From an uncultured Patescibacteria group bacterium (GTDB lineage: Bacteria > Patescibacteriota > Patescibacteriia > UBA2591 > CALHIP01), in the NCBI GenBank assembly GCA_938030745.1, contig CALHIP010000007.1, positions 13,180 through 77,179 on the forward strand: a DNA stretch of 64,000 nt, given 5' to 3'. Shown piece after piece: positions 1 through 64,000 of this stretch (its first letter is position 1; every line of letters begins with the position of its first letter). The notes under the pieces are model-generated. The model searched no databases. It was not told the DNA's origin and saw only the letters and a program-made list of their open reading frames with translations. The translations under genes and the position numbers were made by a program.

Positions 1-138
1 CAATAAATTTCTCTTCCGTTGCTTTAACAGTCATAATATTTTTTTATCCAACCAGTCTGTGACCTTTCTCAAATCCTTGCGGATTTCAAGATTTTTTCAG
101 ACCGGAATTTAAAATATTATTTAATAATTTAAATTTTG

Positions 139-456
139 TCAAGACTTATTTTCAGTTTGAGGAGTTTTTTCTTCAGTTGAATTTTCTTTTTTCTTTTTAA
201 TTTTTATTTTAATCTTTTTTCCAGTGATAATTTTTTCTTTAACTAATAAATTATAAACAGTTGGAGTAGTTTGAGCTCCTTTTTCTAACCAATATTTTAT
301 TCTTTCTGTTTTCAATCCAATTTCTTTAGTTCTTGGATTATAAAACCCAACATCTTCTTTAAAATCACCCCAAGGATCTTTTCTTTTATCAACAACAATT
401 AGACGATAACTTGGTTGTTTTTTCTTACCACGCCGAGTGAGCTTAATTGTCAGCAT
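139..456 (-). CDS. rpsP: 30S ribosomal protein S16 (bS16); the start was moved to the internal Met (MLTIKLTRRG...).
   Basis: The N-terminus MLTIKLTRRGKKKQPSYRLIVVDKRKDPWGDFKEDVGFYNP is a typical S16 signature. The upstream ATG in the ORF track would add 10 non-conserved residues. Confidence 0.85.
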   Translation of the reverse strand: MLTIKLTRRGKKKQPSYRLIVVDKRKDPWGDFKEDVGFYNPRTKEIGLKTERIKYWLEKGAQTTPTVYNLLVKEKIITGKKIKIKIKKKKENSTEEKTPQTENKS

Positions 457-493
457 AATTGATAAAATTAAAGGAAAATATACCATTTATTTT

Positions 494-1684
494 TTAAATG
501 TCAAGCTTGATAAATCTTCTTGGTCCGACTTTAACAATCATTCCTTTTTTTATTTTTATCTCTTTCCGCCAATTCTTTTCAACTTTTCCATCAATTTTTA
601 CTGCACCCTGCTTAATTAATCTTCTCGCTTCTGATTTAGATGGAGCTAAGTTTATTTTGACTAAAAGATCTACCAATTGATAATTAGTAATTGGCAATTT
701 AAATGTTGGAATTTTGCTTGGTAATTTTTTCTTTTGGAAAACTCTGTTGAATTCTTTTTCTGCTTCTTTGGCTTTTTCCTGACCATGATAAATTTTAACG
801 ATCTCAAAAGCTAGTTTTGCTTTAAAATCTCGCGGATTAGCACCCCTTTTCATTTCTTCTTCTATCTGATGAATTTCTGAAAGAGGAACATCAGTTGCTA
901 AGATAAAATATTTAATAATCAAATTATCAGGAAGAGACATTATTTTACCAAACATATCATTTGGTTCAAAATCAATGCCAATATAATTGTGATAACTTTT
1001 GCTCATTTTTCTTTTTCCATCTAGACCTTCGAGAAGAAACATTGTCATTATATCCTGTGGTTTCTGACCAAATTTTTCTTGTAATTCTCTTCCCATTAAC
1101 ATATTCAATAATTGATCTTGACCACCAATTTCAAGATCTGATTTTAAAACAACTGAGTCATATCCTTGAAGAAGAGGATAAAAAATTTCGCTTAATCTTA
1201 AAGGTAAATTTTTTTTAAAACGAGCTTTAAAATCTTCTCTTTCTAAAATCCGATTGACAGTGACCATTGAAAGAAGGGAAAAAAAATCAGCAGGTTTCAT
1301 CTTGTTATACCATTCTGAGTTATAACGAATTTCAATTTTATCTAAATCAAGAATTTTTGCTACTTGTTTTTTATAAGTGGCCATATTTTTTTTAATCTCC
1401 TCATTACTTAATTGACGACGAATAGAAATTGTTCCAGAAGGATCACCAATTCTTGCCGTAAAATCGCCAATTAAAAAAATAACCTGATGACCAAGATCTT
1501 GAAAATTTTTAAGTTTACGAAGAATTACCGCATTACCTAAATGGATTTCTGGTGCAGTTGGATCAATACCAAATTTAATTCTTAATTTTTTTCCTAACTC
1601 CAACTCTTTTTTTAAATGTTGATAATCAATAATTTCTTTTACTCCTCGAGTAAGTAAACTTTTTATTTTCTCTTTATCGATCAT
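494..1684 (-). CDS. tyrS: tyrosyl-tRNA synthetase (class I aminoacyl-tRNA synthetase with a C-terminal S4 domain)
   Basis: It has a HIGH-like motif (PEIHLGN), a KMSKS motif and the GDFTARIGDPSG segment. The C-terminal S4-like RNA-binding region is RRLIKQGAVKIDGKV. Confidence 0.9.
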   Translation of the reverse strand: MIDKEKIKSLLTRGVKEIIDYQHLKKELELGKKLRIKFGIDPTAPEIHLGNAVILRKLKNFQDLGHQVIFLIGDFTARIGDPSGTISIRRQLSNEEIKKNMATYKKQVAKILDLDKIEIRYNSEWYNKMKPADFFSLLSMVTVNRILEREDFKARFKKNLPLRLSEIFYPLLQGYDSVVLKSDLEIGGQDQLLNMLMGRELQEKFGQKPQDIMTMFLLEGLDGKRKMSKSYHNYIGIDFEPNDMFGKIMSLPDNLIIKYFILATDVPLSEIHQIEEEMKRGANPRDFKAKLAFEIVKIYHGQEKAKEAEKEFNRVFQKKKLPSKIPTFKLPITNYQLVDLLVKINLAPSKSEARRLIKQGAVKIDGKVEKNWRKEIKIKKGMIVKVGPRRFIKLDI

Positions 1685-1763
1685 ATTTTAATTATACTAG
1701 AAAAGGAAGTTTTGACAAATTTTATTCTTGAAGAAAATATCAAATTAGGTAAAATAATAAATT

Positions 1764-1928
1764 ATGGTTAAAGTTAAATCATTTACTGGTTATAATGCTA
1801 ATGAATTAGAAAGAAAAATTAATAAATGGCTAGAAGAAAATAAAGAAATTGAGATTATTGAAGTTAGTCAAAGTCAGTCACCTGTTGAAAATGAAATTGT
1901 TATTTTTATCTTTTATAAAGAAAAGTAA
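1764..1928 (+). CDS. small hypothetical protein of 54 aa that is not in the ORF track
   Basis: The reading frame MVKVKSFTGYNANELERKINKWLEENKEIEIIEVSQSQSPVENEIVIFIFYKEK is intact. It sits in the 255-bp gap between tyrS and the ROK kinase. A plausible upstream promoter is TTGAAG-N16-TAAAAT. Confidence 0.3.
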   Translation: MVKVKSFTGYNANELERKINKWLEENKEIEIIEVSQSQSPVENEIVIFIFYKEK

Positions 1929-1939
1929 TTCTAAAAAAT

Positions 1940-2827
1940 ATGATTTTATCATTTGATATCGGAGGAACAAAAATTGCAGTTGGATTAGTAAAGAAGAATC
2001 AGATTTTTAATTTTCAAAAATTAAACTGGCAAGGAAAAATTACCCAACAAAAGTTTCTAAATCAATTAATAGAGATTATTTTAAATTTTAAATCTTCAAT
2101 TTCGAATTTGAAAGCAATTACTATAGCTGTTGCTGGTCAAGTTAATAAAAAAGGTGAAGTTTTCCTAACTCGCAATTTAATCAGAAAAAAAACTAAAATT
2201 TCCCTTAAAAAAATTCTTCAACAAAAATTTCATTTACCAGTCTTTGTTGAAAACGATGCTAATTGTTTTACTTTAGGTGAAGCAGTTTTTGGTCAAGGGA
2301 AAAATAAAGATTTTCTTCTTGGTTTAACAATTGGCTCTGGAATTGGTGGTGGAATAGTGATTGATAAAAAAATCATTAAAGGAAAAGATGGTTTTGCTGG
2401 AGAATTTGGTCATTTGATTTTAGAAGTTGGAGGAAGAAAATGTTCTTGTGGAAAAAGGGGTTGTTTTGAGGCCTATGCTTCTGCTCGAGCTATGGAAGAA
2501 TTTTATTTTGAATTAACCGGTAGAAAAAAAACAACTTTCCAAATTAAAGAAGAATTTTTAAAGAAAAAATCAGATGCAATTTTGGCTGTTAATGAAACAG
2601 CTAGATGGTTAAGTATTGGAATAGCTAATTTAGTTAATATTTTTAATCCAGATCTAATTGTTTTAGGAGGTGGAATGATTAATTTCCCATCTTTTCTTAA
2701 AATTGCTATTAAAAATTTTAAATCTTGGCTTTTGGTTAAAGAGGCAAAAACAAAAATTTTAGTTTCTAATTTAAATGAAAAAGCTACTCTTTTAGGTGCA
2801 AGTCTTTTAACTTATGAAAAAAGATAA
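1940..2827 (+). CDS. ROK-family sugar kinase (glucokinase-like)
   Basis: It has the N-terminal FDIGGTKIAVGLV ATPase motif. The ROK zinc motif is CSCGKRGCFEAYAS. Confidence 0.8.
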   Translation: MILSFDIGGTKIAVGLVKKNQIFNFQKLNWQGKITQQKFLNQLIEIILNFKSSISNLKAITIAVAGQVNKKGEVFLTRNLIRKKTKISLKKILQQKFHLPVFVENDANCFTLGEAVFGQGKNKDFLLGLTIGSGIGGGIVIDKKIIKGKDGFAGEFGHLILEVGGRKCSCGKRGCFEAYASARAMEEFYFELTGRKKTTFQIKEEFLKKKSDAILAVNETARWLSIGIANLVNIFNPDLIVLGGGMINFPSFLKIAIKNFKSWLLVKEAKTKILVSNLNEKATLLGASLLTYEKR

Positions 2828-5633
2828 AACAAAATGGTTAAGAAGAGAAATTTATCGATATCCTAAAAGAAGAAAATTTAAATTTTTAAAGATTCTTTTT
2901 CTTTTGCTTTTTTTTCTTTTTTCATTAAGTATTTCTGCATTTGGAATTATCTATTTCTGGGTAGCTAAAGATTTACCCGATCCAAATAAACTTCTTGAAA
3001 GGGAGGTTAGTCAGTCAACAAAGATTTATGATAGAGAAGGTAAAACAGTTCTTTATGAGATTTTTACCAAAGAAAGAAGAACTTTAGTTGAACTTTCTGA
3101 CATTCCTCAAAATATGATTAGAGCAACAATTGCTGCTGAAGATCGTCATTTTTTTGAACATAAAGGATTTAATTTAAAAAGTATGGCCCGAGCGATGCTG
3201 ATTAATTTTTTAAAAGGAGGCAAAATTCAAGGCGGTTCAACTATTACCCAGCAACTAATTAAAAATGCAATTTTGAAACCAGAAAAAACTTATCTAAGAA
3301 AGATCCGCGAACTCATTCTTGCTTATCAGATTGAGAAAAAATTTTCAAAAGAAGAAATTTTAAAAATGTATTTTAACGAAATTCCTTATGGTTCAAATGC
3401 TTACGGTGTTGAGGCAGCTAGTCAAATTTATTTTGGTAAAAATGTTTCTCAACTTACTTTAGATGAAGCAGCAACTTTAGCAGCCCTACCAAAAGCACCA
3501 ACTTATTATTCTCCATATGGACAAAATAAGGAAAAATTAATCGCTCGGAGAGATTATATTCTCGATCAGATGCTTGAATTAGAATTTATTTCAGAAGAAG
3601 AGTATAAAGAGGCAAAAGATACTGATACTTTAGCTAAAATTAAACCAAAAAAAGAAAGAATGATTGCTCCTCATTTTGTTGAATTTGTTAAATCGCAACT
3701 AATTGAAAAATATGGCCATCGAATGGTTGAACAAGGAGGCCTAAAAGTCATTACTACTTTAGATTTAAAAAAACAAAAAATTGCTGAAGAAGTAATTAAG
3801 AAAAATGAAGAAAATTTAAAAAAATTTAAAGCAAATAATGCAGCCTTAGTTGCTTTAGATGTCAAGACTGGTGAAATCTTGGCAATGGTTGGTTCAAAAG
3901 ATTACTTTGATGAGTCAATTGATGGTCAAGTCAATGTGACTTTATCAGAGCGTCAACCAGGTTCTTCTTTTAAACCGATCGTTTATGCTAAGCTTTTTGA
4001 AAAAGGTTATACTCCAGAGACAATTTTATTTGATGTAATAACTAATTTTGGTCCTGATGGAAGTGGAAAAGATTATATTCCTAAAGATTATGATGAAAAA
4101 GAAAGGGGACCAATTACTATAAGAAAAGCTCTGGCTGGTTCTTTAAATATTCCTGCTGTTAAAGCTCTTTATTTAGCTGGTATTGATCAAGTTTTAGATC
4201 TAGCTGAAAAAATGGGTTATACAACTTTTAAAGATCGATCTCGTTTCGGTTTAGCTATCGTTCTAGGCGGAGCGGAAGTAAAACTTTTAGAACATGTTGC
4301 TGCTTTTTCTATTTTTGCTCGCGAGGGAATAAAAATTCCGATTATTTCTATTTTAAAAGTTGAAGACCCTTCAGGTAAAATCCTAGAAGAAAAACAAGAG
4401 CCAATCCCAGAAAAAGTTTTGGAACCACAAATAGCTAGACAGATTAATGATATTTTATCTGATAATTCAGCTCGAAGTTTTATCTTTGGTGAAAAAAATT
4501 ATTTAACCTTACCAGACAGACCAGTTGCAGCAAAAACTGGAACAACTCAAAATTGGCGAGATGCTTGGACAATTGGTTATACACCTTCTTTAGTAGCTGG
4601 GGTTTGGGTTGGCAATACAAGAGGTGAAGAAATGAAAAAAGGAGCTGATGGTTCAAAAATAGCTGCACCAATTTGGCAAGCTTTCATGAAAGAAGCAACA
4701 AAAAATACGCCAGTTGAAAATTTTACTCCGCCAGAACCAGAAAATGTTGAAAAGCCAATTTTAAGAGGTGAAATTCCTGGTGAAATTACCCTCAAAATTG
4801 ACCGAGCTTCAGGTAAATTAGCTACCAATTTAACACCACCAAGTTATATTATTGAAAAGAAATATAGGACTCGTTATTATACTATTCTTCATTTTGTTGA
4901 TAAAGATAATCCAAGAGGTCCAGCTCCAGAAAAACCTGAAAATGATCCGATGTATTTTCGTTGGCAAAAAGCAATTGAAGATTGGGCAAAAAGACAGGGT
5001 ATTGTTTTTGAACCTATTCCAACTGAATATGATGATTTACACACTTTAGAAAATAGACCAAAAATAAAAATCAATTGGCCAATTGAAGGAATGAGTTTTA
5101 TTCCTGGACAAATTTTAGTTGATGTTTCAGCTGAAGCGCCAAGAGGAATTAGAAAAGTTGAAGGTTTAATCAATGGAATTTCTTTTGATAAAGTTTATAA
5201 TCCACCTTATCAACTTTCTTTAAATACTTCAGGTCTTTTACCAGGAAGTCAGAAAATTATTGTTTCTGCTTGTGATGATATTGATAATTGTCAAACCTCT
5301 TCGGTAAATATTAATTTAATTCAAAGCTCAAATCCAACAATTTTCTGGCTCTCTCCAAAAAACAATGAGAATATTTATCCTGAAAATTTTCCTTATGTTA
5401 TTTCTCTTTCTTTACCTCTTGTTAGGATCAAGGAAATAAAAGTTTATACTCAAAGAATTGGCTATTTAGAAAAACAATTACTTGCTCAGATTAATTTTCC
5501 AACTACTGCTCGAATTAATATTACTTGGCTTGATATTCCTTCAGCTGGTCAATATGAACTTTCATTAGAAGCAATAAGTGAGAATAATCAACCAATTTCT
5601 GCTGAAAAAATAATTGTTAATTTCTATGATTAA
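2814..5633 (+). CDS. class A penicillin-binding protein (bifunctional transglycosylase/transpeptidase, PBP1A-type) with a long C-terminal extension
   Basis: It has an N-terminal transmembrane segment. GT51 motifs are present (EDRHFFEHKGF, GGSTITQQLIKN). The transpeptidase motifs SSFKP and KTGT are present. About 300 aa extend past the transpeptidase domain. Confidence 0.85.
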   Translation: MKKDKTKWLRREIYRYPKRRKFKFLKILFLLLFFLFSLSISAFGIIYFWVAKDLPDPNKLLEREVSQSTKIYDREGKTVLYEIFTKERRTLVELSDIPQNMIRATIAAEDRHFFEHKGFNLKSMARAMLINFLKGGKIQGGSTITQQLIKNAILKPEKTYLRKIRELILAYQIEKKFSKEEILKMYFNEIPYGSNAYGVEAASQIYFGKNVSQLTLDEAATLAALPKAPTYYSPYGQNKEKLIARRDYILDQMLELEFISEEEYKEAKDTDTLAKIKPKKERMIAPHFVEFVKSQLIEKYGHRMVEQGGLKVITTLDLKKQKIAEEVIKKNEENLKKFKANNAALVALDVKTGEILAMVGSKDYFDESIDGQVNVTLSERQPGSSFKPIVYAKLFEKGYTPETILFDVITNFGPDGSGKDYIPKDYDEKERGPITIRKALAGSLNIPAVKALYLAGIDQVLDLAEKMGYTTFKDRSRFGLAIVLGGAEVKLLEHVAAFSIFAREGIKIPIISILKVEDPSGKILEEKQEPIPEKVLEPQIARQINDILSDNSARSFIFGEKNYLTLPDRPVAAKTGTTQNWRDAWTIGYTPSLVAGVWVGNTRGEEMKKGADGSKIAAPIWQAFMKEATKNTPVENFTPPEPENVEKPILRGEIPGEITLKIDRASGKLATNLTPPSYIIEKKYRTRYYTILHFVDKDNPRGPAPEKPENDPMYFRWQKAIEDWAKRQGIVFEPIPTEYDDLHTLENRPKIKINWPIEGMSFIPGQILVDVSAEAPRGIRKVEGLINGISFDKVYNPPYQLSLNTSGLLPGSQKIIVSACDDIDNCQTSSVNINLIQSSNPTIFWLSPKNNENIYPENFPYVISLSLPLVRIKEIKVYTQRIGYLEKQLLAQINFPTTARINITWLDIPSAGQYELSLEAISENNQPISAEKIIVNFYD

Positions 5634-5922
5634 AAAAATTGATTCTTTTTTATGGCAATCAATCGCAAAAGCTGGCCTTGAAAAAGAAATGATTGCTGCT
5701 TTAGTTATTGAAGAATTTAAAAAAATTCTAGTTAAAAAATTTGGCCAAAAAATTTTAAACAAAGTCAAAATTTTATCTTTCAAAAATCAAATTTTAACTA
5801 TTTCAGTTTTAAGTTCAGTTATTGCTCAAGAAATAAAATTGAATCAAGAAAATTTTCTTAAAAAGATTAATAAAAAATTTAATAAAAAATTAGTTGAAAG
5901 GATCCGTTTTTTAGCTAAATAA
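5614..5922 (+). CDS. DUF721 / DciA-like small protein
   Basis: It is about 100 aa. Its pattern (FLWQSIAKAGLEKEMIAALVIEEFKKIL ... ILTISVLSSVIAQEIKLNQENFLKKINKKF) resembles the DUF721 / DciA fold. A perfect DnaA box lies immediately downstream. Confidence 0.45.
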   Translation: MLISMIKKIDSFLWQSIAKAGLEKEMIAALVIEEFKKILVKKFGQKILNKVKILSFKNQILTISVLSSVIAQEIKLNQENFLKKINKKFNKKLVERIRFLAK

Positions 5923-6052
5923 ATCTGTGGATAACTTTTTTGATTTATTTGGTATAATAAAAACGATGAAAAATTATTCCCAAAAATTTAATTTCAGCCC
6001 CTTTTTCGCTAAGGGCCGGTCCGCCTGATGATTTTTAATTTGACTAAGGCGG

Positions 6053-6086
6053 AATCGGCTTCTAAAAAGAAGCCGATTTTTATTTT
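6053..6086 (+). terminator. rho-independent terminator hairpin
   Basis: The hairpin AATCGGCTTC-TAAAAA-GAAGCCGATT is followed by TTTTATTTTT. Confidence 0.6.
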
Positions 6087-6123
6087 TAGGTAAAAAAAAT
6101 AATTAATGAAAAGGAGGAAGAAA

Positions 6124-6294
6124 ATGAAAAAGAAGAAAACAAAACAAGATCCATGGTTTGAGCCATGGGAATCAAAAAAACAAAAAGAAAAAAAACACAA
6201 AAAAGGAGGAAAAAAAGGAAACCAAACAACCAAGAAAAATCAAACTTCACTGAATTTTCAGGAGTTATTCGGATCATTCGGTTTAGGCTGTTAA
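6124..6294 (+). CDS. small, very basic lysine-rich protein of about 56 aa; an alternative start is the upstream ATG at 6106
   Basis: The protein sequence is MKKKKTKQDPWFEPWESKKQKEKKHKKGGKKGNQTTKKNQTSLNFQELFGSFGLGC. A strong SD (AAAGGAGG) sits 6 nt upstream of the 6124 ATG. The gene is bracketed by two intrinsic terminators. Confidence 0.4.
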   Translation: MKKKKTKQDPWFEPWESKKQKEKKHKKGGKKGNQTTKKNQTSLNFQELFGSFGLGC

Positions 6295-6303
6295 CTTAAA
6301 ACC

Positions 6304-6339
6304 AGACGGGAGTAAAATTTACTCCCGTCTTTTTCTTTC
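6304..6339 (+). terminator. rho-independent terminator hairpin
   Basis: The hairpin AGACGGGAGT-AAAATTT-ACTCCCGTCT is followed by TTTTCTTTC. Confidence 0.7.
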
Positions 6340-6346
6340 ATCATTG

Positions 6347-6371
6347 TGTTAACACGTTAATCTGTTAATAC
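6347..6371. repeat. copy A of a 25-nt imperfect direct repeat (TGTTAACACGTTAATCTGTTAATAC); copy B is at 7276..7300
   Basis: Copies A and B are identical at 21 of 25 positions and lie in the same orientation. They flank the SplB-like gene on both sides. Confidence 0.5.
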
Positions 6372-6376
6372 ATTAC

Positions 6377-6400
6377 AAAATGTTCCACGTGGAACATTTT
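6377..6400. promoter_or_regulatory. 24-bp perfect palindrome AAAATGTTCCAC|GTGGAACATTTT
   Basis: It is an exact inverted repeat with a CACGTG core. It lies 32 bp downstream of the SplB-like stop codon. It could be an operator, or a hairpin terminator for the convergent transcripts. Confidence 0.4.
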
Positions 6401-6431
6401 AAAAATTTCGTTTATTTAAGCCAAAATTTGG

Positions 6432-7229
6432 CTAAAAAGTAATTTTAACCGGTATTTTGAAATATTTACCTAAAAATTCAATTTCTTCTTTTAATTGGTT
6501 TTCATACTTTCTTCTATTTTCAAAAAAGATTTTCTTATATTCAGATAAAATTTTTGGAAAATGTAATTTTAAAGCTTTTTCTAAACCTTGCCAATTTTCT
6601 TTTTTTGTATTTAGAGTATCAAACCAAATTCTATCTACTTTATTTTTTAAAATTCCAAAAATTTGCTTTAAATTAGTAAAATAAGGCAAAATAGGTCCAA
6701 TAAAGGCATAAGTTGAAAGACCAGCTTTTTTTAATTTCTTTAAAGCCTCAATTCTTTTTTCAATTGAACTTGCTCCTGGTTCTAAAATCATTTGGCTTCT
6801 TTTATTTAAAGTAGTAATGGTAAAACCAATTTTAATGAAAGAATAAAATTTTTTAAAAATATCTAAATCTTTTAAAACTAAATCAGATTTAGTTAAAATT
6901 GAAACAGGCCATTGATATTTTGCCAAAATTTTTAAACATTCTCGAGTAATCTGATATTGCTTTTCTAAAGGATTATAAGGATCAGTAATAGTGGAAAAGA
7001 AAACCTCTTCTTTTTCCTTTTCTGTAATTTCTTTTTCTAAAACTTCTGGCGCATTTAATTTAATTTCCAAAAAATTGCCCCATTTTTCTTCCCTTCCAAT
7101 TTTTTTAATAAAGTGTTGGTTATAACAATAAACACAACCATGAAGACAACCAATATAAGGATTTAAAGTATAGCCACCAAATTTGGAGCGAGTCAATATC
7201 GATTTTGCTTTAATAAAACGAATTTTCAT
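6432..7229 (-). CDS. SplB-like radical SAM protein (DNA repair photolyase / spore-photoproduct-lyase family, COG1533-like)
   Basis: The N-terminal motif is NPYIGCLHGCVYCY, which fits CxxxCxxC. It is about 265 aa and has no SPASM domain. Confidence 0.7.
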   Translation of the reverse strand: MKIRFIKAKSILTRSKFGGYTLNPYIGCLHGCVYCYNQHFIKKIGREEKWGNFLEIKLNAPEVLEKEITEKEKEEVFFSTITDPYNPLEKQYQITRECLKILAKYQWPVSILTKSDLVLKDLDIFKKFYSFIKIGFTITTLNKRSQMILEPGASSIEKRIEALKKLKKAGLSTYAFIGPILPYFTNLKQIFGILKNKVDRIWFDTLNTKKENWQGLEKALKLHFPKILSEYKKIFFENRRKYENQLKEEIEFLGKYFKIPVKITF

Positions 7230-7275
7230 ATAAATTATTCAATCTTCTATTTATTTTACCAAATTCATTATATTG

Positions 7276-7300
7276 TATTAACACATTAACATGTTAATAC
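7276..7300. repeat. copy B of the 25-nt direct repeat (TATTAACACATTAACATGTTAATAC)
   Basis: See copy A. Copy B lies between the SplB-like start codon and the 3' end of tRNA-Glu. Confidence 0.5.
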
Positions 7301-7325
7301 GATAAAAGAAAGAATTTTTATTAAC

Positions 7326-7396
7326 AGCCCCACCGGGATTCGAACCCGGGTTACCACATTGAAAGCGTGGAGTCCTAGACCACTAGACGATGGGGC
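7326..7396 (-). tRNA. tRNA-Glu (anticodon TTC)
   Basis: The reverse complement folds as a cloverleaf. It has a GCCCCAT acceptor stem, an anticodon loop CTTTCAA and a T-loop GGTTCGAATCC. Confidence 0.85.
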
Positions 7397-7483
7397 CGTT
7401 TAAAAATAATTTTAACTATTTTTTTTCCTTTGTCAAATAAAAATTTTTAAAAAATAGAAATTTTTGATAAAATTGAATCTGAT

Positions 7484-8569
7484 ATGATTATTTTAGGCAT
7501 TGAGACAAGTTGTGACGAAACCGCAGTTGCGATTTTAGAAATTCAAAATTCGAATTTTAAAATTCGAAAGAATGTAGTTTCATCTCAAGTGAAAATCCAC
7601 GCAAAATATGGTGGAATTGTTCCTGAATTAGCTGCCAGAAAACACGCAGAAAATATCATTGGGATTTTAGAAACAGCTTTATCATTTAAACCAGAAATTA
7701 GAGATTGGAAATCAAAAATTGAAAATTATGTAGATGCTATTGCGGTAACAAATGGACCAGGATTAATTACCTCTTTATTAGTTGGAGTTGAAGCAGCTAA
7801 AACATTAGCTTTTTTAGCGAAAAAACCATTGATTCCTGTTAACCATTTAGCTGGACACATTTATGCTAATTTTATTGACCAGTCTCAAATCTTTCAAAAT
7901 TTATTTCCAGCTATTTGTTTAGTTGTTTCTGGCGGACACACAGAACTAATTTTAATGAAAGACTTTGAAAATTTTAAAAAAATTGGCCAGACTTTAGATG
8001 ATGCAGCTGGTGAATGTTTTGATAAAGTAGCAAAAATTTTAGGATTGGGATATCCTGGCGGACCAGCAATTGCTAAGTGCGCTCAACAAAGCAAATTTAA
8101 AAAATTCCAAACAAATTCAAAATTTTCAATTAAATTACCTAGGCCAATGATAGATAGCGGTGATTTTAATTTTAGTTTTTCTGGCTTAAAAACCGCTGTT
8201 TTATATAAAATTCGTGAACTTGGCAATATTAAAACTCAAAAATTTATTTCGGAAATTTGTGCTGAGACCCAGCAGGCAATTATTGATGTTTTAATTGCTA
8301 AAACTATTCATGCTTCACAAAAATTTAATGCAAAATCAATTATTTTAGGTGGCGGAGTTGTAGCTAATGAAGAATTGCGAAAACAGATAAAATTAAAAAT
8401 TAAAAATTTAAAAATTAAACTTTTGATTCCGCCAAAAATTTTATGTACTGATAATGCAGCAATGATTGCTGCTGGTGGATATTTTAAATTAAAAAAAATA
8501 CCAAGATCAAAATGGTTAATCAAATTCGATTGGCAAAAAATAAAGGTTGATCCAAATTTAGAAATTTAA
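7484..8569 (+). CDS. tsaD: tRNA N6-adenosine threonylcarbamoyltransferase TsaD (Kae1/Gcp family)
   Basis: The N-terminus is MIILGIETSCDETAVAIL. The HxxH metal site (HLAGHIY) and the GGVVANEELR motif are present. Confidence 0.9.
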   Translation: MIILGIETSCDETAVAILEIQNSNFKIRKNVVSSQVKIHAKYGGIVPELAARKHAENIIGILETALSFKPEIRDWKSKIENYVDAIAVTNGPGLITSLLVGVEAAKTLAFLAKKPLIPVNHLAGHIYANFIDQSQIFQNLFPAICLVVSGGHTELILMKDFENFKKIGQTLDDAAGECFDKVAKILGLGYPGGPAIAKCAQQSKFKKFQTNSKFSIKLPRPMIDSGDFNFSFSGLKTAVLYKIRELGNIKTQKFISEICAETQQAIIDVLIAKTIHASQKFNAKSIILGGGVVANEELRKQIKLKIKNLKIKLLIPPKILCTDNAAMIAAGGYFKLKKIPRSKWLIKFDWQKIKVDPNLEI

Positions 8570-9145
8570 ATAAAAAGGTTTTATCTTTAAATCTACAATT
8601 TTATCTCGGTAAACATAAATTATGGTTGTTTCACCAAATTTTGTAATTGCATTTCTTTCATTTACATCTGTATGTCCGTGTAAAAAATATTTTGGTTTTT
8701 TTTGTTGAATATACTCTCTTAAAGCTTTAAATCCTTGATGAGTTAATTCTTCAGGCTTGTCATTTATCCCATAAGGCGGAGAATGGGCAATCATTACATC
8801 AACAGATGGAAAATCTTTCAATAATTCAAAAGCTTCTTCTTGAGTATACATTATTGCTTCTTGACTATTCTTGTAACGAACACTACCTTCAAATCCGCCG
8901 AAGACTAAATTCTCAAATTCAAAAGTTTTCAAATGGATGTTAATAATGCCAAGTGATTCAAAATATTTACCAGAATCGTGATTTCCATATACTCCAATTT
9001 TTGGAATATTAGTTATCTCGGCTAATTCTTTAAGGGCAAAGAAATCTAAATCTCCAAGAGTACAAATTAATTTAACAGGTTCTCTTTCAAGAATCTTCTT
9101 TATCTTCTCTCTTGGTGGTCTATCAGCAATTGCTAAAATTCTCAT
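8558..9145 (-). CDS. calcineurin-like metallophosphoesterase (YfcE/MJ0936-like)
   Basis: Phosphoesterase motifs are present: D at MRILAIAD, GDLD, GNHD, and the GHTD/HGH motifs. Confidence 0.7.
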   Translation of the reverse strand: MRILAIADRPPREKIKKILEREPVKLICTLGDLDFFALKELAEITNIPKIGVYGNHDSGKYFESLGIINIHLKTFEFENLVFGGFEGSVRYKNSQEAIMYTQEEAFELLKDFPSVDVMIAHSPPYGINDKPEELTHQGFKALREYIQQKKPKYFLHGHTDVNERNAITKFGETTIIYVYRDKIVDLKIKPFYLNF

Positions 9146-9255
9146 AGTCTTTATTTTTCTAATTTTAGCAGTTTATGAACAGAGATCAAATAATTTTAAA
9201 TTCACTTTGGTATAATTATTTCATATAGTCTATCTTAGCAATTTAAATAATTAAA

Positions 9256-9690
9256 ATGCATCTAAATTTTATTTCAAAATCAGAGAAAGAAACTGAAAAT
9301 ATCGGAAATAAATTTGCTAAACAATTAAAAGGTGGTGAAGTTATTGGTTTAATTGGTGAATTAGGGACTGGTAAAACAGTTCTTGTTAGAAGTTTAGCTA
9401 AAGCTTTAGGAATCAAAAAATCAATTACTAGCCCATCTTTTGTTCTTTTGAAATTGTATAAAATTAAAAATTCAAAAATTAAAAATTTAGTCCATGTTGA
9501 TGCTTATCGATTAAAAAATGAAAAAGATTTAATTGAAATTGGTATCTTAGATTGGTTGAATAAAAAAGATACAGTTGTTGTTATTGAATGGGCTGAAAAA
9601 GTAAAAAAAATTTTGCCAAAGAAGGCAATTAAGGTTATAATTAAATTTGGTAAAAAAGAAAATGAAAGAATAATTAAGATTAAAAGATAA
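9256..9690 (+). CDS. tsaE: t6A biosynthesis ATPase TsaE (YjeE family)
   Basis: It has the P-loop GELGTGKT. It is about 144 aa. It sits next to tsaD. Confidence 0.75.
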   Translation: MHLNFISKSEKETENIGNKFAKQLKGGEVIGLIGELGTGKTVLVRSLAKALGIKKSITSPSFVLLKLYKIKNSKIKNLVHVDAYRLKNEKDLIEIGILDWLNKKDTVVVIEWAEKVKKILPKKAIKVIIKFGKKENERIIKIKR

Positions 9691-9701
9691 TATTTGTTTT
9701 T

Positions 9702-12038
9702 ATGGAAAAAGTTTATCAACCAAAAAAATACGAAGAAAAGATCTATCGGCTTTGGGAAAAGTCAGGATTTTTCAATCCTGATAAATTAGCTAAGAGAAAA
9801 AAAACTTATACGATTTCAATTCCGCCACCAAACGTGACTGGTTCCCTTCACATGGGTCATGCTTTAAATAGCGCAATCCAGGATATTTTGATTAGATTTT
9901 ATCGGATGAATGGTTATCGCACCCTTTGGCTACCAGGGATTGATCATGCTGGTATTGCTACCCAAAATGTTGTTGAAAAAGAATTAAAAAAAGAGGGATT
10001 AACTCGCCATCAGCTTGGCCGAGAAAAATTCGTTGAAAGAGTTTGGCAGTGGGTTAAACAATACGGCAATCTAATTATTGAGCAGTTTAAAAAACTGGGT
10101 TGCTCTTGCGATTGGTCTCGACAGAGATTTACCTTGGATAAAGAATATGCCAAGGCAGTGGAATTTGCTTTTATTCATTATTATAAGAAAGGACTAATCT
10201 ATCGTGGACCAAGAATTGTTAATTGGTGTCCAAGATGTGAGACTGCTATTTCTGATATTGAAGTGAAATACCAAGAGACGAAAGGAAAATTGTGGTATAT
10301 CAAATATAAATTCAAAATTCAAAATTCCATAGTTGTCGCAACAACAAGACCGGAAACAATGCTTGGTGATACAGCAGTAGCAGTCAATCCAAATGATGAA
10401 AGATATAAAAATTTAATTGGCCAAAAAGTTGTTTTACCATTAGTAAACCGTGAAATTCCAATTATTGCTCATCCTTTAGTTGATAAGGAATTTGGTACTG
10501 GCGCAGTAAAAGTTACTCCTGCTCATGACCCAATTGATTGGCAAATTGGTAAAGAAAAGAAATTAGCAGTGATTAATGTTATTGGACCAGATGGAAAAAT
10601 GACTCAAGAAGCAGGGAAATATGCTGGTTTATCAGTTTTAAAAGCAAGAGAGATGATTATTCAAGATTTAAAAAACCTTAATTTATTAGAAAAAGAAGAA
10701 GAATATACTTATAATATAGCTTTATGTGATCGCTGTCATACACCAATTGAACCTCAAATTTCTACTCAATGGTTTCTAAAGATGAAAGAATTAGCAAAAC
10801 CAGCTATCGAAGTAGTTAGAAAAAATAAAATAAAAATTATTCCTCAAAGATACAAAAAAGTTTATCTTAATTGGCTAAGCCGAGTTGAGGATTGGTGTAT
10901 CTCAAGACAATTATGGTGGGGACATCAATTACCTGTTTGGTTTTGTCAAAATCAAAAGGAAAAATTTATTGTTTCATTAAAAAAACCATTAAAATGTCCT
11001 TTCTGTGGTAGATGTAAAATGCAACAATCAGAAGAAGTATTAGATACATGGTTTTCTTCAGCCTTATGGCCATTTGCTACTTTAGGTTGGCCAAAAAAAA
11101 CAAAAGATTTTAAAAAATTTTATCCAACAGATTTTCTTTCTACTGCTCAAGAGATTTTGTATTTATGGGTAGCAAGAATGGTTTTTTCTTCATTAGAATT
11201 TACTGGCAAAATTCCTTTTAAAAGTGTTTATATCCACCCAACTGTTTTAGCTATTTCTGGTAAAAGAATGAGTAAATCATTAGGGACTGGCGTTGATCCT
11301 TTAGAAATTGGTGAGAAATTTGGTTTTGATGCAGTAAGAATGGGTTTGATTTATCAGATTAGCCGTGATCAACAGGCATTTAAATTTGACGAGAGAACAA
11401 TTTTGGCTAGTCGCAATTTTATCAATAAGCTTTGGAACATTGCTCGTTTTATTAAAATTTCAACAAAAAAAGATTCAAAATTTAAAATTCAAAATTTTCA
11501 ATTAAAATCATTGACTTTATTTGATAAATGGATATTAAGCAGGATCAATACAATTATTGATTCAACAACAAAAAAAATAAAAAACTATCAATTTGGTGAA
11601 GCAATTCGTGAGCTTTATGACTTCATCTGGCATGAATTTGCTGACTGGTATCTTGAAATTAGCAAGATTCAGATGGAAAATATCAAAACCAAAGACTCAA
11701 CTTTATTTATTCTTTATTATTCATTATTTAACATTCTTAAATTATTACATCCATTTATTCCTTTTGTTACAGAAGTAATTTGGCAGCAATTTTTTGCTCA
11801 AAAATTTTTGATGATGGAAAATTGGCCTAAGATAAATAAAAAATTTATCAATAAAAAAGTTGAAGAAGATTTTAAAAAAATAAAAAGTTTGATTGTTGAA
11901 ATTCGTAACTGGCGAAAAGAAAAAAATATTTTACCGCAAGAGATTATTGAATATCAAATAAATAAACCAGAAAAAATATTTTCGGAAAATAAAGAAATTA
12001 TTGAAAAATTAGCTAAAGTTAAGTTAAATTGTTCCTAA
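9702..12038 (+). CDS. valS: valyl-tRNA synthetase (short form lacking the C-terminal coiled coil)
   Basis: It has the HIGH motif (LHMGHALN) and KMSKS. The editing-domain and anticodon-binding regions are present. Confidence 0.9.
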   Translation: MEKVYQPKKYEEKIYRLWEKSGFFNPDKLAKRKKTYTISIPPPNVTGSLHMGHALNSAIQDILIRFYRMNGYRTLWLPGIDHAGIATQNVVEKELKKEGLTRHQLGREKFVERVWQWVKQYGNLIIEQFKKLGCSCDWSRQRFTLDKEYAKAVEFAFIHYYKKGLIYRGPRIVNWCPRCETAISDIEVKYQETKGKLWYIKYKFKIQNSIVVATTRPETMLGDTAVAVNPNDERYKNLIGQKVVLPLVNREIPIIAHPLVDKEFGTGAVKVTPAHDPIDWQIGKEKKLAVINVIGPDGKMTQEAGKYAGLSVLKAREMIIQDLKNLNLLEKEEEYTYNIALCDRCHTPIEPQISTQWFLKMKELAKPAIEVVRKNKIKIIPQRYKKVYLNWLSRVEDWCISRQLWWGHQLPVWFCQNQKEKFIVSLKKPLKCPFCGRCKMQQSEEVLDTWFSSALWPFATLGWPKKTKDFKKFYPTDFLSTAQEILYLWVARMVFSSLEFTGKIPFKSVYIHPTVLAISGKRMSKSLGTGVDPLEIGEKFGFDAVRMGLIYQISRDQQAFKFDERTILASRNFINKLWNIARFIKISTKKDSKFKIQNFQLKSLTLFDKWILSRINTIIDSTTKKIKNYQFGEAIRELYDFIWHEFADWYLEISKIQMENIKTKDSTLFILYYSLFNILKLLHPFIPFVTEVIWQQFFAQKFLMMENWPKINKKFINKKVEEDFKKIKSLIVEIRNWRKEKNILPQEIIEYQINKPEKIFSENKEIIEKLAKVKLNCS

Positions 12039-13268
12039 TTGCCAACTTCTAAGGTATCTTTTTTGTTTTTTAGTTAACCGATCAATCTTTATTCCTAAAG
12101 ACTTAAGTTTTAAAAAAGCAATTTTTTCCTCAAGTTGTTCAGGAAGAAAATAAACTTTTGGAATTAATTTTTTTGCATTTTTAGCTAAATATTCTTGAGC
12201 TAATGCTTGACTAGCAAAACTTAGATCCATAACTTCAGAAGGATGGCCTTCAGCTGAAGCTAAATTGACTAAACGGCCTTCAGCTAATAAATAAATTTTT
12301 TTACCATTTTTTAAAATAAACTCCTCAAGATTGTTTCTAATTAATCTTTTTTGTTTAGCAAGCTTGTTTAAATCTTTTAGATTTATTTCAACATTAAAAT
12401 GACCAGCATTAGCTAAAATAGCACCATTCTTCATTTTTAGAAAGTGCTCTTTTCTTAAAACATCAATGTTGCCAGTGACAGTCACAAAGATATCACCAAT
12501 TTTTGCTGCTTTATAAGAAGGTAAGACTTCAAAACCATCCATTTTTGCCTCAAGCGCTTTAATTGGGTCTTTTTCGCAAACAAAAACTTGAGCACCCATA
12601 CCTTTAGCTCTTTGGCTTAAACCTTTACCACAGAAACCGTAGCCAAAAACAACAAAATTTTTTCCAGCTAAGAGGATATTAGTTGCTCTTAAGATTCCAT
12701 CAATTGTTGATTGGCCAGTTCCATAACGATTATCAAAAAGATTTTTTATTTTCGCTTCATTAACAGCAATCACCGGAAAAAGAAGTTTATTTTCTTTTTC
12801 TAAATTTTTGATTCTTAAAACACCAGTTGTTGTTTCTTCAGAAGCACCTAAAACTCTTTGTTTTTTTCTTATTGCTAGACTAATTAAATCTGCTCCATCA
12901 TCAATTAACAAGTCGGGATTAAAAGATAAAACTTTTTTAAGCGCTTTCTGATAATATCCAAGAGTTTCACCTCGATAAGCAAAAATAGGAATTTTAAAAT
13001 AAAAAGAAAGAGCAGCCATAACTTCGTCTTGAGTTGATAAAGGATTTGAGGCACAAAGGAAGACTTTTGCTCCACCTATTTTAAGACAACGAATTAAATT
13101 CGCTGTCTCAGTTGTAATATGTAAGCAAGCACCAATTTTTAGATTTTTAAAAGGTTTAGTTTTAGCAAAATTTCTAGCGATTAAAGATAAAACCGGCATC
13201 CGAGAAAATGCCCAATTGATTTTCTTTTTTCCTATTGGTGCTAATTTTTTTAAGTTTATTTTTTTCAT
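12024..13268 (-). CDS. ahcY: adenosylhomocysteinase (S-adenosyl-L-homocysteine hydrolase)
   Basis: The NAD-binding motif GYGFCGKG and conserved AhcY N-terminal blocks are present. Confidence 0.85.
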   Translation of the reverse strand: MKKINLKKLAPIGKKKINWAFSRMPVLSLIARNFAKTKPFKNLKIGACLHITTETANLIRCLKIGGAKVFLCASNPLSTQDEVMAALSFYFKIPIFAYRGETLGYYQKALKKVLSFNPDLLIDDGADLISLAIRKKQRVLGASEETTTGVLRIKNLEKENKLLFPVIAVNEAKIKNLFDNRYGTGQSTIDGILRATNILLAGKNFVVFGYGFCGKGLSQRAKGMGAQVFVCEKDPIKALEAKMDGFEVLPSYKAAKIGDIFVTVTGNIDVLRKEHFLKMKNGAILANAGHFNVEINLKDLNKLAKQKRLIRNNLEEFILKNGKKIYLLAEGRLVNLASAEGHPSEVMDLSFASQALAQEYLAKNAKKLIPKVYFLPEQLEEKIAFLKLKSLGIKIDRLTKKQKRYLRSWQLGTI

Positions 13269-13270
13269 AA

Positions 13271-14935
13271 TTACACAACTCTAAAAACTTCTTCAACTGT
13301 CGTTATTCCTTTGATAGCCTTTAAAATTCCATCTTGAGCCATTGTTATCATTTTTTGTTCTTTTAAAACTTTTCTCATTTCATCTTCTGAAAGAGTTGTT
13401 TTTAAAATTAATTTTTCAATTTCAGAATTATTGATAAAAAATTCAAAGATACCAATTCTTCCTTTATAGCCAATATTTTGACAAGATTCACAACCTTTAC
13501 CTTGGTAAAATTTTAATTTCTTAAAATCAATTTCTTTTTTTTCTTCTTCTGGAAGATCATCAAGAATTTTTTTTACTTTCTCTTCTAATTCAGAAGGGAG
13601 TTTCGTTTCTTCCTTACAATTTTGACAAATTCTTCTAACCAATCTTTGACCCATGATCATGGTTAAAGCTGGAGCTAAAAGAAATGGTTTAACTCCTAAA
13701 GCCAAAAATCGTGGGATTGCTCCAGCTGCATCGTTAGTATGTAAAGTTGAAAGAACAAGGTGGCCAGTTAAAGCAGCTTGAATTGAAACTTCAGCTGTTT
13801 CTTGATCTCTGATCTCGCCAATCATAATAATATCAGGATCATGTCTCATAATTGATCTGAAATTTTTAGCAAAAGTTTGTCCCTTTGAATAATCAATCTG
13901 AGTTTGAATAACCCCCTTTAATTCGTATTCAATTGGATCTTCTAAAGTAATGATTTTAACTTCCGGCCTAGCTAACTTAGATAAAATCGCATAAAGAGTT
14001 GTTGTTTTTCCAGCTCCGGTTGGACCAGTAACAATAATCATTCCATTTGGTCGAGAAATTTCTTTTTTGACTATTTCAAGAGATTTTTCTCTTAAACCAA
14101 GATTTTCTAAACTAATCTGATAAGATGGCATTAAAAGTCGGATAACTACACTTTCTCCAAAAGAACTTGGAACAGTTGAAACCCTGACATCAATTTTTTC
14201 TTCTTTAAAGAAGATTGAAAAATGACCATCTTGTGGTTGGTCAGTAATATTAATTTTTAAACCAGATAAAAGTTTTATTCTTGAGATAACTGGCGGCCAT
14301 AATTTTTTAGAAATTAGAGCAACATCATGCAAAATACCATCAATTCGAAAACGAAATTTTATCTTCTCTTCTTCTGGTTCAAGATGAATATCTGAAGCTC
14401 TTGATTTTATGGCAGTAGCAATAACTAAAGTTACTAAATCAGAAAGTGAACATTTTTGGATCTCTCTTTGTAAATCAGAAAAATTTTTTATTTTTGTTTG
14501 ATAATTTAAAAGGTCTTCCTCTGTGATTTCTACTCCTTTTTCTCTCTTTTTAATTTTTGGTAAACTTTTATAAAGTTTTAAAGCTGATAAAAAACTATTC
14601 TCAGAAGTAAGATAGAGGAAGACCTCTAAATTAGTTTCATTTTCTATTTTTGTTTTTAATTCTAAAACTTCTGGTTTAAAAGGATCAAGAACAGCTAAAT
14701 TAACTTTCCTTTCATCTAAAAAAAATGGAATAAGACCATTTTTTTCTGCTTCTTCTTGAGAAACAATTCTTAAAGTTTCTGGCGGAATAGAAAAACCTTT
14801 TAGATTAACATAAGGTAGGCCAAGAGCAACTGCTTTTTTCTGTGTTTCTTCTTCTATTTTTTTAATTTTTAGCTCTTCAAGTTTCCTTTTAAGCTCTAAC
14901 CTTTTATCTTCGGGCTGGGCGTATTTTTGATCCAT
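13271..14935 (-). CDS. pilB: type IV pilus assembly / type II secretion ATPase (PilB/GspE family)
   Basis: It has a GspII_E N-domain, a Walker A (GPTGAGKTTT) and a C-terminal tetra-Cys motif. Confidence 0.8.
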   Translation of the reverse strand: MDQKYAQPEDKRLELKRKLEELKIKKIEEETQKKAVALGLPYVNLKGFSIPPETLRIVSQEEAEKNGLIPFFLDERKVNLAVLDPFKPEVLELKTKIENETNLEVFLYLTSENSFLSALKLYKSLPKIKKREKGVEITEEDLLNYQTKIKNFSDLQREIQKCSLSDLVTLVIATAIKSRASDIHLEPEEEKIKFRFRIDGILHDVALISKKLWPPVISRIKLLSGLKINITDQPQDGHFSIFFKEEKIDVRVSTVPSSFGESVVIRLLMPSYQISLENLGLREKSLEIVKKEISRPNGMIIVTGPTGAGKTTTLYAILSKLARPEVKIITLEDPIEYELKGVIQTQIDYSKGQTFAKNFRSIMRHDPDIIMIGEIRDQETAEVSIQAALTGHLVLSTLHTNDAAGAIPRFLALGVKPFLLAPALTMIMGQRLVRRICQNCKEETKLPSELEEKVKKILDDLPEEEKKEIDFKKLKFYQGKGCESCQNIGYKGRIGIFEFFINNSEIEKLILKTTLSEDEMRKVLKEQKMITMAQDGILKAIKGITTVEEVFRVV

Positions 14936-14958
14936 ATTGGATTATTATACCATTTTCC

Positions 14959-16335
14959 TTATCGATTATAAATCCTCTGCCGGATAAGCTCTATTTCTTG
15001 CTTAATCCTTCCTTCTTCTTCAACCTCTTTTTTAATCTTCTGCCAAGCATGAATGGCAGTGGTATGATCTCGATTACCTAATTCTTTACCAATTAAAGGA
15101 AAAGAGGCATTAATTTCTTCTCTTAATAGATACATCGCTACTTGACGAGGAATAACCAGTTCTTTTTTTCGAGAAGGACTGATCAATTCTGAAAGTTTTA
15201 GATTATAAAAGTCAGCAACAATCTGAAGTAATTCTTTTGGCGAAAGAGCCGCTTTCCTTGGGAGATTAATTAAGCTATCAACAATTTTTTTTGTCTCTTC
15301 TAAAGAAAATGGCAATTTGTTTAACTCATGGAAAGCAATGACTTTATTTAAAGCACCTTCAAGTTGGCGGACATTATTTTGGATATGAGTGGCAATATAT
15401 TGAACAATTTCCTTTGGTAGCTCAACATTTCTTTCCTTTGCTTTTCTTTCTAGAATAGCAATTCTTGTTTCTAAATCAGGTGGTGAAATATCAACAATCA
15501 TACCTCCTTCAAAGCGAGAAATTAGTCTTTCTTCAATAGCAGGAATAACCCTTGGTGGTCGATCAGAAGTTAAAACAATTTGTTTATCTTTCTGATAAAG
15601 AGTATTAAAGGTGTGAAAAAATTCTTCCTGAACTGCTTCTTTGCCAGCAAAAAATTGGACATCATCAACCAAAAGGACATCTTGAACTCGATAATTTTTT
15701 TTAAAGACATCCATTTTTCTCTCTCTAATTGCTTTAATGAACTCATTAGTAAATCTTTCAGCACTAATATATAATACTTTCTTTTTTTTATCAGTCTTTA
15801 AAATCTTATTCCCGATTGCCTGAAGAAGATGTGTTTTTCCTAAACCAACTCCACCGTAAATAAAAAGAGGGTTATATTTTTTTCCAGGAGCTTGAGCAAC
15901 AGCTACGGAGGCAGCAAAAGCAAGTTCATTTCCTTTACCGACAACAAAATTTTCAAAAGAGTAACGAGAATTTAAACCATGTTTGTTAGTCTCTAATTCT
16001 TTCGTTTCACTCTCTTCTTTAATTATTTCTTCTAAACTAACAAATCTTTTTTCTATTGAAGGAGGAATTTTTGTCTCAATTTTATAAACGATATTTTTTA
16101 TCTTATTATTAGTTGCATTTTGTAAAATATCTAAAATCATTTTATGATATTTTTTCTCAAACCAGAGTCTAGTAAATTCGTTTGGTAAAGAAATAACAAC
16201 TGTTTCGCCGTCATCTTCAATTGAAGAAATATAGGCATTTTTAAACCAAGTCATAAAATTAGCCCGTGAAAGCTGGAGCTCCATTTCTCCTAAAACAATT
16301 TGCCATAATTTTTCTTTTGTTAATTCGTTATTCAT
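14959..16335 (-). CDS. dnaA: chromosomal replication initiator DnaA
   Basis: The AAA+ Walker A is GGVGLGKTHL. The C-terminal DNA-binding signature is GKELGNRDHTTAIHAWQKI. Confidence 0.9.
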   Translation of the reverse strand: MNNELTKEKLWQIVLGEMELQLSRANFMTWFKNAYISSIEDDGETVVISLPNEFTRLWFEKKYHKMILDILQNATNNKIKNIVYKIETKIPPSIEKRFVSLEEIIKEESETKELETNKHGLNSRYSFENFVVGKGNELAFAASVAVAQAPGKKYNPLFIYGGVGLGKTHLLQAIGNKILKTDKKKKVLYISAERFTNEFIKAIRERKMDVFKKNYRVQDVLLVDDVQFFAGKEAVQEEFFHTFNTLYQKDKQIVLTSDRPPRVIPAIEERLISRFEGGMIVDISPPDLETRIAILERKAKERNVELPKEIVQYIATHIQNNVRQLEGALNKVIAFHELNKLPFSLEETKKIVDSLINLPRKAALSPKELLQIVADFYNLKLSELISPSRKKELVIPRQVAMYLLREEINASFPLIGKELGNRDHTTAIHAWQKIKKEVEEEGRIKQEIELIRQRIYNR

Positions 16336-16487
16336 ATAAAATCAATTTTTAATTTATTTTATTATAATTTAAAAAGAAAGAAAGCAAAAATGGTGGATAA
16401 GATGGGGATGAATTGTGGAAAAATAAAAAACCTTGCTCTATTTTTTTCCTCTGTTATAATAAATTTTACTTAATAACCTTATAAACC
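16336..16487. promoter_or_regulatory. divergent dnaA / rpmF control region; an extended -10 promoter for rpmF; a candidate minimal oriC, or dnaA autoregulatory boxes
   Basis: Two 8/9 DnaA-box matches are present (GGTGGATAA at 16392-16400 and TTGTGGAAA). An AT-rich tract lies immediately upstream of dnaA. TGTTATAAT sits just upstream of rpmF. Confidence 0.35.
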
Positions 16488-16673
16488 ATGGCTCTACCTT
16501 CAAAAAAAAGACCAAGAAGTGAAAAAAGAAAAAGAAGGATTAATCAAAGGCTTAAAAAAATAACCTATTCTTTTTGTCCTCAATGTAAAAGACCGTTAAA
16601 GCCTCATCATTTTTGTCCATTTTGTGGTACTTACAAAGGAGAAGAAGTTATCAAATTAAAATTAAAAAAATAA
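16488..16673 (+). CDS. rpmF: 50S ribosomal protein L32 (bL32) with a zinc ribbon
   Basis: The sequence is MALPSKKRPRSEKRKRR...CPQCK...CPFCG. Confidence 0.85.
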   Translation: MALPSKKRPRSEKRKRRINQRLKKITYSFCPQCKRPLKPHHFCPFCGTYKGEEVIKLKLKK

Positions 16674-16679
16674 TTTTAT

Positions 16680-17171
16680 ATGAGCAGTCGTCGTTTAGCG
16701 AGAATAGTTACTTTTCAAATTCTTTTCCAATTAGATTTTTCTGGTTTTTTTGAAAAGAAAACAAAACAAGAAAAAGATTTAAAAGAGATTTTAGATTATA
16801 ATTTTAAAAAATTTCTTTCTTCCTCTGAAGATAAAGATTTTTCCAAAAAATTAATTTTTGAAATAATAAAAAAATCAGAAGAAATAGATAAATTAATTAA
16901 AAAATTTGCTCCTCAATGGCCAATCAATCAGATTTCTTTAGTTGATAGGAATATTTTAAGAATAGGAATAGCGGAGCTTGTTTTTTTAAAAGAGGTTCCT
17001 GAAAAGGTAGCTATTAATGAGGCAATAGAAATAGCAAAAACATTCGGTTCTGAAACATCTGGTCGATTTATCAATGGTGTTTTAGGAGCAATTTATGAAG
17101 AGTTAAAGGGAAAAGCGAAAAATCAATTTAATAAGGAAAATAATCATGGAAAAGAAATTAAACAATCTTGA
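16680..17171 (+). CDS. nusB: transcription antitermination factor NusB
   Basis: The N-terminus [17 protein letters not shown] is conserved. The central motif [17 protein letters not shown] is conserved. Confidence 0.8.
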
Positions 17172-17844
17172 AAAAAAAATAAAAATTAAATTTAAAAATC
17201 AGAATCTCCTTCGTCAGGCTCTTATTCATCGTTCATATTTAAATGAACATCCTGAAGAAAAATTAGATGATAATGAAAGATTAGAATTCTTAGGCGATGC
17301 AATCATTGAATTCGTTGTTACTGAATATCTTTATAAAAATTATAAAGAACCAGAAGGAATTTTAACATCTTGGCGGGCTGGTTTGGTTAATGCAAAAAGA
17401 TTGGCAAAGATAGCTCGTGAAATTTCTTTGGATAAATATCTTTATCTCTCCAAAGGTGAACTTCTTTCTTCTTCGGAAAAAGCAAGAGAAAATATTTTAG
17501 CTAATAGTCTTGAAGCTTTAATTGGTGCTATTTTCCTAGATCAAGGAATTAAGAAAGCAAAAAAATTTATTAGAGAAAAAATAATTTCAAAACTTCCTTT
17601 CATTTTAAAATATAAACTTTTCCAAGATCCAAAAAGTAAATTTCAGGAATTAGCCCAAGCAGATTTTAAAATTACTCCAACTTATAAAGTTTTGAAAGAA
17701 ACAGGTCCTGATCATTTAAAAGAATTTACTGTTGGTGTTTTTCTTAATCAAAAACTTATTGCCAAAGGAAAAGGGAAAAGTAAACAAGAGGCAGAGATAA
17801 AAGCAGCAAAAATAGCCTTAAGAAAATATAAAACTATTAAATAA
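17146..17844 (+). CDS. rnc: ribonuclease III
   Basis: The signature is [22 protein letters not shown]-terminal dsRBD is present. Confidence 0.9.
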
Positions 17845-17851
17845 TTGGTTT

Positions 17852-19969
17852 ATGATTTTAGAAAGATTAGAAATTTTTGGTTTTAAATCTTTCGCAAAAA
17901 AAGCGGTTTTAACATTTCCTTTAGGAATTACCTGCATTGTTGGTCCAAATGGTTGTGGTAAATCAAACTTGGCTGACTCAATTCGTTGGGTTTTAGGAGA
18001 ACAAAGTTTTAAAAATTTAAGAATAGAAAAAAGCGACGATCTCATCTTTTCTTCCGGAAAAAAGAGAGTAAATTTTTCTCAAGTGACTCTTTATTTGAAA
18101 GATGATAAAAAAGGAGAAAGTTTGGAAATTACAAGAAAATTATTCAGGAATGGAGAGAATGAATATTTTATTAATCACCAGCCGGTAAAAAAAGAAGAAA
18201 TTTCTTTCCTTTTAGCAAAAATAAATTTTGGTCAGAAAAGTTATTCGGTAATTGGTCAAGGAATGGTTGACTGGATTCTTTATTCTTCAAAACAAGAAAG
18301 AAAAGAATTTTTTGATGAAGCAGCAGGAATTAAAGAATATCAAATTAAAAAAATAAAAGCAGAGGCAAAAATTAAAAGAACATTATTAAATCTTTCTCAA
18401 GCTGAGATTGCTATTAAAGAGGTTGAACCAAGATTAAAGTTTTTATCCCGACAAATTAAAAGATGGGAAAAACGTCAAAAAATAGAAGAAGAAATTATTA
18501 ATCTTAAAAAGGACTATTATGGAGCGAAATTATCTAAATTAGAAGAAGAAAAAAAAGAAATTGACAGGAAAATTGAGAAAGAGAAAAAAATCTTAGAAAA
18601 AGAGGAAAAAGATTTTGAATTTTTTCAAAAAAAGATAAAAAAAATAGCTATTGATGAACCTAATCAAGAACTTGAACTTCTTAAAAAAGATTGGCAGGAA
18701 ATTTTAGAAAAAAGAAATAAACTTTTAGAAGAAAAAATAACTTACCAAAGTATAGCTAAGAAAGAAGAAAAAATAACATTTGAAGAAGGAGATTTATTAA
18801 AATTTAAAAATTCTCTCGAAGACATTCTTTTTCAACAAGAAAAATTTATTAAAAGATTAAATGAAATTAAGAAATTAGAAGAAATTGTAAAGATCAAGGA
18901 AAAAGCTAATGAGATCTTTCAAAAGATTAAAAATTTATCAATTTTTTTCTCAAAAATTACAACCCGAGAAAAAAGGGATGAAAAAGAATTAGAAAAAAAA
19001 GAGAAAGAATTGGAAAATATTAATAAAGAACTTAAAGTTTTAGAAGATAAATTAAAAGATTTTTTAATAATTGAAAACAAAAAAAGAAAAGAAATGTTGG
19101 AAATCCAAAAAGAACTTCAAGAAAAGCAAAATATCATCTCTTCCTTAAATTATAAAATAAAAGATTTAGAAATTGAAAAAGCAAGAATTGAAACAAAGGA
19201 GGAAGATTTAAAAAATGAAATCGAAAGAGAAACAAATTTTAAAGATTTATCACTTCTTTCTAAAATTAATTTAACTGATGAAGAAGAGGAAAAAATTTTT
19301 TCTCGAATTAGAAGATTAGAAAAAGAATTGGAACTTATTGGTAGTTTTGATGAAAATCTCTTTCAAGAATATAAAGAAACTAAAGAAAAATATGATTTCC
19401 TTTCTTCACAAATTAATGATTTAAAAAAAAGTATTTCCTCCTTACAGAAAATTAAAAGAAAGTTAGAAGAAAAAATTAAAGATAAATTTTTCTCTAATTT
19501 TAACAAAATAAATGAAAATTTTAAACAATATTTTAAATTTTTGTTTAAAGGAGGAGAAGCAAAATTAGTTTTGGAAGAATTATCATCAAATGAAGCATCA
19601 GAAAATAAAGAACGATCAGATGAAATAAATTATGGAATAGAAATCTATGCTCGACCGCCGAGAAAAAAAATAAAAACAATACATTCTCTTTCTGGCGGAG
19701 AAAAGGCATTAACTTCTTTAGCATTACTTTTTGCTATTTTAAAAACTCAAAAACCACCATTTATTGTTTTAGATGAGGTTGATGCTGCTTTAGATGAAGT
19801 AAACTCATCAAGATTTGTAGAAATAATGAAAGAACTTTCAAAAGATACTCAATTTATTGTGATTACTCATAATCAAATAACAATGGAATCAGCTGTCGCT
19901 CTTTATGGAATAACGATGGATAAAGAAGGAGTTTCCCATCTTGTTTCTTTTAAATTAGAAAGTCATTAA
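17852..19969 (+). CDS. smc: SMC-family chromosome segregation ATPase, unusually short at 705 aa
   Basis: The N-terminus is MILERLEIFGFKSFA with a Walker A (GPNGCGKSN). The C-terminus carries the signature LSGGEKALTSLALLF and a Walker B (FIVLDEVDAALD). It lies in an rnc-smc synteny block. The coiled-coil and hinge region is only about 450 aa. Confidence 0.7.
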   Translation: MILERLEIFGFKSFAKKAVLTFPLGITCIVGPNGCGKSNLADSIRWVLGEQSFKNLRIEKSDDLIFSSGKKRVNFSQVTLYLKDDKKGESLEITRKLFRNGENEYFINHQPVKKEEISFLLAKINFGQKSYSVIGQGMVDWILYSSKQERKEFFDEAAGIKEYQIKKIKAEAKIKRTLLNLSQAEIAIKEVEPRLKFLSRQIKRWEKRQKIEEEIINLKKDYYGAKLSKLEEEKKEIDRKIEKEKKILEKEEKDFEFFQKKIKKIAIDEPNQELELLKKDWQEILEKRNKLLEEKITYQSIAKKEEKITFEEGDLLKFKNSLEDILFQQEKFIKRLNEIKKLEEIVKIKEKANEIFQKIKNLSIFFSKITTREKRDEKELEKKEKELENINKELKVLEDKLKDFLIIENKKRKEMLEIQKELQEKQNIISSLNYKIKDLEIEKARIETKEEDLKNEIERETNFKDLSLLSKINLTDEEEEKIFSRIRRLEKELELIGSFDENLFQEYKETKEKYDFLSSQINDLKKSISSLQKIKRKLEEKIKDKFFSNFNKINENFKQYFKFLFKGGEAKLVLEELSSNEASENKERSDEINYGIEIYARPPRKKIKTIHSLSGGEKALTSLALLFAILKTQKPPFIVLDEVDAALDEVNSSRFVEIMKELSKDTQFIVITHNQITMESAVALYGITMDKEGVSHLVSFKLESH

Positions 19970-20269
19970 AATTTTTTCCAATTCTTTTTTGCTTATTAAA
20001 CCAACAATTCTTTTTTCCTCTTTACCATCTTTAAAAATAATCAAAGTTGGAACACTTAATATCTGATATTTTGTAACTATCTCTTCTCCTTCGTCAACAT
20101 TAAATTTTCCAATTTTTATTTTTCCTTGATATTTTTTAGCTAGCTCTTCAATGATTGGTGAAAGAATTTGACAAGGAGGACACCAATCAGCATAAAAATC
20201 GATTAAAACCGGAATTTTTGATTCTAAAACTTCTTTTTTAAAGTTTTCTTTATTAATTAAGAGTGCCAT
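19955..20269 (-). CDS. trxA: thioredoxin
   Basis: The active site is WCPPC (ADWCPPCQ). Confidence 0.85.
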   Translation of the reverse strand: MALLINKENFKKEVLESKIPVLIDFYADWCPPCQILSPIIEELAKKYQGKIKIGKFNVDEGEEIVTKYQILSVPTLIIFKDGKEEKRIVGLISKKELEKILMTF

Positions 20270-20274
20270 ATTGT

Positions 20275-21030
20275 TTAAAATTTTCTTTCTTTACCAACAA
20301 TGACCTTTAAAGAGTTTGGTAAAATTTCTACAGTTAAAGGAGTTTTTAAAATCTTATAGTTATCAACTACAACAGGAACTCCTTTTTTATTTTCAGGAGA
20401 TTTAATTCCTAATTTTTTTAAAAAAAATAAGCTATCAATCATTTTCTCCTTAAAACCAAAGAAAGGAAAAAGGCCCCAAGATTCTTTTTCTAAAATAATT
20501 TCTAAAAGTCCATCTTTTGGATTGCTTATTTTATTAAAAATATAATTAAGATTAGAGATGTAAATTTTATTAATTTCAGAAGAAGGATGAATTTTAAAAT
20601 TATCAGATTCTAAAATTACTTTATTAGTCTTAATTTCAACCGAAGAAATAAAAAAATGATGATTTATTTTTCCTAAATCAAGATTTTCTATTAAACGAGC
20701 AGAAATCACTTCGCAAGCAAGCTCTTCTTTTGGAATATCGAGGATTTCACTAATTTTATTTCCTTCACCTATTGGGATAAAACCTAAAACAGTTTCTGAA
20801 TTAGCGAGAGCGCTTGCTGCTTGGCAAAAAGTTTTATCATTACCAACTGCAACAACAGTCTTTACTCCTTTTTTTGTTGCTTCTTTTATTAAGTCCGGAA
20901 TAGATTCTAAAATAGTTAGTTTGATAATTCGACCAGAAATTTCTAAATCAGTAATTCTTGTTTCTATTCTATCAAGAATTTTTTTATATTTTCTTTTAGC
21001 CAAAAAAGAATCAAAAAGATAAAGATACAT
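20275..21030 (-). CDS. diacylglycerol-kinase-catalytic-domain lipid kinase (YegS/BmrU-like)
   Basis: It has a DAGK_cat-like N-terminal fold (KILDRIETR...TVVAVGNDKTFCQAA) and is of appropriate size. Confidence 0.55.
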   Translation of the reverse strand: MYLYLFDSFLAKRKYKKILDRIETRITDLEISGRIIKLTILESIPDLIKEATKKGVKTVVAVGNDKTFCQAASALANSETVLGFIPIGEGNKISEILDIPKEELACEVISARLIENLDLGKINHHFFISSVEIKTNKVILESDNFKIHPSSEINKIYISNLNYIFNKISNPKDGLLEIILEKESWGLFPFFGFKEKMIDSLFFLKKLGIKSPENKKGVPVVVDNYKILKTPLTVEILPNSLKVIVGKERKF

Positions 21031-21056
21031 ATCTTGATTATTTTTTGATTAGCCAT

Positions 21057-21416
21057 TTACTCCTCAGTTATTTTTTCTGTCATTCGACATTCTCCATTGA
21101 TAATTGCTCCTTCTTCAATAGAAAGAATTTTACATTCTATATTTCCTAAAAGACGAGCAGTTCTTGAAAGACTAATTTTCTCTTCTGCTTTAAGGTTTCC
21201 TTTTACTTCTCCAGCTAAAAAAATGTTTTTTGCTTTAGAATCTCCTTCAACAAAAGATCCGTCTTCAATTCTTAAATTATCTTTTGTCTCTATGGTTCCT
21301 TTGATTTGTCCTTTAATAATCACCTCTCCTTCAGCAACAAAATTACCTTCTAACTTAACGCCTGGACCAATAATTGTTTCTAAATTTTCTGTTTTTAATT
21401 TCTTTTCTTTAAACAT
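21057..21416 (-). CDS. bactofilin-family cytoskeletal protein (DUF583 beta-helix); the start was moved to an internal Met
   Basis: It has repetitive G-x-hydrophobic beta-helix repeats (IIGPGVKLEGNFVAEGEVIIKGQIKGTIETKDNLRIEDGSFVEGD...). Confidence 0.65.
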   Translation of the reverse strand: MFKEKKLKTENLETIIGPGVKLEGNFVAEGEVIIKGQIKGTIETKDNLRIEDGSFVEGDSKAKNIFLAGEVKGNLKAEEKISLSRTARLLGNIECKILSIEEGAIINGECRMTEKITEE

Positions 21417-21496
21417 ATAAGATATTGTTAAAAAAACTTTAAAGATTATAGCATAATTAAATTGACAAAACAAGAAGAATAAATTAAAATATTATT

Positions 21497-21673
21497 ATGG
21501 CAAAAAAAGAAATAACCAAAGATTATTCTTATCTTAAAAAAGATTTATTAAAAGTTTTGATTCTGACAGGAACTTTGTTGATCTTAATTATCGCTCTTTT
21601 TATCTTAGAGAAAAAAACAAATTATATCTTATCACTGACGGAAAAAATAATGAATATTTTAATAAAGAAATAA
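21497..21673 (+). CDS. small single-TM hypothetical protein of 58 aa that is not in the ORF track
   Basis: The sequence is MAKKEITKDYSYLKKDLLKVLILTGTLLILIIALFILEKKTNYILSLTEKIMNILIKK. The frame is intact and ends 5 nt before the tRNA cluster. Confidence 0.3.
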   Translation: MAKKEITKDYSYLKKDLLKVLILTGTLLILIIALFILEKKTNYILSLTEKIMNILIKK

Positions 21674-21678
21674 AACTT

Positions 21679-21750
21679 GCCCTCATAGCTCAATGGATAG
21701 AGCAGATCCGTCCTAAGGATAAGATGGGGGTTCAATTCCCTCTGAGGGCA
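21679..21750 (+). tRNA. tRNA-Arg (anticodon CCT)
   Basis: Cloverleaf features are acceptor GCCCTCA/TGAGGGC, anticodon loop GTCCTAA and T-loop GGTTCAATTCC. Confidence 0.75.
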
Positions 21751-21764
21751 TAAATTTTTTAATT

Positions 21765-21835
21765 GGGCTCATAGGTAAATGGTATACCGCAGTCTTCGCA
21801 TGACTGAATTCTGGGTTCGATTCCCAGTGAGTCCA
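21765..21835 (+). tRNA. tRNA-Ala (anticodon CGC) with the G3:U70 identity pair
   Basis: The acceptor is GGGCTCA/TGAGTCC, giving G3:U70. The anticodon loop is TTCGCAT. The T-loop is GGTTCGATTCC. Confidence 0.8.
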
Positions 21836-21838
21836 AAA

Positions 21839-21920
21839 GCCGCGGTGGCGAAATTGGAAAACGCACTGGGCTTAGGACCCAGGGGGGAAACCCTTGAGAG
21901 TTCGAGTCTCTCCCGCGGCA
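21839..21920 (+). tRNA. tRNA-Leu (anticodon TAG) with a long variable arm
   Basis: It is 82 nt. The anticodon loop is CTTAGGA and the T-loop is AGTTCGAGTCT. The long variable arm fits a class II tRNA. Confidence 0.85.
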
Positions 21921-21934
21921 AGAATAAAAATTTT

Positions 21935-22285
21935 ATGAAAACAAAAATTATTGTTTTGATTTTCATTATCTTTTTTGGTTTGCTAGTTAATTATGAAGAA
22001 GAGACTGGTTCTTTTTTGAAAATTTTTCCAATTGTTAAAAATCCATCTTTAGCTTTTATATCTCTTTATAAAAATAACAACAAAAATTTCTTTCAAAAAG
22101 AAAACTTCTGGGGTTGGCCATTTCCTTATTGGTTTAAAAAAGAATTTAATTTAAAATCTTTATTTTTCGATTTAATTTTTTATTTAATTATCTGGTTAAT
22201 TCTTATTTTCTTCTGGTGGTTTATTTCTGCTTTTAAAAGATTTCATCAAAAAAGGAAAAAACCTCCTTATAAATTTACTTTGTAA
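21935..22285 (+). CDS. hypothetical membrane protein of about 116 aa, taken from the downstream portion of ORF 21779..22285
   Basis: Hydrophobic N- and C-terminal segments flank an aromatic-rich middle. The upstream part of the tracked ORF overlaps the tRNAs and is not coding. Confidence 0.3.
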   Translation: MKTKIIVLIFIIFFGLLVNYEEETGSFLKIFPIVKNPSLAFISLYKNNNKNFFQKENFWGWPFPYWFKKEFNLKSLFFDLIFYLIIWLILIFFWWFISAFKRFHQKRKKPPYKFTL

Positions 22286-22303
22286 AATTATCCACAGTTT
22301 TTC

Positions 22304-22332
22304 TTGACTTTTTAAATTTTATTCTTTATAAT
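22304..22332 (+). promoter_or_regulatory. sigma70-type promoter for the 23S-5S rRNA transcript (TTGACT-N17-TATAAT)
   Basis: The hexamers read directly are TTGACT at 22304-22309 and TATAAT at 22327-22332. A perfect DnaA box (TTATCCACA) abuts at 22288-22296. Confidence 0.55.
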
Positions 22333-22382
22333 ATAATTAAAATACAATGTTTATGAAACCAAAAAACCTTAAATTAAAAATT

Positions 22383-22465
22383 CCAAGCGGTTAATTTTGG
22401 TCATTTTCGCCTTAACCAAAAAAACCGCTTGGAAAAGCGGTTTTTTGGTTTCCGCTCTTTTAAAA
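22383..22465 (+). promoter_or_regulatory. rRNA leader with mutually exclusive hairpins, one of them terminator-like, and a boxA-like element (CGCTCTTTTAAAA)
   Basis: CCAAGCGGTT (22383-92) can pair with AACCGCTTGG (22423-32). Alternatively ACCGCTT-GGAA-AAGCGGT plus a T-tract at 22424-22449 forms an intrinsic-terminator-like hairpin. AGCGG/CCGCT precedes the boxA-like sequence at 22453-22465. Confidence 0.4.
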
Positions 22466-22487
22466 TTTTAAAAATAAAGTCTTATAC

Positions 22488-25468
<2,981 letters not shown>

Positions 25469-25511
25469 CCCATATAAGCCTTTATTTTTAAAAATTTAAT
25501 TTTTCTCATTT

Positions 25512-25634
<123 letters not shown>

Positions 25635-25654
25635 AAATGGGAAAAATTATTTCA

Positions 25655-26200
25655 ATGTCTTTTATATATTTTTTATTATTTTTATTATTTCTTTCTCTCT
25701 TTTCTCTTTTTTTGTTTTATACTTTTCTTTTAATTGGTTATTTAATAACTAAAGTTCCGTTTGTTTCTTTATCAAAAAAAGATATTCATAAAATTTTAAA
25801 AATGATGAATCTTAAAGAGGGAGAAGTTTTGGTTGATTTAGGTTGTGGTGATTCTCAATTTTTAATTGAAGCAGAGAAAAAATATAAAGTAAAGACTATT
25901 GGTTATGAACTTTCTTTAACTGCCTTTATCCTTTCAAAGATTAATATTTTACTTAAAAAAGCAAAGACGAAAATCTATTTAAAAGATTTCTTTAAAATTA
26001 ATCTCTCTTACTCCGATGTTATTTTTTGTTATCTTTTTCCAAACGTGATGGCTCGTCTTTCAGAAAAATTGAAAAAAGAAGTAAAAACAGGAACAAAAAT
26101 CTTTTCTTTAGCTTTTCCTTTGCCAGATTGGCCTAATGAAAAAATATTATATTTAGATGAGAAAAACAAAAAAGGAAAAATTTTTATTTATCAGAAATAA
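25655..26200 (+). CDS. class I SAM-dependent methyltransferase with an N-terminal membrane anchor
   Basis: Motif I is VLVDLGCGDSQ. The N-terminal segment is hydrophobic. The tracked start at 25637 overlaps the 5S 3' end, so an internal Met was used. Confidence 0.6.
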   Translation: MSFIYFLLFLLFLSLFSLFLFYTFLLIGYLITKVPFVSLSKKDIHKILKMMNLKEGEVLVDLGCGDSQFLIEAEKKYKVKTIGYELSLTAFILSKINILLKKAKTKIYLKDFFKINLSYSDVIFCYLFPNVMARLSEKLKKEVKTGTKIFSLAFPLPDWPNEKILYLDEKNKKGKIFIYQK

Positions 26201-26203
26201 TTT

Positions 26204-27487
26204 ATGAGATATATTGCCGATTTTCATCTTCATTCAAAATATTCCCGTGCTACTTCCCAATTAATGGATTTAAAACATTTAGATGAATGGGCAAGATTAA
26301 AAGGAATTCAAATTTTAGGTACTGGTGATTTTACCCATCCAGAATGGTTTAAAGAATTAAAAGAAAAACTAGAGCCTCTTAGTAATGGACTTTTTAAATT
26401 AAAAACCGCTAAAGATTTAGCGGTTTCTTTTATTTTAACAACTGAAGTCTCTTGTATTTATCCAAAAAAAGGTGCTCTTCGTCGGATTCATTTAATTGTT
26501 TTTTTTCCTGATTTTAAATGTGTTGAGAGATTTAATACTCAACTTTCTTGGTCTGGTAATTTAAAAGCTGATGGTCGACCAATTTTAGGTTTAGATGCTA
26601 AAGAAATTTTAAAAATGGCTTTAGATATCTCACCAGATGCCTTAGTTATTCCAGCTCATGTTTGGACGCCTTGGTTTTCAATTTTTGGATCAAAATCTGG
26701 TTTTGATTCAATTGAAGAATGTTTTGATGAGTTAACACCAGAAATTTATGCTATCGAAACAGGCCTTTCAAGTGATCCAGCAATGAATTGGCGATTATCA
26801 AAATTAGATAAAGTAGCAATTATCTCCTCTTCTGATTCTCATTCACTTCAAAATCTAGGTCGAGAAGCAACTGTTTTTGAGTTTTTAAATTATCCAAATT
26901 ATCTTGATATTGTTAAAGCAATTAAAAATAGTTCTATTCTTCAACGACAATTAATGTTAGATCAACCAACAATCGCTTATACTATTGAATTTTTTCCTGA
27001 AGAAGGAAAATATCATTTTGATGGTCATCGATTATGCAATGTTTCTTTTTCACCATCAGAGACAAAGAAAAGAGGTGGTAATTGTCCTGTTTGCGGTAAA
27101 CCTTTAACTATTGGTGTGATGCATCGGGTAGAAGATTTAGCTGATCGTCCAGAAGGATTTATTCCAGAAAAATCTGTTCCTTTCAAAAGTTTAGTTCCTT
27201 TAAGAGAAATCATCGCTGAGGCATTAAATGTAGATAAAAACTCAAAACTAGTAGAAAATGAATACCTTTCTTTAGTAAAAAGAGGAGGTAATGAATTTAA
27301 AATTCTTTTAGATCTAAATGAAGAAGAAATAAAAAAGATTGCTTCAAAAAGGATTGTTGAAGGAATTATTAAAATGAGAAATGGAGAAGTAACAAAAATT
27401 GCTGGTTATGATGGTGTTTATGGCAAAATCAGTGTTTTCGGGAAAAAAGAAGAAAAAAAAGAAAACAAGCAAGGTGTTCTCTTTTAA
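26204..27487 (+). CDS. PHP-domain nuclease of the endonuclease Q (EndoQ / TIGR00375) family with a C-terminal zinc ribbon
   Basis: The N-terminal PHP motif is YIADFHLHSKYSRATSQLM...ILGTGDFTHPEW. Other motifs are SSDSHS, LGREATVFEF and KYHFDGHRLCNV...CPVCGKPLTIGVMHRVEDLADRP. These match the order of conserved EndoQ blocks. Confidence 0.65.
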   Translation: MRYIADFHLHSKYSRATSQLMDLKHLDEWARLKGIQILGTGDFTHPEWFKELKEKLEPLSNGLFKLKTAKDLAVSFILTTEVSCIYPKKGALRRIHLIVFFPDFKCVERFNTQLSWSGNLKADGRPILGLDAKEILKMALDISPDALVIPAHVWTPWFSIFGSKSGFDSIEECFDELTPEIYAIETGLSSDPAMNWRLSKLDKVAIISSSDSHSLQNLGREATVFEFLNYPNYLDIVKAIKNSSILQRQLMLDQPTIAYTIEFFPEEGKYHFDGHRLCNVSFSPSETKKRGGNCPVCGKPLTIGVMHRVEDLADRPEGFIPEKSVPFKSLVPLREIIAEALNVDKNSKLVENEYLSLVKRGGNEFKILLDLNEEEIKKIASKRIVEGIIKMRNGEVTKIAGYDGVYGKISVFGKKEEKKENKQGVLF

Positions 27488-27498
27488 TTTTTGAAATT

Positions 27499-28302
27499 AT
27501 GAGAATTTTATTTAGTAAAATAATTGTTGAAAAAATTTATCAGGATCTTAAGAAAGAAAGAAAAAAATTAAAAATCAAACCTGGTCTGGCAGTGATTATG
27601 ATTGGTAAAAATAAGACCTTACAAATTTTCCTCAATTTAAAACAAAGATCAGCAAGAAAACTTAATTTCTATTTTAAAAAATTTTTACTTCCAGTAAAAG
27701 TAAAAGAAGAAAAAGTAATCAGTTTAATTAATAATTTGAATCAAGATAAAAAGATTCATGGTATTATTGTTCAATTTCCTTTACCAAGAAAATTTAATCC
27801 TTCCAAAATCATCAAAACAATTTTGCCAGAAAAAGATATCGATGGTTTCCATCCAAAGACAAAATTTATTCCGCCAGTCCACCAAGCTATTTTAAAACTT
27901 CTTTCTTCTTATAAAATTAAAATAAAAAATAAGAAAGTTGTTATTTTAGCTAACTCTTTGATTTTTGCAAAACCGCTTCAAAAAATTTTTAAAAAAAGAG
28001 GAGCAAAAGTAAAAATAATCTTAAAAAGATATTCATCTCAATTAAAGAAGGCAGATATTTTAATTATTGCTATTGGCAGACCAAAATTTTTAAAAAAGGA
28101 AATGATTAAAAAGGGAGCAGTAATTATTGATGTTGGCTACTCAAGAATTAAAAAAAAGGCATTTGGTGATGTTGATTTTGAAAGTTGTGCTGAAAAAGCT
28201 AGTGCTCTTTCGCCAGTTCCTGGTGGAATAGGTCCTTTAACTGTTGCCTATTTAATGAAGAACGTTTTTGAATCAGCTAAAATGCTTTCTAAGATAAAAT
28301 AG
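27499..28302 (+). CDS. folD: bifunctional methylenetetrahydrofolate dehydrogenase / methenyl-THF cyclohydrolase
   Basis: Conserved blocks are IHGIIVQFPLP, DIDGFHP, AVIIDVG and PVPGGIGPLTVAYL. Confidence 0.85.
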   Translation: MRILFSKIIVEKIYQDLKKERKKLKIKPGLAVIMIGKNKTLQIFLNLKQRSARKLNFYFKKFLLPVKVKEEKVISLINNLNQDKKIHGIIVQFPLPRKFNPSKIIKTILPEKDIDGFHPKTKFIPPVHQAILKLLSSYKIKIKNKKVVILANSLIFAKPLQKIFKKRGAKVKIILKRYSSQLKKADILIIAIGRPKFLKKEMIKKGAVIIDVGYSRIKKKAFGDVDFESCAEKASALSPVPGGIGPLTVAYLMKNVFESAKMLSKIK

Positions 28303-28310
28303 TTTAAACC

Positions 28311-29534
28311 TTATAAATTAAAATTTTTCTTATATTTTTCTAATCCCTTCTTTAAAATCATCATTGCTTCTTTCAATTTTTCACAAGATAAAACAAAAGC
28401 AATCCGAAATTCATCTTTTCCTAAACCAGAAGTACTATAAAAACCACTCGCTGGAGCAACTAAAACTGTTTTTCTTTGGTAAGAAAATTTTGTTAGAAGC
28501 CATTGAGCAAAATGATCTGAATCTTTAAGCCAAGGAATTTTAACAATAAGATAAAAAGCACCTTTTGGCTTAACAACAATTGCTTCAGGGATTTTTTTTA
28601 TTTCGGTAAAAACAACATCTCTTCTTTTTTTATATTCAGAGACAATCTTTTTAAGATATTTTTCTGGATTCTCTAAAAGAGGAATGACAGCTAATTGTTC
28701 AACCATTGGCGAAGAAAGTCTGGCTTGAGCAAACTTAATTGCTGCTTCAATAACTTTCTTATTTTTACTTGCTAAAACACCAATTCTTGCTCCACAAGCA
28801 GAAAATCTTTTAGAAACACTATCAAGCAAAACTACTTGCTGAAGAATTTCAGGAAAACTCATCATCGAATAATAATTTTCATTATCATAAACAAATTCGC
28901 GATAAGTCTCATCAGAAAGGATAAAGAGATGATACTTTTTTGCTATTTCAATTATTGTCTTTAATTCAGATTTTTTATAAACAGTACCAGTTGGATTATT
29001 AGGGTTACAAATAATAATCCCCCTTGTTTTTTTGTTAATTTTTTTCTCAATTTCTTTTTGAGTTGGTAAATGGAAACCATTTTCTGCTAATGTTCTAATT
29101 GGTCTTAATTTAATTCCAGTAATTGAAGCATAACCATTATAATTTGTATAAAATGGTTCAAAGACAATTATTTCTTCATTTGGTTGACAAACAGCAGCAA
29201 AAGCAAATAAAATTGCTTCACTTCCACCAGTTGTGACAACTATTTCTGAAAGATCAAAATCAATACCAACACTTTTAAAATATTTCTGCCAAGCTAATTT
29301 TAACTCATTGATTCCATCAGAAGGAGTATAAGCTAAAATTTTTTCCTTAAAATTTCTTATTCTTTGTAAAATCTCTTTTGGCGTTTCTAAATCTGGTTGA
29401 CCAATATGAACTTCAAAAACTTTTATTCCTTTCTCTTTTATTTTTTGGAGAAGTGGAACAAATTTTCTAATTGGTGAAAATTGCGCTTCTTCAGCTCGAG
29501 ATGAGATTTTTATTTTGTTTCTTGTTTTAACCAT
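28311..29534 (-). CDS. PLP-dependent aminotransferase class I/II (aspartate/aromatic aminotransferase-like)
   Basis: A lysine-containing SKRFSACGARIG motif is present. It has the fold-type I size and layout. Confidence 0.8.
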   Translation of the reverse strand: MVKTRNKIKISSRAEEAQFSPIRKFVPLLQKIKEKGIKVFEVHIGQPDLETPKEILQRIRNFKEKILAYTPSDGINELKLAWQKYFKSVGIDFDLSEIVVTTGGSEAILFAFAAVCQPNEEIIVFEPFYTNYNGYASITGIKLRPIRTLAENGFHLPTQKEIEKKINKKTRGIIICNPNNPTGTVYKKSELKTIIEIAKKYHLFILSDETYREFVYDNENYYSMMSFPEILQQVVLLDSVSKRFSACGARIGVLASKNKKVIEAAIKFAQARLSSPMVEQLAVIPLLENPEKYLKKIVSEYKKRRDVVFTEIKKIPEAIVVKPKGAFYLIVKIPWLKDSDHFAQWLLTKFSYQRKTVLVAPASGFYSTSGLGKDEFRIAFVLSCEKLKEAMMILKKGLEKYKKNFNL

Positions 29535-29815
29535 TTTAAATAATTTTTCTCTACTTTATTAATTAACCAAGAAAAGATAGCTGGGATTTGATAAGGATGG
29601 TTTTCTTTAATTATTTTTTCAATTTTTTGATAATTTTTCTTCACTGTTTTAATGATCATCGCCCATTCTCTTGTTTTTTCTATTTTTTTCTTCCACCAAT
29701 ATTGCGAGTTAATTGGCCAATAATTAAGACAAGATGCTAATCTTTCTTTTAAAATTTTTTTAGCCAATTTTTCAGCTGATTTTTTATTAGGAAAGGTTGT
29801 GTAAACAATAATCAT
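29510..29815 (-). CDS. cutA: divalent-cation tolerance protein CutA
   Basis: Conserved blocks are MIIVYTTFPNKKSAEKLAKKIL...ASC and ...HPYQIPAI. It is about 100 aa. Confidence 0.7.
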   Translation of the reverse strand: MIIVYTTFPNKKSAEKLAKKILKERLASCLNYWPINSQYWWKKKIEKTREWAMIIKTVKKNYQKIEKIIKENHPYQIPAIFSWLINKVEKNYLKWLKQETK

Positions 29816-30279
29816 ACTTTTTTATAACCAACTGGAATGATTGCTAAAGGTCTTTGAGATTTTTCTAATTTTAAAATTTGAGAGATTTTATCTTCATCAA
29901 AGGCACCAACCCAACAAGTACCAAGACCTAAAGCAGTTGCTGCTAAAAGTAAATTTTCTGTGGCTGCTGCTGCATCCTGGATTGCATACAAATTTCGACC
30001 ACGTTGGCCATATCTTGAAGCAGTTTTTTCAATATCAGCAACGACAACAATAACAACTGGTGCTTCAGAAATAAAATATTGACCTAAAGCTGCTTCAGCA
30101 ATTTCAATTTTTGTTTTTTGATCACGAATTATTAAAAAATTAGTTGGATAGATAGCGCCAGCTGAAGGTGCCATTTTCCCTGCTTCAATAATTTTTTTAA
30201 TGTCTTTATCAGAAACATCTTTTTGTGAATCAAAACTCCGAACCGAATGTCTTTTTTTAATAACTTGCCAAAAATCCAT
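29812..30279 (-). CDS. nitroreductase-family flavoprotein; an internal Met start was chosen
   Basis: Nitroreductase motifs are KKRHSVRSFD...APSAGA...LGLGTCWVG. Confidence 0.7.
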   Translation of the reverse strand: MDFWQVIKKRHSVRSFDSQKDVSDKDIKKIIEAGKMAPSAGAIYPTNFLIIRDQKTKIEIAEAALGQYFISEAPVVIVVVADIEKTASRYGQRGRNLYAIQDAAAATENLLLAATALGLGTCWVGAFDEDKISQILKLEKSQRPLAIIPVGYKKV

Positions 30280-30283
30280 ATTT

Positions 30284-31021
30284 TTAATAGCCAATAGAGA
30301 GTCTTTCAATTAAAAAATTGGGAAAACCTTTCTTTCTCATTTTTTCTTGAGTTCTGTAATAATCATATTCTATCCGATGGTATTCTAAAGTCAAAGCTTC
30401 ATTGTCAAAGATAATAAAACTTGCTTTTGGATTTCGATCACGTGGTTGGCCAACAGAACCAGGATTGATAATATAGAAAGAATCTTTTTCAAACTTTAAA
30501 AATGCTTTATCTGGCGGAAATCTAAATTGATAAATTTTATTTTCTCTTTTTTCAAAAATTGTTGGGATATGTGAATGGCCAACAAATAAAACTTTTTCTT
30601 TAAAAAGAGTAAAATTTTCTTCAGCCTGATAAATTTCTAAAAGATATTCCCAAATCGGATCACGAAGTGAACCATGGGCAAGGATTATCTCTTTTTCTGG
30701 TTTCAAAGTTAAAGGCAGATTGCTTAAAATTTTTTTATTTTCTTGGGAAAGCTCTGAGGCATTAATTTTTACTGCTTGAGCAGCATAAGGATTAAAATCA
30801 AAAATTGAGATTTTTCCAATAACTGCTAAATCATGATTGCCTACTACAGAAATTATTTTTTTCTTTTTTAATAATTCTACACACTCATTTGGGTTTGGTC
30901 CATAACCGACAATATCTCCTAAATGCCAGATTTTTTTGATTCCCCTTTTTTCTAAATTAAAAAGAACTGCTTGAAAAGCCTCTAAATTTGAATGGACATC
31001 AGCTAAAATTCCTATTTTCAT
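30284..31021 (-). CDS. calcineurin-like metallophosphoesterase
   Basis: Motifs are MKIGILADVHSN, GDIVGYGP, VVGNHD and VGHSH. Confidence 0.7.
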   Translation of the reverse strand: MKIGILADVHSNLEAFQAVLFNLEKRGIKKIWHLGDIVGYGPNPNECVELLKKKKIISVVGNHDLAVIGKISIFDFNPYAAQAVKINASELSQENKKILSNLPLTLKPEKEIILAHGSLRDPIWEYLLEIYQAEENFTLFKEKVLFVGHSHIPTIFEKRENKIYQFRFPPDKAFLKFEKDSFYIINPGSVGQPRDRNPKASFIIFDNEALTLEYHRIEYDYYRTQEKMRKKGFPNFLIERLSIGY

Positions 31022-31034
31022 ATCAATTTAACTA

Positions 31035-31053
31035 AATCATTTACAGCGGCCGC
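31035..31053 (-). promoter_or_regulatory. 18-bp element ATCATTTACAGCGGCCGC (copy 1 of 2), 14 nt upstream of the phosphoesterase start codon; it contains the GC palindrome GCGGCCGC
   Basis: An identical 18-mer recurs at 35263-35282 upstream of the MFS start codon. Both copies are in the same orientation relative to the downstream gene. Confidence 0.5.
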
Positions 31054-31070
31054 TTTAAAGAGTTTAGTGG

Positions 31071-31622
31071 TTATTCGGATAATTTTTTTGTGGTAAAAAT
31101 AAAAATTTCTGTTTTTGGATCACGCCAAGCATCAGCTGGTAAACCAGCTTTATAAACACAAAGGCTACTTAAAAATTCTTCTAAATTATAATTGAATTCT
31201 TCTGCTACTTCTGGTAAGAAAACTCCACCTTTAAAACCCTTTTTGATAATTACCCCATGTTTTCCCAACTCTATTTCTTTAGATGGATCTTTTATTTTTC
31301 TCAATGGTGAAATAATTGAAATTTCAATCTTAATTTCTTTTAATTCTTCTAAACTTAAAGGAAAAAAACGAGTATCTTCAAAAGCAGCAGCAATAGCCAT
31401 TTTTGCTACTGCTTCAGCTAATGGATATCTTGGTTCTAAATGACCAATACAACCACGAAGATTACTATCCTTTTTTAAAGTCACAAAAACTGCCATTTTT
31501 TCTTTTAATTTCTCTGGTACTTCAAATTTTGGAATTTCTTTATTTTTTAAATAAAATTCTATTGAATCTCGAGCAATTTTTAATAATAATTTTTTTTCTT
31601 CTTCTTTAAATTCATTTTTCAT
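31071..31622 (-). CDS. AMMECR1-domain protein (AmmeMemoRadiSam system component A-like)
   Basis: The signature is LRGCIGHLEPRYPLAEAVAKMAIAAAFEDTRF. Confidence 0.8.
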   Translation of the reverse strand: MKNEFKEEEKKLLLKIARDSIEFYLKNKEIPKFEVPEKLKEKMAVFVTLKKDSNLRGCIGHLEPRYPLAEAVAKMAIAAAFEDTRFFPLSLEELKEIKIEISIISPLRKIKDPSKEIELGKHGVIIKKGFKGGVFLPEVAEEFNYNLEEFLSSLCVYKAGLPADAWRDPKTEIFIFTTKKLSE

Positions 31623-31631
31623 ACAATTAAA

Positions 31632-32528
31632 TTAATCAGCAAAACGATAAAGACCAAATTTTTTAGCTAAATTAATTGCTTCTTGATATTCTTGATCAGT
31701 AATTGTTCGAGAAAGTTCTTGATAATTAAATGCTTTATAACAAGGCCGATATTGATCCATAATATTTAAGAAAGTATCTTTTGAAATTTCTTCAGCTAAA
31801 AATTTCATAATTTTTTCTGTTCCAGCTAAATTATTTGGTAAAACAAGATGTCGGACAATTAGTCCTTTTTTTGCAATTCCATTTTCAATAATCAAATTAT
31901 TCACTTGGCGATGCATCTCCTTTAATGCTTCTTTTAAAATCTTAAAATAATTTGGCGCTGATGAATATTTTAAAGCTATTTCATCATCACTATATTTTGC
32001 ATCAGGCATATAAATATCAATTATTCCATCTAAAATTTTTAAAGTTTCAACAGAATCATAACCATTTGAATTATAAACTAAGGGAATTTTTAATCCTTTC
32101 TCAATAGCTATTTCTAACCCTTCTAAAATTTGAGGTACTTGAGATGTTGGTGTGACCAAATTAATATTATGACAACCGATTTTTTGTAAATAAATCATCA
32201 TTTCAGCCAATTGATAAGGAGAAACTTCCTCACCATAATCTAATTGAGAAATCTCATAATTTTGACAAAAAACACAAGCCAAATTACAGGAAGTGAAAAA
32301 AATTGTTCCAGAACCATAATTACCAACTAAACATTTTTCTTCACCAAAATGAGGATGAAAAGAAGAGACTTTTGCTTTCCTTCCTAAACGGCAGAACCCT
32401 TTTTCATTTTTTAATCGATTAACATTACATTTTCTCGGACAAACATGACATGGATTTAAAAAAGAAATTGCTTTTTTTATTCTTTTTTTTAATTCTTCTT
32501 TTGAAAGATTAAGATAAGAAGGAAACAT
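31632..32528 (-). CDS. radical SAM enzyme partnered with AMMECR1 (PflA/PflX-like, AmmeMemoRadiSam-type)
   Basis: An N-terminal Cys-rich segment is CHVCPRKCNVN...GFCRLG. The radical SAM cluster is TSCNLACVFCQN (CxxxCxxC). Confidence 0.8.
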   Translation of the reverse strand: MFPSYLNLSKEELKKRIKKAISFLNPCHVCPRKCNVNRLKNEKGFCRLGRKAKVSSFHPHFGEEKCLVGNYGSGTIFFTSCNLACVFCQNYEISQLDYGEEVSPYQLAEMMIYLQKIGCHNINLVTPTSQVPQILEGLEIAIEKGLKIPLVYNSNGYDSVETLKILDGIIDIYMPDAKYSDDEIALKYSSAPNYFKILKEALKEMHRQVNNLIIENGIAKKGLIVRHLVLPNNLAGTEKIMKFLAEEISKDTFLNIMDQYRPCYKAFNYQELSRTITDQEYQEAINLAKKFGLYRFAD

Positions 32529-32530
32529 GT

Positions 32531-32998
32531 TTATAAATAACGATATTTATTTATCTGGTAAATAGCAATGCCAGCAGCAACAGCAACATTTAATGATTCT
32601 TTTTGGCCATACATAGGTAAATAAATAATTTTTTCAGCTCTTTTCAATAAAGATTTTGAAACTCCTTTTATTTCATTACCAACAATTAAAAGCAATGGAA
32701 ATTTTGGTCTGAATTTAGTATATAAAATGCTTTTTTTTGTTTGTTCTAAAGCAACAATATAAAAACCTTCTTTTTTAAGTTTATCAACTATTCGCCAAGG
32801 TTGCCAATGGTGTTCCCAAAAAACAGTTTTTTCTGCTCCTAAAGATACTTTTTTCATTTTCTCTGAATCTGGAGTTCCAGTGATTCCACCTAAAATGATT
32901 TTATCAATACCAGCTGCATCAGCAGTACGGAAAATTGCACCAACATTAAAAAGAGAGCGGATATTATCTAATAAAAGATAAAATTTTTTAGATCTCAT
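32531..32998 (-). CDS. SPOUT-superfamily (SpoU/TrmH-like) RNA 2'-O-methyltransferase, small form
   Basis: Motifs are NIRSLFNVGAIFRTADAAGIDKIIL and LLIVGNEIKGVSK...LPMYG...SLNVAVAAGIAIY. Confidence 0.7.
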   Translation of the reverse strand: MRSKKFYLLLDNIRSLFNVGAIFRTADAAGIDKIILGGITGTPDSEKMKKVSLGAEKTVFWEHHWQPWRIVDKLKKEGFYIVALEQTKKSILYTKFRPKFPLLLIVGNEIKGVSKSLLKRAEKIIYLPMYGQKESLNVAVAAGIAIYQINKYRYL

Positions 32999-33008
32999 TC
33001 TCTCAATT

Positions 33009-34073
33009 TTATTTTAAAATAGATTTTAAAGCTTGAGATTTTTCTGAAGAATTTAATTTTGCTTTACGAATTGCTTTCTCTAAAATAAAAATTGATAAAT
33101 CATATTGTTTTTTATTGATTGGATAAGGTGTACCATCTTTACCACCGTGAGCAAAAGAATATCTGACTGGGTCATGAAAACTCGGTTTAGCTCCATAAAT
33201 TAATTCGGAGATTAAAGCTAAAGCTCTTAAAGTTTTTGGCCCAACTCCTTCATAAGAAACTAATTCCTCATAACTTTTTGGATTTTTCTCATGAGCAGTA
33301 AATAAAATTTTTTGAATTCTTTTCTCAGTATCTGGTTTTAATGGAATCCAATGATATCGAGGCATATTTAAAATTCTAATTTTTTTAAAATCTTTAAGAA
33401 GAGTTTGAAAAGGACCTCGAACAATTTCTGTTGAAACTTCTCTTGTTTTTTTACTTTCTAAAGCAACTAAATTTAAAACTTTACCTTTCCAATCGCAACA
33501 GATAGCTGAATGTGGTTCTTCAACAAAATTTTTTAATTTTTCAGATAGCCAATGATAACGTCTAGCCATTTGAATTTCTGTATTCATCCCTTGCTGAATC
33601 ACTGTCCAATTACCATTTTTTGTGAAAATAAAAGTATGATGATAAATTTGAAAACCATCCTGTAAGCAAGAATTATCAACTTTAGCTACCATTTTACTAG
33701 CATAAATAAGTTTTGGTGTAAAATCTAATGAAAATTTTTGGCCATATTCTTCAATTTCAATTGGTGCTTTTCTTGAAGTTTTTCCTTTACCACCAACAAC
33801 AAAAAGCCCTAAAGATTTTTCTGTTCCTTTCAAAGCTTCTTTAATTGCTCCACAGACAGTAGTACTTAAACCAGAAGAATGCCAATCAAAACCTAAGACA
33901 CAGCCAAAAGATTGAAACCAATAAGGATCGGAAAGCCGACGTAAAACCTCCTCTTGAGAAAATTCATAAACCATTGCTTCGATAATTGCTCGAGCCAATC
34001 TTTTCATTCTTCTGAAAAGCCAAGCTGGTATTGTTCCCCAATGGAGAGGTAAATTAGCGATTCCTGTTCTCAT
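33009..34073 (-). CDS. conserved hypothetical protein with a C-terminal helix-hairpin-helix-like motif, possibly of the DUF763 type; it is not MEMO1
   Basis: A HhH-like motif is YEGVGPKTLRALALISE. No MEMO1 HAG/HS motifs are present. The family assignment is unverified. Confidence 0.45.
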   Translation of the reverse strand: MRTGIANLPLHWGTIPAWLFRRMKRLARAIIEAMVYEFSQEEVLRRLSDPYWFQSFGCVLGFDWHSSGLSTTVCGAIKEALKGTEKSLGLFVVGGKGKTSRKAPIEIEEYGQKFSLDFTPKLIYASKMVAKVDNSCLQDGFQIYHHTFIFTKNGNWTVIQQGMNTEIQMARRYHWLSEKLKNFVEEPHSAICCDWKGKVLNLVALESKKTREVSTEIVRGPFQTLLKDFKKIRILNMPRYHWIPLKPDTEKRIQKILFTAHEKNPKSYEELVSYEGVGPKTLRALALISELIYGAKPSFHDPVRYSFAHGGKDGTPYPINKKQYDLSIFILEKAIRKAKLNSSEKSQALKSILK

Positions 34074-34079
34074 ATTTTA

Positions 34080-35252
34080 TTATTTTACCATTTTCTTCTC
34101 AGTAGTAAAAAGCATTAATAAAATTGCTAGAATTGAAGTAAAAAAAGCAAAAAGAAAAACAGTTCTTGGACCGAAAAATTGCCAGAAGAAGCCAGCTAAA
34201 GATGAGGCAGCTAAAAATACTAAACCAGAAATCATTTGGAAAAATCCTAAAGTTTGACCTTTAAATAAAGGATGAGAAAATTCAGAAATGAAAGCAATTT
34301 GACTCGGCCTTAATGTTGCTTTGGCAAAACCAAATAAAACTAAAAGAGGAATAATTAAAGAATTTTTAAAACCAAAAACAAAACCTAAAACTGAAAGACT
34401 CCAAAAAAGATAAGCTAAAATAATTATCTTTTTTTTACCAATTTTATCAGCCAAACGAGAGATAGGATAAGCCATCAACATCATACTCATTGTCATGATT
34501 AAATAAAGAATTGGTATTGAAGTAACTGACCAGCCATTTTCTCTGGCATAGATAAGTAAAAATGAATAACTAAAAAATCCTAAAGCAAACAAAAGATTGG
34601 CAAAAAAGAAAATTTTTAAAGAGGGATGAAATTTACCAGGTGAAAATTTTAAAAAGGAGGGTTGAACTGGTAAAGCTCTTTCTTTGACCAAAGTGAAAAT
34701 TAAATAGGCACCAATTAAAGAAGGTAAGCCAGCAATAAAAAACATTTCCCGCGGCTTAAGGAATCTAATTAAAATAATGGCTGAAATAATTCCGAAAACT
34801 GCACCTAAATGATCCATTGCATCTAAAAAACCAATCGTTTGGGTTTTAAAACGATGATCAGCTATATCTAAAGCTAAAATATCTCTTGGTGTTTCACGAA
34901 TCTTACCAGCTCGATCTAAAATTTTAAAAGGAAAAAGTAGCCCCCAAAAATAAGTGATGGAATAGCCTAAACGAGCTAATCCACTTATTAAATAACCAAG
35001 CCAGATAAATGGTTTTCTTTTACCTAATTTATCAGAGAGCCAACCAGCAAAAGTTTGAGAAAAAGAAACAACTGCTTCACCGATTCCGTCAATTAGACCT
35101 AAAACACTCATTGGTGCTTTTAAAATCTCTCTGACAAAAACTGGCCAGATTGAATGACCAATTTCTGCTCCCAAATCGTTTAAAAAAGAAGTCGAGCCAA
35201 ATACAAGAATTGTTTTCTTTCTTCGATTATTAAAATCTTTTATTTTTTCCAT
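34080..35252 (-). CDS. MFS-family transporter
   Basis: There are about 12 predicted hydrophobic helices. An MFS loop motif (GWLSDKLGKRKP) is present. Confidence 0.8.
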   Translation of the reverse strand: MEKIKDFNNRRKKTILVFGSTSFLNDLGAEIGHSIWPVFVREILKAPMSVLGLIDGIGEAVVSFSQTFAGWLSDKLGKRKPFIWLGYLISGLARLGYSITYFWGLLFPFKILDRAGKIRETPRDILALDIADHRFKTQTIGFLDAMDHLGAVFGIISAIILIRFLKPREMFFIAGLPSLIGAYLIFTLVKERALPVQPSFLKFSPGKFHPSLKIFFFANLLFALGFFSYSFLLIYARENGWSVTSIPILYLIMTMSMMLMAYPISRLADKIGKKKIIILAYLFWSLSVLGFVFGFKNSLIIPLLVLFGFAKATLRPSQIAFISEFSHPLFKGQTLGFFQMISGLVFLAASSLAGFFWQFFGPRTVFLFAFFTSILAILLMLFTTEKKMVK

Positions 35253-35262
35253 AATCTTTCCT

Positions 35263-35282
35263 ATATCATTTACAGCGGCCGC
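35263..35282 (-). promoter_or_regulatory. copy 2 of the ATCATTTACAGCGGCCGC element, 13 nt upstream of the MFS start codon and just downstream of the rtcA stop
   Basis: The 18-mer is identical to copy 1 at 31035-31053. Confidence 0.5.
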
Positions 35283-35311
35283 GTGAAATCGTATAGTAAA
35301 GGAATTTAGAT

Positions 35312-36322
35312 TTATTCTTTAAAAATTTTATTTTTTTCTTTATCTATTTTAATTTTAATATCTAAAAATTTCTCTAAAAGCCAAATATGAGTTAAAAGAT
35401 GATTAGTAATTTTTGAAACAGTAAAAGCAAATGGTTTTTTACTAATAGCTAAATAAAGGACAATTTGGTCAGCTAAATAAGGATCGATTACTTTTTCTGA
35501 TTGATAATAATCAGAAAATTGTTGAGCTACTTCTTGACCTACTTTCTCAGCTGGCTTACCTTTTTCACCTAAAGAGGAAAAACCAGCTAAGATATTTTCA
35601 AATTTTACTTTCAAAAAAACAAAAGTTCCAGCTGATAATGCTTCTACCCTTTCTGCTAATATATTTATTCCTGAAAAATTTTTAAGAAAAGATTGAAGAG
35701 CATTTTTCTGACGTTCGGCAATAGAAAAAGGTAAATTTGCGACAACTGATAAACCAGAAATTTCTTCTATTTTTCCTCTTTCTAAAAAATCACTTGCCAC
35801 TAATTTCTGTATTGGCTGAACAAACAATCTTATTCTTCCTCCTCCTTTTGGATAAAAACCATATTTTTCTAATTTTGCTTCTGCTTTTATTCCTAATTTT
35901 TCTATCATTGGTAAAAAAACTTCGGAAAAATAATGAAAAGGCGGAGCCAACGGATTATGAGTTCCACCAACAATTAAAACTTCAGAAGGATGTTTTGAAA
36001 AAGAAAGAGGTAATAAAATAGTCTGAGCTACTAATGTTGTTGAACCAGCTGTACCAATATCAAATTCAAATCTACCAAATTTTATTTTTTTTGGTTCAAA
36101 TCTTAAAATTTTTGAGCCAATTTTTGCACCAGAAACTTTTGCCTGAGAAATTTCCTCAGCTGCTTTAACAGCAACTAAATGTTGAGCCTGAAGTCCTGGC
36201 TTTTTTCTTTTTGCCCGAATATTGAAAATTTCAATTGCTTGAGCAGCTAAAACTGATAAAGAAAGAGAAGTTCTTAAAATTTGCCCACCACCCTCACCAT
36301 AACTTCCATCTATTCTTAACAT
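35312..36322 (-). CDS. rtcA: RNA 3'-terminal phosphate cyclase
   Basis: The N-terminus is MLRIDGSYGEGGGQILRTSLSLS. It has the size expected of RtcA. Confidence 0.8.
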   Translation of the reverse strand: MLRIDGSYGEGGGQILRTSLSLSVLAAQAIEIFNIRAKRKKPGLQAQHLVAVKAAEEISQAKVSGAKIGSKILRFEPKKIKFGRFEFDIGTAGSTTLVAQTILLPLSFSKHPSEVLIVGGTHNPLAPPFHYFSEVFLPMIEKLGIKAEAKLEKYGFYPKGGGRIRLFVQPIQKLVASDFLERGKIEEISGLSVVANLPFSIAERQKNALQSFLKNFSGINILAERVEALSAGTFVFLKVKFENILAGFSSLGEKGKPAEKVGQEVAQQFSDYYQSEKVIDPYLADQIVLYLAISKKPFAFTVSKITNHLLTHIWLLEKFLDIKIKIDKEKNKIFKE

Positions 36323-36347
36323 AAAAATTGAAAATGGTTATTGAAAA

Positions 36348-37853
36348 TTAGAAATTTTTTGTTTTATTCTTTCTGCCTCTTTTAATAACTCTCACCATCC
36401 CTTTATTAGCGTCAACCTCAACAAAATCCCCATCTTTTAAAACCTTAGTAGCAATTTTGGTTCCAATGATACAAGGAATGCCGAGTTCACGGGAAACAAT
36501 CGCTGCATGACAGGTTATTCCGCCTTCATCAGTGACAATAGCAATACATTTTTTAAGAGCTGGAGCAAAATCGGGCGTTGTCATTGGAGTAACTAAAATT
36601 TCTCCTCTTTTTATATTTTTAATTTCTTCTTTAGTTTTTATGACTTTTACTCTACCAGAAATTTTTCCTGCCGAAGCAACTACTCCTTTGATTACCTTTT
36701 CTACTTGAGAAGACTTCTCTTCCAAGACTAAATAAGGATTCATTTCTTTTCCGAGATAAATTTTAGATTTTCCATTTTTGATATCAAAAACACAAAGTTT
36801 AGTTCTCGCTTTTAATATTTTTAATATTTTTTTATCAACTTTTTTTTCCTGCCAGATTTCCTTCATTTCATGAGGAAGAATATATCGGACTAATTGAAAA
36901 TGAATTTTTAGTCTCTTTGCCATTTCTTTGATTAAGATTTCTGTTTTAAAATTAAAATAAGAATTATAATATTTTCTTATATCTTGAAGAATAGCAGCAT
37001 CTTGTAAGGCAAAAATGATAGACTTTTCTTTTTGAGTAAGTTTAAGATTTTTCATTAAATTCTTTTGATCAATTTTTAGTTTTTTATAAAAATTATTTTT
37101 CTCCTTTATCTCTTCTTTTAAATTAACTTTTTTAGATATTTTTTTTATTTCTCTTAAATAGTCTTTTTCTTTTTTAACCTTCGGTCCCCGATAGTCATAA
37201 ATCATAAAACCAAATTTATTAACTAGATTTCTTATTTTTATTTTTATCTTTGAAAAAGGAATATTTTTAATTTTTTGAGCTAATTTTAATATCTCAATTT
37301 CTTCCTGAAGAATAAAAGATGGTTTAGAAGGGGTAATGAGGATGTTTAGAATTTTATTGTATTCCCGCCTGTTAATTTTTCTCTGTTGTAAAATTTTTTT
37401 CACCTCTCGAAAAATGGCCTTTTCTCCCCACAGCCAGATAGGAAAAGAAAAAAAACAAAAAAGACGGTAGTCTTCTACTAACAGGGAATAAATTTTGAAT
37501 ATTTTTTTATCAGAAAATTTACTTAATTTTTTTCCTTCTAGTATTTTTAAATCTCTTACCATCTTTTTAGCATATTTTTTCGTTTTTGAAATTAGATAAG
37601 AAGTAAATCGAAAATTCTTTGAGATTTTCTTTAAAATCGCTCGACCAAAATTGTTTAAATGGCGAAAACGAACAGAGGCACTAGCCCAATCGCCTCTTAA
37701 AATATTAATTTGTTCTATTGGAGGAGCACCATAAATTTTAGTCATTTGTGGGGTAGAGGAATAATAATATATTAAATCTAAAATAAAAGGGTGAACCTTA
37801 CTGGCCCTTTTTCTAAATTGATACCAGTTTTGAGGATTTATTTTTTTTATCAT
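36348..37853 (-). CDS. protein with a C-terminal PEP-utilizing-enzyme mobile (phosphohistidine) domain and an uncharacterized 400-aa N-terminal region
   Basis: The C-terminal segment VTPMTTPDFAPALKKCIAIVTDEGGITCHAAIVSRELGIPCIIG is the swivel phosphohistidine domain of PEP synthase / PPDK-like enzymes. Confidence 0.6.
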   Translation of the reverse strand: MIKKINPQNWYQFRKRASKVHPFILDLIYYYSSTPQMTKIYGAPPIEQINILRGDWASASVRFRHLNNFGRAILKKISKNFRFTSYLISKTKKYAKKMVRDLKILEGKKLSKFSDKKIFKIYSLLVEDYRLFCFFSFPIWLWGEKAIFREVKKILQQRKINRREYNKILNILITPSKPSFILQEEIEILKLAQKIKNIPFSKIKIKIRNLVNKFGFMIYDYRGPKVKKEKDYLREIKKISKKVNLKEEIKEKNNFYKKLKIDQKNLMKNLKLTQKEKSIIFALQDAAILQDIRKYYNSYFNFKTEILIKEMAKRLKIHFQLVRYILPHEMKEIWQEKKVDKKILKILKARTKLCVFDIKNGKSKIYLGKEMNPYLVLEEKSSQVEKVIKGVVASAGKISGRVKVIKTKEEIKNIKRGEILVTPMTTPDFAPALKKCIAIVTDEGGITCHAAIVSRELGIPCIIGTKIATKVLKDGDFVEVDANKGMVRVIKRGRKNKTKNF

Positions 37854-37879
37854 GAAAATACGAAATAAATGTCAGATTT

Positions 37880-38776
37880 TTATTCAGCAATTTTTTTCTC
37901 AAATTCTTCGCCTTCTTTTATTAATTCATCGATCAATTCTGGTGTTATCTTTATTGTCTCCTCTTTCCCTTCTTCTGAAGAATAATGAATTAAAATTTCT
38001 TTTCCACCTAAAATTTCTAAAGAAAAACCTTCTGTTTCTTTAAAACCACCTTTATATTTTTCTACCCATTTTTCTAAACTCTCTTTTCCTTTAACTTTTT
38101 CAATGACTTTAGCCAAAAAAGATTCACCAATACTTTGATGAGTTACTAAATATCTTTCTAATTGGTTACCATAAGGAGCATATTTTTCTGGATTTTTTTC
38201 AACAATATTTTCAAAAACAGTACCAACAGTTAAATACTTTTTAATAATTTTAGCCACATTAGTAGCAGCGCGTGTCCAACAAGTGGAATTTTTGTCTTTT
38301 TTTTCTAAAATTAATTTGTCACTCTCTTCAACCAAAAATTTAACTACCTCTTTTCTTTTTACTGCATTAGTCAATTCTTCATAAGGAACAAAATCCAATC
38401 CTTTTTCTTCAATAAATTTTTTAACCCTTCCTGGTCCAAGTTTATATTCTTTATCAAGTTCTTCTTGAATTTTCTCTTGAATTTCTTCAAAACTTGCTTC
38501 CGGTGTGAAATATTTATAGAACAAAGCTTCTAATCCTGTTTGTAAAGTTCTTTTTCTTGGACTGCCAACAACTAATCCTACTTCTGGTTGTAGGTTAATT
38601 TCTTCACCTTTTTTGCGGGCTTGAGTTCTACCTACTTCTGATAATAGAACTTCATAATCAGACTGACCAGGTAGTTTCTCTGCCTTTTCTCCATGGCGAA
38701 GAACATGAAGAATTACTTTACTTTTGGATTCTTTAATTTCTTTTGATTCAAAAAATTTTTCACCTTCTTTATTCAT
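37880..38776 (-). CDS. histidine-phosphatase-superfamily protein (phosphoglycerate-mutase-like branch) with a long C-terminal extension
   Basis: The catalytic RHG motif (LHVLRHGEKAE) lies near the N-terminus. Confidence 0.55.
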   Translation of the reverse strand: MNKEGEKFFESKEIKESKSKVILHVLRHGEKAEKLPGQSDYEVLLSEVGRTQARKKGEEINLQPEVGLVVGSPRKRTLQTGLEALFYKYFTPEASFEEIQEKIQEELDKEYKLGPGRVKKFIEEKGLDFVPYEELTNAVKRKEVVKFLVEESDKLILEKKDKNSTCWTRAATNVAKIIKKYLTVGTVFENIVEKNPEKYAPYGNQLERYLVTHQSIGESFLAKVIEKVKGKESLEKWVEKYKGGFKETEGFSLEILGGKEILIHYSSEEGKEETIKITPELIDELIKEGEEFEKKIAE

Positions 38777-38794
38777 AATATTTTAAAGAATTAG

Positions 38795-39487
38795 TTAATT
38801 TTCGGACCAACCTGTCTGCAGGAGGCAGGAATTGATCCAAAAAATAATTTAAGGAGCTCGACCTTTCTAAAATTGAATTTAAATTCTAACTCCTTAAGGT
38901 ATAAATAAAAGTTATTCTTTTTAATGCCGTGATATTTCATAAAATGTTCTTTGGCAAAAGTCCAGAAACTTTCTACTCTATTGATATGGGTCTAATGATT
39001 TTTGGGATGAATTAGATATTTTTATTTGTTAATTTTGCTGGCCAAAAAGTTTTAAATCATGATAGTTTCTGAATCTATCAGTATAGAAGATGCTTCCTTT
39101 TTCAGTTTTTTCTTTAAGCAATGTTTCTGATTTAACATTTGGAACAATGATGGTATAAATACGATTACTTCGCTCTAAAATGCCTAAAACAATGACCTTT
39201 TCAGCTGCGCCTTGACCACCGAAATAGGCTTCGTCAATTTCTCCTTTTAATTTTTCAAATTCCTGATCTAGAAATTCAACAATTTTTTCTCTGAACCTTT
39301 GATATCTTTGACTAACCGTATTGTAGCTCAAATTTAGAATTTTTGCTAACTGAAATCTCTAAAGGAAATATTTTAAAACTTCTAAATCTGTTTTAATTTT
39401 TCTGAGACTATACTTTTTCTGACATTTTTGCCATTTAATTCTCTTATCTTTAAGCCGGTAAAGATAGTTCTGACCACAAAAAAACAT
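38795..39487 (-). pseudogene. decayed IS1595-family (ISXO2-like) transposase gene with multiple frameshifts and stops; a remnant insertion sequence
   Basis: Three out-of-frame fragments were found. The first is an N-terminal zinc ribbon (MFFCGQNYLYRLKDKRIKWQKCQKKYSLRKIKTDL) with an SD (AGAGGAAG). The second is a middle DDE fragment (EIDEAYFGGQ...VLGILERSNRIYTIIVPNVKSETLLKEKTEKGSIFYTDRFRNY). The third is a C-terminal fragment (THINRVESFWTFAKEHFMKYHGIKKNNFYLYLKELEFKFN). Confidence 0.65.
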
Positions 39488-39717
39488 TTTCTTCCTCTTA
39501 AAATTTTGACAGCCAATTATATACCATAATTTTTCGCTTAAATACTACACTTTTAGTATATAGCTGGTCCAAATTTTAATTAGCTTATCAAATGGTTTTT
39601 ATAAGATTAATTGGAGGTTTACTTTAAAAATTTTTTCAAACTAATTAATGGATGTCAAATAAAGAAAATTTTTTTGATAAGACTTTTCTTAAATAATTAT
39701 TTTTGAAAGGATAAAAA

Positions 39718-39933
39718 TTAAAAACCAGAAAAAAGACGCCGAGCTAAAATAAAAGAGACTCCTCCCCATAAAAGGGATAAAATCAAAATCAATCTTCCTT
39801 CTTTTTTCAATTGGGGTTCTGATAAAAGAAACAATCCGAAAATCAATCCTGCTAATAAAGGATTAAGTAAGGTAATAAGAAGTCCAACAATAACTAATTT
39901 TTGTTTTGATTTCAAAACAATTCTTTCATCCAT
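39718..39933 (-). CDS. small two-helix membrane protein of 71 aa
   Basis: It has two hydrophobic segments (LVIVGLLITLLNPLLAGLIFGLFLL and LILILSLLWGGVSFILA). It lies downstream of rtcB. Confidence 0.35.
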   Translation of the reverse strand: MDERIVLKSKQKLVIVGLLITLLNPLLAGLIFGLFLLSEPQLKKEGRLILILSLLWGGVSFILARRLFSGF

Positions 39934-39948
39934 AAATAAATCAATGAT

Positions 39949-40227
39949 TTACTCGATTATCTTATAAACAATATCTCCTTCTTTGACTGGTTGATCTACT
40001 TTCAAACCAATTGATTGGCCTTTGCTTGCTTTTTCAACATTTTTGTGTTCAATCTGCATTGAAGAGACAGTTTGAGTAAATTCCTGACCATGACCAACAA
40101 TTTTGATTGTGTCTCCAACTTTAATTTCATCACTTAATTCAACAACTGCAACTGAAATTTTGTTGAAATAGTGAGTAATTTTTCCAATTTGAACTTCTGG
40201 CATAAATTTATATTTATTTTTATTCAC
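39949..40227 (-). CDS. standalone EF-Tu domain-2-like beta-barrel mini-protein of 92 aa; its start overlaps the rtcB stop
   Basis: GKITHYFNKISVAVVELSDEIKVGDTIKIVG ... QSIGLKVDQPVKEGDIVYK resembles the GTP_EFTU_D2 barrel of EF-Tu/IF2/SelB. It overlaps rtcB by 8 nt. Confidence 0.5.
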   Translation of the reverse strand: MNKNKYKFMPEVQIGKITHYFNKISVAVVELSDEIKVGDTIKIVGHGQEFTQTVSSMQIEHKNVEKASKGQSIGLKVDQPVKEGDIVYKIIE

Positions 40228-41662
40228 CTTTAATAACTGCTAAAGGTATAAGTTTAGCTACTTTTTTTGATAAACCTGCTTTATGAACAACATCAACAAC
40301 CTCATCAATATTTTTATATGCCTCTGGTGCTTCTTCAGCTAAGCCTTTTAATGACCAACATTTAACAATAATTCCTTTTGCTTGTAATTTTTTAATTATT
40401 TCCTGACCAGAGATTGATCGAATTGCTGCATGTCTAGACATTGTTCGACCAGCTCCATGGGTGGTAGAATAAAATGCTTCTTCTCCTTGGCTAGTTCCGA
40501 CTAAAACATATGAAGCAGTTCCCATTGAGCCAGGAATTAAAACTGGCTGGCCAACCTCCCGATATCTTTGAGGAATCTCTGGATGATGAGGAGGAAAGGC
40601 TCTGGTTGAACCCTTTCGATGCATTGCTACTTCTGTTTCTTTACCATCAATAATATATTTTTCTTTTTTAATAATATTGTGAGCGACATCGTATAATAAT
40701 TGCAAAGAACTTTTTTCACCAAAAATACTTTTCCAAGCCTTTCTAACAAAATAAGTAATCATTTGACGATTTGCCCAGGCATAATTTGCTGCCGAAGCTG
40801 AAGCAGATAAACCTCTTTGACCTTCATTAGAATTAAAGGGTACACAGGCAAACTCTCGATCAGGAACTCTTATTTTATATTTCTCCATCAATCTCATAAA
40901 TTCATTTATATAATCAGTTGCTACTTGATGACCAAGTCCACGACTACCACAATGAATCATTATAACAATTTGATCTTTGAATAACCCAAAAACTTGAGCT
41001 ACTTCTTCATTAAAAATTTCTTCTACTTTTTGAATTTCAAGAAAATGATTTCCTGAACCAAGTGTTCCTACTTGATCGCGACCTCTATTTTTCGCTTTAA
41101 TTGAAACAAAAGAAGCATCAGCCCATTCTAATCTACCATTTGCCTCACAGTTTTCGACATCCTCTTTTTCACCATAACCTTTCTCAACTAAATATCTTGC
41201 TCCACCTTCCAAAATTTTATCAATCTGTTCAATTGAGAGTTTAATTTGCCTACCTCTTCCTAATCCAGATGGAACTTCCTTTTGAATCTCAGTTGCTAAT
41301 TTTTCTAAATAAGGTTTTGTTTCCTTTTCAGAATATTCTGAAAGGAGTAATCTTACTCCACAATTTATATCATAACCTTGCATTCCCGGAGAAATTATTC
41401 CGTCAGAAATCCTTATCGCTGCTACTCCACCAATTGGACTGGAATAACCTTCATGACAATCTGGCATGGCGATTCCGTATTTTTGGATTCCTGGTAAAGT
41501 ACAGAGATTTATTAATTGATAAAGTGATTTATCCCTGAAAACATCTTCTAACATTTTCTCTGAAACATAAATTCTTGCTGGCACTCGCATGTCAGCTCGA
41601 AAGCTTTTAGGGATTTCCCATAAATAATCATTAATTTTTTTAAAATCTTTTTTAGAGATCAT
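40220..41662 (-). CDS. rtcB: RNA-splicing ligase RtcB (3'-phosphate / 5'-hydroxyl RNA ligase)
   Basis: Motifs are MPDCHEGYSSPIGGV, HNAGR-type motifs (HGAGRTMSR), and the metal-binding histidines characteristic of RtcB. Confidence 0.9.
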   Translation of the reverse strand: MISKKDFKKINDYLWEIPKSFRADMRVPARIYVSEKMLEDVFRDKSLYQLINLCTLPGIQKYGIAMPDCHEGYSSPIGGVAAIRISDGIISPGMQGYDINCGVRLLLSEYSEKETKPYLEKLATEIQKEVPSGLGRGRQIKLSIEQIDKILEGGARYLVEKGYGEKEDVENCEANGRLEWADASFVSIKAKNRGRDQVGTLGSGNHFLEIQKVEEIFNEEVAQVFGLFKDQIVIMIHCGSRGLGHQVATDYINEFMRLMEKYKIRVPDREFACVPFNSNEGQRGLSASASAANYAWANRQMITYFVRKAWKSIFGEKSSLQLLYDVAHNIIKKEKYIIDGKETEVAMHRKGSTRAFPPHHPEIPQRYREVGQPVLIPGSMGTASYVLVGTSQGEEAFYSTTHGAGRTMSRHAAIRSISGQEIIKKLQAKGIIVKCWSLKGLAEEAPEAYKNIDEVVDVVHKAGLSKKVAKLIPLAVIKGE

Positions 41663-42075
41663 ACATCGAAAACAACAATAAGAATAAATTTATCCTTTTC
41701 CTTTTTAAAAGAAAATTCATACCAGGTTACTCCTTTAATTTCCGTTGTAAATCTTTTAACTTTTTGACCGAAAATTTCTCCTTCTAATTTTTTCTCCGTA
41801 GATTTTTTTATTTTTACTTTTTCATAAAATGAATCATTTAAATCCATTTGATAAACTAATTCAGCTAAAAAATTGAAAATTAAATTTTCAAAATTTTCTC
41901 CTTCAATTTTAAAAGGTGTAACAATTTCTTCTTTTAAAAGTTCTGGTCGAGTTCCTTCTTTGATTGCTAACAAAATATTATTTAAAATTTCTTCTAAATT
42001 TTTACCCCAAACTTTAATTTTAAGATCAGCTGGGTGTTCTAAAATCTCATAATTTTTTGAGGCCAAGTTTTTCAT
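41659..42075 (-). CDS. archease (RtcB activator / chaperone)
   Basis: The N-terminal motif is YEILEHPADLKIKVWG (consensus YE.LEHTAD). It is about 138 aa. It lies immediately upstream of rtcB and overlaps it by 4 nt. Confidence 0.75.
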   Translation of the reverse strand: MKNLASKNYEILEHPADLKIKVWGKNLEEILNNILLAIKEGTRPELLKEEIVTPFKIEGENFENLIFNFLAELVYQMDLNDSFYEKVKIKKSTEKKLEGEIFGQKVKRFTTEIKGVTWYEFSFKKEKDKFILIVVFDV

Positions 42076-42190
42076 AAAGTTCTTTAATTAATTTTTTTTG
42101 TTCTGCTAAATCTAAAACTTCTCGACGGATTCGAGCTTTTTCTTGACGAATAAATTTCCGTAAACTTTTTGGCAATCTTTTTTTTCCCAT
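42047..42190 (-). CDS. possible leaderless small basic ORF of 47 aa, overlapping the archease start in another frame
   Basis: The sequence is MGKKRLPKSLRKFIRQEKARIRREVLDLAEQKKLIKELYEKLGLKKL. The ATG lies 6 nt downstream of a TGGTATAAT extended -10. It is not in the ORF track and could be non-coding 5' UTR. Confidence 0.25.
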   Translation of the reverse strand: MGKKRLPKSLRKFIRQEKARIRREVLDLAEQKKLIKELYEKLGLKKL

Positions 42191-42196
42191 TTTTAA

Positions 42197-42246
42197 ATTA
42201 TACCAAAATTATTTTTCTTGGCAAGATTAATTAAATTTGTTATAAT
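42197..42246. promoter_or_regulatory. back-to-back divergent promoters sharing a palindromic -35 (TTGGCA/TGCCAA)
   Basis: On the plus strand, TTGGCA (42218-23), N17, TATAAT (42241-46) drives ychF. On the minus strand, TTGCCA (42224-19), N16, TGGTATAAT (42202-42197) drives the archease operon. Confidence 0.5.
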
Positions 42247-42266
42247 AATTTTTGATTTCTAATTTT

Positions 42267-43328
42267 ATGGGTTTTTCGGTTGGTATTGTTGGTTTACCAA
42301 ATGTTGGTAAGTCAACATTATTTAAAGCTTTAACAAAAAAGCAAGTTGAGATCGCCAATTATCCCTTTACTACAATTAAAGAAAATGTTGGAGTAGTAAA
42401 AGTTCCTGATGAAAGATTAGATAAATTGGCTGAAGTTTTAAAACCAAAAGAAGTTATTCCAACTCATATTGAATTTTTTGATATTGCTGGGTTAGTTAAA
42501 GGTGCTCATAAAGGTGAGGGATTGGGTAATCAATTTTTAGCAAAAATTAGAGAAACTGACTTGATTTGTCATTTAATTAGAAATTTCGAAGCAAAAAATG
42601 TTCCTCATCCAGCCGGAGAAATAAATCCTAAACGAGATTTAGAAATTGTCAATTTAGAATTAATTATGGCTGATCTATCAACTTTAGAAAAAAGATTAGA
42701 AAAAGTAAGAAAAGAAGCAAAAAGAGGAGATAAAAAAGCAATTAAGAATTTAACAATTTTAGAGAAAATAAAAGATGGTTTAGAAAAAGGTTTTTCTGTT
42801 CGTGACTTAAATTTAACTGAGGAAGAAAAAATAGAAATTAAAGATCTCAATCTTTTAACAATCAAGCCTGTCATTTATGTTTTAAATATCTCAGAAGAAG
42901 ATATAGGTGAGACAATTTCTGGGATTGGCGAAGCAATTCCAATTTGTGCTAAATTAGAAGCAGAATTATCAGAACTTAGTCCAGAAGAGGAAAAAGAATA
43001 TTTAGCTAGTTATGGTTTAAAAAAATCTCAACTTGATGATTTAATTGTTGCTGCTTACAAAACTTTAAATTTAATTACTTTTTTTACTTGCCAAAATGAA
43101 ATATTACAGGCCTGGACAGTTAAAAAAGGAGAAAAAGTGCCAGCAGCTGGTGGAAAAATTCATACTGATTTTGAAAAAGGATTTATTAAGGCTGAGGTTA
43201 TTAATTGGGAAGATTTAGTTAAAGTTGGGTCAGAATATTTAGCTCGAGAAAAAGGTTTGCTAAGAATTGAAGGAAAAGAATATGAAGTAAAAGATGGCGA
43301 TGTTATCCACTTCTACTTTAAAAGGTGA
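42267..43328 (+). CDS. ychF: ribosome-binding ATPase YchF (Obg-like GTPase family) with a C-terminal TGS domain
   Basis: The N-terminus is MGFSVGIVGLPNVGKSTLFKALT. It has the G-motifs and a TGS domain at the C-terminus. Confidence 0.9.
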   Translation: MGFSVGIVGLPNVGKSTLFKALTKKQVEIANYPFTTIKENVGVVKVPDERLDKLAEVLKPKEVIPTHIEFFDIAGLVKGAHKGEGLGNQFLAKIRETDLICHLIRNFEAKNVPHPAGEINPKRDLEIVNLELIMADLSTLEKRLEKVRKEAKRGDKKAIKNLTILEKIKDGLEKGFSVRDLNLTEEEKIEIKDLNLLTIKPVIYVLNISEEDIGETISGIGEAIPICAKLEAELSELSPEEEKEYLASYGLKKSQLDDLIVAAYKTLNLITFFTCQNEILQAWTVKKGEKVPAAGGKIHTDFEKGFIKAEVINWEDLVKVGSEYLAREKGLLRIEGKEYEVKDGDVIHFYFKR

Positions 43329-43404
43329 CAGTCACCGAAAAGAGGGGAAAGATAAGCTAGATAAATTCTATTAAATAAGGCGAAAAATTAAATTTGGCAA
43401 AATT

Positions 43405-44028
43405 TTAATCATTTTTCAGCAGATCTTTAATTACTTCCCAACTAAAACCTCGATTAGCTAAAAAACGAGCTATTTTTTGTTTTTGTAAAAATACTCCATT
43501 TGATGACTGAGATTCTTTTTTTAAAAGCTTCATTTTTTTTCTAATAAGTTGACGAGCAATTTCAATTTCATCTTTTTTTGAATATTTCTCCAAAGTTTTT
43601 TTAATAATCTCTTCAGCGATACCTTTTCGCTTTAATTCTTTCATAATGGAATATTTACCTCTTCCTGAAAGCTTTTTTGCTTCAAGCCAACTTTCAGCAA
43701 ATTTTTTATCATCAAGATAATTTAACTCTTTTAATCTTTTTAAAGTTTTTTTGATAATTCTTTGATCAAATTCCTTTTCTTTAAGTTTTTCTTCTAATTC
43801 TTTTTTACTTCGCGGTCTAATTCCTAACCAACGAAATGATTTTTCTAAAGCTTTTATTTGCTGATCCTTTTCTATAATCTTATTAATTTCTTTTTTTCCT
43901 AGAATTTTTCCTTTATATAAGTTAAAATCAGCTAAAATTTTCTTTGAGATACCGAAAGCAAATTTACCATCAATAAAAATATTGACTCTTGAACTTCTTT
44001 TCTGTTGAGTAATTTTAGTAATTTTCAT
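43405..44028 (-). CDS. recX: RecX-family regulatory protein
   Basis: N-terminal block: VNIFIDGKFAFGISKKILADFNLYKGKIL. Alpha-helical repeats follow. It has the size expected of RecX. Confidence 0.65.
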   Translation of the reverse strand: MKITKITQQKRSSRVNIFIDGKFAFGISKKILADFNLYKGKILGKKEINKIIEKDQQIKALEKSFRWLGIRPRSKKELEEKLKEKEFDQRIIKKTLKRLKELNYLDDKKFAESWLEAKKLSGRGKYSIMKELKRKGIAEEIIKKTLEKYSKKDEIEIARQLIRKKMKLLKKESQSSNGVFLQKQKIARFLANRGFSWEVIKDLLKND

Positions 44029-45275
44029 ATTAATTTTGCTTTGAAAATAAGAATTTCTCTTAAAACTTTTTGATCTGGCCGACTATAAATAATTGAATTG
44101 CGATCAGTTAATCTAATGACAGGACTTTTTTCTAATTTTTTTGGAAAAGGATTAACAATTTGCCAACCCATTTTTTTTAATTCATCTAAAATCGGTAAAA
44201 AATGTAATTGATTCTCTATCTTAAAAACTGGAAAAATAATAACAATTTTTCCTTTCGGTTTTAGTATTTTCTTAAACTCTTTAAATGCTTCAAGATAAAG
44301 ATTTGATAATTCATTAATTAAATTCAAAATTCGAGATTTAAGAGTAAAAATTTTGGTTGGTCCAAGATATGGTTCAGTGACAATAGCATCAATCGATTTG
44401 AACGGTATTTTTTGCGACAAATTCCTGACGTCGGACTGAAATACTTTTAAATTTTTAATTATATTTTTTATTTTTTGTTTTTTATCTTTTATCTTAGTTG
44501 CTAACCATTCTAAATTTTTTTTAGTATTATTAACAGCCTCTTGACTAATATCAGAGCCAATAATTTTTTGATAGCCAATTAAAATTGCTTCTTGTAATAT
44601 TGTTCCTGAACCACAGAAAGGATCTAAAATTAAACCATTTTCTGGGACTTTTCCTAAATTGATCATTATTTTTGCTAATTTTGGTGGAATCAATCCTTTC
44701 TTTATTTTTCTGATTGGCCGACCATAATCTTGCCATTGATACTCTTCAAATTCTTGACAAGTTAATGTTTTTCCTATCAAAATAGATTGATCATTTAAAA
44801 AAAGACAAAATTCTGCACCCTCTCTTAATAATTTATTTTTCTGGACAATAACCGAAGAAAGCTTTAATTCTTTTGATTCCACCCAACGTGAAGAAATCCC
44901 TTTTTCTTTTAGTTTCTTTTTTATTTTTAAAGCTAAATTTTTAATTTTAAATTTTAAATTGTCGATTTTTGATTTCTCATCAATTCGATATAAACTAAAT
45001 CCAAAAAATACTTTATTTCTTCTTTTCAATTCATTTAAAAATAGATCTATCTTAAGTGATTCTAAATCTGGAGAAGCTTGTATAATATAGCCAATTTTAA
45101 TTGTTCCTCCTAATCTTTTTTGTAAATCATAAACATTTAATTTCTCTTTTGTTTCTAAAATTAAAACCTCATAAGAAAGATGAGAAATTTTTACTGATTT
45201 GTTAATCGGTTTAACATTTATAATTTCCGCTATCGATAAAGTCTGATTATGACCTAAAATGAAAAAATATTTCAT
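44025..45275 (-). CDS. putative RNA (guanine-N2 / N6-adenine class) methyltransferase, Trm11/RlmL-like
   Basis: Motif I is ILDPFCGSGTILQEA. Motif IV resembles VTEPYLG. There is an N-terminal putative RNA-binding region. Confidence 0.5.
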   Translation of the reverse strand: MKYFFILGHNQTLSIAEIINVKPINKSVKISHLSYEVLILETKEKLNVYDLQKRLGGTIKIGYIIQASPDLESLKIDLFLNELKRRNKVFFGFSLYRIDEKSKIDNLKFKIKNLALKIKKKLKEKGISSRWVESKELKLSSVIVQKNKLLREGAEFCLFLNDQSILIGKTLTCQEFEEYQWQDYGRPIRKIKKGLIPPKLAKIMINLGKVPENGLILDPFCGSGTILQEAILIGYQKIIGSDISQEAVNNTKKNLEWLATKIKDKKQKIKNIIKNLKVFQSDVRNLSQKIPFKSIDAIVTEPYLGPTKIFTLKSRILNLINELSNLYLEAFKEFKKILKPKGKIVIIFPVFKIENQLHFLPILDELKKMGWQIVNPFPKKLEKSPVIRLTDRNSIIYSRPDQKVLREILIFKAKLI

Positions 45276-45372
45276 AGAAAAGTATTGACAAAGATAGATT
45301 TGAATTTAAAATATTATAACATTTTAGCATTAAATTAGATTTGTTAAAGTTTTTAAAATTGATAAAATAAAT

Positions 45373-45657
45373 ATGAAGAACTACGAACTCCTTTCTCTTA
45401 TTTCCTCAAAAATTGATGAAAAACAACTTCCTTTAATTGGAGAAAAGATTGAAGGAATAATTAAAGATTTAAAAGGTAATTTAATCAATAAAGAAAATCT
45501 TGGTAAAAAAGAAATTGCTTATCCGATTAAACATGAAAATAAAGGTTATTTTTTAGCTTTTCGCTTTACACTTGAACCAAAAGAAGTAAAAAAATTAGAA
45601 GAGAAGTTAAAAAATATTTCAGAAATTTTAAGATTCCAAATTATTAAAAAAATATGA
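45373..45657 (+). CDS. rpsF: 30S ribosomal protein S6 (bS6)
   Basis: The sequence is MKNYELLSLISSKIDEKQ...IAYPIKHENKGYFLAFRF. A TTGACA-N16-TAAAAT promoter lies upstream. Confidence 0.85.
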   Translation: MKNYELLSLISSKIDEKQLPLIGEKIEGIIKDLKGNLINKENLGKKEIAYPIKHENKGYFLAFRFTLEPKEVKKLEEKLKNISEILRFQIIKKI

Positions 45658-46061
45658 ATGTCAACAAAGCAATTATTGTTGGAAGATTAACAAGGAACCC
45701 TGAGTCAAGGACAACTCCCGATGGTCAGACTGTTTGCTCATTTACTGTAGCAACAACTCGAGCTTGGAAAGATGCATCAGGAGTGAGGCAAGAAAAAACA
45801 GAATATCATAACATTGTTACTTGGGGAAAATTAGCTGAACTCTGCCAAACTTATCTTATCAAAGGTCAAATGGTTTTTGTTGAAGGTAGAATTGAAACCC
45901 GTTCTTGGGAAGCACCAGATGGAACAAAAAGGACAAGGACAGAAATCATCGCTGAAGATTTGCAATTTGGTCCAAAACCGAAAGGATTGGTAGTTGAAGA
46001 AATACCAGAAGAAGAAACTCCACCAGAAGAAGAAATAAATGTTGAAGAGATTCCATTTTAA
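45654..46061 (+). CDS. ssb: single-stranded DNA-binding protein
   Basis: An OB-fold ([19 protein letters not shown]...[11 protein letters not shown]) and an acidic C-terminal tail ending IPF are present. Confidence 0.9.
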
Positions 46062-46069
46062 ATAAAAAT

Positions 46070-46273
46070 ATGAAAAAACAATGTTATTTTTGTTCCCATC
46101 ACCTTAAAGAAATTGATGAGAAAAATACCGAATTACTTAATCGTTTTATTTCTTTTACAGGAAAAATCTTGCCAAAAAAAAGGACAGGCACTTGTGCTAA
46201 ACATCAAAGAAAATTAACCAAAGCTATAAAAAGAGCAAGAATAATGGGATTATTGCCATTTGTTAAAGAATAG
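46070..46273 (+). CDS. rpsR: 30S ribosomal protein S18 (bS18)
   Basis: [53 protein letters not shown]. Confidence 0.9.
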
Positions 46274-46275
46274 TT

Positions 46276-46842
46276 ATGGATATTAATGATTTAAAAAAAC
46301 AAGGGATTATTATTAAATTAAATAATGAGCCACATCTTGTGGTAAAATCCCAACATGCTCGAACTGCTCAGAGAAGAGCTTTTGTTAGAACAACCCTGAA
46401 AAATCTAATCTCTGGCAAAACAATTGAGAAAACATTTAATGCTGGAGATAAAATTGAAGAAGCTGAAGTAAAAAAAGTCAAAGCAAATTTTCTTTATCAG
46501 AAAGGAGAAAATTTCTATTTCATGAATTTAGAAAATTTTGAAGAAATTTTTTTATCTGAAGAACAGATATTTGATAAAAAAGGTTTTTTAAAAGAAGGAA
46601 TGGAGGTTTTGATTCTTTATTTTGAAGAAAAACCAATTACTTTAGAATTGCCACCAAAGATTAGATTAAAAGTTATTGAAGCACCGCCAGCCGTCAGAGG
46701 TGATACAAGCCAAGGAACAGTGACAAAGATAGCAACTTTAGAAACAGGATTGAAAATAGAAGTTCCTTTTTTTATTGAAGTTGGTGATGAGATTATTATT
46801 AATACAGAAGATGGAAAATATGTTGAAAGAGCCAAAAAATAA
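46276..46842 (+). CDS. efp: elongation factor P
   Basis: It has the EF-P KOW/OB architecture (VVKSQHARTAQRRAFVRTTLKNLISGK). Confidence 0.9.
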   Translation: MDINDLKKQGIIIKLNNEPHLVVKSQHARTAQRRAFVRTTLKNLISGKTIEKTFNAGDKIEEAEVKKVKANFLYQKGENFYFMNLENFEEIFLSEEQIFDKKGFLKEGMEVLILYFEEKPITLELPPKIRLKVIEAPPAVRGDTSQGTVTKIATLETGLKIEVPFFIEVGDEIIINTEDGKYVERAKK

Positions 46843-46853
46843 ATTTTAATTAT

Positions 46854-47900
46854 ATGATCGATATCAAAGAAATTTTTAAAGAAGCAATCGAATTAAAAGC
46901 TTCTGATGTTCATTTAATTGTTGGTCAATCTCCAATTTTTAGAATAAGTACTCAATTAAAACCAATTGAAAAATGGCAAATCTTAACTAAAAAAGATATA
47001 GAAAATGTCATAAAAGAAATTACTTCAGAAGAACAAAGGAAGACATTTAGTGAGAAAAAGGAATTAGATTTTTCTTATGATTTAGAAAAATTAGTTCGAG
47101 CAAGAATCTCGCTTTTTGTAGAAAGAGGAAATCCATCTTTGGCTGCTCGAATTATTCCGTCACAGATTCCAACGATGGAAGAAATTATGATGCCGAAAGT
47201 TGCTTATGAATTAGCAAGAGGTTATCGAGGATTAGTAATTGTTACCGGTCCAGCTGGTTCTGGTAAATCAACTTCTTTAGCAGCAATGATTAATCTAATT
47301 AATCATGAAAGAAATTGCCGAATTATTACTTTGGAGGATCCGATTGAATATATCTTTCCTTCAATAAAAAGTTTTATTGTTCAAAGAGAATTGGGAAGAG
47401 ATATGGTTTCCTTCCAAGAAGGTTTAAAACATATTGTTCGTCAAGATCCGAATGTCATTATGGTTGGTGAAATGAGAGATTTAGAAACAATGGCTTTAGC
47501 TGTAACTTTGGCTGAAACAGGTCATTTGGTTCTAACTACTTTACATACACCCGATGCGACTCAAGCTATCACTAGAATAATTGATGTTTTTCCACCTCAT
47601 CAACAGACTCAAATCAGGGTTCAACTTTCTATCTCTTTAAGAGGAGTTATTGCCCAAAAACTTTTACCAAGAAAAGACAAAGGATTGATTGCTGTTCGAG
47701 AAGTTTTAGTTAATACGCCAGCTATTGCTCATTTAATCAGAGAAAACAAAATTGCTCAAATTAGAACAGCTATTCAAACTGGTGCTGAGGTAGGAATGTT
47801 TACAATGGATCAAGATCTTAAAAGACTTTACAAAGAAGGTTATATTAGTAAAGAAGTTGCTCGTCTTCACATGCTTAACCCTTCTGAACTTGACACATAA
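46854..47900 (+). CDS. pilT: type IV pilus retraction ATPase PilT
   Basis: The Walker A is GPAGSGKSTSL. PilT blocks are VVGEMRD and LVLTTLHT. Confidence 0.85.
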   Translation: MIDIKEIFKEAIELKASDVHLIVGQSPIFRISTQLKPIEKWQILTKKDIENVIKEITSEEQRKTFSEKKELDFSYDLEKLVRARISLFVERGNPSLAARIIPSQIPTMEEIMMPKVAYELARGYRGLVIVTGPAGSGKSTSLAAMINLINHERNCRIITLEDPIEYIFPSIKSFIVQRELGRDMVSFQEGLKHIVRQDPNVIMVGEMRDLETMALAVTLAETGHLVLTTLHTPDATQAITRIIDVFPPHQQTQIRVQLSISLRGVIAQKLLPRKDKGLIAVREVLVNTPAIAHLIRENKIAQIRTAIQTGAEVGMFTMDQDLKRLYKEGYISKEVARLHMLNPSELDT

Positions 47901-47903
47901 AGT

Positions 47904-47975
47904 GCCTCCATAGCTCAATGGATAGAGTGCTGGTCTTCGGAACCAGCGATCCCCGTTCGAATCGGGGTGGAGGCA
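47904..47975 (+). tRNA. tRNA-Arg (anticodon TCG)
   Basis: The acceptor is GCCTCCA/TGGAGGC. The anticodon loop is CTTCGGA. The T-loop is GTTCGAATC. Confidence 0.85.
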
Positions 47976-47979
47976 GTTT

Positions 47980-48050
47980 GCCCCCATAACTTAATGGTAA
48001 AGTAGCTGCCTCTTAAGCAGCCTATCCAGGTTCGATTCCTGGTGGGGGCA
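47980..48050 (+). tRNA. tRNA-Lys (anticodon CTT)
   Basis: The acceptor is GCCCCCA/TGGGGGC. The anticodon loop is CTCTTAA. The T-loop is GTTCGATTC. Confidence 0.85.
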
Positions 48051-48073
48051 CTTAAAAAATTAAAAAATAAAAA

Positions 48074-49006
48074 ATGGGAGAAATATATGATTTAATCATT
48101 ATTGGCGCTGGACCGGCTGGATTAACTGCTTCAATTTTTGCTTCAAGATATAAAATAAAACATTTAGTTATTGGTAATCCTTTTACTAGTCAAGTTGCTG
48201 AAGCTCATTTAATTGAAAATTATCCTGGATTTCAATCAATTTCAGGACTTGAGTTAATTAAAAAATTTGTTGATCAGGTTAAAAAATATAATGTTGAAAT
48301 TTTAAATGAGAATGTTTTAGAGATAAAAAAAGAAAATTTTTTTAAAATAAAAACAGAAAGTGGTAAAATTTATCAATCAAAATCTTTGATCATTGCTTCA
48401 GGAGCAGAAAAGAAGCGACTTTTAGTTCCTGGCGAAAAAGAATTTTTGGGCAAAGGTGTTTCTTATTGTGCAACTTGCGATGCACCTTTTTATAAAAACA
48501 AAATTGTTGCGGTAATTGGTGGTGCTAATTCTGCTTTAAGCGCTGCCTTACTCTGTGCTTCTTATGCAAAAAAAGTTTATTTGATCTATCGGAAAAAAGA
48601 ATTTCGAGCTGAAAAAATTTTGCAAGAAAGAATTAAAAAGAATAAAAAAATTATTCCGATTTTTAAAACGAATGTGACAAAAATTGAAGGAAAGGATAAA
48701 TTAGAAAAAATTATTTTAGATAAAAAATATCAAGGAAAAGAAGAGTTAAAAGTTGATGGTTTAGTCATTGAAATTGGTTCAGAGCCGCTTTCAAAATTGG
48801 TTAAAAATTTAGGAGTCAAATTAGATAAAGACGGTTTGATAAAAATAAAAAAAGATTGTTCAACAAATATTTCTGGTATTTTTGCTGCTGGTGATATTAC
48901 TACTGGTTCAAATAAATTTCGTCAAATCATTACTGCTTGCGCTGAAGGAGCAATTTCTGCTTTATCTGTTTATAAATATTTAAAATATGTTAAAAGACAT
49001 CATTAA
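48074..49006 (+). CDS. trxB: thioredoxin reductase
   Basis: The FAD motif is IIIGAGPAGLTA. The redox-active site is CATCDAPF. An NADPH motif is GGANSALS. Confidence 0.9.
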   Translation: MGEIYDLIIIGAGPAGLTASIFASRYKIKHLVIGNPFTSQVAEAHLIENYPGFQSISGLELIKKFVDQVKKYNVEILNENVLEIKKENFFKIKTESGKIYQSKSLIIASGAEKKRLLVPGEKEFLGKGVSYCATCDAPFYKNKIVAVIGGANSALSAALLCASYAKKVYLIYRKKEFRAEKILQERIKKNKKIIPIFKTNVTKIEGKDKLEKIILDKKYQGKEELKVDGLVIEIGSEPLSKLVKNLGVKLDKDGLIKIKKDCSTNISGIFAAGDITTGSNKFRQIITACAEGAISALSVYKYLKYVKRHH

Positions 49007-50189
49007 AAAATTTGAAAAAATAGCAAAAATTTTAAATTTATCAGAAAAGGTTAAAAAAAGAATTATTGAACCAGAAAATATTTTAGATTTTAAAATCGAA
49101 TTAAATGGCAAAATTTTTCCTGCTTGGCGAGTTCAACATAATTCTTTACTTGGTCCTTACAAAGGTGGAATTAGATTTCATCCCAAAACAAATTTAGAAG
49201 AGATTAAAGCTCTGGCAATGATTATGACTTTTAAAACTGCTTTAATGGACTTACCTTTTGGTGGCGGTAAGGGAGGAGTTAGAATTAATCCAAAAGAATA
49301 TTCTGAAGAAGAATTAGAAAAGATTTCAAGAGATTATGTTCGGTTTATCTATCAAAATATTGGTGAAAACAAAGATATTCCTGCTCCAGATATGGGAACA
49401 AATGAAAAAATAATGGAAATAATGCTTAATGAATATGAAAAATTAACTGGAAAAAAATCACCAGCTACTTTTACTGGAAAACCAATTGAAAAAGGAGGAA
49501 TAGTTTTAAGAAAAGAAGCAACTGGTTTAGGTGGAGCAATTATAACAGAGGAAATAGTAAAAAAACTTAATTGGCAAGCAAAAAAAACAAAAATTGCTAT
49601 TCAAGGTTTTGGTAATGTTGGGAGTTACGCTGCTTTATACCTTTTTGAAAAAGGTTTTAAAATTATTGCTATTTCTGATTCATTATCTGGCATTTTTAAT
49701 CCAGAGGGTATCAATATAAAAGAAGCAATTGAATATAAAAAAGCAATAAAATATTTAAAAGGATTTCCAGGAACTGAAGAAATTACTAACCAACAATTAC
49801 TTTCTTTAAAGACAGATATTTTGATTCCAGCTGCTACAGAAAATGTTATTACCAAAAACAATGCTAAAAATATTAAAGCAAAAATTATTATTGAGCTAGC
49901 TAATGGCCCAATTACAGAAGCTGGCGAAAAAATATTATTAAAAAATAAAAAAATTATTCTTCCCGATATTTTAGCTAATGCTGGTGGAGTAACTGTCTCT
50001 TATTTTGAATGGCAACAAAATAAAGAAAATAAAATCTGGAGTAAAGAAAAAGTCTTCCAAGAACTTGATAAAAAAATGAAAAATATTTTTAATAAAGTTT
50101 GGCAAACTTCTCTTGAAGAAAAAATAGATTTAAGAACAACTGCTTATCTTTTAGCAGTAAAAAAATTAGTAGAAAAAATAAAATTTTAA
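48987..50189 (+). CDS. gdhA: glutamate dehydrogenase (Glu/Leu/Phe/Val dehydrogenase family)
   Basis: The catalytic Lys region is KGGIRFHP...GGGKGG. The NAD(P) domain is GFGNVG. Confidence 0.85.
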   Translation: MLKDIIKKFEKIAKILNLSEKVKKRIIEPENILDFKIELNGKIFPAWRVQHNSLLGPYKGGIRFHPKTNLEEIKALAMIMTFKTALMDLPFGGGKGGVRINPKEYSEEELEKISRDYVRFIYQNIGENKDIPAPDMGTNEKIMEIMLNEYEKLTGKKSPATFTGKPIEKGGIVLRKEATGLGGAIITEEIVKKLNWQAKKTKIAIQGFGNVGSYAALYLFEKGFKIIAISDSLSGIFNPEGINIKEAIEYKKAIKYLKGFPGTEEITNQQLLSLKTDILIPAATENVITKNNAKNIKAKIIIELANGPITEAGEKILLKNKKIILPDILANAGGVTVSYFEWQQNKENKIWSKEKVFQELDKKMKNIFNKVWQTSLEEKIDLRTTAYLLAVKKLVEKIKF

Positions 50190-50197
50190 TTCAATAC

Positions 50198-50230
50198 AAA
50201 ATCCCGATCCCAATAAAGAATCGGGATTTT
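50198..50230. terminator. bidirectional intrinsic terminator between the convergent gdh and hup genes
   Basis: AAAATCCCGA ... TCGGGATTTT forms a 10-bp stem with a 13-nt loop. T-rich sequence lies on both sides. Confidence 0.6.
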
Positions 50231-50266
50231 GTTATCCAAAATAGGCTTAGTAAATAGAAATAATTC

Positions 50267-50542
50267 TTACTTTAATGCGTCCTTAAGGGCTTTACCAGGT
50301 TTAAATTTTGGTCTTTTCATTGAAGGAATCTGGATTTTTTCTCCAGTTTTTGGATTAACACCACTTCGAGCAGCCCTTGTTTTAACTGAAAAAGTACCAA
50401 AGCCAGCAATTGCCACTTCCTCACCTGCCTTTAAAGCCTCGGTAACAATATCAATAAAAGCATCTAAATATCTGGCTGCTTCAGCTTTAGAAGAACCACC
50501 AGCCTTTTCCATTAATTTTTGAATTAATTCTGCTTTGTTCAT
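50267..50542 (-). CDS. hup: nucleoid-associated protein HU
   Basis: MNKAELIQKLMEKAG...AIAGFGTFSVKTRAARSGVNPKTGEKIQIPSMKRPKFKPGKALKDAL. Confidence 0.9.
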   Translation of the reverse strand: MNKAELIQKLMEKAGGSSKAEAARYLDAFIDIVTEALKAGEEVAIAGFGTFSVKTRAARSGVNPKTGEKIQIPSMKRPKFKPGKALKDALK

Positions 50543-50620
50543 AATTTTTGCTCAAATTTTGGCTTAAAATCGACCTTTTTAAATGGTATTGTGGATAATT
50601 TAGCAAAATAAAGGAAAAAG

Positions 50621-51079
50621 TCAAGGTGTATGTGGATAAATGACGCGACGAAAAATAATTTTTTCTGGACCAAATTTCTTTCGAGCAGAAATTTTGATTA
50701 AATTAAGGCCGGAAACAAGGGAGATGGTTTCTTCAAATGAATTCTGATTAAGAGGAATAATCTGGTCATTGATTGCTACAGTTACTCCTTTATTAACCTT
50801 TCCTCTGATAGTAATTGTTTTTTCCTGACTAATAAAATTGTCTTGAGGAAAATAAATAATAATTTCAGGAGGAGAAAAAAGATTTTTAATTCCTAAAAAT
50901 AAATAAAATAGAACAAAAAAGATAATTAGCCAAAGCCATAGATTTTTAAAGAAAATAGAATTTATTTTATTTTCTTTAATGATTTCTGGACCAAAAAAGA
51001 GTCTCGGTTTAAAATTTAAAGATTTTTCTTTTAAAAAAGGTGAAGGTTTTTCTTTAATTTCTCTTTTTTTAAACTCCAT
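50621..51079 (-). CDS. hypothetical membrane-anchored protein of 152 aa, downstream of ftsK
   Basis: It has a single N-terminal TM segment (LWLWLIIFFVLFYLFLGI) followed by a beta-rich extracytoplasmic domain. Confidence 0.4.
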   Translation of the reverse strand: MEFKKREIKEKPSPFLKEKSLNFKPRLFFGPEIIKENKINSIFFKNLWLWLIIFFVLFYLFLGIKNLFSPPEIIIYFPQDNFISQEKTITIRGKVNKGVTVAINDQIIPLNQNSFEETISLVSGLNLIKISARKKFGPEKIIFRRVIYPHTP

Positions 51080-51083
51080 ATTT

Positions 51084-53162
51084 TTAATAATTTATTTTTT
51101 CATCACTCTCTTTTTTTAAAACTCGCCTTGGTCTAGCTCCATCAGCTGGACCAATTGTTCCTTCTTTTTCCAATAGATCCAAAAGCCGAGCTGCTCTTGC
51201 GTAGCCAATTCTTAAATATCTTTGTAATAAAGTGGCTGAAGCTCGACCTGCCTTAATTACAACTTCTCTCGCCTGGGGCAAAAGTTCATCTTCTTCATTA
51301 AAGAATTCTTCTTTTATCTCTTCAGCTGGTTTAAAATTAGTAATTTCCTCTAAATATTCTGGTTCAGCTTTATTTCTTAAAAATTCAACAATTCTTTTTA
51401 TTTCCTCATCAGAAACATAAGCTCCTTGCAAACGTTTTGGCTTTGAAAGTTGAGGTGAGATAAACAACATATCTCCTCGACCTAAAAGTTTTTCTGCTCC
51501 AGAAAAGTCTAAAATTGTTCTTGAATCAATCATTGAAGCAACAGCAAAGGCGATTCGAGAAGTAATATTTGCCTTAATTAAACCAGTAATAATATCAACT
51601 GATGGTCTCTGAGTTGCTAAGATCAAGTGAATACCAGTTGCTCTTGCCATCTGAGCTAATCTAATAATTGAAGACTCAATTTCTTTTGGACTGGCAACCA
51701 TCAAATCAGCTAATTCATCAATAATAATAAGAATATAAGGGATTTTTTCTTTCGCTTGGCTATTATAAGAGCCAATATCTCTTGCTCTATTTTGAGAAAA
51801 AAGATCAAAACGTTTCTCCATTTCTGAAATTGCCCATTTTAAAGCAGAAACTGCTTCCTCAACTTTTGTAATCACCGGACAAAGAAGATGGGGGATATCA
51901 TTATATAAAACTAATTCAACTCTTTTCGGATCAATTAAAATAAATCTTAAATTTTCTGGTGAGTTTTGATAAAGCAAAGAAACAATAATTGAGTTGATCA
52001 TTACTGTTTTACCTGAACCAGTTGCGCCAGAAATTAAAAGATGTGGCATTTTACCTAAATCAGCCAGCCAGATATGGCCAGCTACATCTTTACCTAAAGC
52101 AATTGTTAAATTTGAAGTTCTTTTTTTAAAGACATCTGATTCTAAAATCTCTTTCAATGAAACAATTGCTACTTTTCGATTCGGCACCTCAATTCCAACT
52201 AATGATTTACCAGGAATTGGTGCTTCAATTCTGATTGGATGACTGGCTAAGGCTAAAGCTAAATCATTAGCTAAAGAAGTAATCTGAGAAAGTTTTATTC
52301 CTTCTGCCGGTCTTAAAGTATATTGAGTGATAGTTGGACCAACCTTGACTTCACCCATTTCAACCTCGATACCAAAATTTTCTAAAGTTTTTTTGATAAT
52401 GTATTTTCCTTCCTCAATATCTTTTGGTTCAGCTTTTTTTTCATGATAGAAAAGTAGATCTAAAGGTAGTTCTATTTTTGTTAATGGTTTTAAAATTTTA
52501 AATTTTTTTTCTGGTTTTGCTTCAATAATCCCGTAATTTTTCTCTTCAATTGGTTCTTCTTTAATTTCTTTTCGTTTAAATTCAATCGGCTTTTCTTTCT
52601 TGGCAAAGAATTTCTTTAAAATATTTTTAAAAAAAGCAGTTATTTTTAAAAAAATAAAAGATAGATAAGAAAAAATAAGATTGATTTTGTTTTTTAATGG
52701 CTCTTCTAAAATTAAAAAAAGAGAAAAAATAGCTAAAGCGAGAAGAATCACAAATGTTCCCCAAAAAGCAAAAATTTTTTCTAATGGAAAAGCAATAACT
52801 TTACCTAAATAACCGCCACTTTCTTTTATTTTTTCTAAATTTTTAAACTCTGTTTTTTCAAAAAGACTATAAAAAGAAGAAGAGACAACCAAAATTAAAA
52901 AAAGACCAAAAATTATCCTTTTTCTTCCTTTAGGTGAAATTTCTTTAGTAAAAAAAAGCCAACTGATTAACAATAATAAAAAAGGAAAGCTAAAAGAGAT
53001 TTTGCCAAAAATAATTTTTAAGCCAAAAGCCAAGTAATTACCAGCTAAACCAGCCAAACCAAAAAGAGATAAAAACAAAATAACAGCAATAGCTAAAGAA
53101 AAAATTGCTTTAAACGTCTCCCTTTCTTTTTTAGAAAAAAGATTTTCTTTATTATGAGGCAT
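51084..53162 (-). CDS. ftsK: DNA translocase FtsK/SpoIIIE with a C-terminal gamma (winged-helix) domain
   Basis: It has N-terminal TM helices, a Walker A (GATGSGKTVMIN) and a gamma domain (LLQRYLRIGYARAARLLDLLEKEG). Confidence 0.85.
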   Translation of the reverse strand: MPHNKENLFSKKERETFKAIFSLAIAVILFLSLFGLAGLAGNYLAFGLKIIFGKISFSFPFLLLLISWLFFTKEISPKGRKRIIFGLFLILVVSSSFYSLFEKTEFKNLEKIKESGGYLGKVIAFPLEKIFAFWGTFVILLALAIFSLFLILEEPLKNKINLIFSYLSFIFLKITAFFKNILKKFFAKKEKPIEFKRKEIKEEPIEEKNYGIIEAKPEKKFKILKPLTKIELPLDLLFYHEKKAEPKDIEEGKYIIKKTLENFGIEVEMGEVKVGPTITQYTLRPAEGIKLSQITSLANDLALALASHPIRIEAPIPGKSLVGIEVPNRKVAIVSLKEILESDVFKKRTSNLTIALGKDVAGHIWLADLGKMPHLLISGATGSGKTVMINSIIVSLLYQNSPENLRFILIDPKRVELVLYNDIPHLLCPVITKVEEAVSALKWAISEMEKRFDLFSQNRARDIGSYNSQAKEKIPYILIIIDELADLMVASPKEIESSIIRLAQMARATGIHLILATQRPSVDIITGLIKANITSRIAFAVASMIDSRTILDFSGAEKLLGRGDMLFISPQLSKPKRLQGAYVSDEEIKRIVEFLRNKAEPEYLEEITNFKPAEEIKEEFFNEEDELLPQAREVVIKAGRASATLLQRYLRIGYARAARLLDLLEKEGTIGPADGARPRRVLKKESDEKINY

Positions 53163-53244
53163 ATTTATTTATTTTAACAAATTATTCAAAAATAAGGAAG
53201 TTTGAAATAATTTAGATTTTTTTAAAAAATGGTAAAATAAAAAT

Positions 53245-54792
53245 ATGCCAGAACAATTTAATTCTAAAGAAATAAAAGATTTTGTTTTACCAAAAGAAAT
53301 TTTAGAAATTGATGAAAAATTAAAAAAAGCGGGTTTTGAAAGTTATTTAGTTGGAGGTTGTGTCAGAGATTTGATTTTGAAGAAAAAGCCAAAAGATTGG
53401 GATTTTACAACAAACGCTAAACCAGAAGAAATTCAAAAAATTTTTGAAAAAAGTTTTTATGATAATAAATTTGGTACAGTTAGTGTTTTAACTGGAAGCA
53501 AAGATGAGAGTTTAAAGACAGTTGAAATTACTCCTTATCGTTTGGAAGGAAAATATACCGATAAAAGACATCCGGATGAAATTAAATTTGCTACTAAAAT
53601 AGAAGACGATTTAAAAAGAAGAGATTTTACAATAAATGCGATAGCACTGGAAATAAAATCCAAAATTCCAATCACTAAATCTCAAACAAAATCTAAATTC
53701 ATTTTAGTTGATCTGTTTAATGGACAAAAAGATTTGAAAAAGAAAATTATTCGGGCGGTTGGTGAACCAAATGAACGATTTCAGGAAGATGCCTTACGAT
53801 TAATGAGAGCAGTGCGTTTGGCTACGGAGCTTGATTTTGAAATTGAAAAAAAGACTAAAAGAGCCATTAAAGAAAATGCTTGGTTAATTAAAATGATTGC
53901 TAAAGAGAGGATTCGTGATGAATTTATAAAAATTTTAGAAAGCAAAAATCCAAAAAGAGGGGTTGAAATGTTAGAAGAGTTAGGGCTTCTGCATTTCATT
54001 ATTCCAGAACTTCGAGAAGGAATTGGTGTAACTCAAAACTGGGCTCATCTTTATAATGTTTGGGAGCATCAGTTACGTGCTTTACAAGCAGCTGCTGATT
54101 GTAATTTTAGTTTAGAAGTACGCTTGGCTGCTTTGTTTCATGACATTGGCAAACCTTATGTTAAAAAAGGTGAAGGACCAGATGCAACCTTTTATAATCA
54201 TGATATTGTTGGTGCTGAGGCAACAAAAAAAATTCTTACTCGGCTTAGATTTCCAAAAAAGATAATAAATGAAGTAGTAATGTTAGTTAGAAACCATATG
54301 TTTAATTCCGATCCAGAGAAGTTAACTGCTCATGGAGCAAGACGACTTTGGCGAAGAGTAGCTAATGGCCGGGAAATTAATCAAGAGGTAAGAAGAGAGA
54401 TGCAAGATTTAATCAATTTAAGGATTGCTGATCGGATGGGTATGGAAAAAAAGCCGAGACCATTTCGTTTAAGAGCAATTGAGGCACTTTTAGAAAAAGT
54501 TTCCCGTGATCCTATCTCAGAAAAAATGTTAGCCATTAATGGTTATGAAATTATGGAAATTTTAAAGATCGAACCAGGGCCAAAGATTGGCGCTTTATTA
54601 AAAATTCTTCTTGCTGAGATTTTGGAAGATCCTAAAAAAAATAAAAAAGAATATCTTAAAAAAAGAGTGGAAGAATTATCTGGACTTTCCGATGAAAGTT
54701 TACAAGAACTAAAAAAATCCGCTCAATATCGGATCGAAAAGGAGATAGAAAAAGAAGAAGAGGAGATTAAAGCAAAATATTTTATAAAATGA
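53245..54792 (+). CDS. cca: CCA-adding tRNA nucleotidyltransferase / poly(A) polymerase family with an HD domain
   Basis: The head domain motif is LVGGCVRDLIL...RDFTINA. The HD motif is LFHDIGK. The upstream TGGTAAAAT extended -10 lies 6 nt before the ATG. Confidence 0.8.
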   Translation: MPEQFNSKEIKDFVLPKEILEIDEKLKKAGFESYLVGGCVRDLILKKKPKDWDFTTNAKPEEIQKIFEKSFYDNKFGTVSVLTGSKDESLKTVEITPYRLEGKYTDKRHPDEIKFATKIEDDLKRRDFTINAIALEIKSKIPITKSQTKSKFILVDLFNGQKDLKKKIIRAVGEPNERFQEDALRLMRAVRLATELDFEIEKKTKRAIKENAWLIKMIAKERIRDEFIKILESKNPKRGVEMLEELGLLHFIIPELREGIGVTQNWAHLYNVWEHQLRALQAAADCNFSLEVRLAALFHDIGKPYVKKGEGPDATFYNHDIVGAEATKKILTRLRFPKKIINEVVMLVRNHMFNSDPEKLTAHGARRLWRRVANGREINQEVRREMQDLINLRIADRMGMEKKPRPFRLRAIEALLEKVSRDPISEKMLAINGYEIMEILKIEPGPKIGALLKILLAEILEDPKKNKKEYLKKRVEELSGLSDESLQELKKSAQYRIEKEIEKEEEEIKAKYFIK

Positions 54793-54843
54793 ATCAAATT
54801 TTTGCCATTTTTAAAAATTTTGCTTATTTGATAGATTTGATGC

Positions 54844-54866
54844 GGGTTTTAAACCCCTATTTTTCG
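54844..54866 (+). terminator. terminator-like hairpin GGGTTTTAAACCC plus T-tract after cca; it overlaps the htpX stop
   Basis: A short perfect stem is followed by CTATTTTT. Confidence 0.4.
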
Positions 54867-55774
54867 GTGACTGTCACCATCGATCGGAGGGCTTTTATCC
54901 TTTCTTCAACCGGTGGATGAGTAGAAAATAATTTGGTAAACCAATCAATTGCTTGTTTTCCTTTGAATGGATTAGCAATATATAAGTGAGCAGTAGCATT
55001 TGAAGCGACAGAAAGAGGTGTTTGGTCATTGGAAATTTTCTCTAAAGCCCGTGCTAGTCCTTCTGGATACCGAGTCAGCATTGCTCCACAAGCATCAGCT
55101 AAAAATTCTCTTTTTCGAGAGATAGCTAAACGAATCAAAGTAGCAGCAATTGGAGCTAAGATTGCTGCTAAGATTGCTAAAAAAAATAAAATTAGGTTAA
55201 GATAACCTTCTTGTCGCCCTCGTCTCATTCGAAAACCTCGCCAGAAACTCATTCTTAAAAACAGATTAGAAAGAAGAGCAATAGTTCCAGCTAAGACAAC
55301 AATAATTGTTTGCAAAAGCATATCACGATTACCAATATGAGATAATTCATGGGCAATTACTCCTTCTAATTCAACTTTTTCTAATTTTTCTAAAAGACCA
55401 CAAGTGACAGCAATAACTGCATGATTTTTATCTCGACCAGTAGCAAAAGCATTTGGTGCTTTTTCATCAATGATATAAATTTTTGGCAAAGGTAAACCAG
55501 CAGTAATGCATAAATTTTCAACAAGACGATAAAGCTGAGGCGCATCTTCTTTTTTTATTTCTTTTGCTCGAGAAATAGCTAAAACAATTTTATCAGAAAA
55601 CCAGTAAGATAAAAAATTCATTAAAAAACTAAAAATAATAGCAAAAATTAAAATCTCTTGGGAGTCAAAAATATGAGCAAAAAGCCAGCCTAAAGCAATA
55701 ATGAAAATAAAAAATAAACCCATTAGAAACCAAGTTTTTCGCAAATTACTGCCAATATGAGTATAAATGGTCAT
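54857..55774 (-). CDS. htpX: zinc metalloprotease HtpX (M48 family)
   Basis: The HExxH motif is HELSHI. It has N-terminal TM helices. It is paired with lemA. Confidence 0.85.
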   Translation of the reverse strand: MTIYTHIGSNLRKTWFLMGLFFIFIIALGWLFAHIFDSQEILIFAIIFSFLMNFLSYWFSDKIVLAISRAKEIKKEDAPQLYRLVENLCITAGLPLPKIYIIDEKAPNAFATGRDKNHAVIAVTCGLLEKLEKVELEGVIAHELSHIGNRDMLLQTIIVVLAGTIALLSNLFLRMSFWRGFRMRRGRQEGYLNLILFFLAILAAILAPIAATLIRLAISRKREFLADACGAMLTRYPEGLARALEKISNDQTPLSVASNATAHLYIANPFKGKQAIDWFTKLFSTHPPVEERIKALRSMVTVTEK

Positions 55775-55782
55775 ATTAATTT

Positions 55783-56334
55783 TTAAAATGAAACTTTAAT
55801 CGGTTCTTTTTTTTCTTCCATCTCGAAAAATTCGCGTGGTTTAAATTTTAACCAGTGAGCAACTAAATTGTTAGGAAAGATCTGAATTTTAATGTTAAAA
55901 TCGCGGACATTCGCATTATAAAATCTGCGAGCTGCTTGGATCTTATCCTCTGTATCAGTTAATTCCCTCTGGAGTTCTAAAAAATTTTGACTTGCTTTTA
56001 AATCTGGATAATTTTCGGCAACAGCAAAAAGAGTTTTTAAAGTTGAGGATAAAAAATTTTCCGCTTCAGCATGTTCTTTCATTGTTTTTGCACCAATCGC
56101 TTTTGCTCTGGCTTCAGCTATTTTTTCAAATAATTGCCGTTCATGACTAGCGTATCCTTTAACAATCTCAACTAAATTAGGGATCAAATCATGTCTTCTT
56201 TTTAATTGAACTTCAATATCTGCCCAGGCTTCATCAACTCGATTCTTTGAGGTAACTAAAGAATTAAAAATACCGATTAACCAAAGGATAAAAAAGATAA
56301 TGATGCCAATAATAATCAAAGCAAAAGTAGGCAT
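55783..56334 (-). CDS. lemA: LemA-family membrane protein
   Basis: It has an N-terminal TM segment followed by the LemA block NRVDEAWADIEVQLKRRHDLIPNLVE. Confidence 0.85.
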   Translation of the reverse strand: MPTFALIIIGIIIFFILWLIGIFNSLVTSKNRVDEAWADIEVQLKRRHDLIPNLVEIVKGYASHERQLFEKIAEARAKAIGAKTMKEHAEAENFLSSTLKTLFAVAENYPDLKASQNFLELQRELTDTEDKIQAARRFYNANVRDFNIKIQIFPNNLVAHWLKFKPREFFEMEEKKEPIKVSF

Positions 56335-56338
56335 AAAA

Positions 56339-59300
56339 TTATTTTAAATTTTTTTTATTTTTAGTAAAACCAGTTCCAACTGGGATTAATCGACCGATAA
56401 TCACATTTTCTTTTAAACCATAAAGGCGATCTGGCCTTCCAGTCACTGCTGCATTGATTAAAACTCGAGCAGTTTCTTGGAAGGAAGCAGCTGAAAGAAA
56501 ACTATCAGTTGAAAGAGAGACTCGCGAAATTCCTAATAAAAGTTCTTTAGCTTCAGCCGGCTTTCCTCCTTTTTCAATTGTTTCTTTATTAACCTCTTCA
56601 AGATAAGCTTTTGGAATAATTTCACCTGGTTGTAAATCAGTGTCTCCACTTTCAGTGACCGAACATCTGGAAAACATCTGACGAATAATAATTTCAATAT
56701 GTTTTTCATTTACTTTCTGGCCTTGTGAAGAATAGATGTATTGTATTTCTTTTAAAATATATTTTTGTGTTGCCTCCTTTCCTTTTAATCGATAATATTC
56801 ATAAAGATCAAAATCGCCATCAGTTAAAGGATCGCCTGGAGAAACTTTATCTTTTTCTTTTACCCAGATAAGATAATTTGGTGGAATAATAATTTCCTCT
56901 TTTTCTTCTTTTCCGTCAACAAAATATTTTAAAGTAATTTTCTTTTGAATTTCTCCCTCTATTTTTTCAATAATCCCTTCTCTTTGAGAAAGAATTGCCC
57001 TTCTTTTTGGTGGTCGAGCCTCAAAAAGTTCTTCAACTCTTGGTAATCCTTGAGTAATATCTCGGCCGGCTATTCCACCAGTATGGAATGTTCGAAGAGT
57101 TAATTGAGTTCCAGGTTCACCAATTGCTTGAGCAGCAATAATACCAACTGCGGTTCCTAATTCAACCGGTCGATTATAAGACAAATCATAACCATAACAT
57201 TTAACGCAAACACCTCTTAGTGTTTGACAAGTTAAAACAGATCTAATCTTTACCTCTTTGATCCCTGCTTTTTCTATTTCTTGGGCTTCTTGTCGGCCAA
57301 TAAAATCTCCTTTCTTGACAATAATTTTTTTAGTTTTAGGATGACGAATATCTTCTAAAGCAACCCTACCAAAAATTCGGGAAGCCAAAGTTTCTCCCAT
57401 TTCTTCTACTTCTTCTTTTAAAATAACAATACCCCTTTTGTCACCACAATCTTCTTCTCTAACTGTAACATCTTGAGCAACATCAATCATTCTTCTGGTT
57501 AAATAACCAGCTGAGGCAGTTCTTAAGGCGGTATCAGCCACACCTTTTCTTGTTCCGTGAGTAGAAATAAAATATTCAAAAACATTAAATCCTTCTTGGA
57601 AACTACTCTTTATTGGTACTTCAATAACCTTTCCTGTTGGCGAGGAGACTAATCCTTTCATCCCAGCCATTTGGATAAGCTGGGTCCAAGAACCTCGAGC
57701 TCCTGATTCAATCATTGAAATAATTGGTCCAAAAGAAGAAGTTTTGCTTCTGCAGAGTTCACCAATTTCATCACGAACCTTAGTCCAGACTTCTAAAACT
57801 TTAAGATATCTTTCATCTTCTGTTAGAAGTCCATAATTAAATTCTTTTTGTATTTTTTCTATTTCTTCTTCAGCTTTCTTTAAAATTTCTTTCTTTTCTT
57901 TAAGGACTGGTAGATCATCAAAACTCCAAGAAAGTCCAGCTCGCGTAAGATATTTTAAGCATACTTCTTTAAGATTATCAAGCATTTCTACTGTTTTTTC
58001 TTCACCAAATGTCTCTAAAAATTTAGTAATAATTTCTTTTAATATTTTTTTATCAACTGGTTTATCAATTTGATAAAAATCTTTTGGAAAAAGTTCAGAA
58101 AAAATAAGACGACCAACACTTGTTTCTAAAAATTTTCCATTCTTTCTTACTTTTATTTTCTCTTGAAGGGAAATTTTTTCGTTTTCATAAGCCAAGATTG
58201 CTTCTTCAGGAGAAGAAAAAACTTTGATTTTTTCTTTTTCTTTAATCAATGTTAACCAATAAGCACCCCAGACAATATCTTGGGTTGGTGTAACAATTGG
58301 TTCACCAGTAGCTGGCTTTAAAAGATTTTTAGATGAAAGCATTATTTCTTTAGCCTCTTTTTGAGCCATTTCTGTTAAAGGTAAATGAACAGCCATCGCA
58401 TCTCCATCAAAATCAGCATTGAAGGCTGGACAGACAAAAGGGTGGATTTGAATTGCTTTTCCCTCGATTAAAACTGGCTTGAAAGCTTGAATCCCTAAAC
58501 GATGAAGGGTTGGTGCTCGATTTAAAAGAACATATGAATTAGAACTTATTTCTTCTAAAATATCCCAAACCTCTTTTGGTCCTGCTTCAACTAACCGGGA
58601 GGCACTTCGGACATTATGGGAAAGATTTCTTTTAATTATTTCTCGAATGATAAAAGGTTTAAAAAGTTCAAGAGCCATGACTTTCGGTAAGCCACATTGA
58701 TAAAGTTTTAATTCAGGTCCTACCACAATCACTGATCGTCCAGAGTAGTCAACTCTTTTACCTAAAAGATTTTGTCTGAATCTACCTTGTTTTCCACGTA
58801 AAATATCAGCTAAGGATTTCAAAGGTCTTTTTTGGGCACCAGTTGTTACTGCTTTACCACGTTTCATTTCATTATCAATTAAAGCATCAACTGCTTCTTG
58901 AAGCATTCTTTTTTCATTTCGACAAATTACTTCTGGTGCCTGAAGTTCTATTAATCTTTTTAATCGATTGTTTCGATTAATAATCCTTCGATATAAATCG
59001 TTTAAATCAGAGGAAGCAAATCTTTCTCCATCCAATTGAACCATTGGTCGAAGATCCGGTGGAATAACTGGTAAGACACGAAGAACCATCCATTCTGGTT
59101 TTATTTTTTGATTAATTAAATTTTTTACTAATTTTGCTCTTAAGGTAATTTTTTTCTGTCGAGCAGGATTTTTTGTTTTTTCTTTTTCTTTTTGGAGTTC
59201 AAGGTATAATTTCCTTAAATCTAAATTTTGCAAAAGTGTGAGAATTGCTTCAGCTCCAATTTGTGCTTCAAAAAAATATCCATATTTTAAAGAAAGGGAA

Positions 59301-59965
59301 AGATATTCTCTTTCAGAAAGAATTCTTTTTAATCTTATTTCCTCAATTTCTCTTTTCTTGGCAAAATATTTTTCTTGAAGATCTTTTAATTCTTTTTCAA
59401 GTTTTTCTTTTTCTTTTATTTCCTTCTTTAAAAGATTTCTTTTCTTTTTATATTCATCTTCAAGATTTTCAAGAGTGCTTTTTTTAATTTCTTCATTAAC
59501 TGAGGTAATAATAAAATTAGCAAAATAAACAACTTTCTCTAAGTTTTGAACTGAAAGATCTAAAAGAAGTCCTATTTTCGAAGGAACTCCTCTTAAAAAC
59601 CATATATGAACAACTGGTGCAGCTAAACTGATATGCCCCATCCTTTCTCTTCTGACTCGAGAAGTAGTAACTTCGACACCACAACGATCACAAATTATTC
59701 CTCTGTATCTGATTTTTTTATATTTTCCACAAGCACATTCATAATCTTTAACTGGGCCGAAAATTTTTTCACAGAAAAGCCCATCTCTTTCTGGTTTTTG
59801 GGTTCGATAATTAATTGTTTCTGGTTTAGTTACTTCGCCATGGCTCCAAGAAAGAATTTCTTCTGGCGAGGCTAATTTTAATCTAATTGCTTTAAAGAAA
59901 GAAATGCCTCCCCTTTCTTTTTCTTGATTTAAATCTAATGTTCGAGTAAAAACTGGTGCTGGCAT
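56339..59965 (-). CDS. rpoC: DNA-directed RNA polymerase subunit beta', compact at 1208 aa
   Basis: The zinc motif is CACGKYKKIRYRGIICDRCGVEV. The catalytic motif is NADFDGDAMAVH. Bridge-helix and trigger-loop blocks are present. Confidence 0.95.
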   Translation of the reverse strand: MPAPVFTRTLDLNQEKERGGISFFKAIRLKLASPEEILSWSHGEVTKPETINYRTQKPERDGLFCEKIFGPVKDYECACGKYKKIRYRGIICDRCGVEVTTSRVRRERMGHISLAAPVVHIWFLRGVPSKIGLLLDLSVQNLEKVVYFANFIITSVNEEIKKSTLENLEDEYKKKRNLLKKEIKEKEKLEKELKDLQEKYFAKKREIEEIRLKRILSEREYLSLSLKYGYFFEAQIGAEAILTLLQNLDLRKLYLELQKEKEKTKNPARQKKITLRAKLVKNLINQKIKPEWMVLRVLPVIPPDLRPMVQLDGERFASSDLNDLYRRIINRNNRLKRLIELQAPEVICRNEKRMLQEAVDALIDNEMKRGKAVTTGAQKRPLKSLADILRGKQGRFRQNLLGKRVDYSGRSVIVVGPELKLYQCGLPKVMALELFKPFIIREIIKRNLSHNVRSASRLVEAGPKEVWDILEEISSNSYVLLNRAPTLHRLGIQAFKPVLIEGKAIQIHPFVCPAFNADFDGDAMAVHLPLTEMAQKEAKEIMLSSKNLLKPATGEPIVTPTQDIVWGAYWLTLIKEKEKIKVFSSPEEAILAYENEKISLQEKIKVRKNGKFLETSVGRLIFSELFPKDFYQIDKPVDKKILKEIITKFLETFGEEKTVEMLDNLKEVCLKYLTRAGLSWSFDDLPVLKEKKEILKKAEEEIEKIQKEFNYGLLTEDERYLKVLEVWTKVRDEIGELCRSKTSSFGPIISMIESGARGSWTQLIQMAGMKGLVSSPTGKVIEVPIKSSFQEGFNVFEYFISTHGTRKGVADTALRTASAGYLTRRMIDVAQDVTVREEDCGDKRGIVILKEEVEEMGETLASRIFGRVALEDIRHPKTKKIIVKKGDFIGRQEAQEIEKAGIKEVKIRSVLTCQTLRGVCVKCYGYDLSYNRPVELGTAVGIIAAQAIGEPGTQLTLRTFHTGGIAGRDITQGLPRVEELFEARPPKRRAILSQREGIIEKIEGEIQKKITLKYFVDGKEEKEEIIIPPNYLIWVKEKDKVSPGDPLTDGDFDLYEYYRLKGKEATQKYILKEIQYIYSSQGQKVNEKHIEIIIRQMFSRCSVTESGDTDLQPGEIIPKAYLEEVNKETIEKGGKPAEAKELLLGISRVSLSTDSFLSAASFQETARVLINAAVTGRPDRLYGLKENVIIGRLIPVGTGFTKNKKNLK

Positions 59966-59989
59966 AATTTTTTAAAATAAAAAAAATTA

Positions 59990-62900
59990 TTATTTTTTTC
60001 GCTTTTTTTCTTCATCTTTGATTAATTCAACATTTAAACAAAGACCCTTTAGTTCTCTTATTAAAATTTGAAAAGATTCTGGAACAAAAACCTCTTTGAT
60101 TGGTTCGCCTTTAATAATTGATTCATAAGCTCTAGTTCGACCATAAACATCATCTGATTTAATAGTCAGCATTTCTTGCAAAGTATGGGCAGCACCATAA
60201 GCTTCTAAAGCCCAGACTTCCATTTCACCAAATCTTTGGCCACCAAATTGAGCTTTGCCACCAAGAGGTTGTTGGGTAATTAATGAATAAGGACCGATTG
60301 ATCGTTGATGAATTTTATCTTCAACTAAGTGATTCAATTTCATCATATAGATATAGCCAACTGTGACTTCTTCTTCAAAAGGTTGGCCAGTTCGACCATC
60401 ATAAAGTTTTATTTTCCCATTTTTTGGGAAATTTATTTTTCCTAGTTCTTCTTTGATTTCTTCAATTTTTATTCCATCTAAAGCAGGACTAGCTACTTTA
60501 TAATTTAAAGTTTTAGCTGCCATACCAAGATGAGTTTCAAAAATCTGACCCAGGTTCATTCTTGAGGCAATTCCTAAAGGATTAAGAATAATATCAATTG
60601 TCCTACCATCTTCTAAAAATGGCATATCTTCTTCTGGAATAATTTTAGAAACTACTCCTTTATTACCATGCCGACCAGCCAATTTATCACCGGCCTGAAT
60701 TTTCCTTAAGTCAGCAACTTTAACACAGATAGATTTTATTACTCTAGGCGGAAGTTTATCTCCTTGCTCTCGAGAAAGAATTTTTACATCTATAACCTTA
60801 CCCCTTTCTCCATGTTCTAGATAAAGAGATGTGTCGCGGACATCTTTTGCTTTTTCACCAAAGATTGCTCGAAGCAATTTTTCTTCAGCTGTCAAAGCAA
60901 CTTCTCCTTTAGGTGTAATTTTACCAACTAAAATATCGCCTGATTTTACTTCAGCACCAATTCTGACAATTCCACTGCTATCAAGATCTTTAAGTTTTAA
61001 TTCAGAAACATTTGGAATATCTCTTGTTGTTACTTCTGGACCAAGTTTTGTTTCTCTGACATCTATTGTATGTTCATCAATATGGATTGAGGAAAAAACA
61101 TCTTCTTTAATTAATCTTGAAGAAATTAAAATTGCATCTTCATAATTTCCACCCTCCCAAGACATAAAAGCAACCAAAAGATTCCTTCCTAAAGCAAGTT
61201 CGCCATTTTCCATAGCTGGTCCATCAACTAATACTTCTCCCTTTTTTACTTTTTGTCCCTTTTCAACTCTTACTCTTTGGTTAAGACAAGTATCAGCATT
61301 AGAACGCTCAAACTTTCGTAATTGGTAGGTAAAGACTTTATTTTTTTTGGTTCTAAATTTTAAATAAGAGGCACTAACCTCTTCAACTTTTCCGTCATCG
61401 GGAGCAACAATTAGATATCCAGAATTTTCAGCGACTTTTTTCTCAAATCCAGTACCAACTAAAGGAGCTTCAGGATTAATTAAAGGAACAGCCTGCCTTT
61501 GCATGTTAGCACCCATTAAAGCTCTAATTGCATCATTGTGTTCTAAAAAAGGAATCAAACTGGCACTTACGCTTAAGATCTGTTGAGGAGCTACATCAAC
61601 GAAGTCAATATCGTGAAGAGAAGCAAGACCAGGTTCTCCTTTAATTCTTGCTTCGATTCTTCCTTTCTCAATAAAATAGCCATGAGAATCAATTTTTACT
61701 GAAGCTGGTGCAATGTTGTATTTTTCTTCTTCAAAAGCATCAAGATAAACAATTTCATTAGTTACCTTTGGTCCTTTTGCTGTTTTTATTACTTTTCGAT
61801 ATGGTGTTTCAATAAAACCAAATTGGTTTAGCCTTGAATAGCAAGCGAAATAACCGACTAAACCAACATTTTGTCCTTCTGGCGTAGCGATAGGGCAGAT
61901 TCGACCATAATAAGTTGGATGAACATCTCTTATTTCAAGACCAGCTCTTTCTCTAGTTAAACCGCCAGGTCCGATCATTGTTAATCTTCTTTTATGTTCG
62001 AGTTCAGATAAAGGATTTGTCTGATCCATAAACTGGGAAAGTTGAGAAAGTAAGAAAAATTCACGGATAACAGAAATAACTGGTTGAGGATTAATTAATT
62101 GGGTTGGAGTAACTGTTGTTTGATCTAAAGTACTCATTCTATCTTTGATCACCCTTTCTAATCTCATTAGGCCAACCCTCATTCTCGATTGAACTAATTC
62201 ACCAACTGCTTTTATTCTTCTGTTACCTAAATGATCAATATCATCAGGTATTTTTTGGGTTTTATTTAGATTAATAATTTCTCTAAAAATAGAAATAATA
62301 TCTTCTTTTTGTAAAACCATAAATTTCCTTTCTGTTAAAGGAAAATTTAAATTAAGTCGCTGATTCATTTTATATCGACCAGCTGGAGATAAGTTATATC
62401 TGTCAGGATTAAAAAACATATTAGAAATTAAATATTTGGCATTATCAATTGTCGCTAATTCACCCGGCCTAATTTTTCGATAAACCTCTAGAAACCCTTC
62501 TTCTTCAGAAGATGTTGGATCTTTAGCTAAAGTTTTTTCAAGGTAGTCTTTTTCCTCCTCATCAAAATCTTTAAACAAATTAATAATTCCTTCATTATTC
62601 AAACCAAAAATTTTCAAAAAAGCAGTTGAGATAACTTTTCTTTGACGATTGATTCTTACCCAAATGCTTTTATCATAAGCAGTTTCAAATTCAAGCCAAG
62701 CACCTCGGTCAGGAATAATTTTTGCTCCATAATAATTTTTTCCACCAATATTTTCAGCAGTAAAAAATACACCAGCTGAGCGAACTAATTGATTAATAAT
62801 AACCCTTTCAATTCCATTAATAATAAAAGTCCCCCTTTCAGTCATAAGGGGGATATCACCTAAATAAATTTCTTGTTCAATCTTTTTACCAGTTTTTTTA

Positions 62901-63181
62901 TTAATTAATCTTGTTTTTACTTTAAGAGCTGATTCATAGTTTAGATTTCTTTCTTTTGCTGTTTTCTCATCAAACTTAGGTTTATCTAGATAATAATCCA
63001 AAAAATATAACTCTAATTCTCGACCCATATAATCTTGAATTGGCGATATCTCTTTAAATAATTCGCCAATTCCTTCTTTCAGAAACCAATCATAAGATTT
63101 CTTCTGAATTTCAATTAAATCTGCTTCAGGATAAACTCTCTCTAATTTTTTAAAAAATTTTCTCATAATTTTAAAAAACAA
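59990..63181 (-). CDS. rpoB: DNA-directed RNA polymerase subunit beta, compact at 1063 aa
   Basis: Conserved blocks are the Rif region (FFGSSQLSQFMDQTNPL-like: LSQLSQFMDQTNPLSEL), GEMEVWALEAYGAA and NLVEDKIHQRS. Confidence 0.95.
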   Translation of the reverse strand: MFFKIMRKFFKKLERVYPEADLIEIQKKSYDWFLKEGIGELFKEISPIQDYMGRELELYFLDYYLDKPKFDEKTAKERNLNYESALKVKTRLINKKTGKKIEQEIYLGDIPLMTERGTFIINGIERVIINQLVRSAGVFFTAENIGGKNYYGAKIIPDRGAWLEFETAYDKSIWVRINRQRKVISTAFLKIFGLNNEGIINLFKDFDEEEKDYLEKTLAKDPTSSEEEGFLEVYRKIRPGELATIDNAKYLISNMFFNPDRYNLSPAGRYKMNQRLNLNFPLTERKFMVLQKEDIISIFREIINLNKTQKIPDDIDHLGNRRIKAVGELVQSRMRVGLMRLERVIKDRMSTLDQTTVTPTQLINPQPVISVIREFFLLSQLSQFMDQTNPLSELEHKRRLTMIGPGGLTRERAGLEIRDVHPTYYGRICPIATPEGQNVGLVGYFACYSRLNQFGFIETPYRKVIKTAKGPKVTNEIVYLDAFEEEKYNIAPASVKIDSHGYFIEKGRIEARIKGEPGLASLHDIDFVDVAPQQILSVSASLIPFLEHNDAIRALMGANMQRQAVPLINPEAPLVGTGFEKKVAENSGYLIVAPDDGKVEEVSASYLKFRTKKNKVFTYQLRKFERSNADTCLNQRVRVEKGQKVKKGEVLVDGPAMENGELALGRNLLVAFMSWEGGNYEDAILISSRLIKEDVFSSIHIDEHTIDVRETKLGPEVTTRDIPNVSELKLKDLDSSGIVRIGAEVKSGDILVGKITPKGEVALTAEEKLLRAIFGEKAKDVRDTSLYLEHGERGKVIDVKILSREQGDKLPPRVIKSICVKVADLRKIQAGDKLAGRHGNKGVVSKIIPEEDMPFLEDGRTIDIILNPLGIASRMNLGQIFETHLGMAAKTLNYKVASPALDGIKIEEIKEELGKINFPKNGKIKLYDGRTGQPFEEEVTVGYIYMMKLNHLVEDKIHQRSIGPYSLITQQPLGGKAQFGGQRFGEMEVWALEAYGAAHTLQEMLTIKSDDVYGRTRAYESIIKGEPIKEVFVPESFQILIRELKGLCLNVELIKDEEKKRKK

Positions 63182-63304
63182 AGATTTCCCCTTTTAAAAA
63201 AGGAAACCTAAATTTTAATAAATTTAATAAATTCTATCTTCAAATTTTTTCCTTAATTTAAGCCAATTTGGCTCTAGTAAGGTTCTTCAAATCCTTACCG
63301 CTCT

Positions 63305-63338
63305 ATCAATTTTAATTATAAAATTATTTTATAAAAAG
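63305..63338 (-). promoter_or_regulatory. candidate rpoBC promoter (TTGACT-N16-TATAAT on the minus strand) followed by a 120-nt leader
   Basis: The hexamers were read on the minus strand upstream of a leader containing the short palindromes AGCCAAATTGGCT and CCTTTTTTAAAAGGGG. Confidence 0.4.
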
Positions 63339-64000
63339 TCAATATAAAGCTGTGGATAAATTATTAAGTTCTTCTTTAACTACCTTTCGATCATCCCAAG
63401 GAATTTTTTTATTATTTTTTACAACAATTGCTTGTTCACAACCTTTACCAGTGATTAAAACTATATCATTTACTTGAGCTAAACTTAATGCCTTTTTAAT
63501 TGCCTCGCGTCTATCTAAAATTTCATATAAATTTTGAATTTTAAATTTTGAATTTTTAATTCCAGATTTTATTTCAGATAAAATCTGATAAGGATCTTCA
63601 TCATAAGGGTCTTCGTTAGTTAAAATGATATAATCACAATTCTTTCCTGCTAATTCTCCTAAAACTGGCCTTCTCCATTTATCTCGGCCTCCACCAGCTG
63701 AACCAAAAACATGAATGACTTTTTGATGGGGAATCATTTTGATAGTTTCATAAAGAGCTTCTATTGCTCTTGGTTCAAAAGCATAGTCAACAATTACTTT
63801 AAATGGTTGACCTTGATCAATAAATTCAAGTCGGCCAGGAATTTCTTTAACTGAAGCTAAACCTTCAGCTATTTTTTTAAAACCTAATTCTTGAGAAAGA
63901 CAAACAGTAATAGAAGCTAAAATATTATAGAGATTATGTTGGCCAATCAAATTGGTTTTAAATTCTAAATCATTAATTTTAAATCTTGAACCATTTTGAG
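63339..64000 (-). CDS. murE: Mur ligase C-terminal portion (MurE-like); the N-terminus lies beyond the window edge
   Basis: Motifs are GQHNLYNILASI, PGRLEF, VIVDYAFEP and a C-terminal WDDRKVV (MurE consensus VDYAHTPD and DDRE). The frame is open to the window end. Confidence 0.55.
   Translation of the reverse strand, partial: QNGSRFKINDLEFKTNLIGQHNLYNILASITVCLSQELGFKKIAEGLASVKEIPGRLEFIDQGQPFKVIVDYAFEPRAIEALYETIKMIPHQKVIHVFGSAGGGRDKWRRPVLGELAGKNCDYIILTNEDPYDEDPYQILSEIKSGIKNSKFKIQNLYEILDRREAIKKALSLAQVNDIVLITGKGCEQAIVVKNNKKIPWDDRKVVKEELNNLSTALY

What the first reader, a model, noticed from the sequence alone, without database searches (positions are those of the whole stretch)
31071..34073. AMMECR1 plus radical SAM pair without MEMO1, fused into an operon with a SPOUT methyltransferase and an HhH-motif hypothetical protein
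The AmmeMemoRadiSam triad is normally AMMECR1 + MEMO1 + a PflA-like radical SAM enzyme. Here the AMMECR1 protein (31071-31622) and the radical SAM enzyme (31632-32528, CxxxCxxC plus an N-terminal Cys-rich segment) are present. No MEMO1 is found in the window. The next two genes, overlapping by 1-10 nt, are a small SPOUT RNA methyltransferase and a 354-aa protein with a C-terminal helix-hairpin-helix motif. The substrate of the AmmeMemoRadiSam system is unknown. This context argues for a nucleic-acid (RNA) substrate.
Basis: partly seen in the sequence, partly recalled or inferred. Interest (0 to 1): 0.55.

Follow-up and report, generated by a model that had tools for sequence, protein, structure and literature searches.

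The report
Orphan AMMECR1 beside look-alike radical SAM
In a tiny-genome (Patescibacteria-like) bacterium, an AMMECR1 gene sits next to a radical SAM gene that only resembles its usual partner, and because this four-gene row is a gene-order quirk of one narrow lineage it says little about what the AMMECR1 system acts on.

Summary
The four ORFs are real. They lie on the minus strand, 2-10 nt apart, and do not overlap. They encode AMMECR1 (passes TIGR04335), a radical SAM enzyme, a minimal SpoU/TrmH 2'-O-methyltransferase and a full-length DUF763 protein with a weak HhH motif. No Memo gene is in the window.

The radical SAM enzyme is not the AmmeMemoRadiSam enzyme. It scores 21 bits against TIGR04337 (cut-off 220), while a fragment of a true member next to a Memo-AMMECR1 fusion scores 252. 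It belongs to a large, highly conserved sister family ('PflX-like'). Where that family has a recurrent neighbour, it is archease plus RtcB, not AMMECR1.

The arrangement is not conserved:
- Of 80 loci anchored on this radical SAM family, one close relative has AMMECR1, SpoU or DUF763 nearby.
- Of 80 species-level loci anchored on DUF763, none has AMMECR1.

The four genes lie inside a string of at least 12 co-directional genes, in a genome where the median same-strand gap is 7.5 nt. So this is lineage-specific synteny, not a Memo-less variant system.

The neighbourhood is RNA-centred (RtcA, RtcB, archease, SpoU), and SpoU-AMMECR1 adjacency persists in sister lineages. This gives only weak support for an RNA substrate, an idea already published in 2007.

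The parts
31071..31622 (-). AMMECR1 protein (183 aa), an 'orphan' A component of the AmmeMemoRadiSam type
   Evidence: PF01871 184.9 bits; TIGR04335 185.6 bits (cut-off 99); TIGR00296 164.9 bits. Closest solved structure is PH0010 (1vaj), E=3.9e-38. The RGCIG and DxRF motifs are present in the sequence.
31632..32528 (-). PflA-like radical SAM enzyme (298 aa) of the 'PflX-like' family; not the AmmeMemoRadiSam radical SAM enzyme
   Evidence: PF04055 54 bits; TIGR04337 21.2 bits against a cut-off of 220. Invariant C27/C30/C34/C46 and C81/C85/C88. More than 8000 homologues, with the top 120 at 66-100% identity. The best fold match of the AlphaFold model (pLDDT 69) is E. coli PFL-activating enzyme 8fo0, E=3.3e-4.
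32531..32998 (-). Minimal SpoU/TrmH-class RNA 2'-O-ribose methyltransferase (155 aa, catalytic domain only)
   Evidence: PF00588 119.9 bits. The best NCBIfam match is the RlmB C-terminal domain at 112.8 bits, below its cut-off. The closest solved structure is Aquifex TrmH 1zjr, E=7.7e-22.
33009..34073 (-). DUF763 protein (354 aa) with a C-terminal helix-hairpin-helix; function unknown
   Evidence: PF05559 455.5 bits over positions 1-319 of 319; HhH match 17 bits. It is 50-62% identical to homologues in unrelated phyla and has many invariant polar motifs. The model has pLDDT 83. No PDB match by fold, by sequence or by profile.
34080..35252 (-). MFS transporter, 6 nt upstream of DUF763 in the same string
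   Evidence: PF07690 126 bits. Syntenic in L084 and L163.
35312..36322 (-). RtcA, RNA 3'-terminal phosphate cyclase
   Evidence: TIGR03399 392 bits (cut-off 250).
30284..31021 (-). Calcineurin-like metallophosphoesterase, next gene downstream of AMMECR1
   Evidence: PF12850 81.7 bits and PF00149 57 bits.
28311..30309 (-). Tail of the same co-directional string: nitroreductase, CutA and an aminotransferase, whose families are unrelated to RNA
   Evidence: PF00881 and PF03091; PF00155 in the L001 gene table. These ORFs overlap by 4-26 nt.
36348..38776 (-). Head of the string: a PEP-utilising-domain protein and a histidine-phosphatase-like protein
   Evidence: PF00391 90.7 bits; PF00300 26 bits.
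40220..42075 (-). Archease (41659-42075) and RtcB RNA ligase (40220-41662), about 7.7 kb upstream of the radical SAM gene
   Evidence: RtcB PF01139 547.7 bits; Archease PF01951 in L001. In other lineages these two genes lie immediately downstream of the PflX-like radical SAM gene.
35265..35282 (-). Copy 1 of the 18-nt exact repeat GCGGCCGCTGTAAATGAT, in the 59-nt gap before the MFS gene
   Evidence: None of 100 shuffles gave two matches.
31036..31053 (-). Copy 2 of the same 18-nt repeat, in the 49-nt gap before the metallophosphoesterase gene
   Evidence: The repeat is absent from the syntenic relatives L084 and L163.

Best explanation
This is lineage-specific gene order in a streamlined, Patescibacteria-like genome. 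It is not a Memo-less variant of the AmmeMemoRadiSam system.

The AMMECR1 gene is a stand-alone ('orphan') A component. The adjacent radical SAM gene belongs to a sister subfamily of PflA-like enzymes ('PflX-like'). That subfamily shares the N-terminal Cys4 motif and the cluster motif with the true AmmeMemoRadiSam enzyme, which is why the two look alike. It has its own distribution and its own recurrent partners, archease and the RNA ligase RtcB.

The four genes are probably co-transcribed, as part of a string of at least 12 genes. This is inferred from the 2-10 nt gaps and the absence of a convincing terminator. In this genome, however, such packing is the default and carries little functional information.

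Each product most likely does its family's own job (inferred, not shown here):
- SpoU: SAM-dependent 2'-O-methylation of a tRNA or rRNA ribose.
- Radical SAM enzyme: reductive SAM cleavage to a 5'-deoxyadenosyl radical, acting on an unknown substrate connected with RtcB/archease RNA ligation.
- AMMECR1: its conserved-cysteine chemistry, on an unknown and possibly RNA substrate.
- DUF763: an HhH-mediated nucleic-acid transaction.

The region as a whole is a loose cluster of nucleic-acid maintenance genes, reshuffled between relatives.
For: **The radical SAM enzyme is the wrong family.**
- TIGR04337 gives 21.2 bits against a cut-off of 220.
- Two family relatives score 27 bits. A 222-aa fragment of a true member, next to a Memo-AMMECR1 fusion in L170, scores 251.7 bits.
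- BLASTP between the window enzyme and that fragment gives 26% identity over 167 aa, E=0.01.
- The shared N-terminal motif is shown.

**The arrangement is not conserved.**
- Of 80 metagenome loci anchored on this radical SAM family (54-84% identity), only L084 (84%) has AMMECR1, SpoU or DUF763.
- In 80 species-representative loci anchored on DUF763: AMMECR1 0, SpoU 1, PflX-like radical SAM 3.
- Of eight AMMECR1-anchored contexts, only the syntenic L163 has this radical SAM gene.
- In L165 and L167 (AMMECR1 64-65% identical), SpoU stays near AMMECR1 but the radical SAM and DUF763 genes are absent.

**The radical SAM family has a different partner.**
- Archease then RtcB lie immediately downstream in 15 of 46 loci that have at least 2 kb of downstream sequence. 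These fall into 11 clusters at 80% identity.
- RtcB lies within the flanks in 16 of 80 radical-SAM-anchored loci, against 1 of 80 DUF763-anchored loci (Fisher p=1.3e-4).

**Tight packing is the norm.**
- The median same-strand gap is 7.5 nt.
- The string also contains an MFS transporter, a nitroreductase, CutA and an aminotransferase.
- Promoter-like and terminator-like sites are no more frequent than in shuffled sequence.

**Memo is absent from the window, and DUF763 is not Memo**.
Against: - The four-gene order is kept across the close clade. This is verified in L084 and L163, and inferred for about five more contigs from matching contig lengths. The gaps are tiny, so co-expression is likely.
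- SpoU-AMMECR1 proximity survives rearrangement in three sub-lineages.
- The neighbourhood is enriched for RNA-end enzymes (RtcA, RtcB, archease).
- The radical SAM family itself has an RNA-ligase link.
- The two radical SAM subfamilies share a Cys4 motif, so a similar mechanism, or even substitution of one for the other, is conceivable.
- Only a 78-kb contig is available. Whether Memo or a TIGR04337 enzyme exists elsewhere in this genome is unknown.
- The surveys reach 10 kb on each side, and each kept only the best 80 loci.
Confidence: 0.7

Rival explanations
1. The region is a coherent RNA healing and modification module. RtcA, DUF763, SpoU, the PflX-like radical SAM enzyme, AMMECR1 and the phosphoesterase would act on the same RNA (for example a damaged or newly spliced tRNA), together with the archease and RtcB genes upstream. 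The string would then be a functional operon, and the reader's RNA inference would be essentially right.
For: - RtcA (TIGR03399, 392 bits) lies two genes upstream, and archease plus RtcB lie about 6 kb upstream.
- The radical SAM family is linked to archease-RtcB elsewhere.
- SpoU is closest to tRNA Gm18 TrmH.
- SpoU-AMMECR1 adjacency is seen in L165 and L167.
- DUF763 lies divergent from or near RtcA in five Dehalococcoidia loci.
- Relatives carry a ThiI/NFACT-R RNA-binding protein and a LigD_N phosphoesterase in the same region.
- Balaji & Aravind (2007) predicted an RNA base modification for AMMECR1.
Against: - All the supporting synteny comes from one related group, so it counts as about one observation.
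- An MFS transporter, a nitroreductase, CutA and an aminotransferase are interleaved in the same string.
- The DUF763-anchored and radical-SAM-anchored surveys show no general link to AMMECR1 or SpoU.
- The other recurrent neighbours of DUF763 point as much to DNA repair: a PD-(D/E)XK nuclease, PolX and an EndoQ-like protein.
Confidence: 0.17
2. This is a two-component, Memo-less AmmeMemoRadiSam variant. The PflX-like radical SAM enzyme would have replaced the TIGR04337 enzyme by non-orthologous, paralogous displacement and would work directly with AMMECR1.
For: - There is a 9-nt gap between the two genes.
- The two families share the N-terminal CxxCPxxC..GxC motif and the CNLxCVFCQNxxISQ motif, with 30% identity over 110 aa.
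- The AMMECR1 protein is 48-57% identical to AMMECR1 domains fused to Memo.
- The pair is conserved in the close clade.
Against: - Only 1 of 80 loci anchored on the radical SAM family has AMMECR1.
- Sister lineages keep AMMECR1 with no radical SAM gene within 7 kb on either side. L171 has one 3 kb away on the opposite strand, but it is RlmN-like.
- The radical SAM family is conserved at about 60-70% identity across bacteria and likely archaea, whatever the AMMECR1 context. This implies a function of its own.
Confidence: 0.08
3. The block is a mobile or defence island, delimited by the two 18-nt direct repeats.
For: An exact 18-nt direct repeat brackets the MFS-DUF763-SpoU-rSAM-AMMECR1 block. 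A weak DDE transposase fragment lies about 4 kb upstream.
Against: - The same block sits in the same place in relatives that lack the repeats (L084, L163).
- There are no PADLOC hits.
- No integrase or transposase lies in the block.
- GC content is uniform at about 0.29.
Confidence: 0.02

Closest known systems
AmmeMemoRadiSam system (TIGR04335 AMMECR1-like A, TIGR04336 Memo-like B, TIGR04337 radical SAM)
   Same: The AMMECR1 protein passes TIGR04335 and keeps the RGCxG and DxRF motifs. The adjacent enzyme is PflA-like and shares the N-terminal Cys4 and cluster motifs with TIGR04337 members.
   Different: The radical SAM enzyme fails TIGR04337 (21 bits against 220). There is no Memo in the window. 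The adjacency is restricted to one clade. A true triad, used as a positive control, was seen in L170: a TIGR04337 radical SAM gene plus a Memo-AMMECR1 fusion.
Pyruvate formate-lyase activating enzyme and other glycyl-radical-enzyme activases (PflA; PDB 8fo0, 3c8f)
   Same: PflA is the best structural match (E=3.3e-4, TM-scores 0.47 and 0.55) and the best sequence-profile match. The two share the CxxxCxxC motif and have a similar size.
   Different: All activase equivalog models score far below their cut-offs (16-27 bits). This enzyme has an extra invariant N-terminal Cys4 motif. No glycyl-radical enzyme gene was seen nearby. The recurrent neighbours are archease and RtcB.
TrmH/SpoU class of SPOUT RNA 2'-O-methyltransferases (for example Aquifex TrmH 1zjr, RlmB 1gz0)
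   Same: Full SpoU_methylase domain (119.9 bits). The closest solved relatives are tRNA Gm18 and rRNA Gm methyltransferases.
   Different: It has the catalytic domain only (155 aa), with no N-terminal substrate-binding extension. It scores below every equivalog cut-off, so the target nucleotide cannot be assigned.
RtcB-archease-RtcA RNA repair and ligation gene clusters
   Same: All three genes lie within about 11 kb of the finding. The radical SAM family lies immediately upstream of archease-RtcB in 15 other loci.
   Different: Here the radical SAM gene is not adjacent to RtcB. No RtcR-type regulator was seen. Unrelated genes are interleaved.
DUF763 (PF05559)
   Same: Full-length member (455 bits).
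   Different: There is nothing to compare functionally, because the family is uncharacterised. It is not Memo-like or LigB-like, and it has no PDB fold match.

Membership tests
AmmeMemoRadiSam system | A component: AMMECR1-family protein above the TIGR04335 cut-off | tested here: met
   185.6 bits against a cut-off of 99.
AmmeMemoRadiSam system | B component: Memo-family protein (PF01875 / TIGR04336) encoded with it | tested here: not met
   No ORF scanned has a Memo hit. This covers every ORF of 180 aa or more outside the rRNA genes. phmmer with the Memo parts of fusion proteins found nothing at E<=10. The rest of the genome is not available.
AmmeMemoRadiSam system | Radical SAM component above the TIGR04337 cut-off | tested here: not met
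   21.2 bits against a cut-off of 220. The positive control, a fragment from L170, scores 251.7 bits.
AmmeMemoRadiSam system | Conserved co-localisation of the components across lineages | tested here: not met
   1 of 80 radical-SAM-anchored loci has AMMECR1. Only the syntenic relative among 8 AMMECR1 contexts has this radical SAM gene.
Radical SAM superfamily | CxxxCxxC cluster motif and a PF04055 match | tested here: met
   C81/C85/C88 are invariant. PF04055 scores 54 bits against a cut-off of 29.5.
Glycyl-radical-enzyme activases (PflA/PflC/NrdG) | Equivalog-level sequence match | tested here: not met
   NrdG2 27.5 bits (cut-off 131), PFLA 16.2 bits (cut-off 232), PFLE_PFLC 17.2 bits (cut-off 174).
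Glycyl-radical-enzyme activases (PflA/PflC/NrdG) | A cognate glycyl-radical enzyme gene | tested here: not met
   No such domain appears among the window ORFs scanned or among the recurrent neighbours. The whole genome is not available.
SPOUT / SpoU-TrmH 2'-O-methyltransferases | SpoU_methylase (trefoil-knot) domain above the Pfam cut-off | tested here: met
   119.9 bits against a cut-off of 29.7. Matches TrmH 1zjr at E=7.7e-22.
SPOUT / SpoU-TrmH 2'-O-methyltransferases | Assignment to a specific equivalog (RlmB, TrmH, TrmL, TrmJ) | tested here: not met
   All are below their cut-offs: RlmB 112.8 (cut-off 160), TrmH 72.4 (227), TrmL 37 (191).
DUF763 (PF05559) | Full-length match above the gathering score | tested here: met
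   455.5 bits against a cut-off of 35.5, covering model positions 1-319 of 319.
Memo / LigB-like fold (as a possible identity for the 354-aa protein) | Sequence or fold similarity to Memo | tested here: not met
   No Pfam Memo hit. Foldseek of a pLDDT-83 model against the PDB gave no match at E<0.001. A profile search against PDB sequences found nothing.
Operon (co-transcription of the four genes) | A shared transcript | not testable with these tools
   The only evidence is indirect: 2-10 nt gaps and no above-background promoter-like or terminator-like signal.

The most novel reading that the evidence does not exclude
The PflX-like radical SAM family would be an unrecognised accessory of RtcB/archease RNA ligation. 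In this Patescibacteria clade it would have been brought together with RtcA, DUF763, a minimal TrmH-like methyltransferase and an orphan AMMECR1 into one RNA healing and modification module. The locus would then give a first functional handle on three orphan families (AMMECR1, DUF763, PflX-like radical SAM) as RNA-acting enzymes.
Probability: 0.15. Interest if true: 0.65.

Novelty: new member of a known kind. Interest (0 to 1): 0.25.

Why it matters
As framed, the finding would have offered a natural 'minimal' AmmeMemoRadiSam system with an RNA context, bearing on a long-standing orphan system that has human homologues (AMMECR1, MEMO1). The evidence shows it does not. The radical SAM enzyme is a paralogue from another family, and the context is local synteny.

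What remains useful:
1. A caution that PflA-like radical SAM genes next to AMMECR1 must be typed against TIGR04337 before a system is called.
2. Evidence that AMMECR1 persists as a stand-alone gene in several bacterial lineages, without Memo or a radical SAM gene nearby.
3. Two leads for orphan families: a gene order of PflX-like radical SAM, then archease, then RtcB, which I did not find described in the searchable literature; and a very conserved DUF763 protein with no fold match.

Tried and rejected
**Ideas tested and rejected**
- DUF763 as a diverged Memo. Rejected on the Pfam, Foldseek-PDB and profile-PDB results.
- Defence or mobile island. Rejected: no PADLOC hits, the same block is present in relatives without the repeats, and GC content is flat.
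- N-terminal fusions of the radical SAM enzyme in long ORFs (L107, L140, L115). They carry no extra Pfam domain and are probably stop-to-stop artefacts. One real DUF488-radical SAM fusion exists, P0075.
- The 348-aa radical SAM gene near AMMECR1 in L171. It turned out to be RlmN-like and is irrelevant.
- Promoter and terminator scans to delimit an operon. The counts were no higher than in shuffled sequence.

**Searches that returned nothing useful**
- Literature searches for DUF763/PF05559, COG1313, COG1415, PflX, AmmeMemoRadiSam, and RtcB+archease+radical SAM gave nothing functional.
- The RaSEA (archaeosine) lead for the radical SAM family could not be checked, because the relevant paper gave no family information.


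Full report
**Observation.** The four ORFs exist at the stated coordinates, all on the minus strand.
- Profile searches give AMMECR1 (PF01871 184.9 bits; TIGR04335 185.6 bits, cut-off 99).
- They give a radical SAM protein (PF04055 54 bits).
- They give a 155-aa SpoU_methylase domain (119.9 bits).
- They give a full-length DUF763 (PF05559 455.5 bits) with a sub-threshold HhH match.
- The genes are separated by 9, 2 and 10 nt and do not overlap.
- GC content is about 29%, and sources name the nearest homologues 'Patescibacteria group bacterium'. The window is therefore most likely from a candidate-phyla-radiation MAG.

**Memo.** Pfam scans gave other assignments for 49 of the ORFs of at least 100 aa, including every ORF of 180 aa or more outside the rRNA genes. 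I also searched with the Memo portions of ten Memo-AMMECR1 fusion proteins (found) against all six-frame ORFs. This gave no hit even at E<=10. 'No Memo in the window' therefore holds. The rest of the genome is not available.

**The radical SAM enzyme is not the AmmeMemoRadiSam enzyme.**
- It scores 21.2 bits against TIGR04337 (cut-off 220), and only over the N-terminal motif region.
- Two members of its own family, P0056 and L093, score 27 bits.
- As a positive control I used locus L170. There, a gene lying directly upstream of a Memo-AMMECR1 fusion is split into two ORFs, which score 119 and 251.7 bits against the same model.
- BLASTP between the window enzyme and that true member gives 26% identity over 167 aa, E=0.01.
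- The two families share an N-terminal CxxCPxxC..GxC motif and the CNLxCVFCQNxxISQ cluster motif. This explains why a reader working by eye took one for the other.
- The window enzyme belongs to a very large and very conserved family. More than 8000 hits were scored, and the top 120 are 66-100% identical. JGI labels the family 'putative pyruvate formate lyase activating enzyme'.
- Its AlphaFold model (pLDDT 69) best matches E. coli PFL-activating enzyme (8fo0, E=3.3e-4).
- All seven motif Cys are invariant.

**Is the arrangement conserved?** I ran two anchored surveys with 10-kb flanks, scoring six-frame ORFs by phmmer with the window's proteins.

| Anchor | Loci | Result |
|---|---|---|
| DUF763, GTDB species representatives | 80, across many phyla | AMMECR1 0, SpoU 1, PflX-like radical SAM 3, RtcA 5 |
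| Radical SAM family, metagenome contigs (54-84% identity) | 80 | AMMECR1, SpoU and DUF763 together in one locus only |

- That one locus is L084, the closest relative. It has the identical order RtcA-MFS-DUF763-SpoU-rSAM-AMMECR1-phosphoesterase-nitroreductase-CutA.
- Eight contexts anchored on AMMECR1 homologues agree:
  - L163 (72% identical) is fully syntenic.
  - L165/L166 and L167/L168 (64-65%) keep SpoU beside AMMECR1, or one gene away, but have no radical SAM or DUF763 gene.
  - L169, L171, L173 and L174 (55-57%) have a solitary AMMECR1.
  - L170 (48%) has the canonical triad.
- The four-gene row is therefore confined to one narrow clade. It is verified in two contigs and inferred for about five more from matching contig lengths.

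**Is tight spacing informative here?** No.
- The four genes lie within a co-directional string of at least 12 genes, from 38776 to 28311. The string also encodes an MFS transporter, a nitroreductase, CutA and an aminotransferase.
- Across the window, the median gap between same-strand neighbours is 7.5 nt, and 68% of gaps are 12 nt or less.
- Promoter-like and terminator-like sites are no more frequent than in shuffled sequence.
- Co-transcription is plausible, but it is not evidence of a shared pathway in this genome.

**What the radical SAM family does associate with.**
- Clustering the neighbours of the 80 radical-SAM-anchored loci gave RtcB and archease as the top recurrent families. Both lie immediately downstream on the same strand (Pfam confirmation).
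- The order rSAM-archease-RtcB occurs in 15 of the 46 loci with at least 2 kb of downstream sequence. These form 11 clusters at 80% identity, with GC 0.40-0.58.
- Seven radical-SAM-anchored loci carry a methanogen-type seryl-tRNA synthetase just upstream of the radical SAM gene. L129, one of the RtcB-linked loci, is one of them. At least some of these loci are therefore probably archaeal.
- RtcB lies within the flanks of 16 of 80 radical-SAM-anchored loci, against 1 of 80 DUF763-anchored loci (Fisher p=1.3e-4).
- In the window, archease and RtcB lie about 7.7 kb upstream (40220-42075), and RtcA lies two genes upstream of DUF763.
- The region is therefore RNA-centred, and the radical SAM enzyme has an RNA-ligase connection of its own. 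That connection is independent of AMMECR1.

**DUF763.**
- It is 50-62% identical between unrelated phyla and has many invariant polar motifs: FDWHSSG, GGKGxxSR, QQGMN..ARRYHW and FAHGGKDGxPYP. The HhH sequence is GVGPKT.
- A confident model (pLDDT 83, pTM 0.80) has no PDB fold match at E<0.001. Sequence and profile searches of the PDB are empty.
- It is therefore not a diverged Memo.
- Its recurrent neighbours are weak and mixed: a PD-(D/E)XK nuclease in 8 of 80 loci, PCMT in 6, RtcA in 5, PolX in 4 and an EndoQ-like protein in 2. This is compatible with DNA or RNA repair.

**Known context.** Balaji & Aravind (2007, PMC2034487) proposed from gene neighbourhoods that AMMECR1 catalyses an RNA base modification together with a radical SAM enzyme and a dioxygenase. 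The searchable literature holds nothing functional on DUF763 or on this radical SAM family.

**Verdict.**
The genes and the absence of Memo are real. The 'system' identity of the radical SAM enzyme is not.
- The best explanation (confidence 0.7) is lineage-specific synteny that places an orphan AMMECR1 gene beside a paralogous PflA-like radical SAM gene, inside a loosely RNA-oriented and frequently reshuffled gene string.
- The main rival (0.17) is a genuine RNA healing and modification module.
- A paralogous displacement that yields a two-component system is unlikely (0.08).
- A mobile or defence island is very unlikely (0.02).
- Interest is low to moderate. The main value is the correction, plus two leads on orphan families.

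Noticed in passing
window 35265-35282 and 31036-31053 (minus strand): An exact 18-nt direct repeat, GCGGCCGCTGTAAATGAT, occurs only twice in the window. It sits in the only two intergenic gaps longer than 40 nt within the string between RtcA and the aminotransferase gene, 12-14 nt upstream of the MFS and metallophosphoesterase start codons. The two copies therefore bracket MFS-DUF763-SpoU-rSAM-AMMECR1. None of 100 shuffles gave two matches. The repeat is absent from the syntenic relatives L084 and L163, where those genes abut. It may be a species-specific promoter or operator.
   Followed up: partly
Loci L093, L099, L104, L107, L110, L113, L115, L117, L119, L124, L129, L148, L152, L153, L159; window 40220-42075: The PflX-like radical SAM family is followed immediately by archease (absent only in L113) and RtcB in 15 of 46 loci with enough downstream sequence. 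These form 11 clusters at 80% identity. Seven radical-SAM-anchored loci have a methanogen-type SerRS upstream, so at least some are probably archaeal. I found no description of this link in the searchable literature.
   Followed up: partly
window 33009-34073; loci L003-L082: DUF763 is unusually conserved (50-62% identity across phyla) and has many invariant polar motifs. Its confident model has no PDB fold match. Its recurrent neighbours are a PD-(D/E)XK nuclease (8 of 80 loci), PCMT (6), RtcA (5, all Chloroflexota/Dehalococcoidia; adjacent and divergent in L027 and L062), PolX (4) and an EndoQ-like protein (2).
   Followed up: partly
window 26204-27487 (+): A 427-aa PHP-domain protein carries the MJ0043_C domain and a CPVCGKPL zinc-finger-like motif. 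From memory it resembles endonuclease Q. Its homologues recur within 10 kb of the radical SAM, DUF763 or AMMECR1 genes in many Patescibacteria-like loci (L002, L084, L087, L163, L165, L167, L170). They lie directly downstream of DUF763 in L011 and L018.
   Followed up: partly
L165 6494-7549; L167 5794-7552: In sister lineages the minimal SpoU gene stays adjacent to AMMECR1, or one gene away from it, without the radical SAM or DUF763 genes. It is preceded by an unannotated gene of about 100 aa, and in L167 directly by a ThiI/NFACT-R-domain protein as well. In L165 that protein lies further upstream, with a peptidase and an AMP-binding gene in between.
   Followed up: partly
L170 4191-6867 and 10845-11975: This is a canonical AmmeMemoRadiSam locus: a TIGR04337 radical SAM gene split into two ORFs, plus a Memo-AMMECR1 fusion. 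A DUF763 gene lies 4 kb downstream and an EndoQ-like gene lies upstream. The taxon of GCA_012974965.1 was not determined.
   Followed up: no
protein P0075: One homologue of the radical SAM enzyme is fused to an N-terminal DUF488 domain.
   Followed up: no
window 6432-7229 (-): A second, small (265-aa) radical SAM protein has weak similarity to spore photoproduct lyase and DUF5131. It lies next to a tRNA-Glu gene.
   Followed up: no
window 22492-25631 (+): 23S and 5S rRNA genes are preceded by three tRNA genes (Arg, Ala, Leu at 21678-21920). No 16S rRNA gene is in the window, so the rRNA operon appears to be split.
   Followed up: no
window 39029-39331 (-) / L001 3198-3500: A 100-aa fragment with a weak DDE_Tnp_IS1595 match lies between RtcB and the histidine-phosphatase gene. 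In relative L163, that position holds a ThiI/NFACT-R gene. This suggests a local replacement.
   Followed up: no
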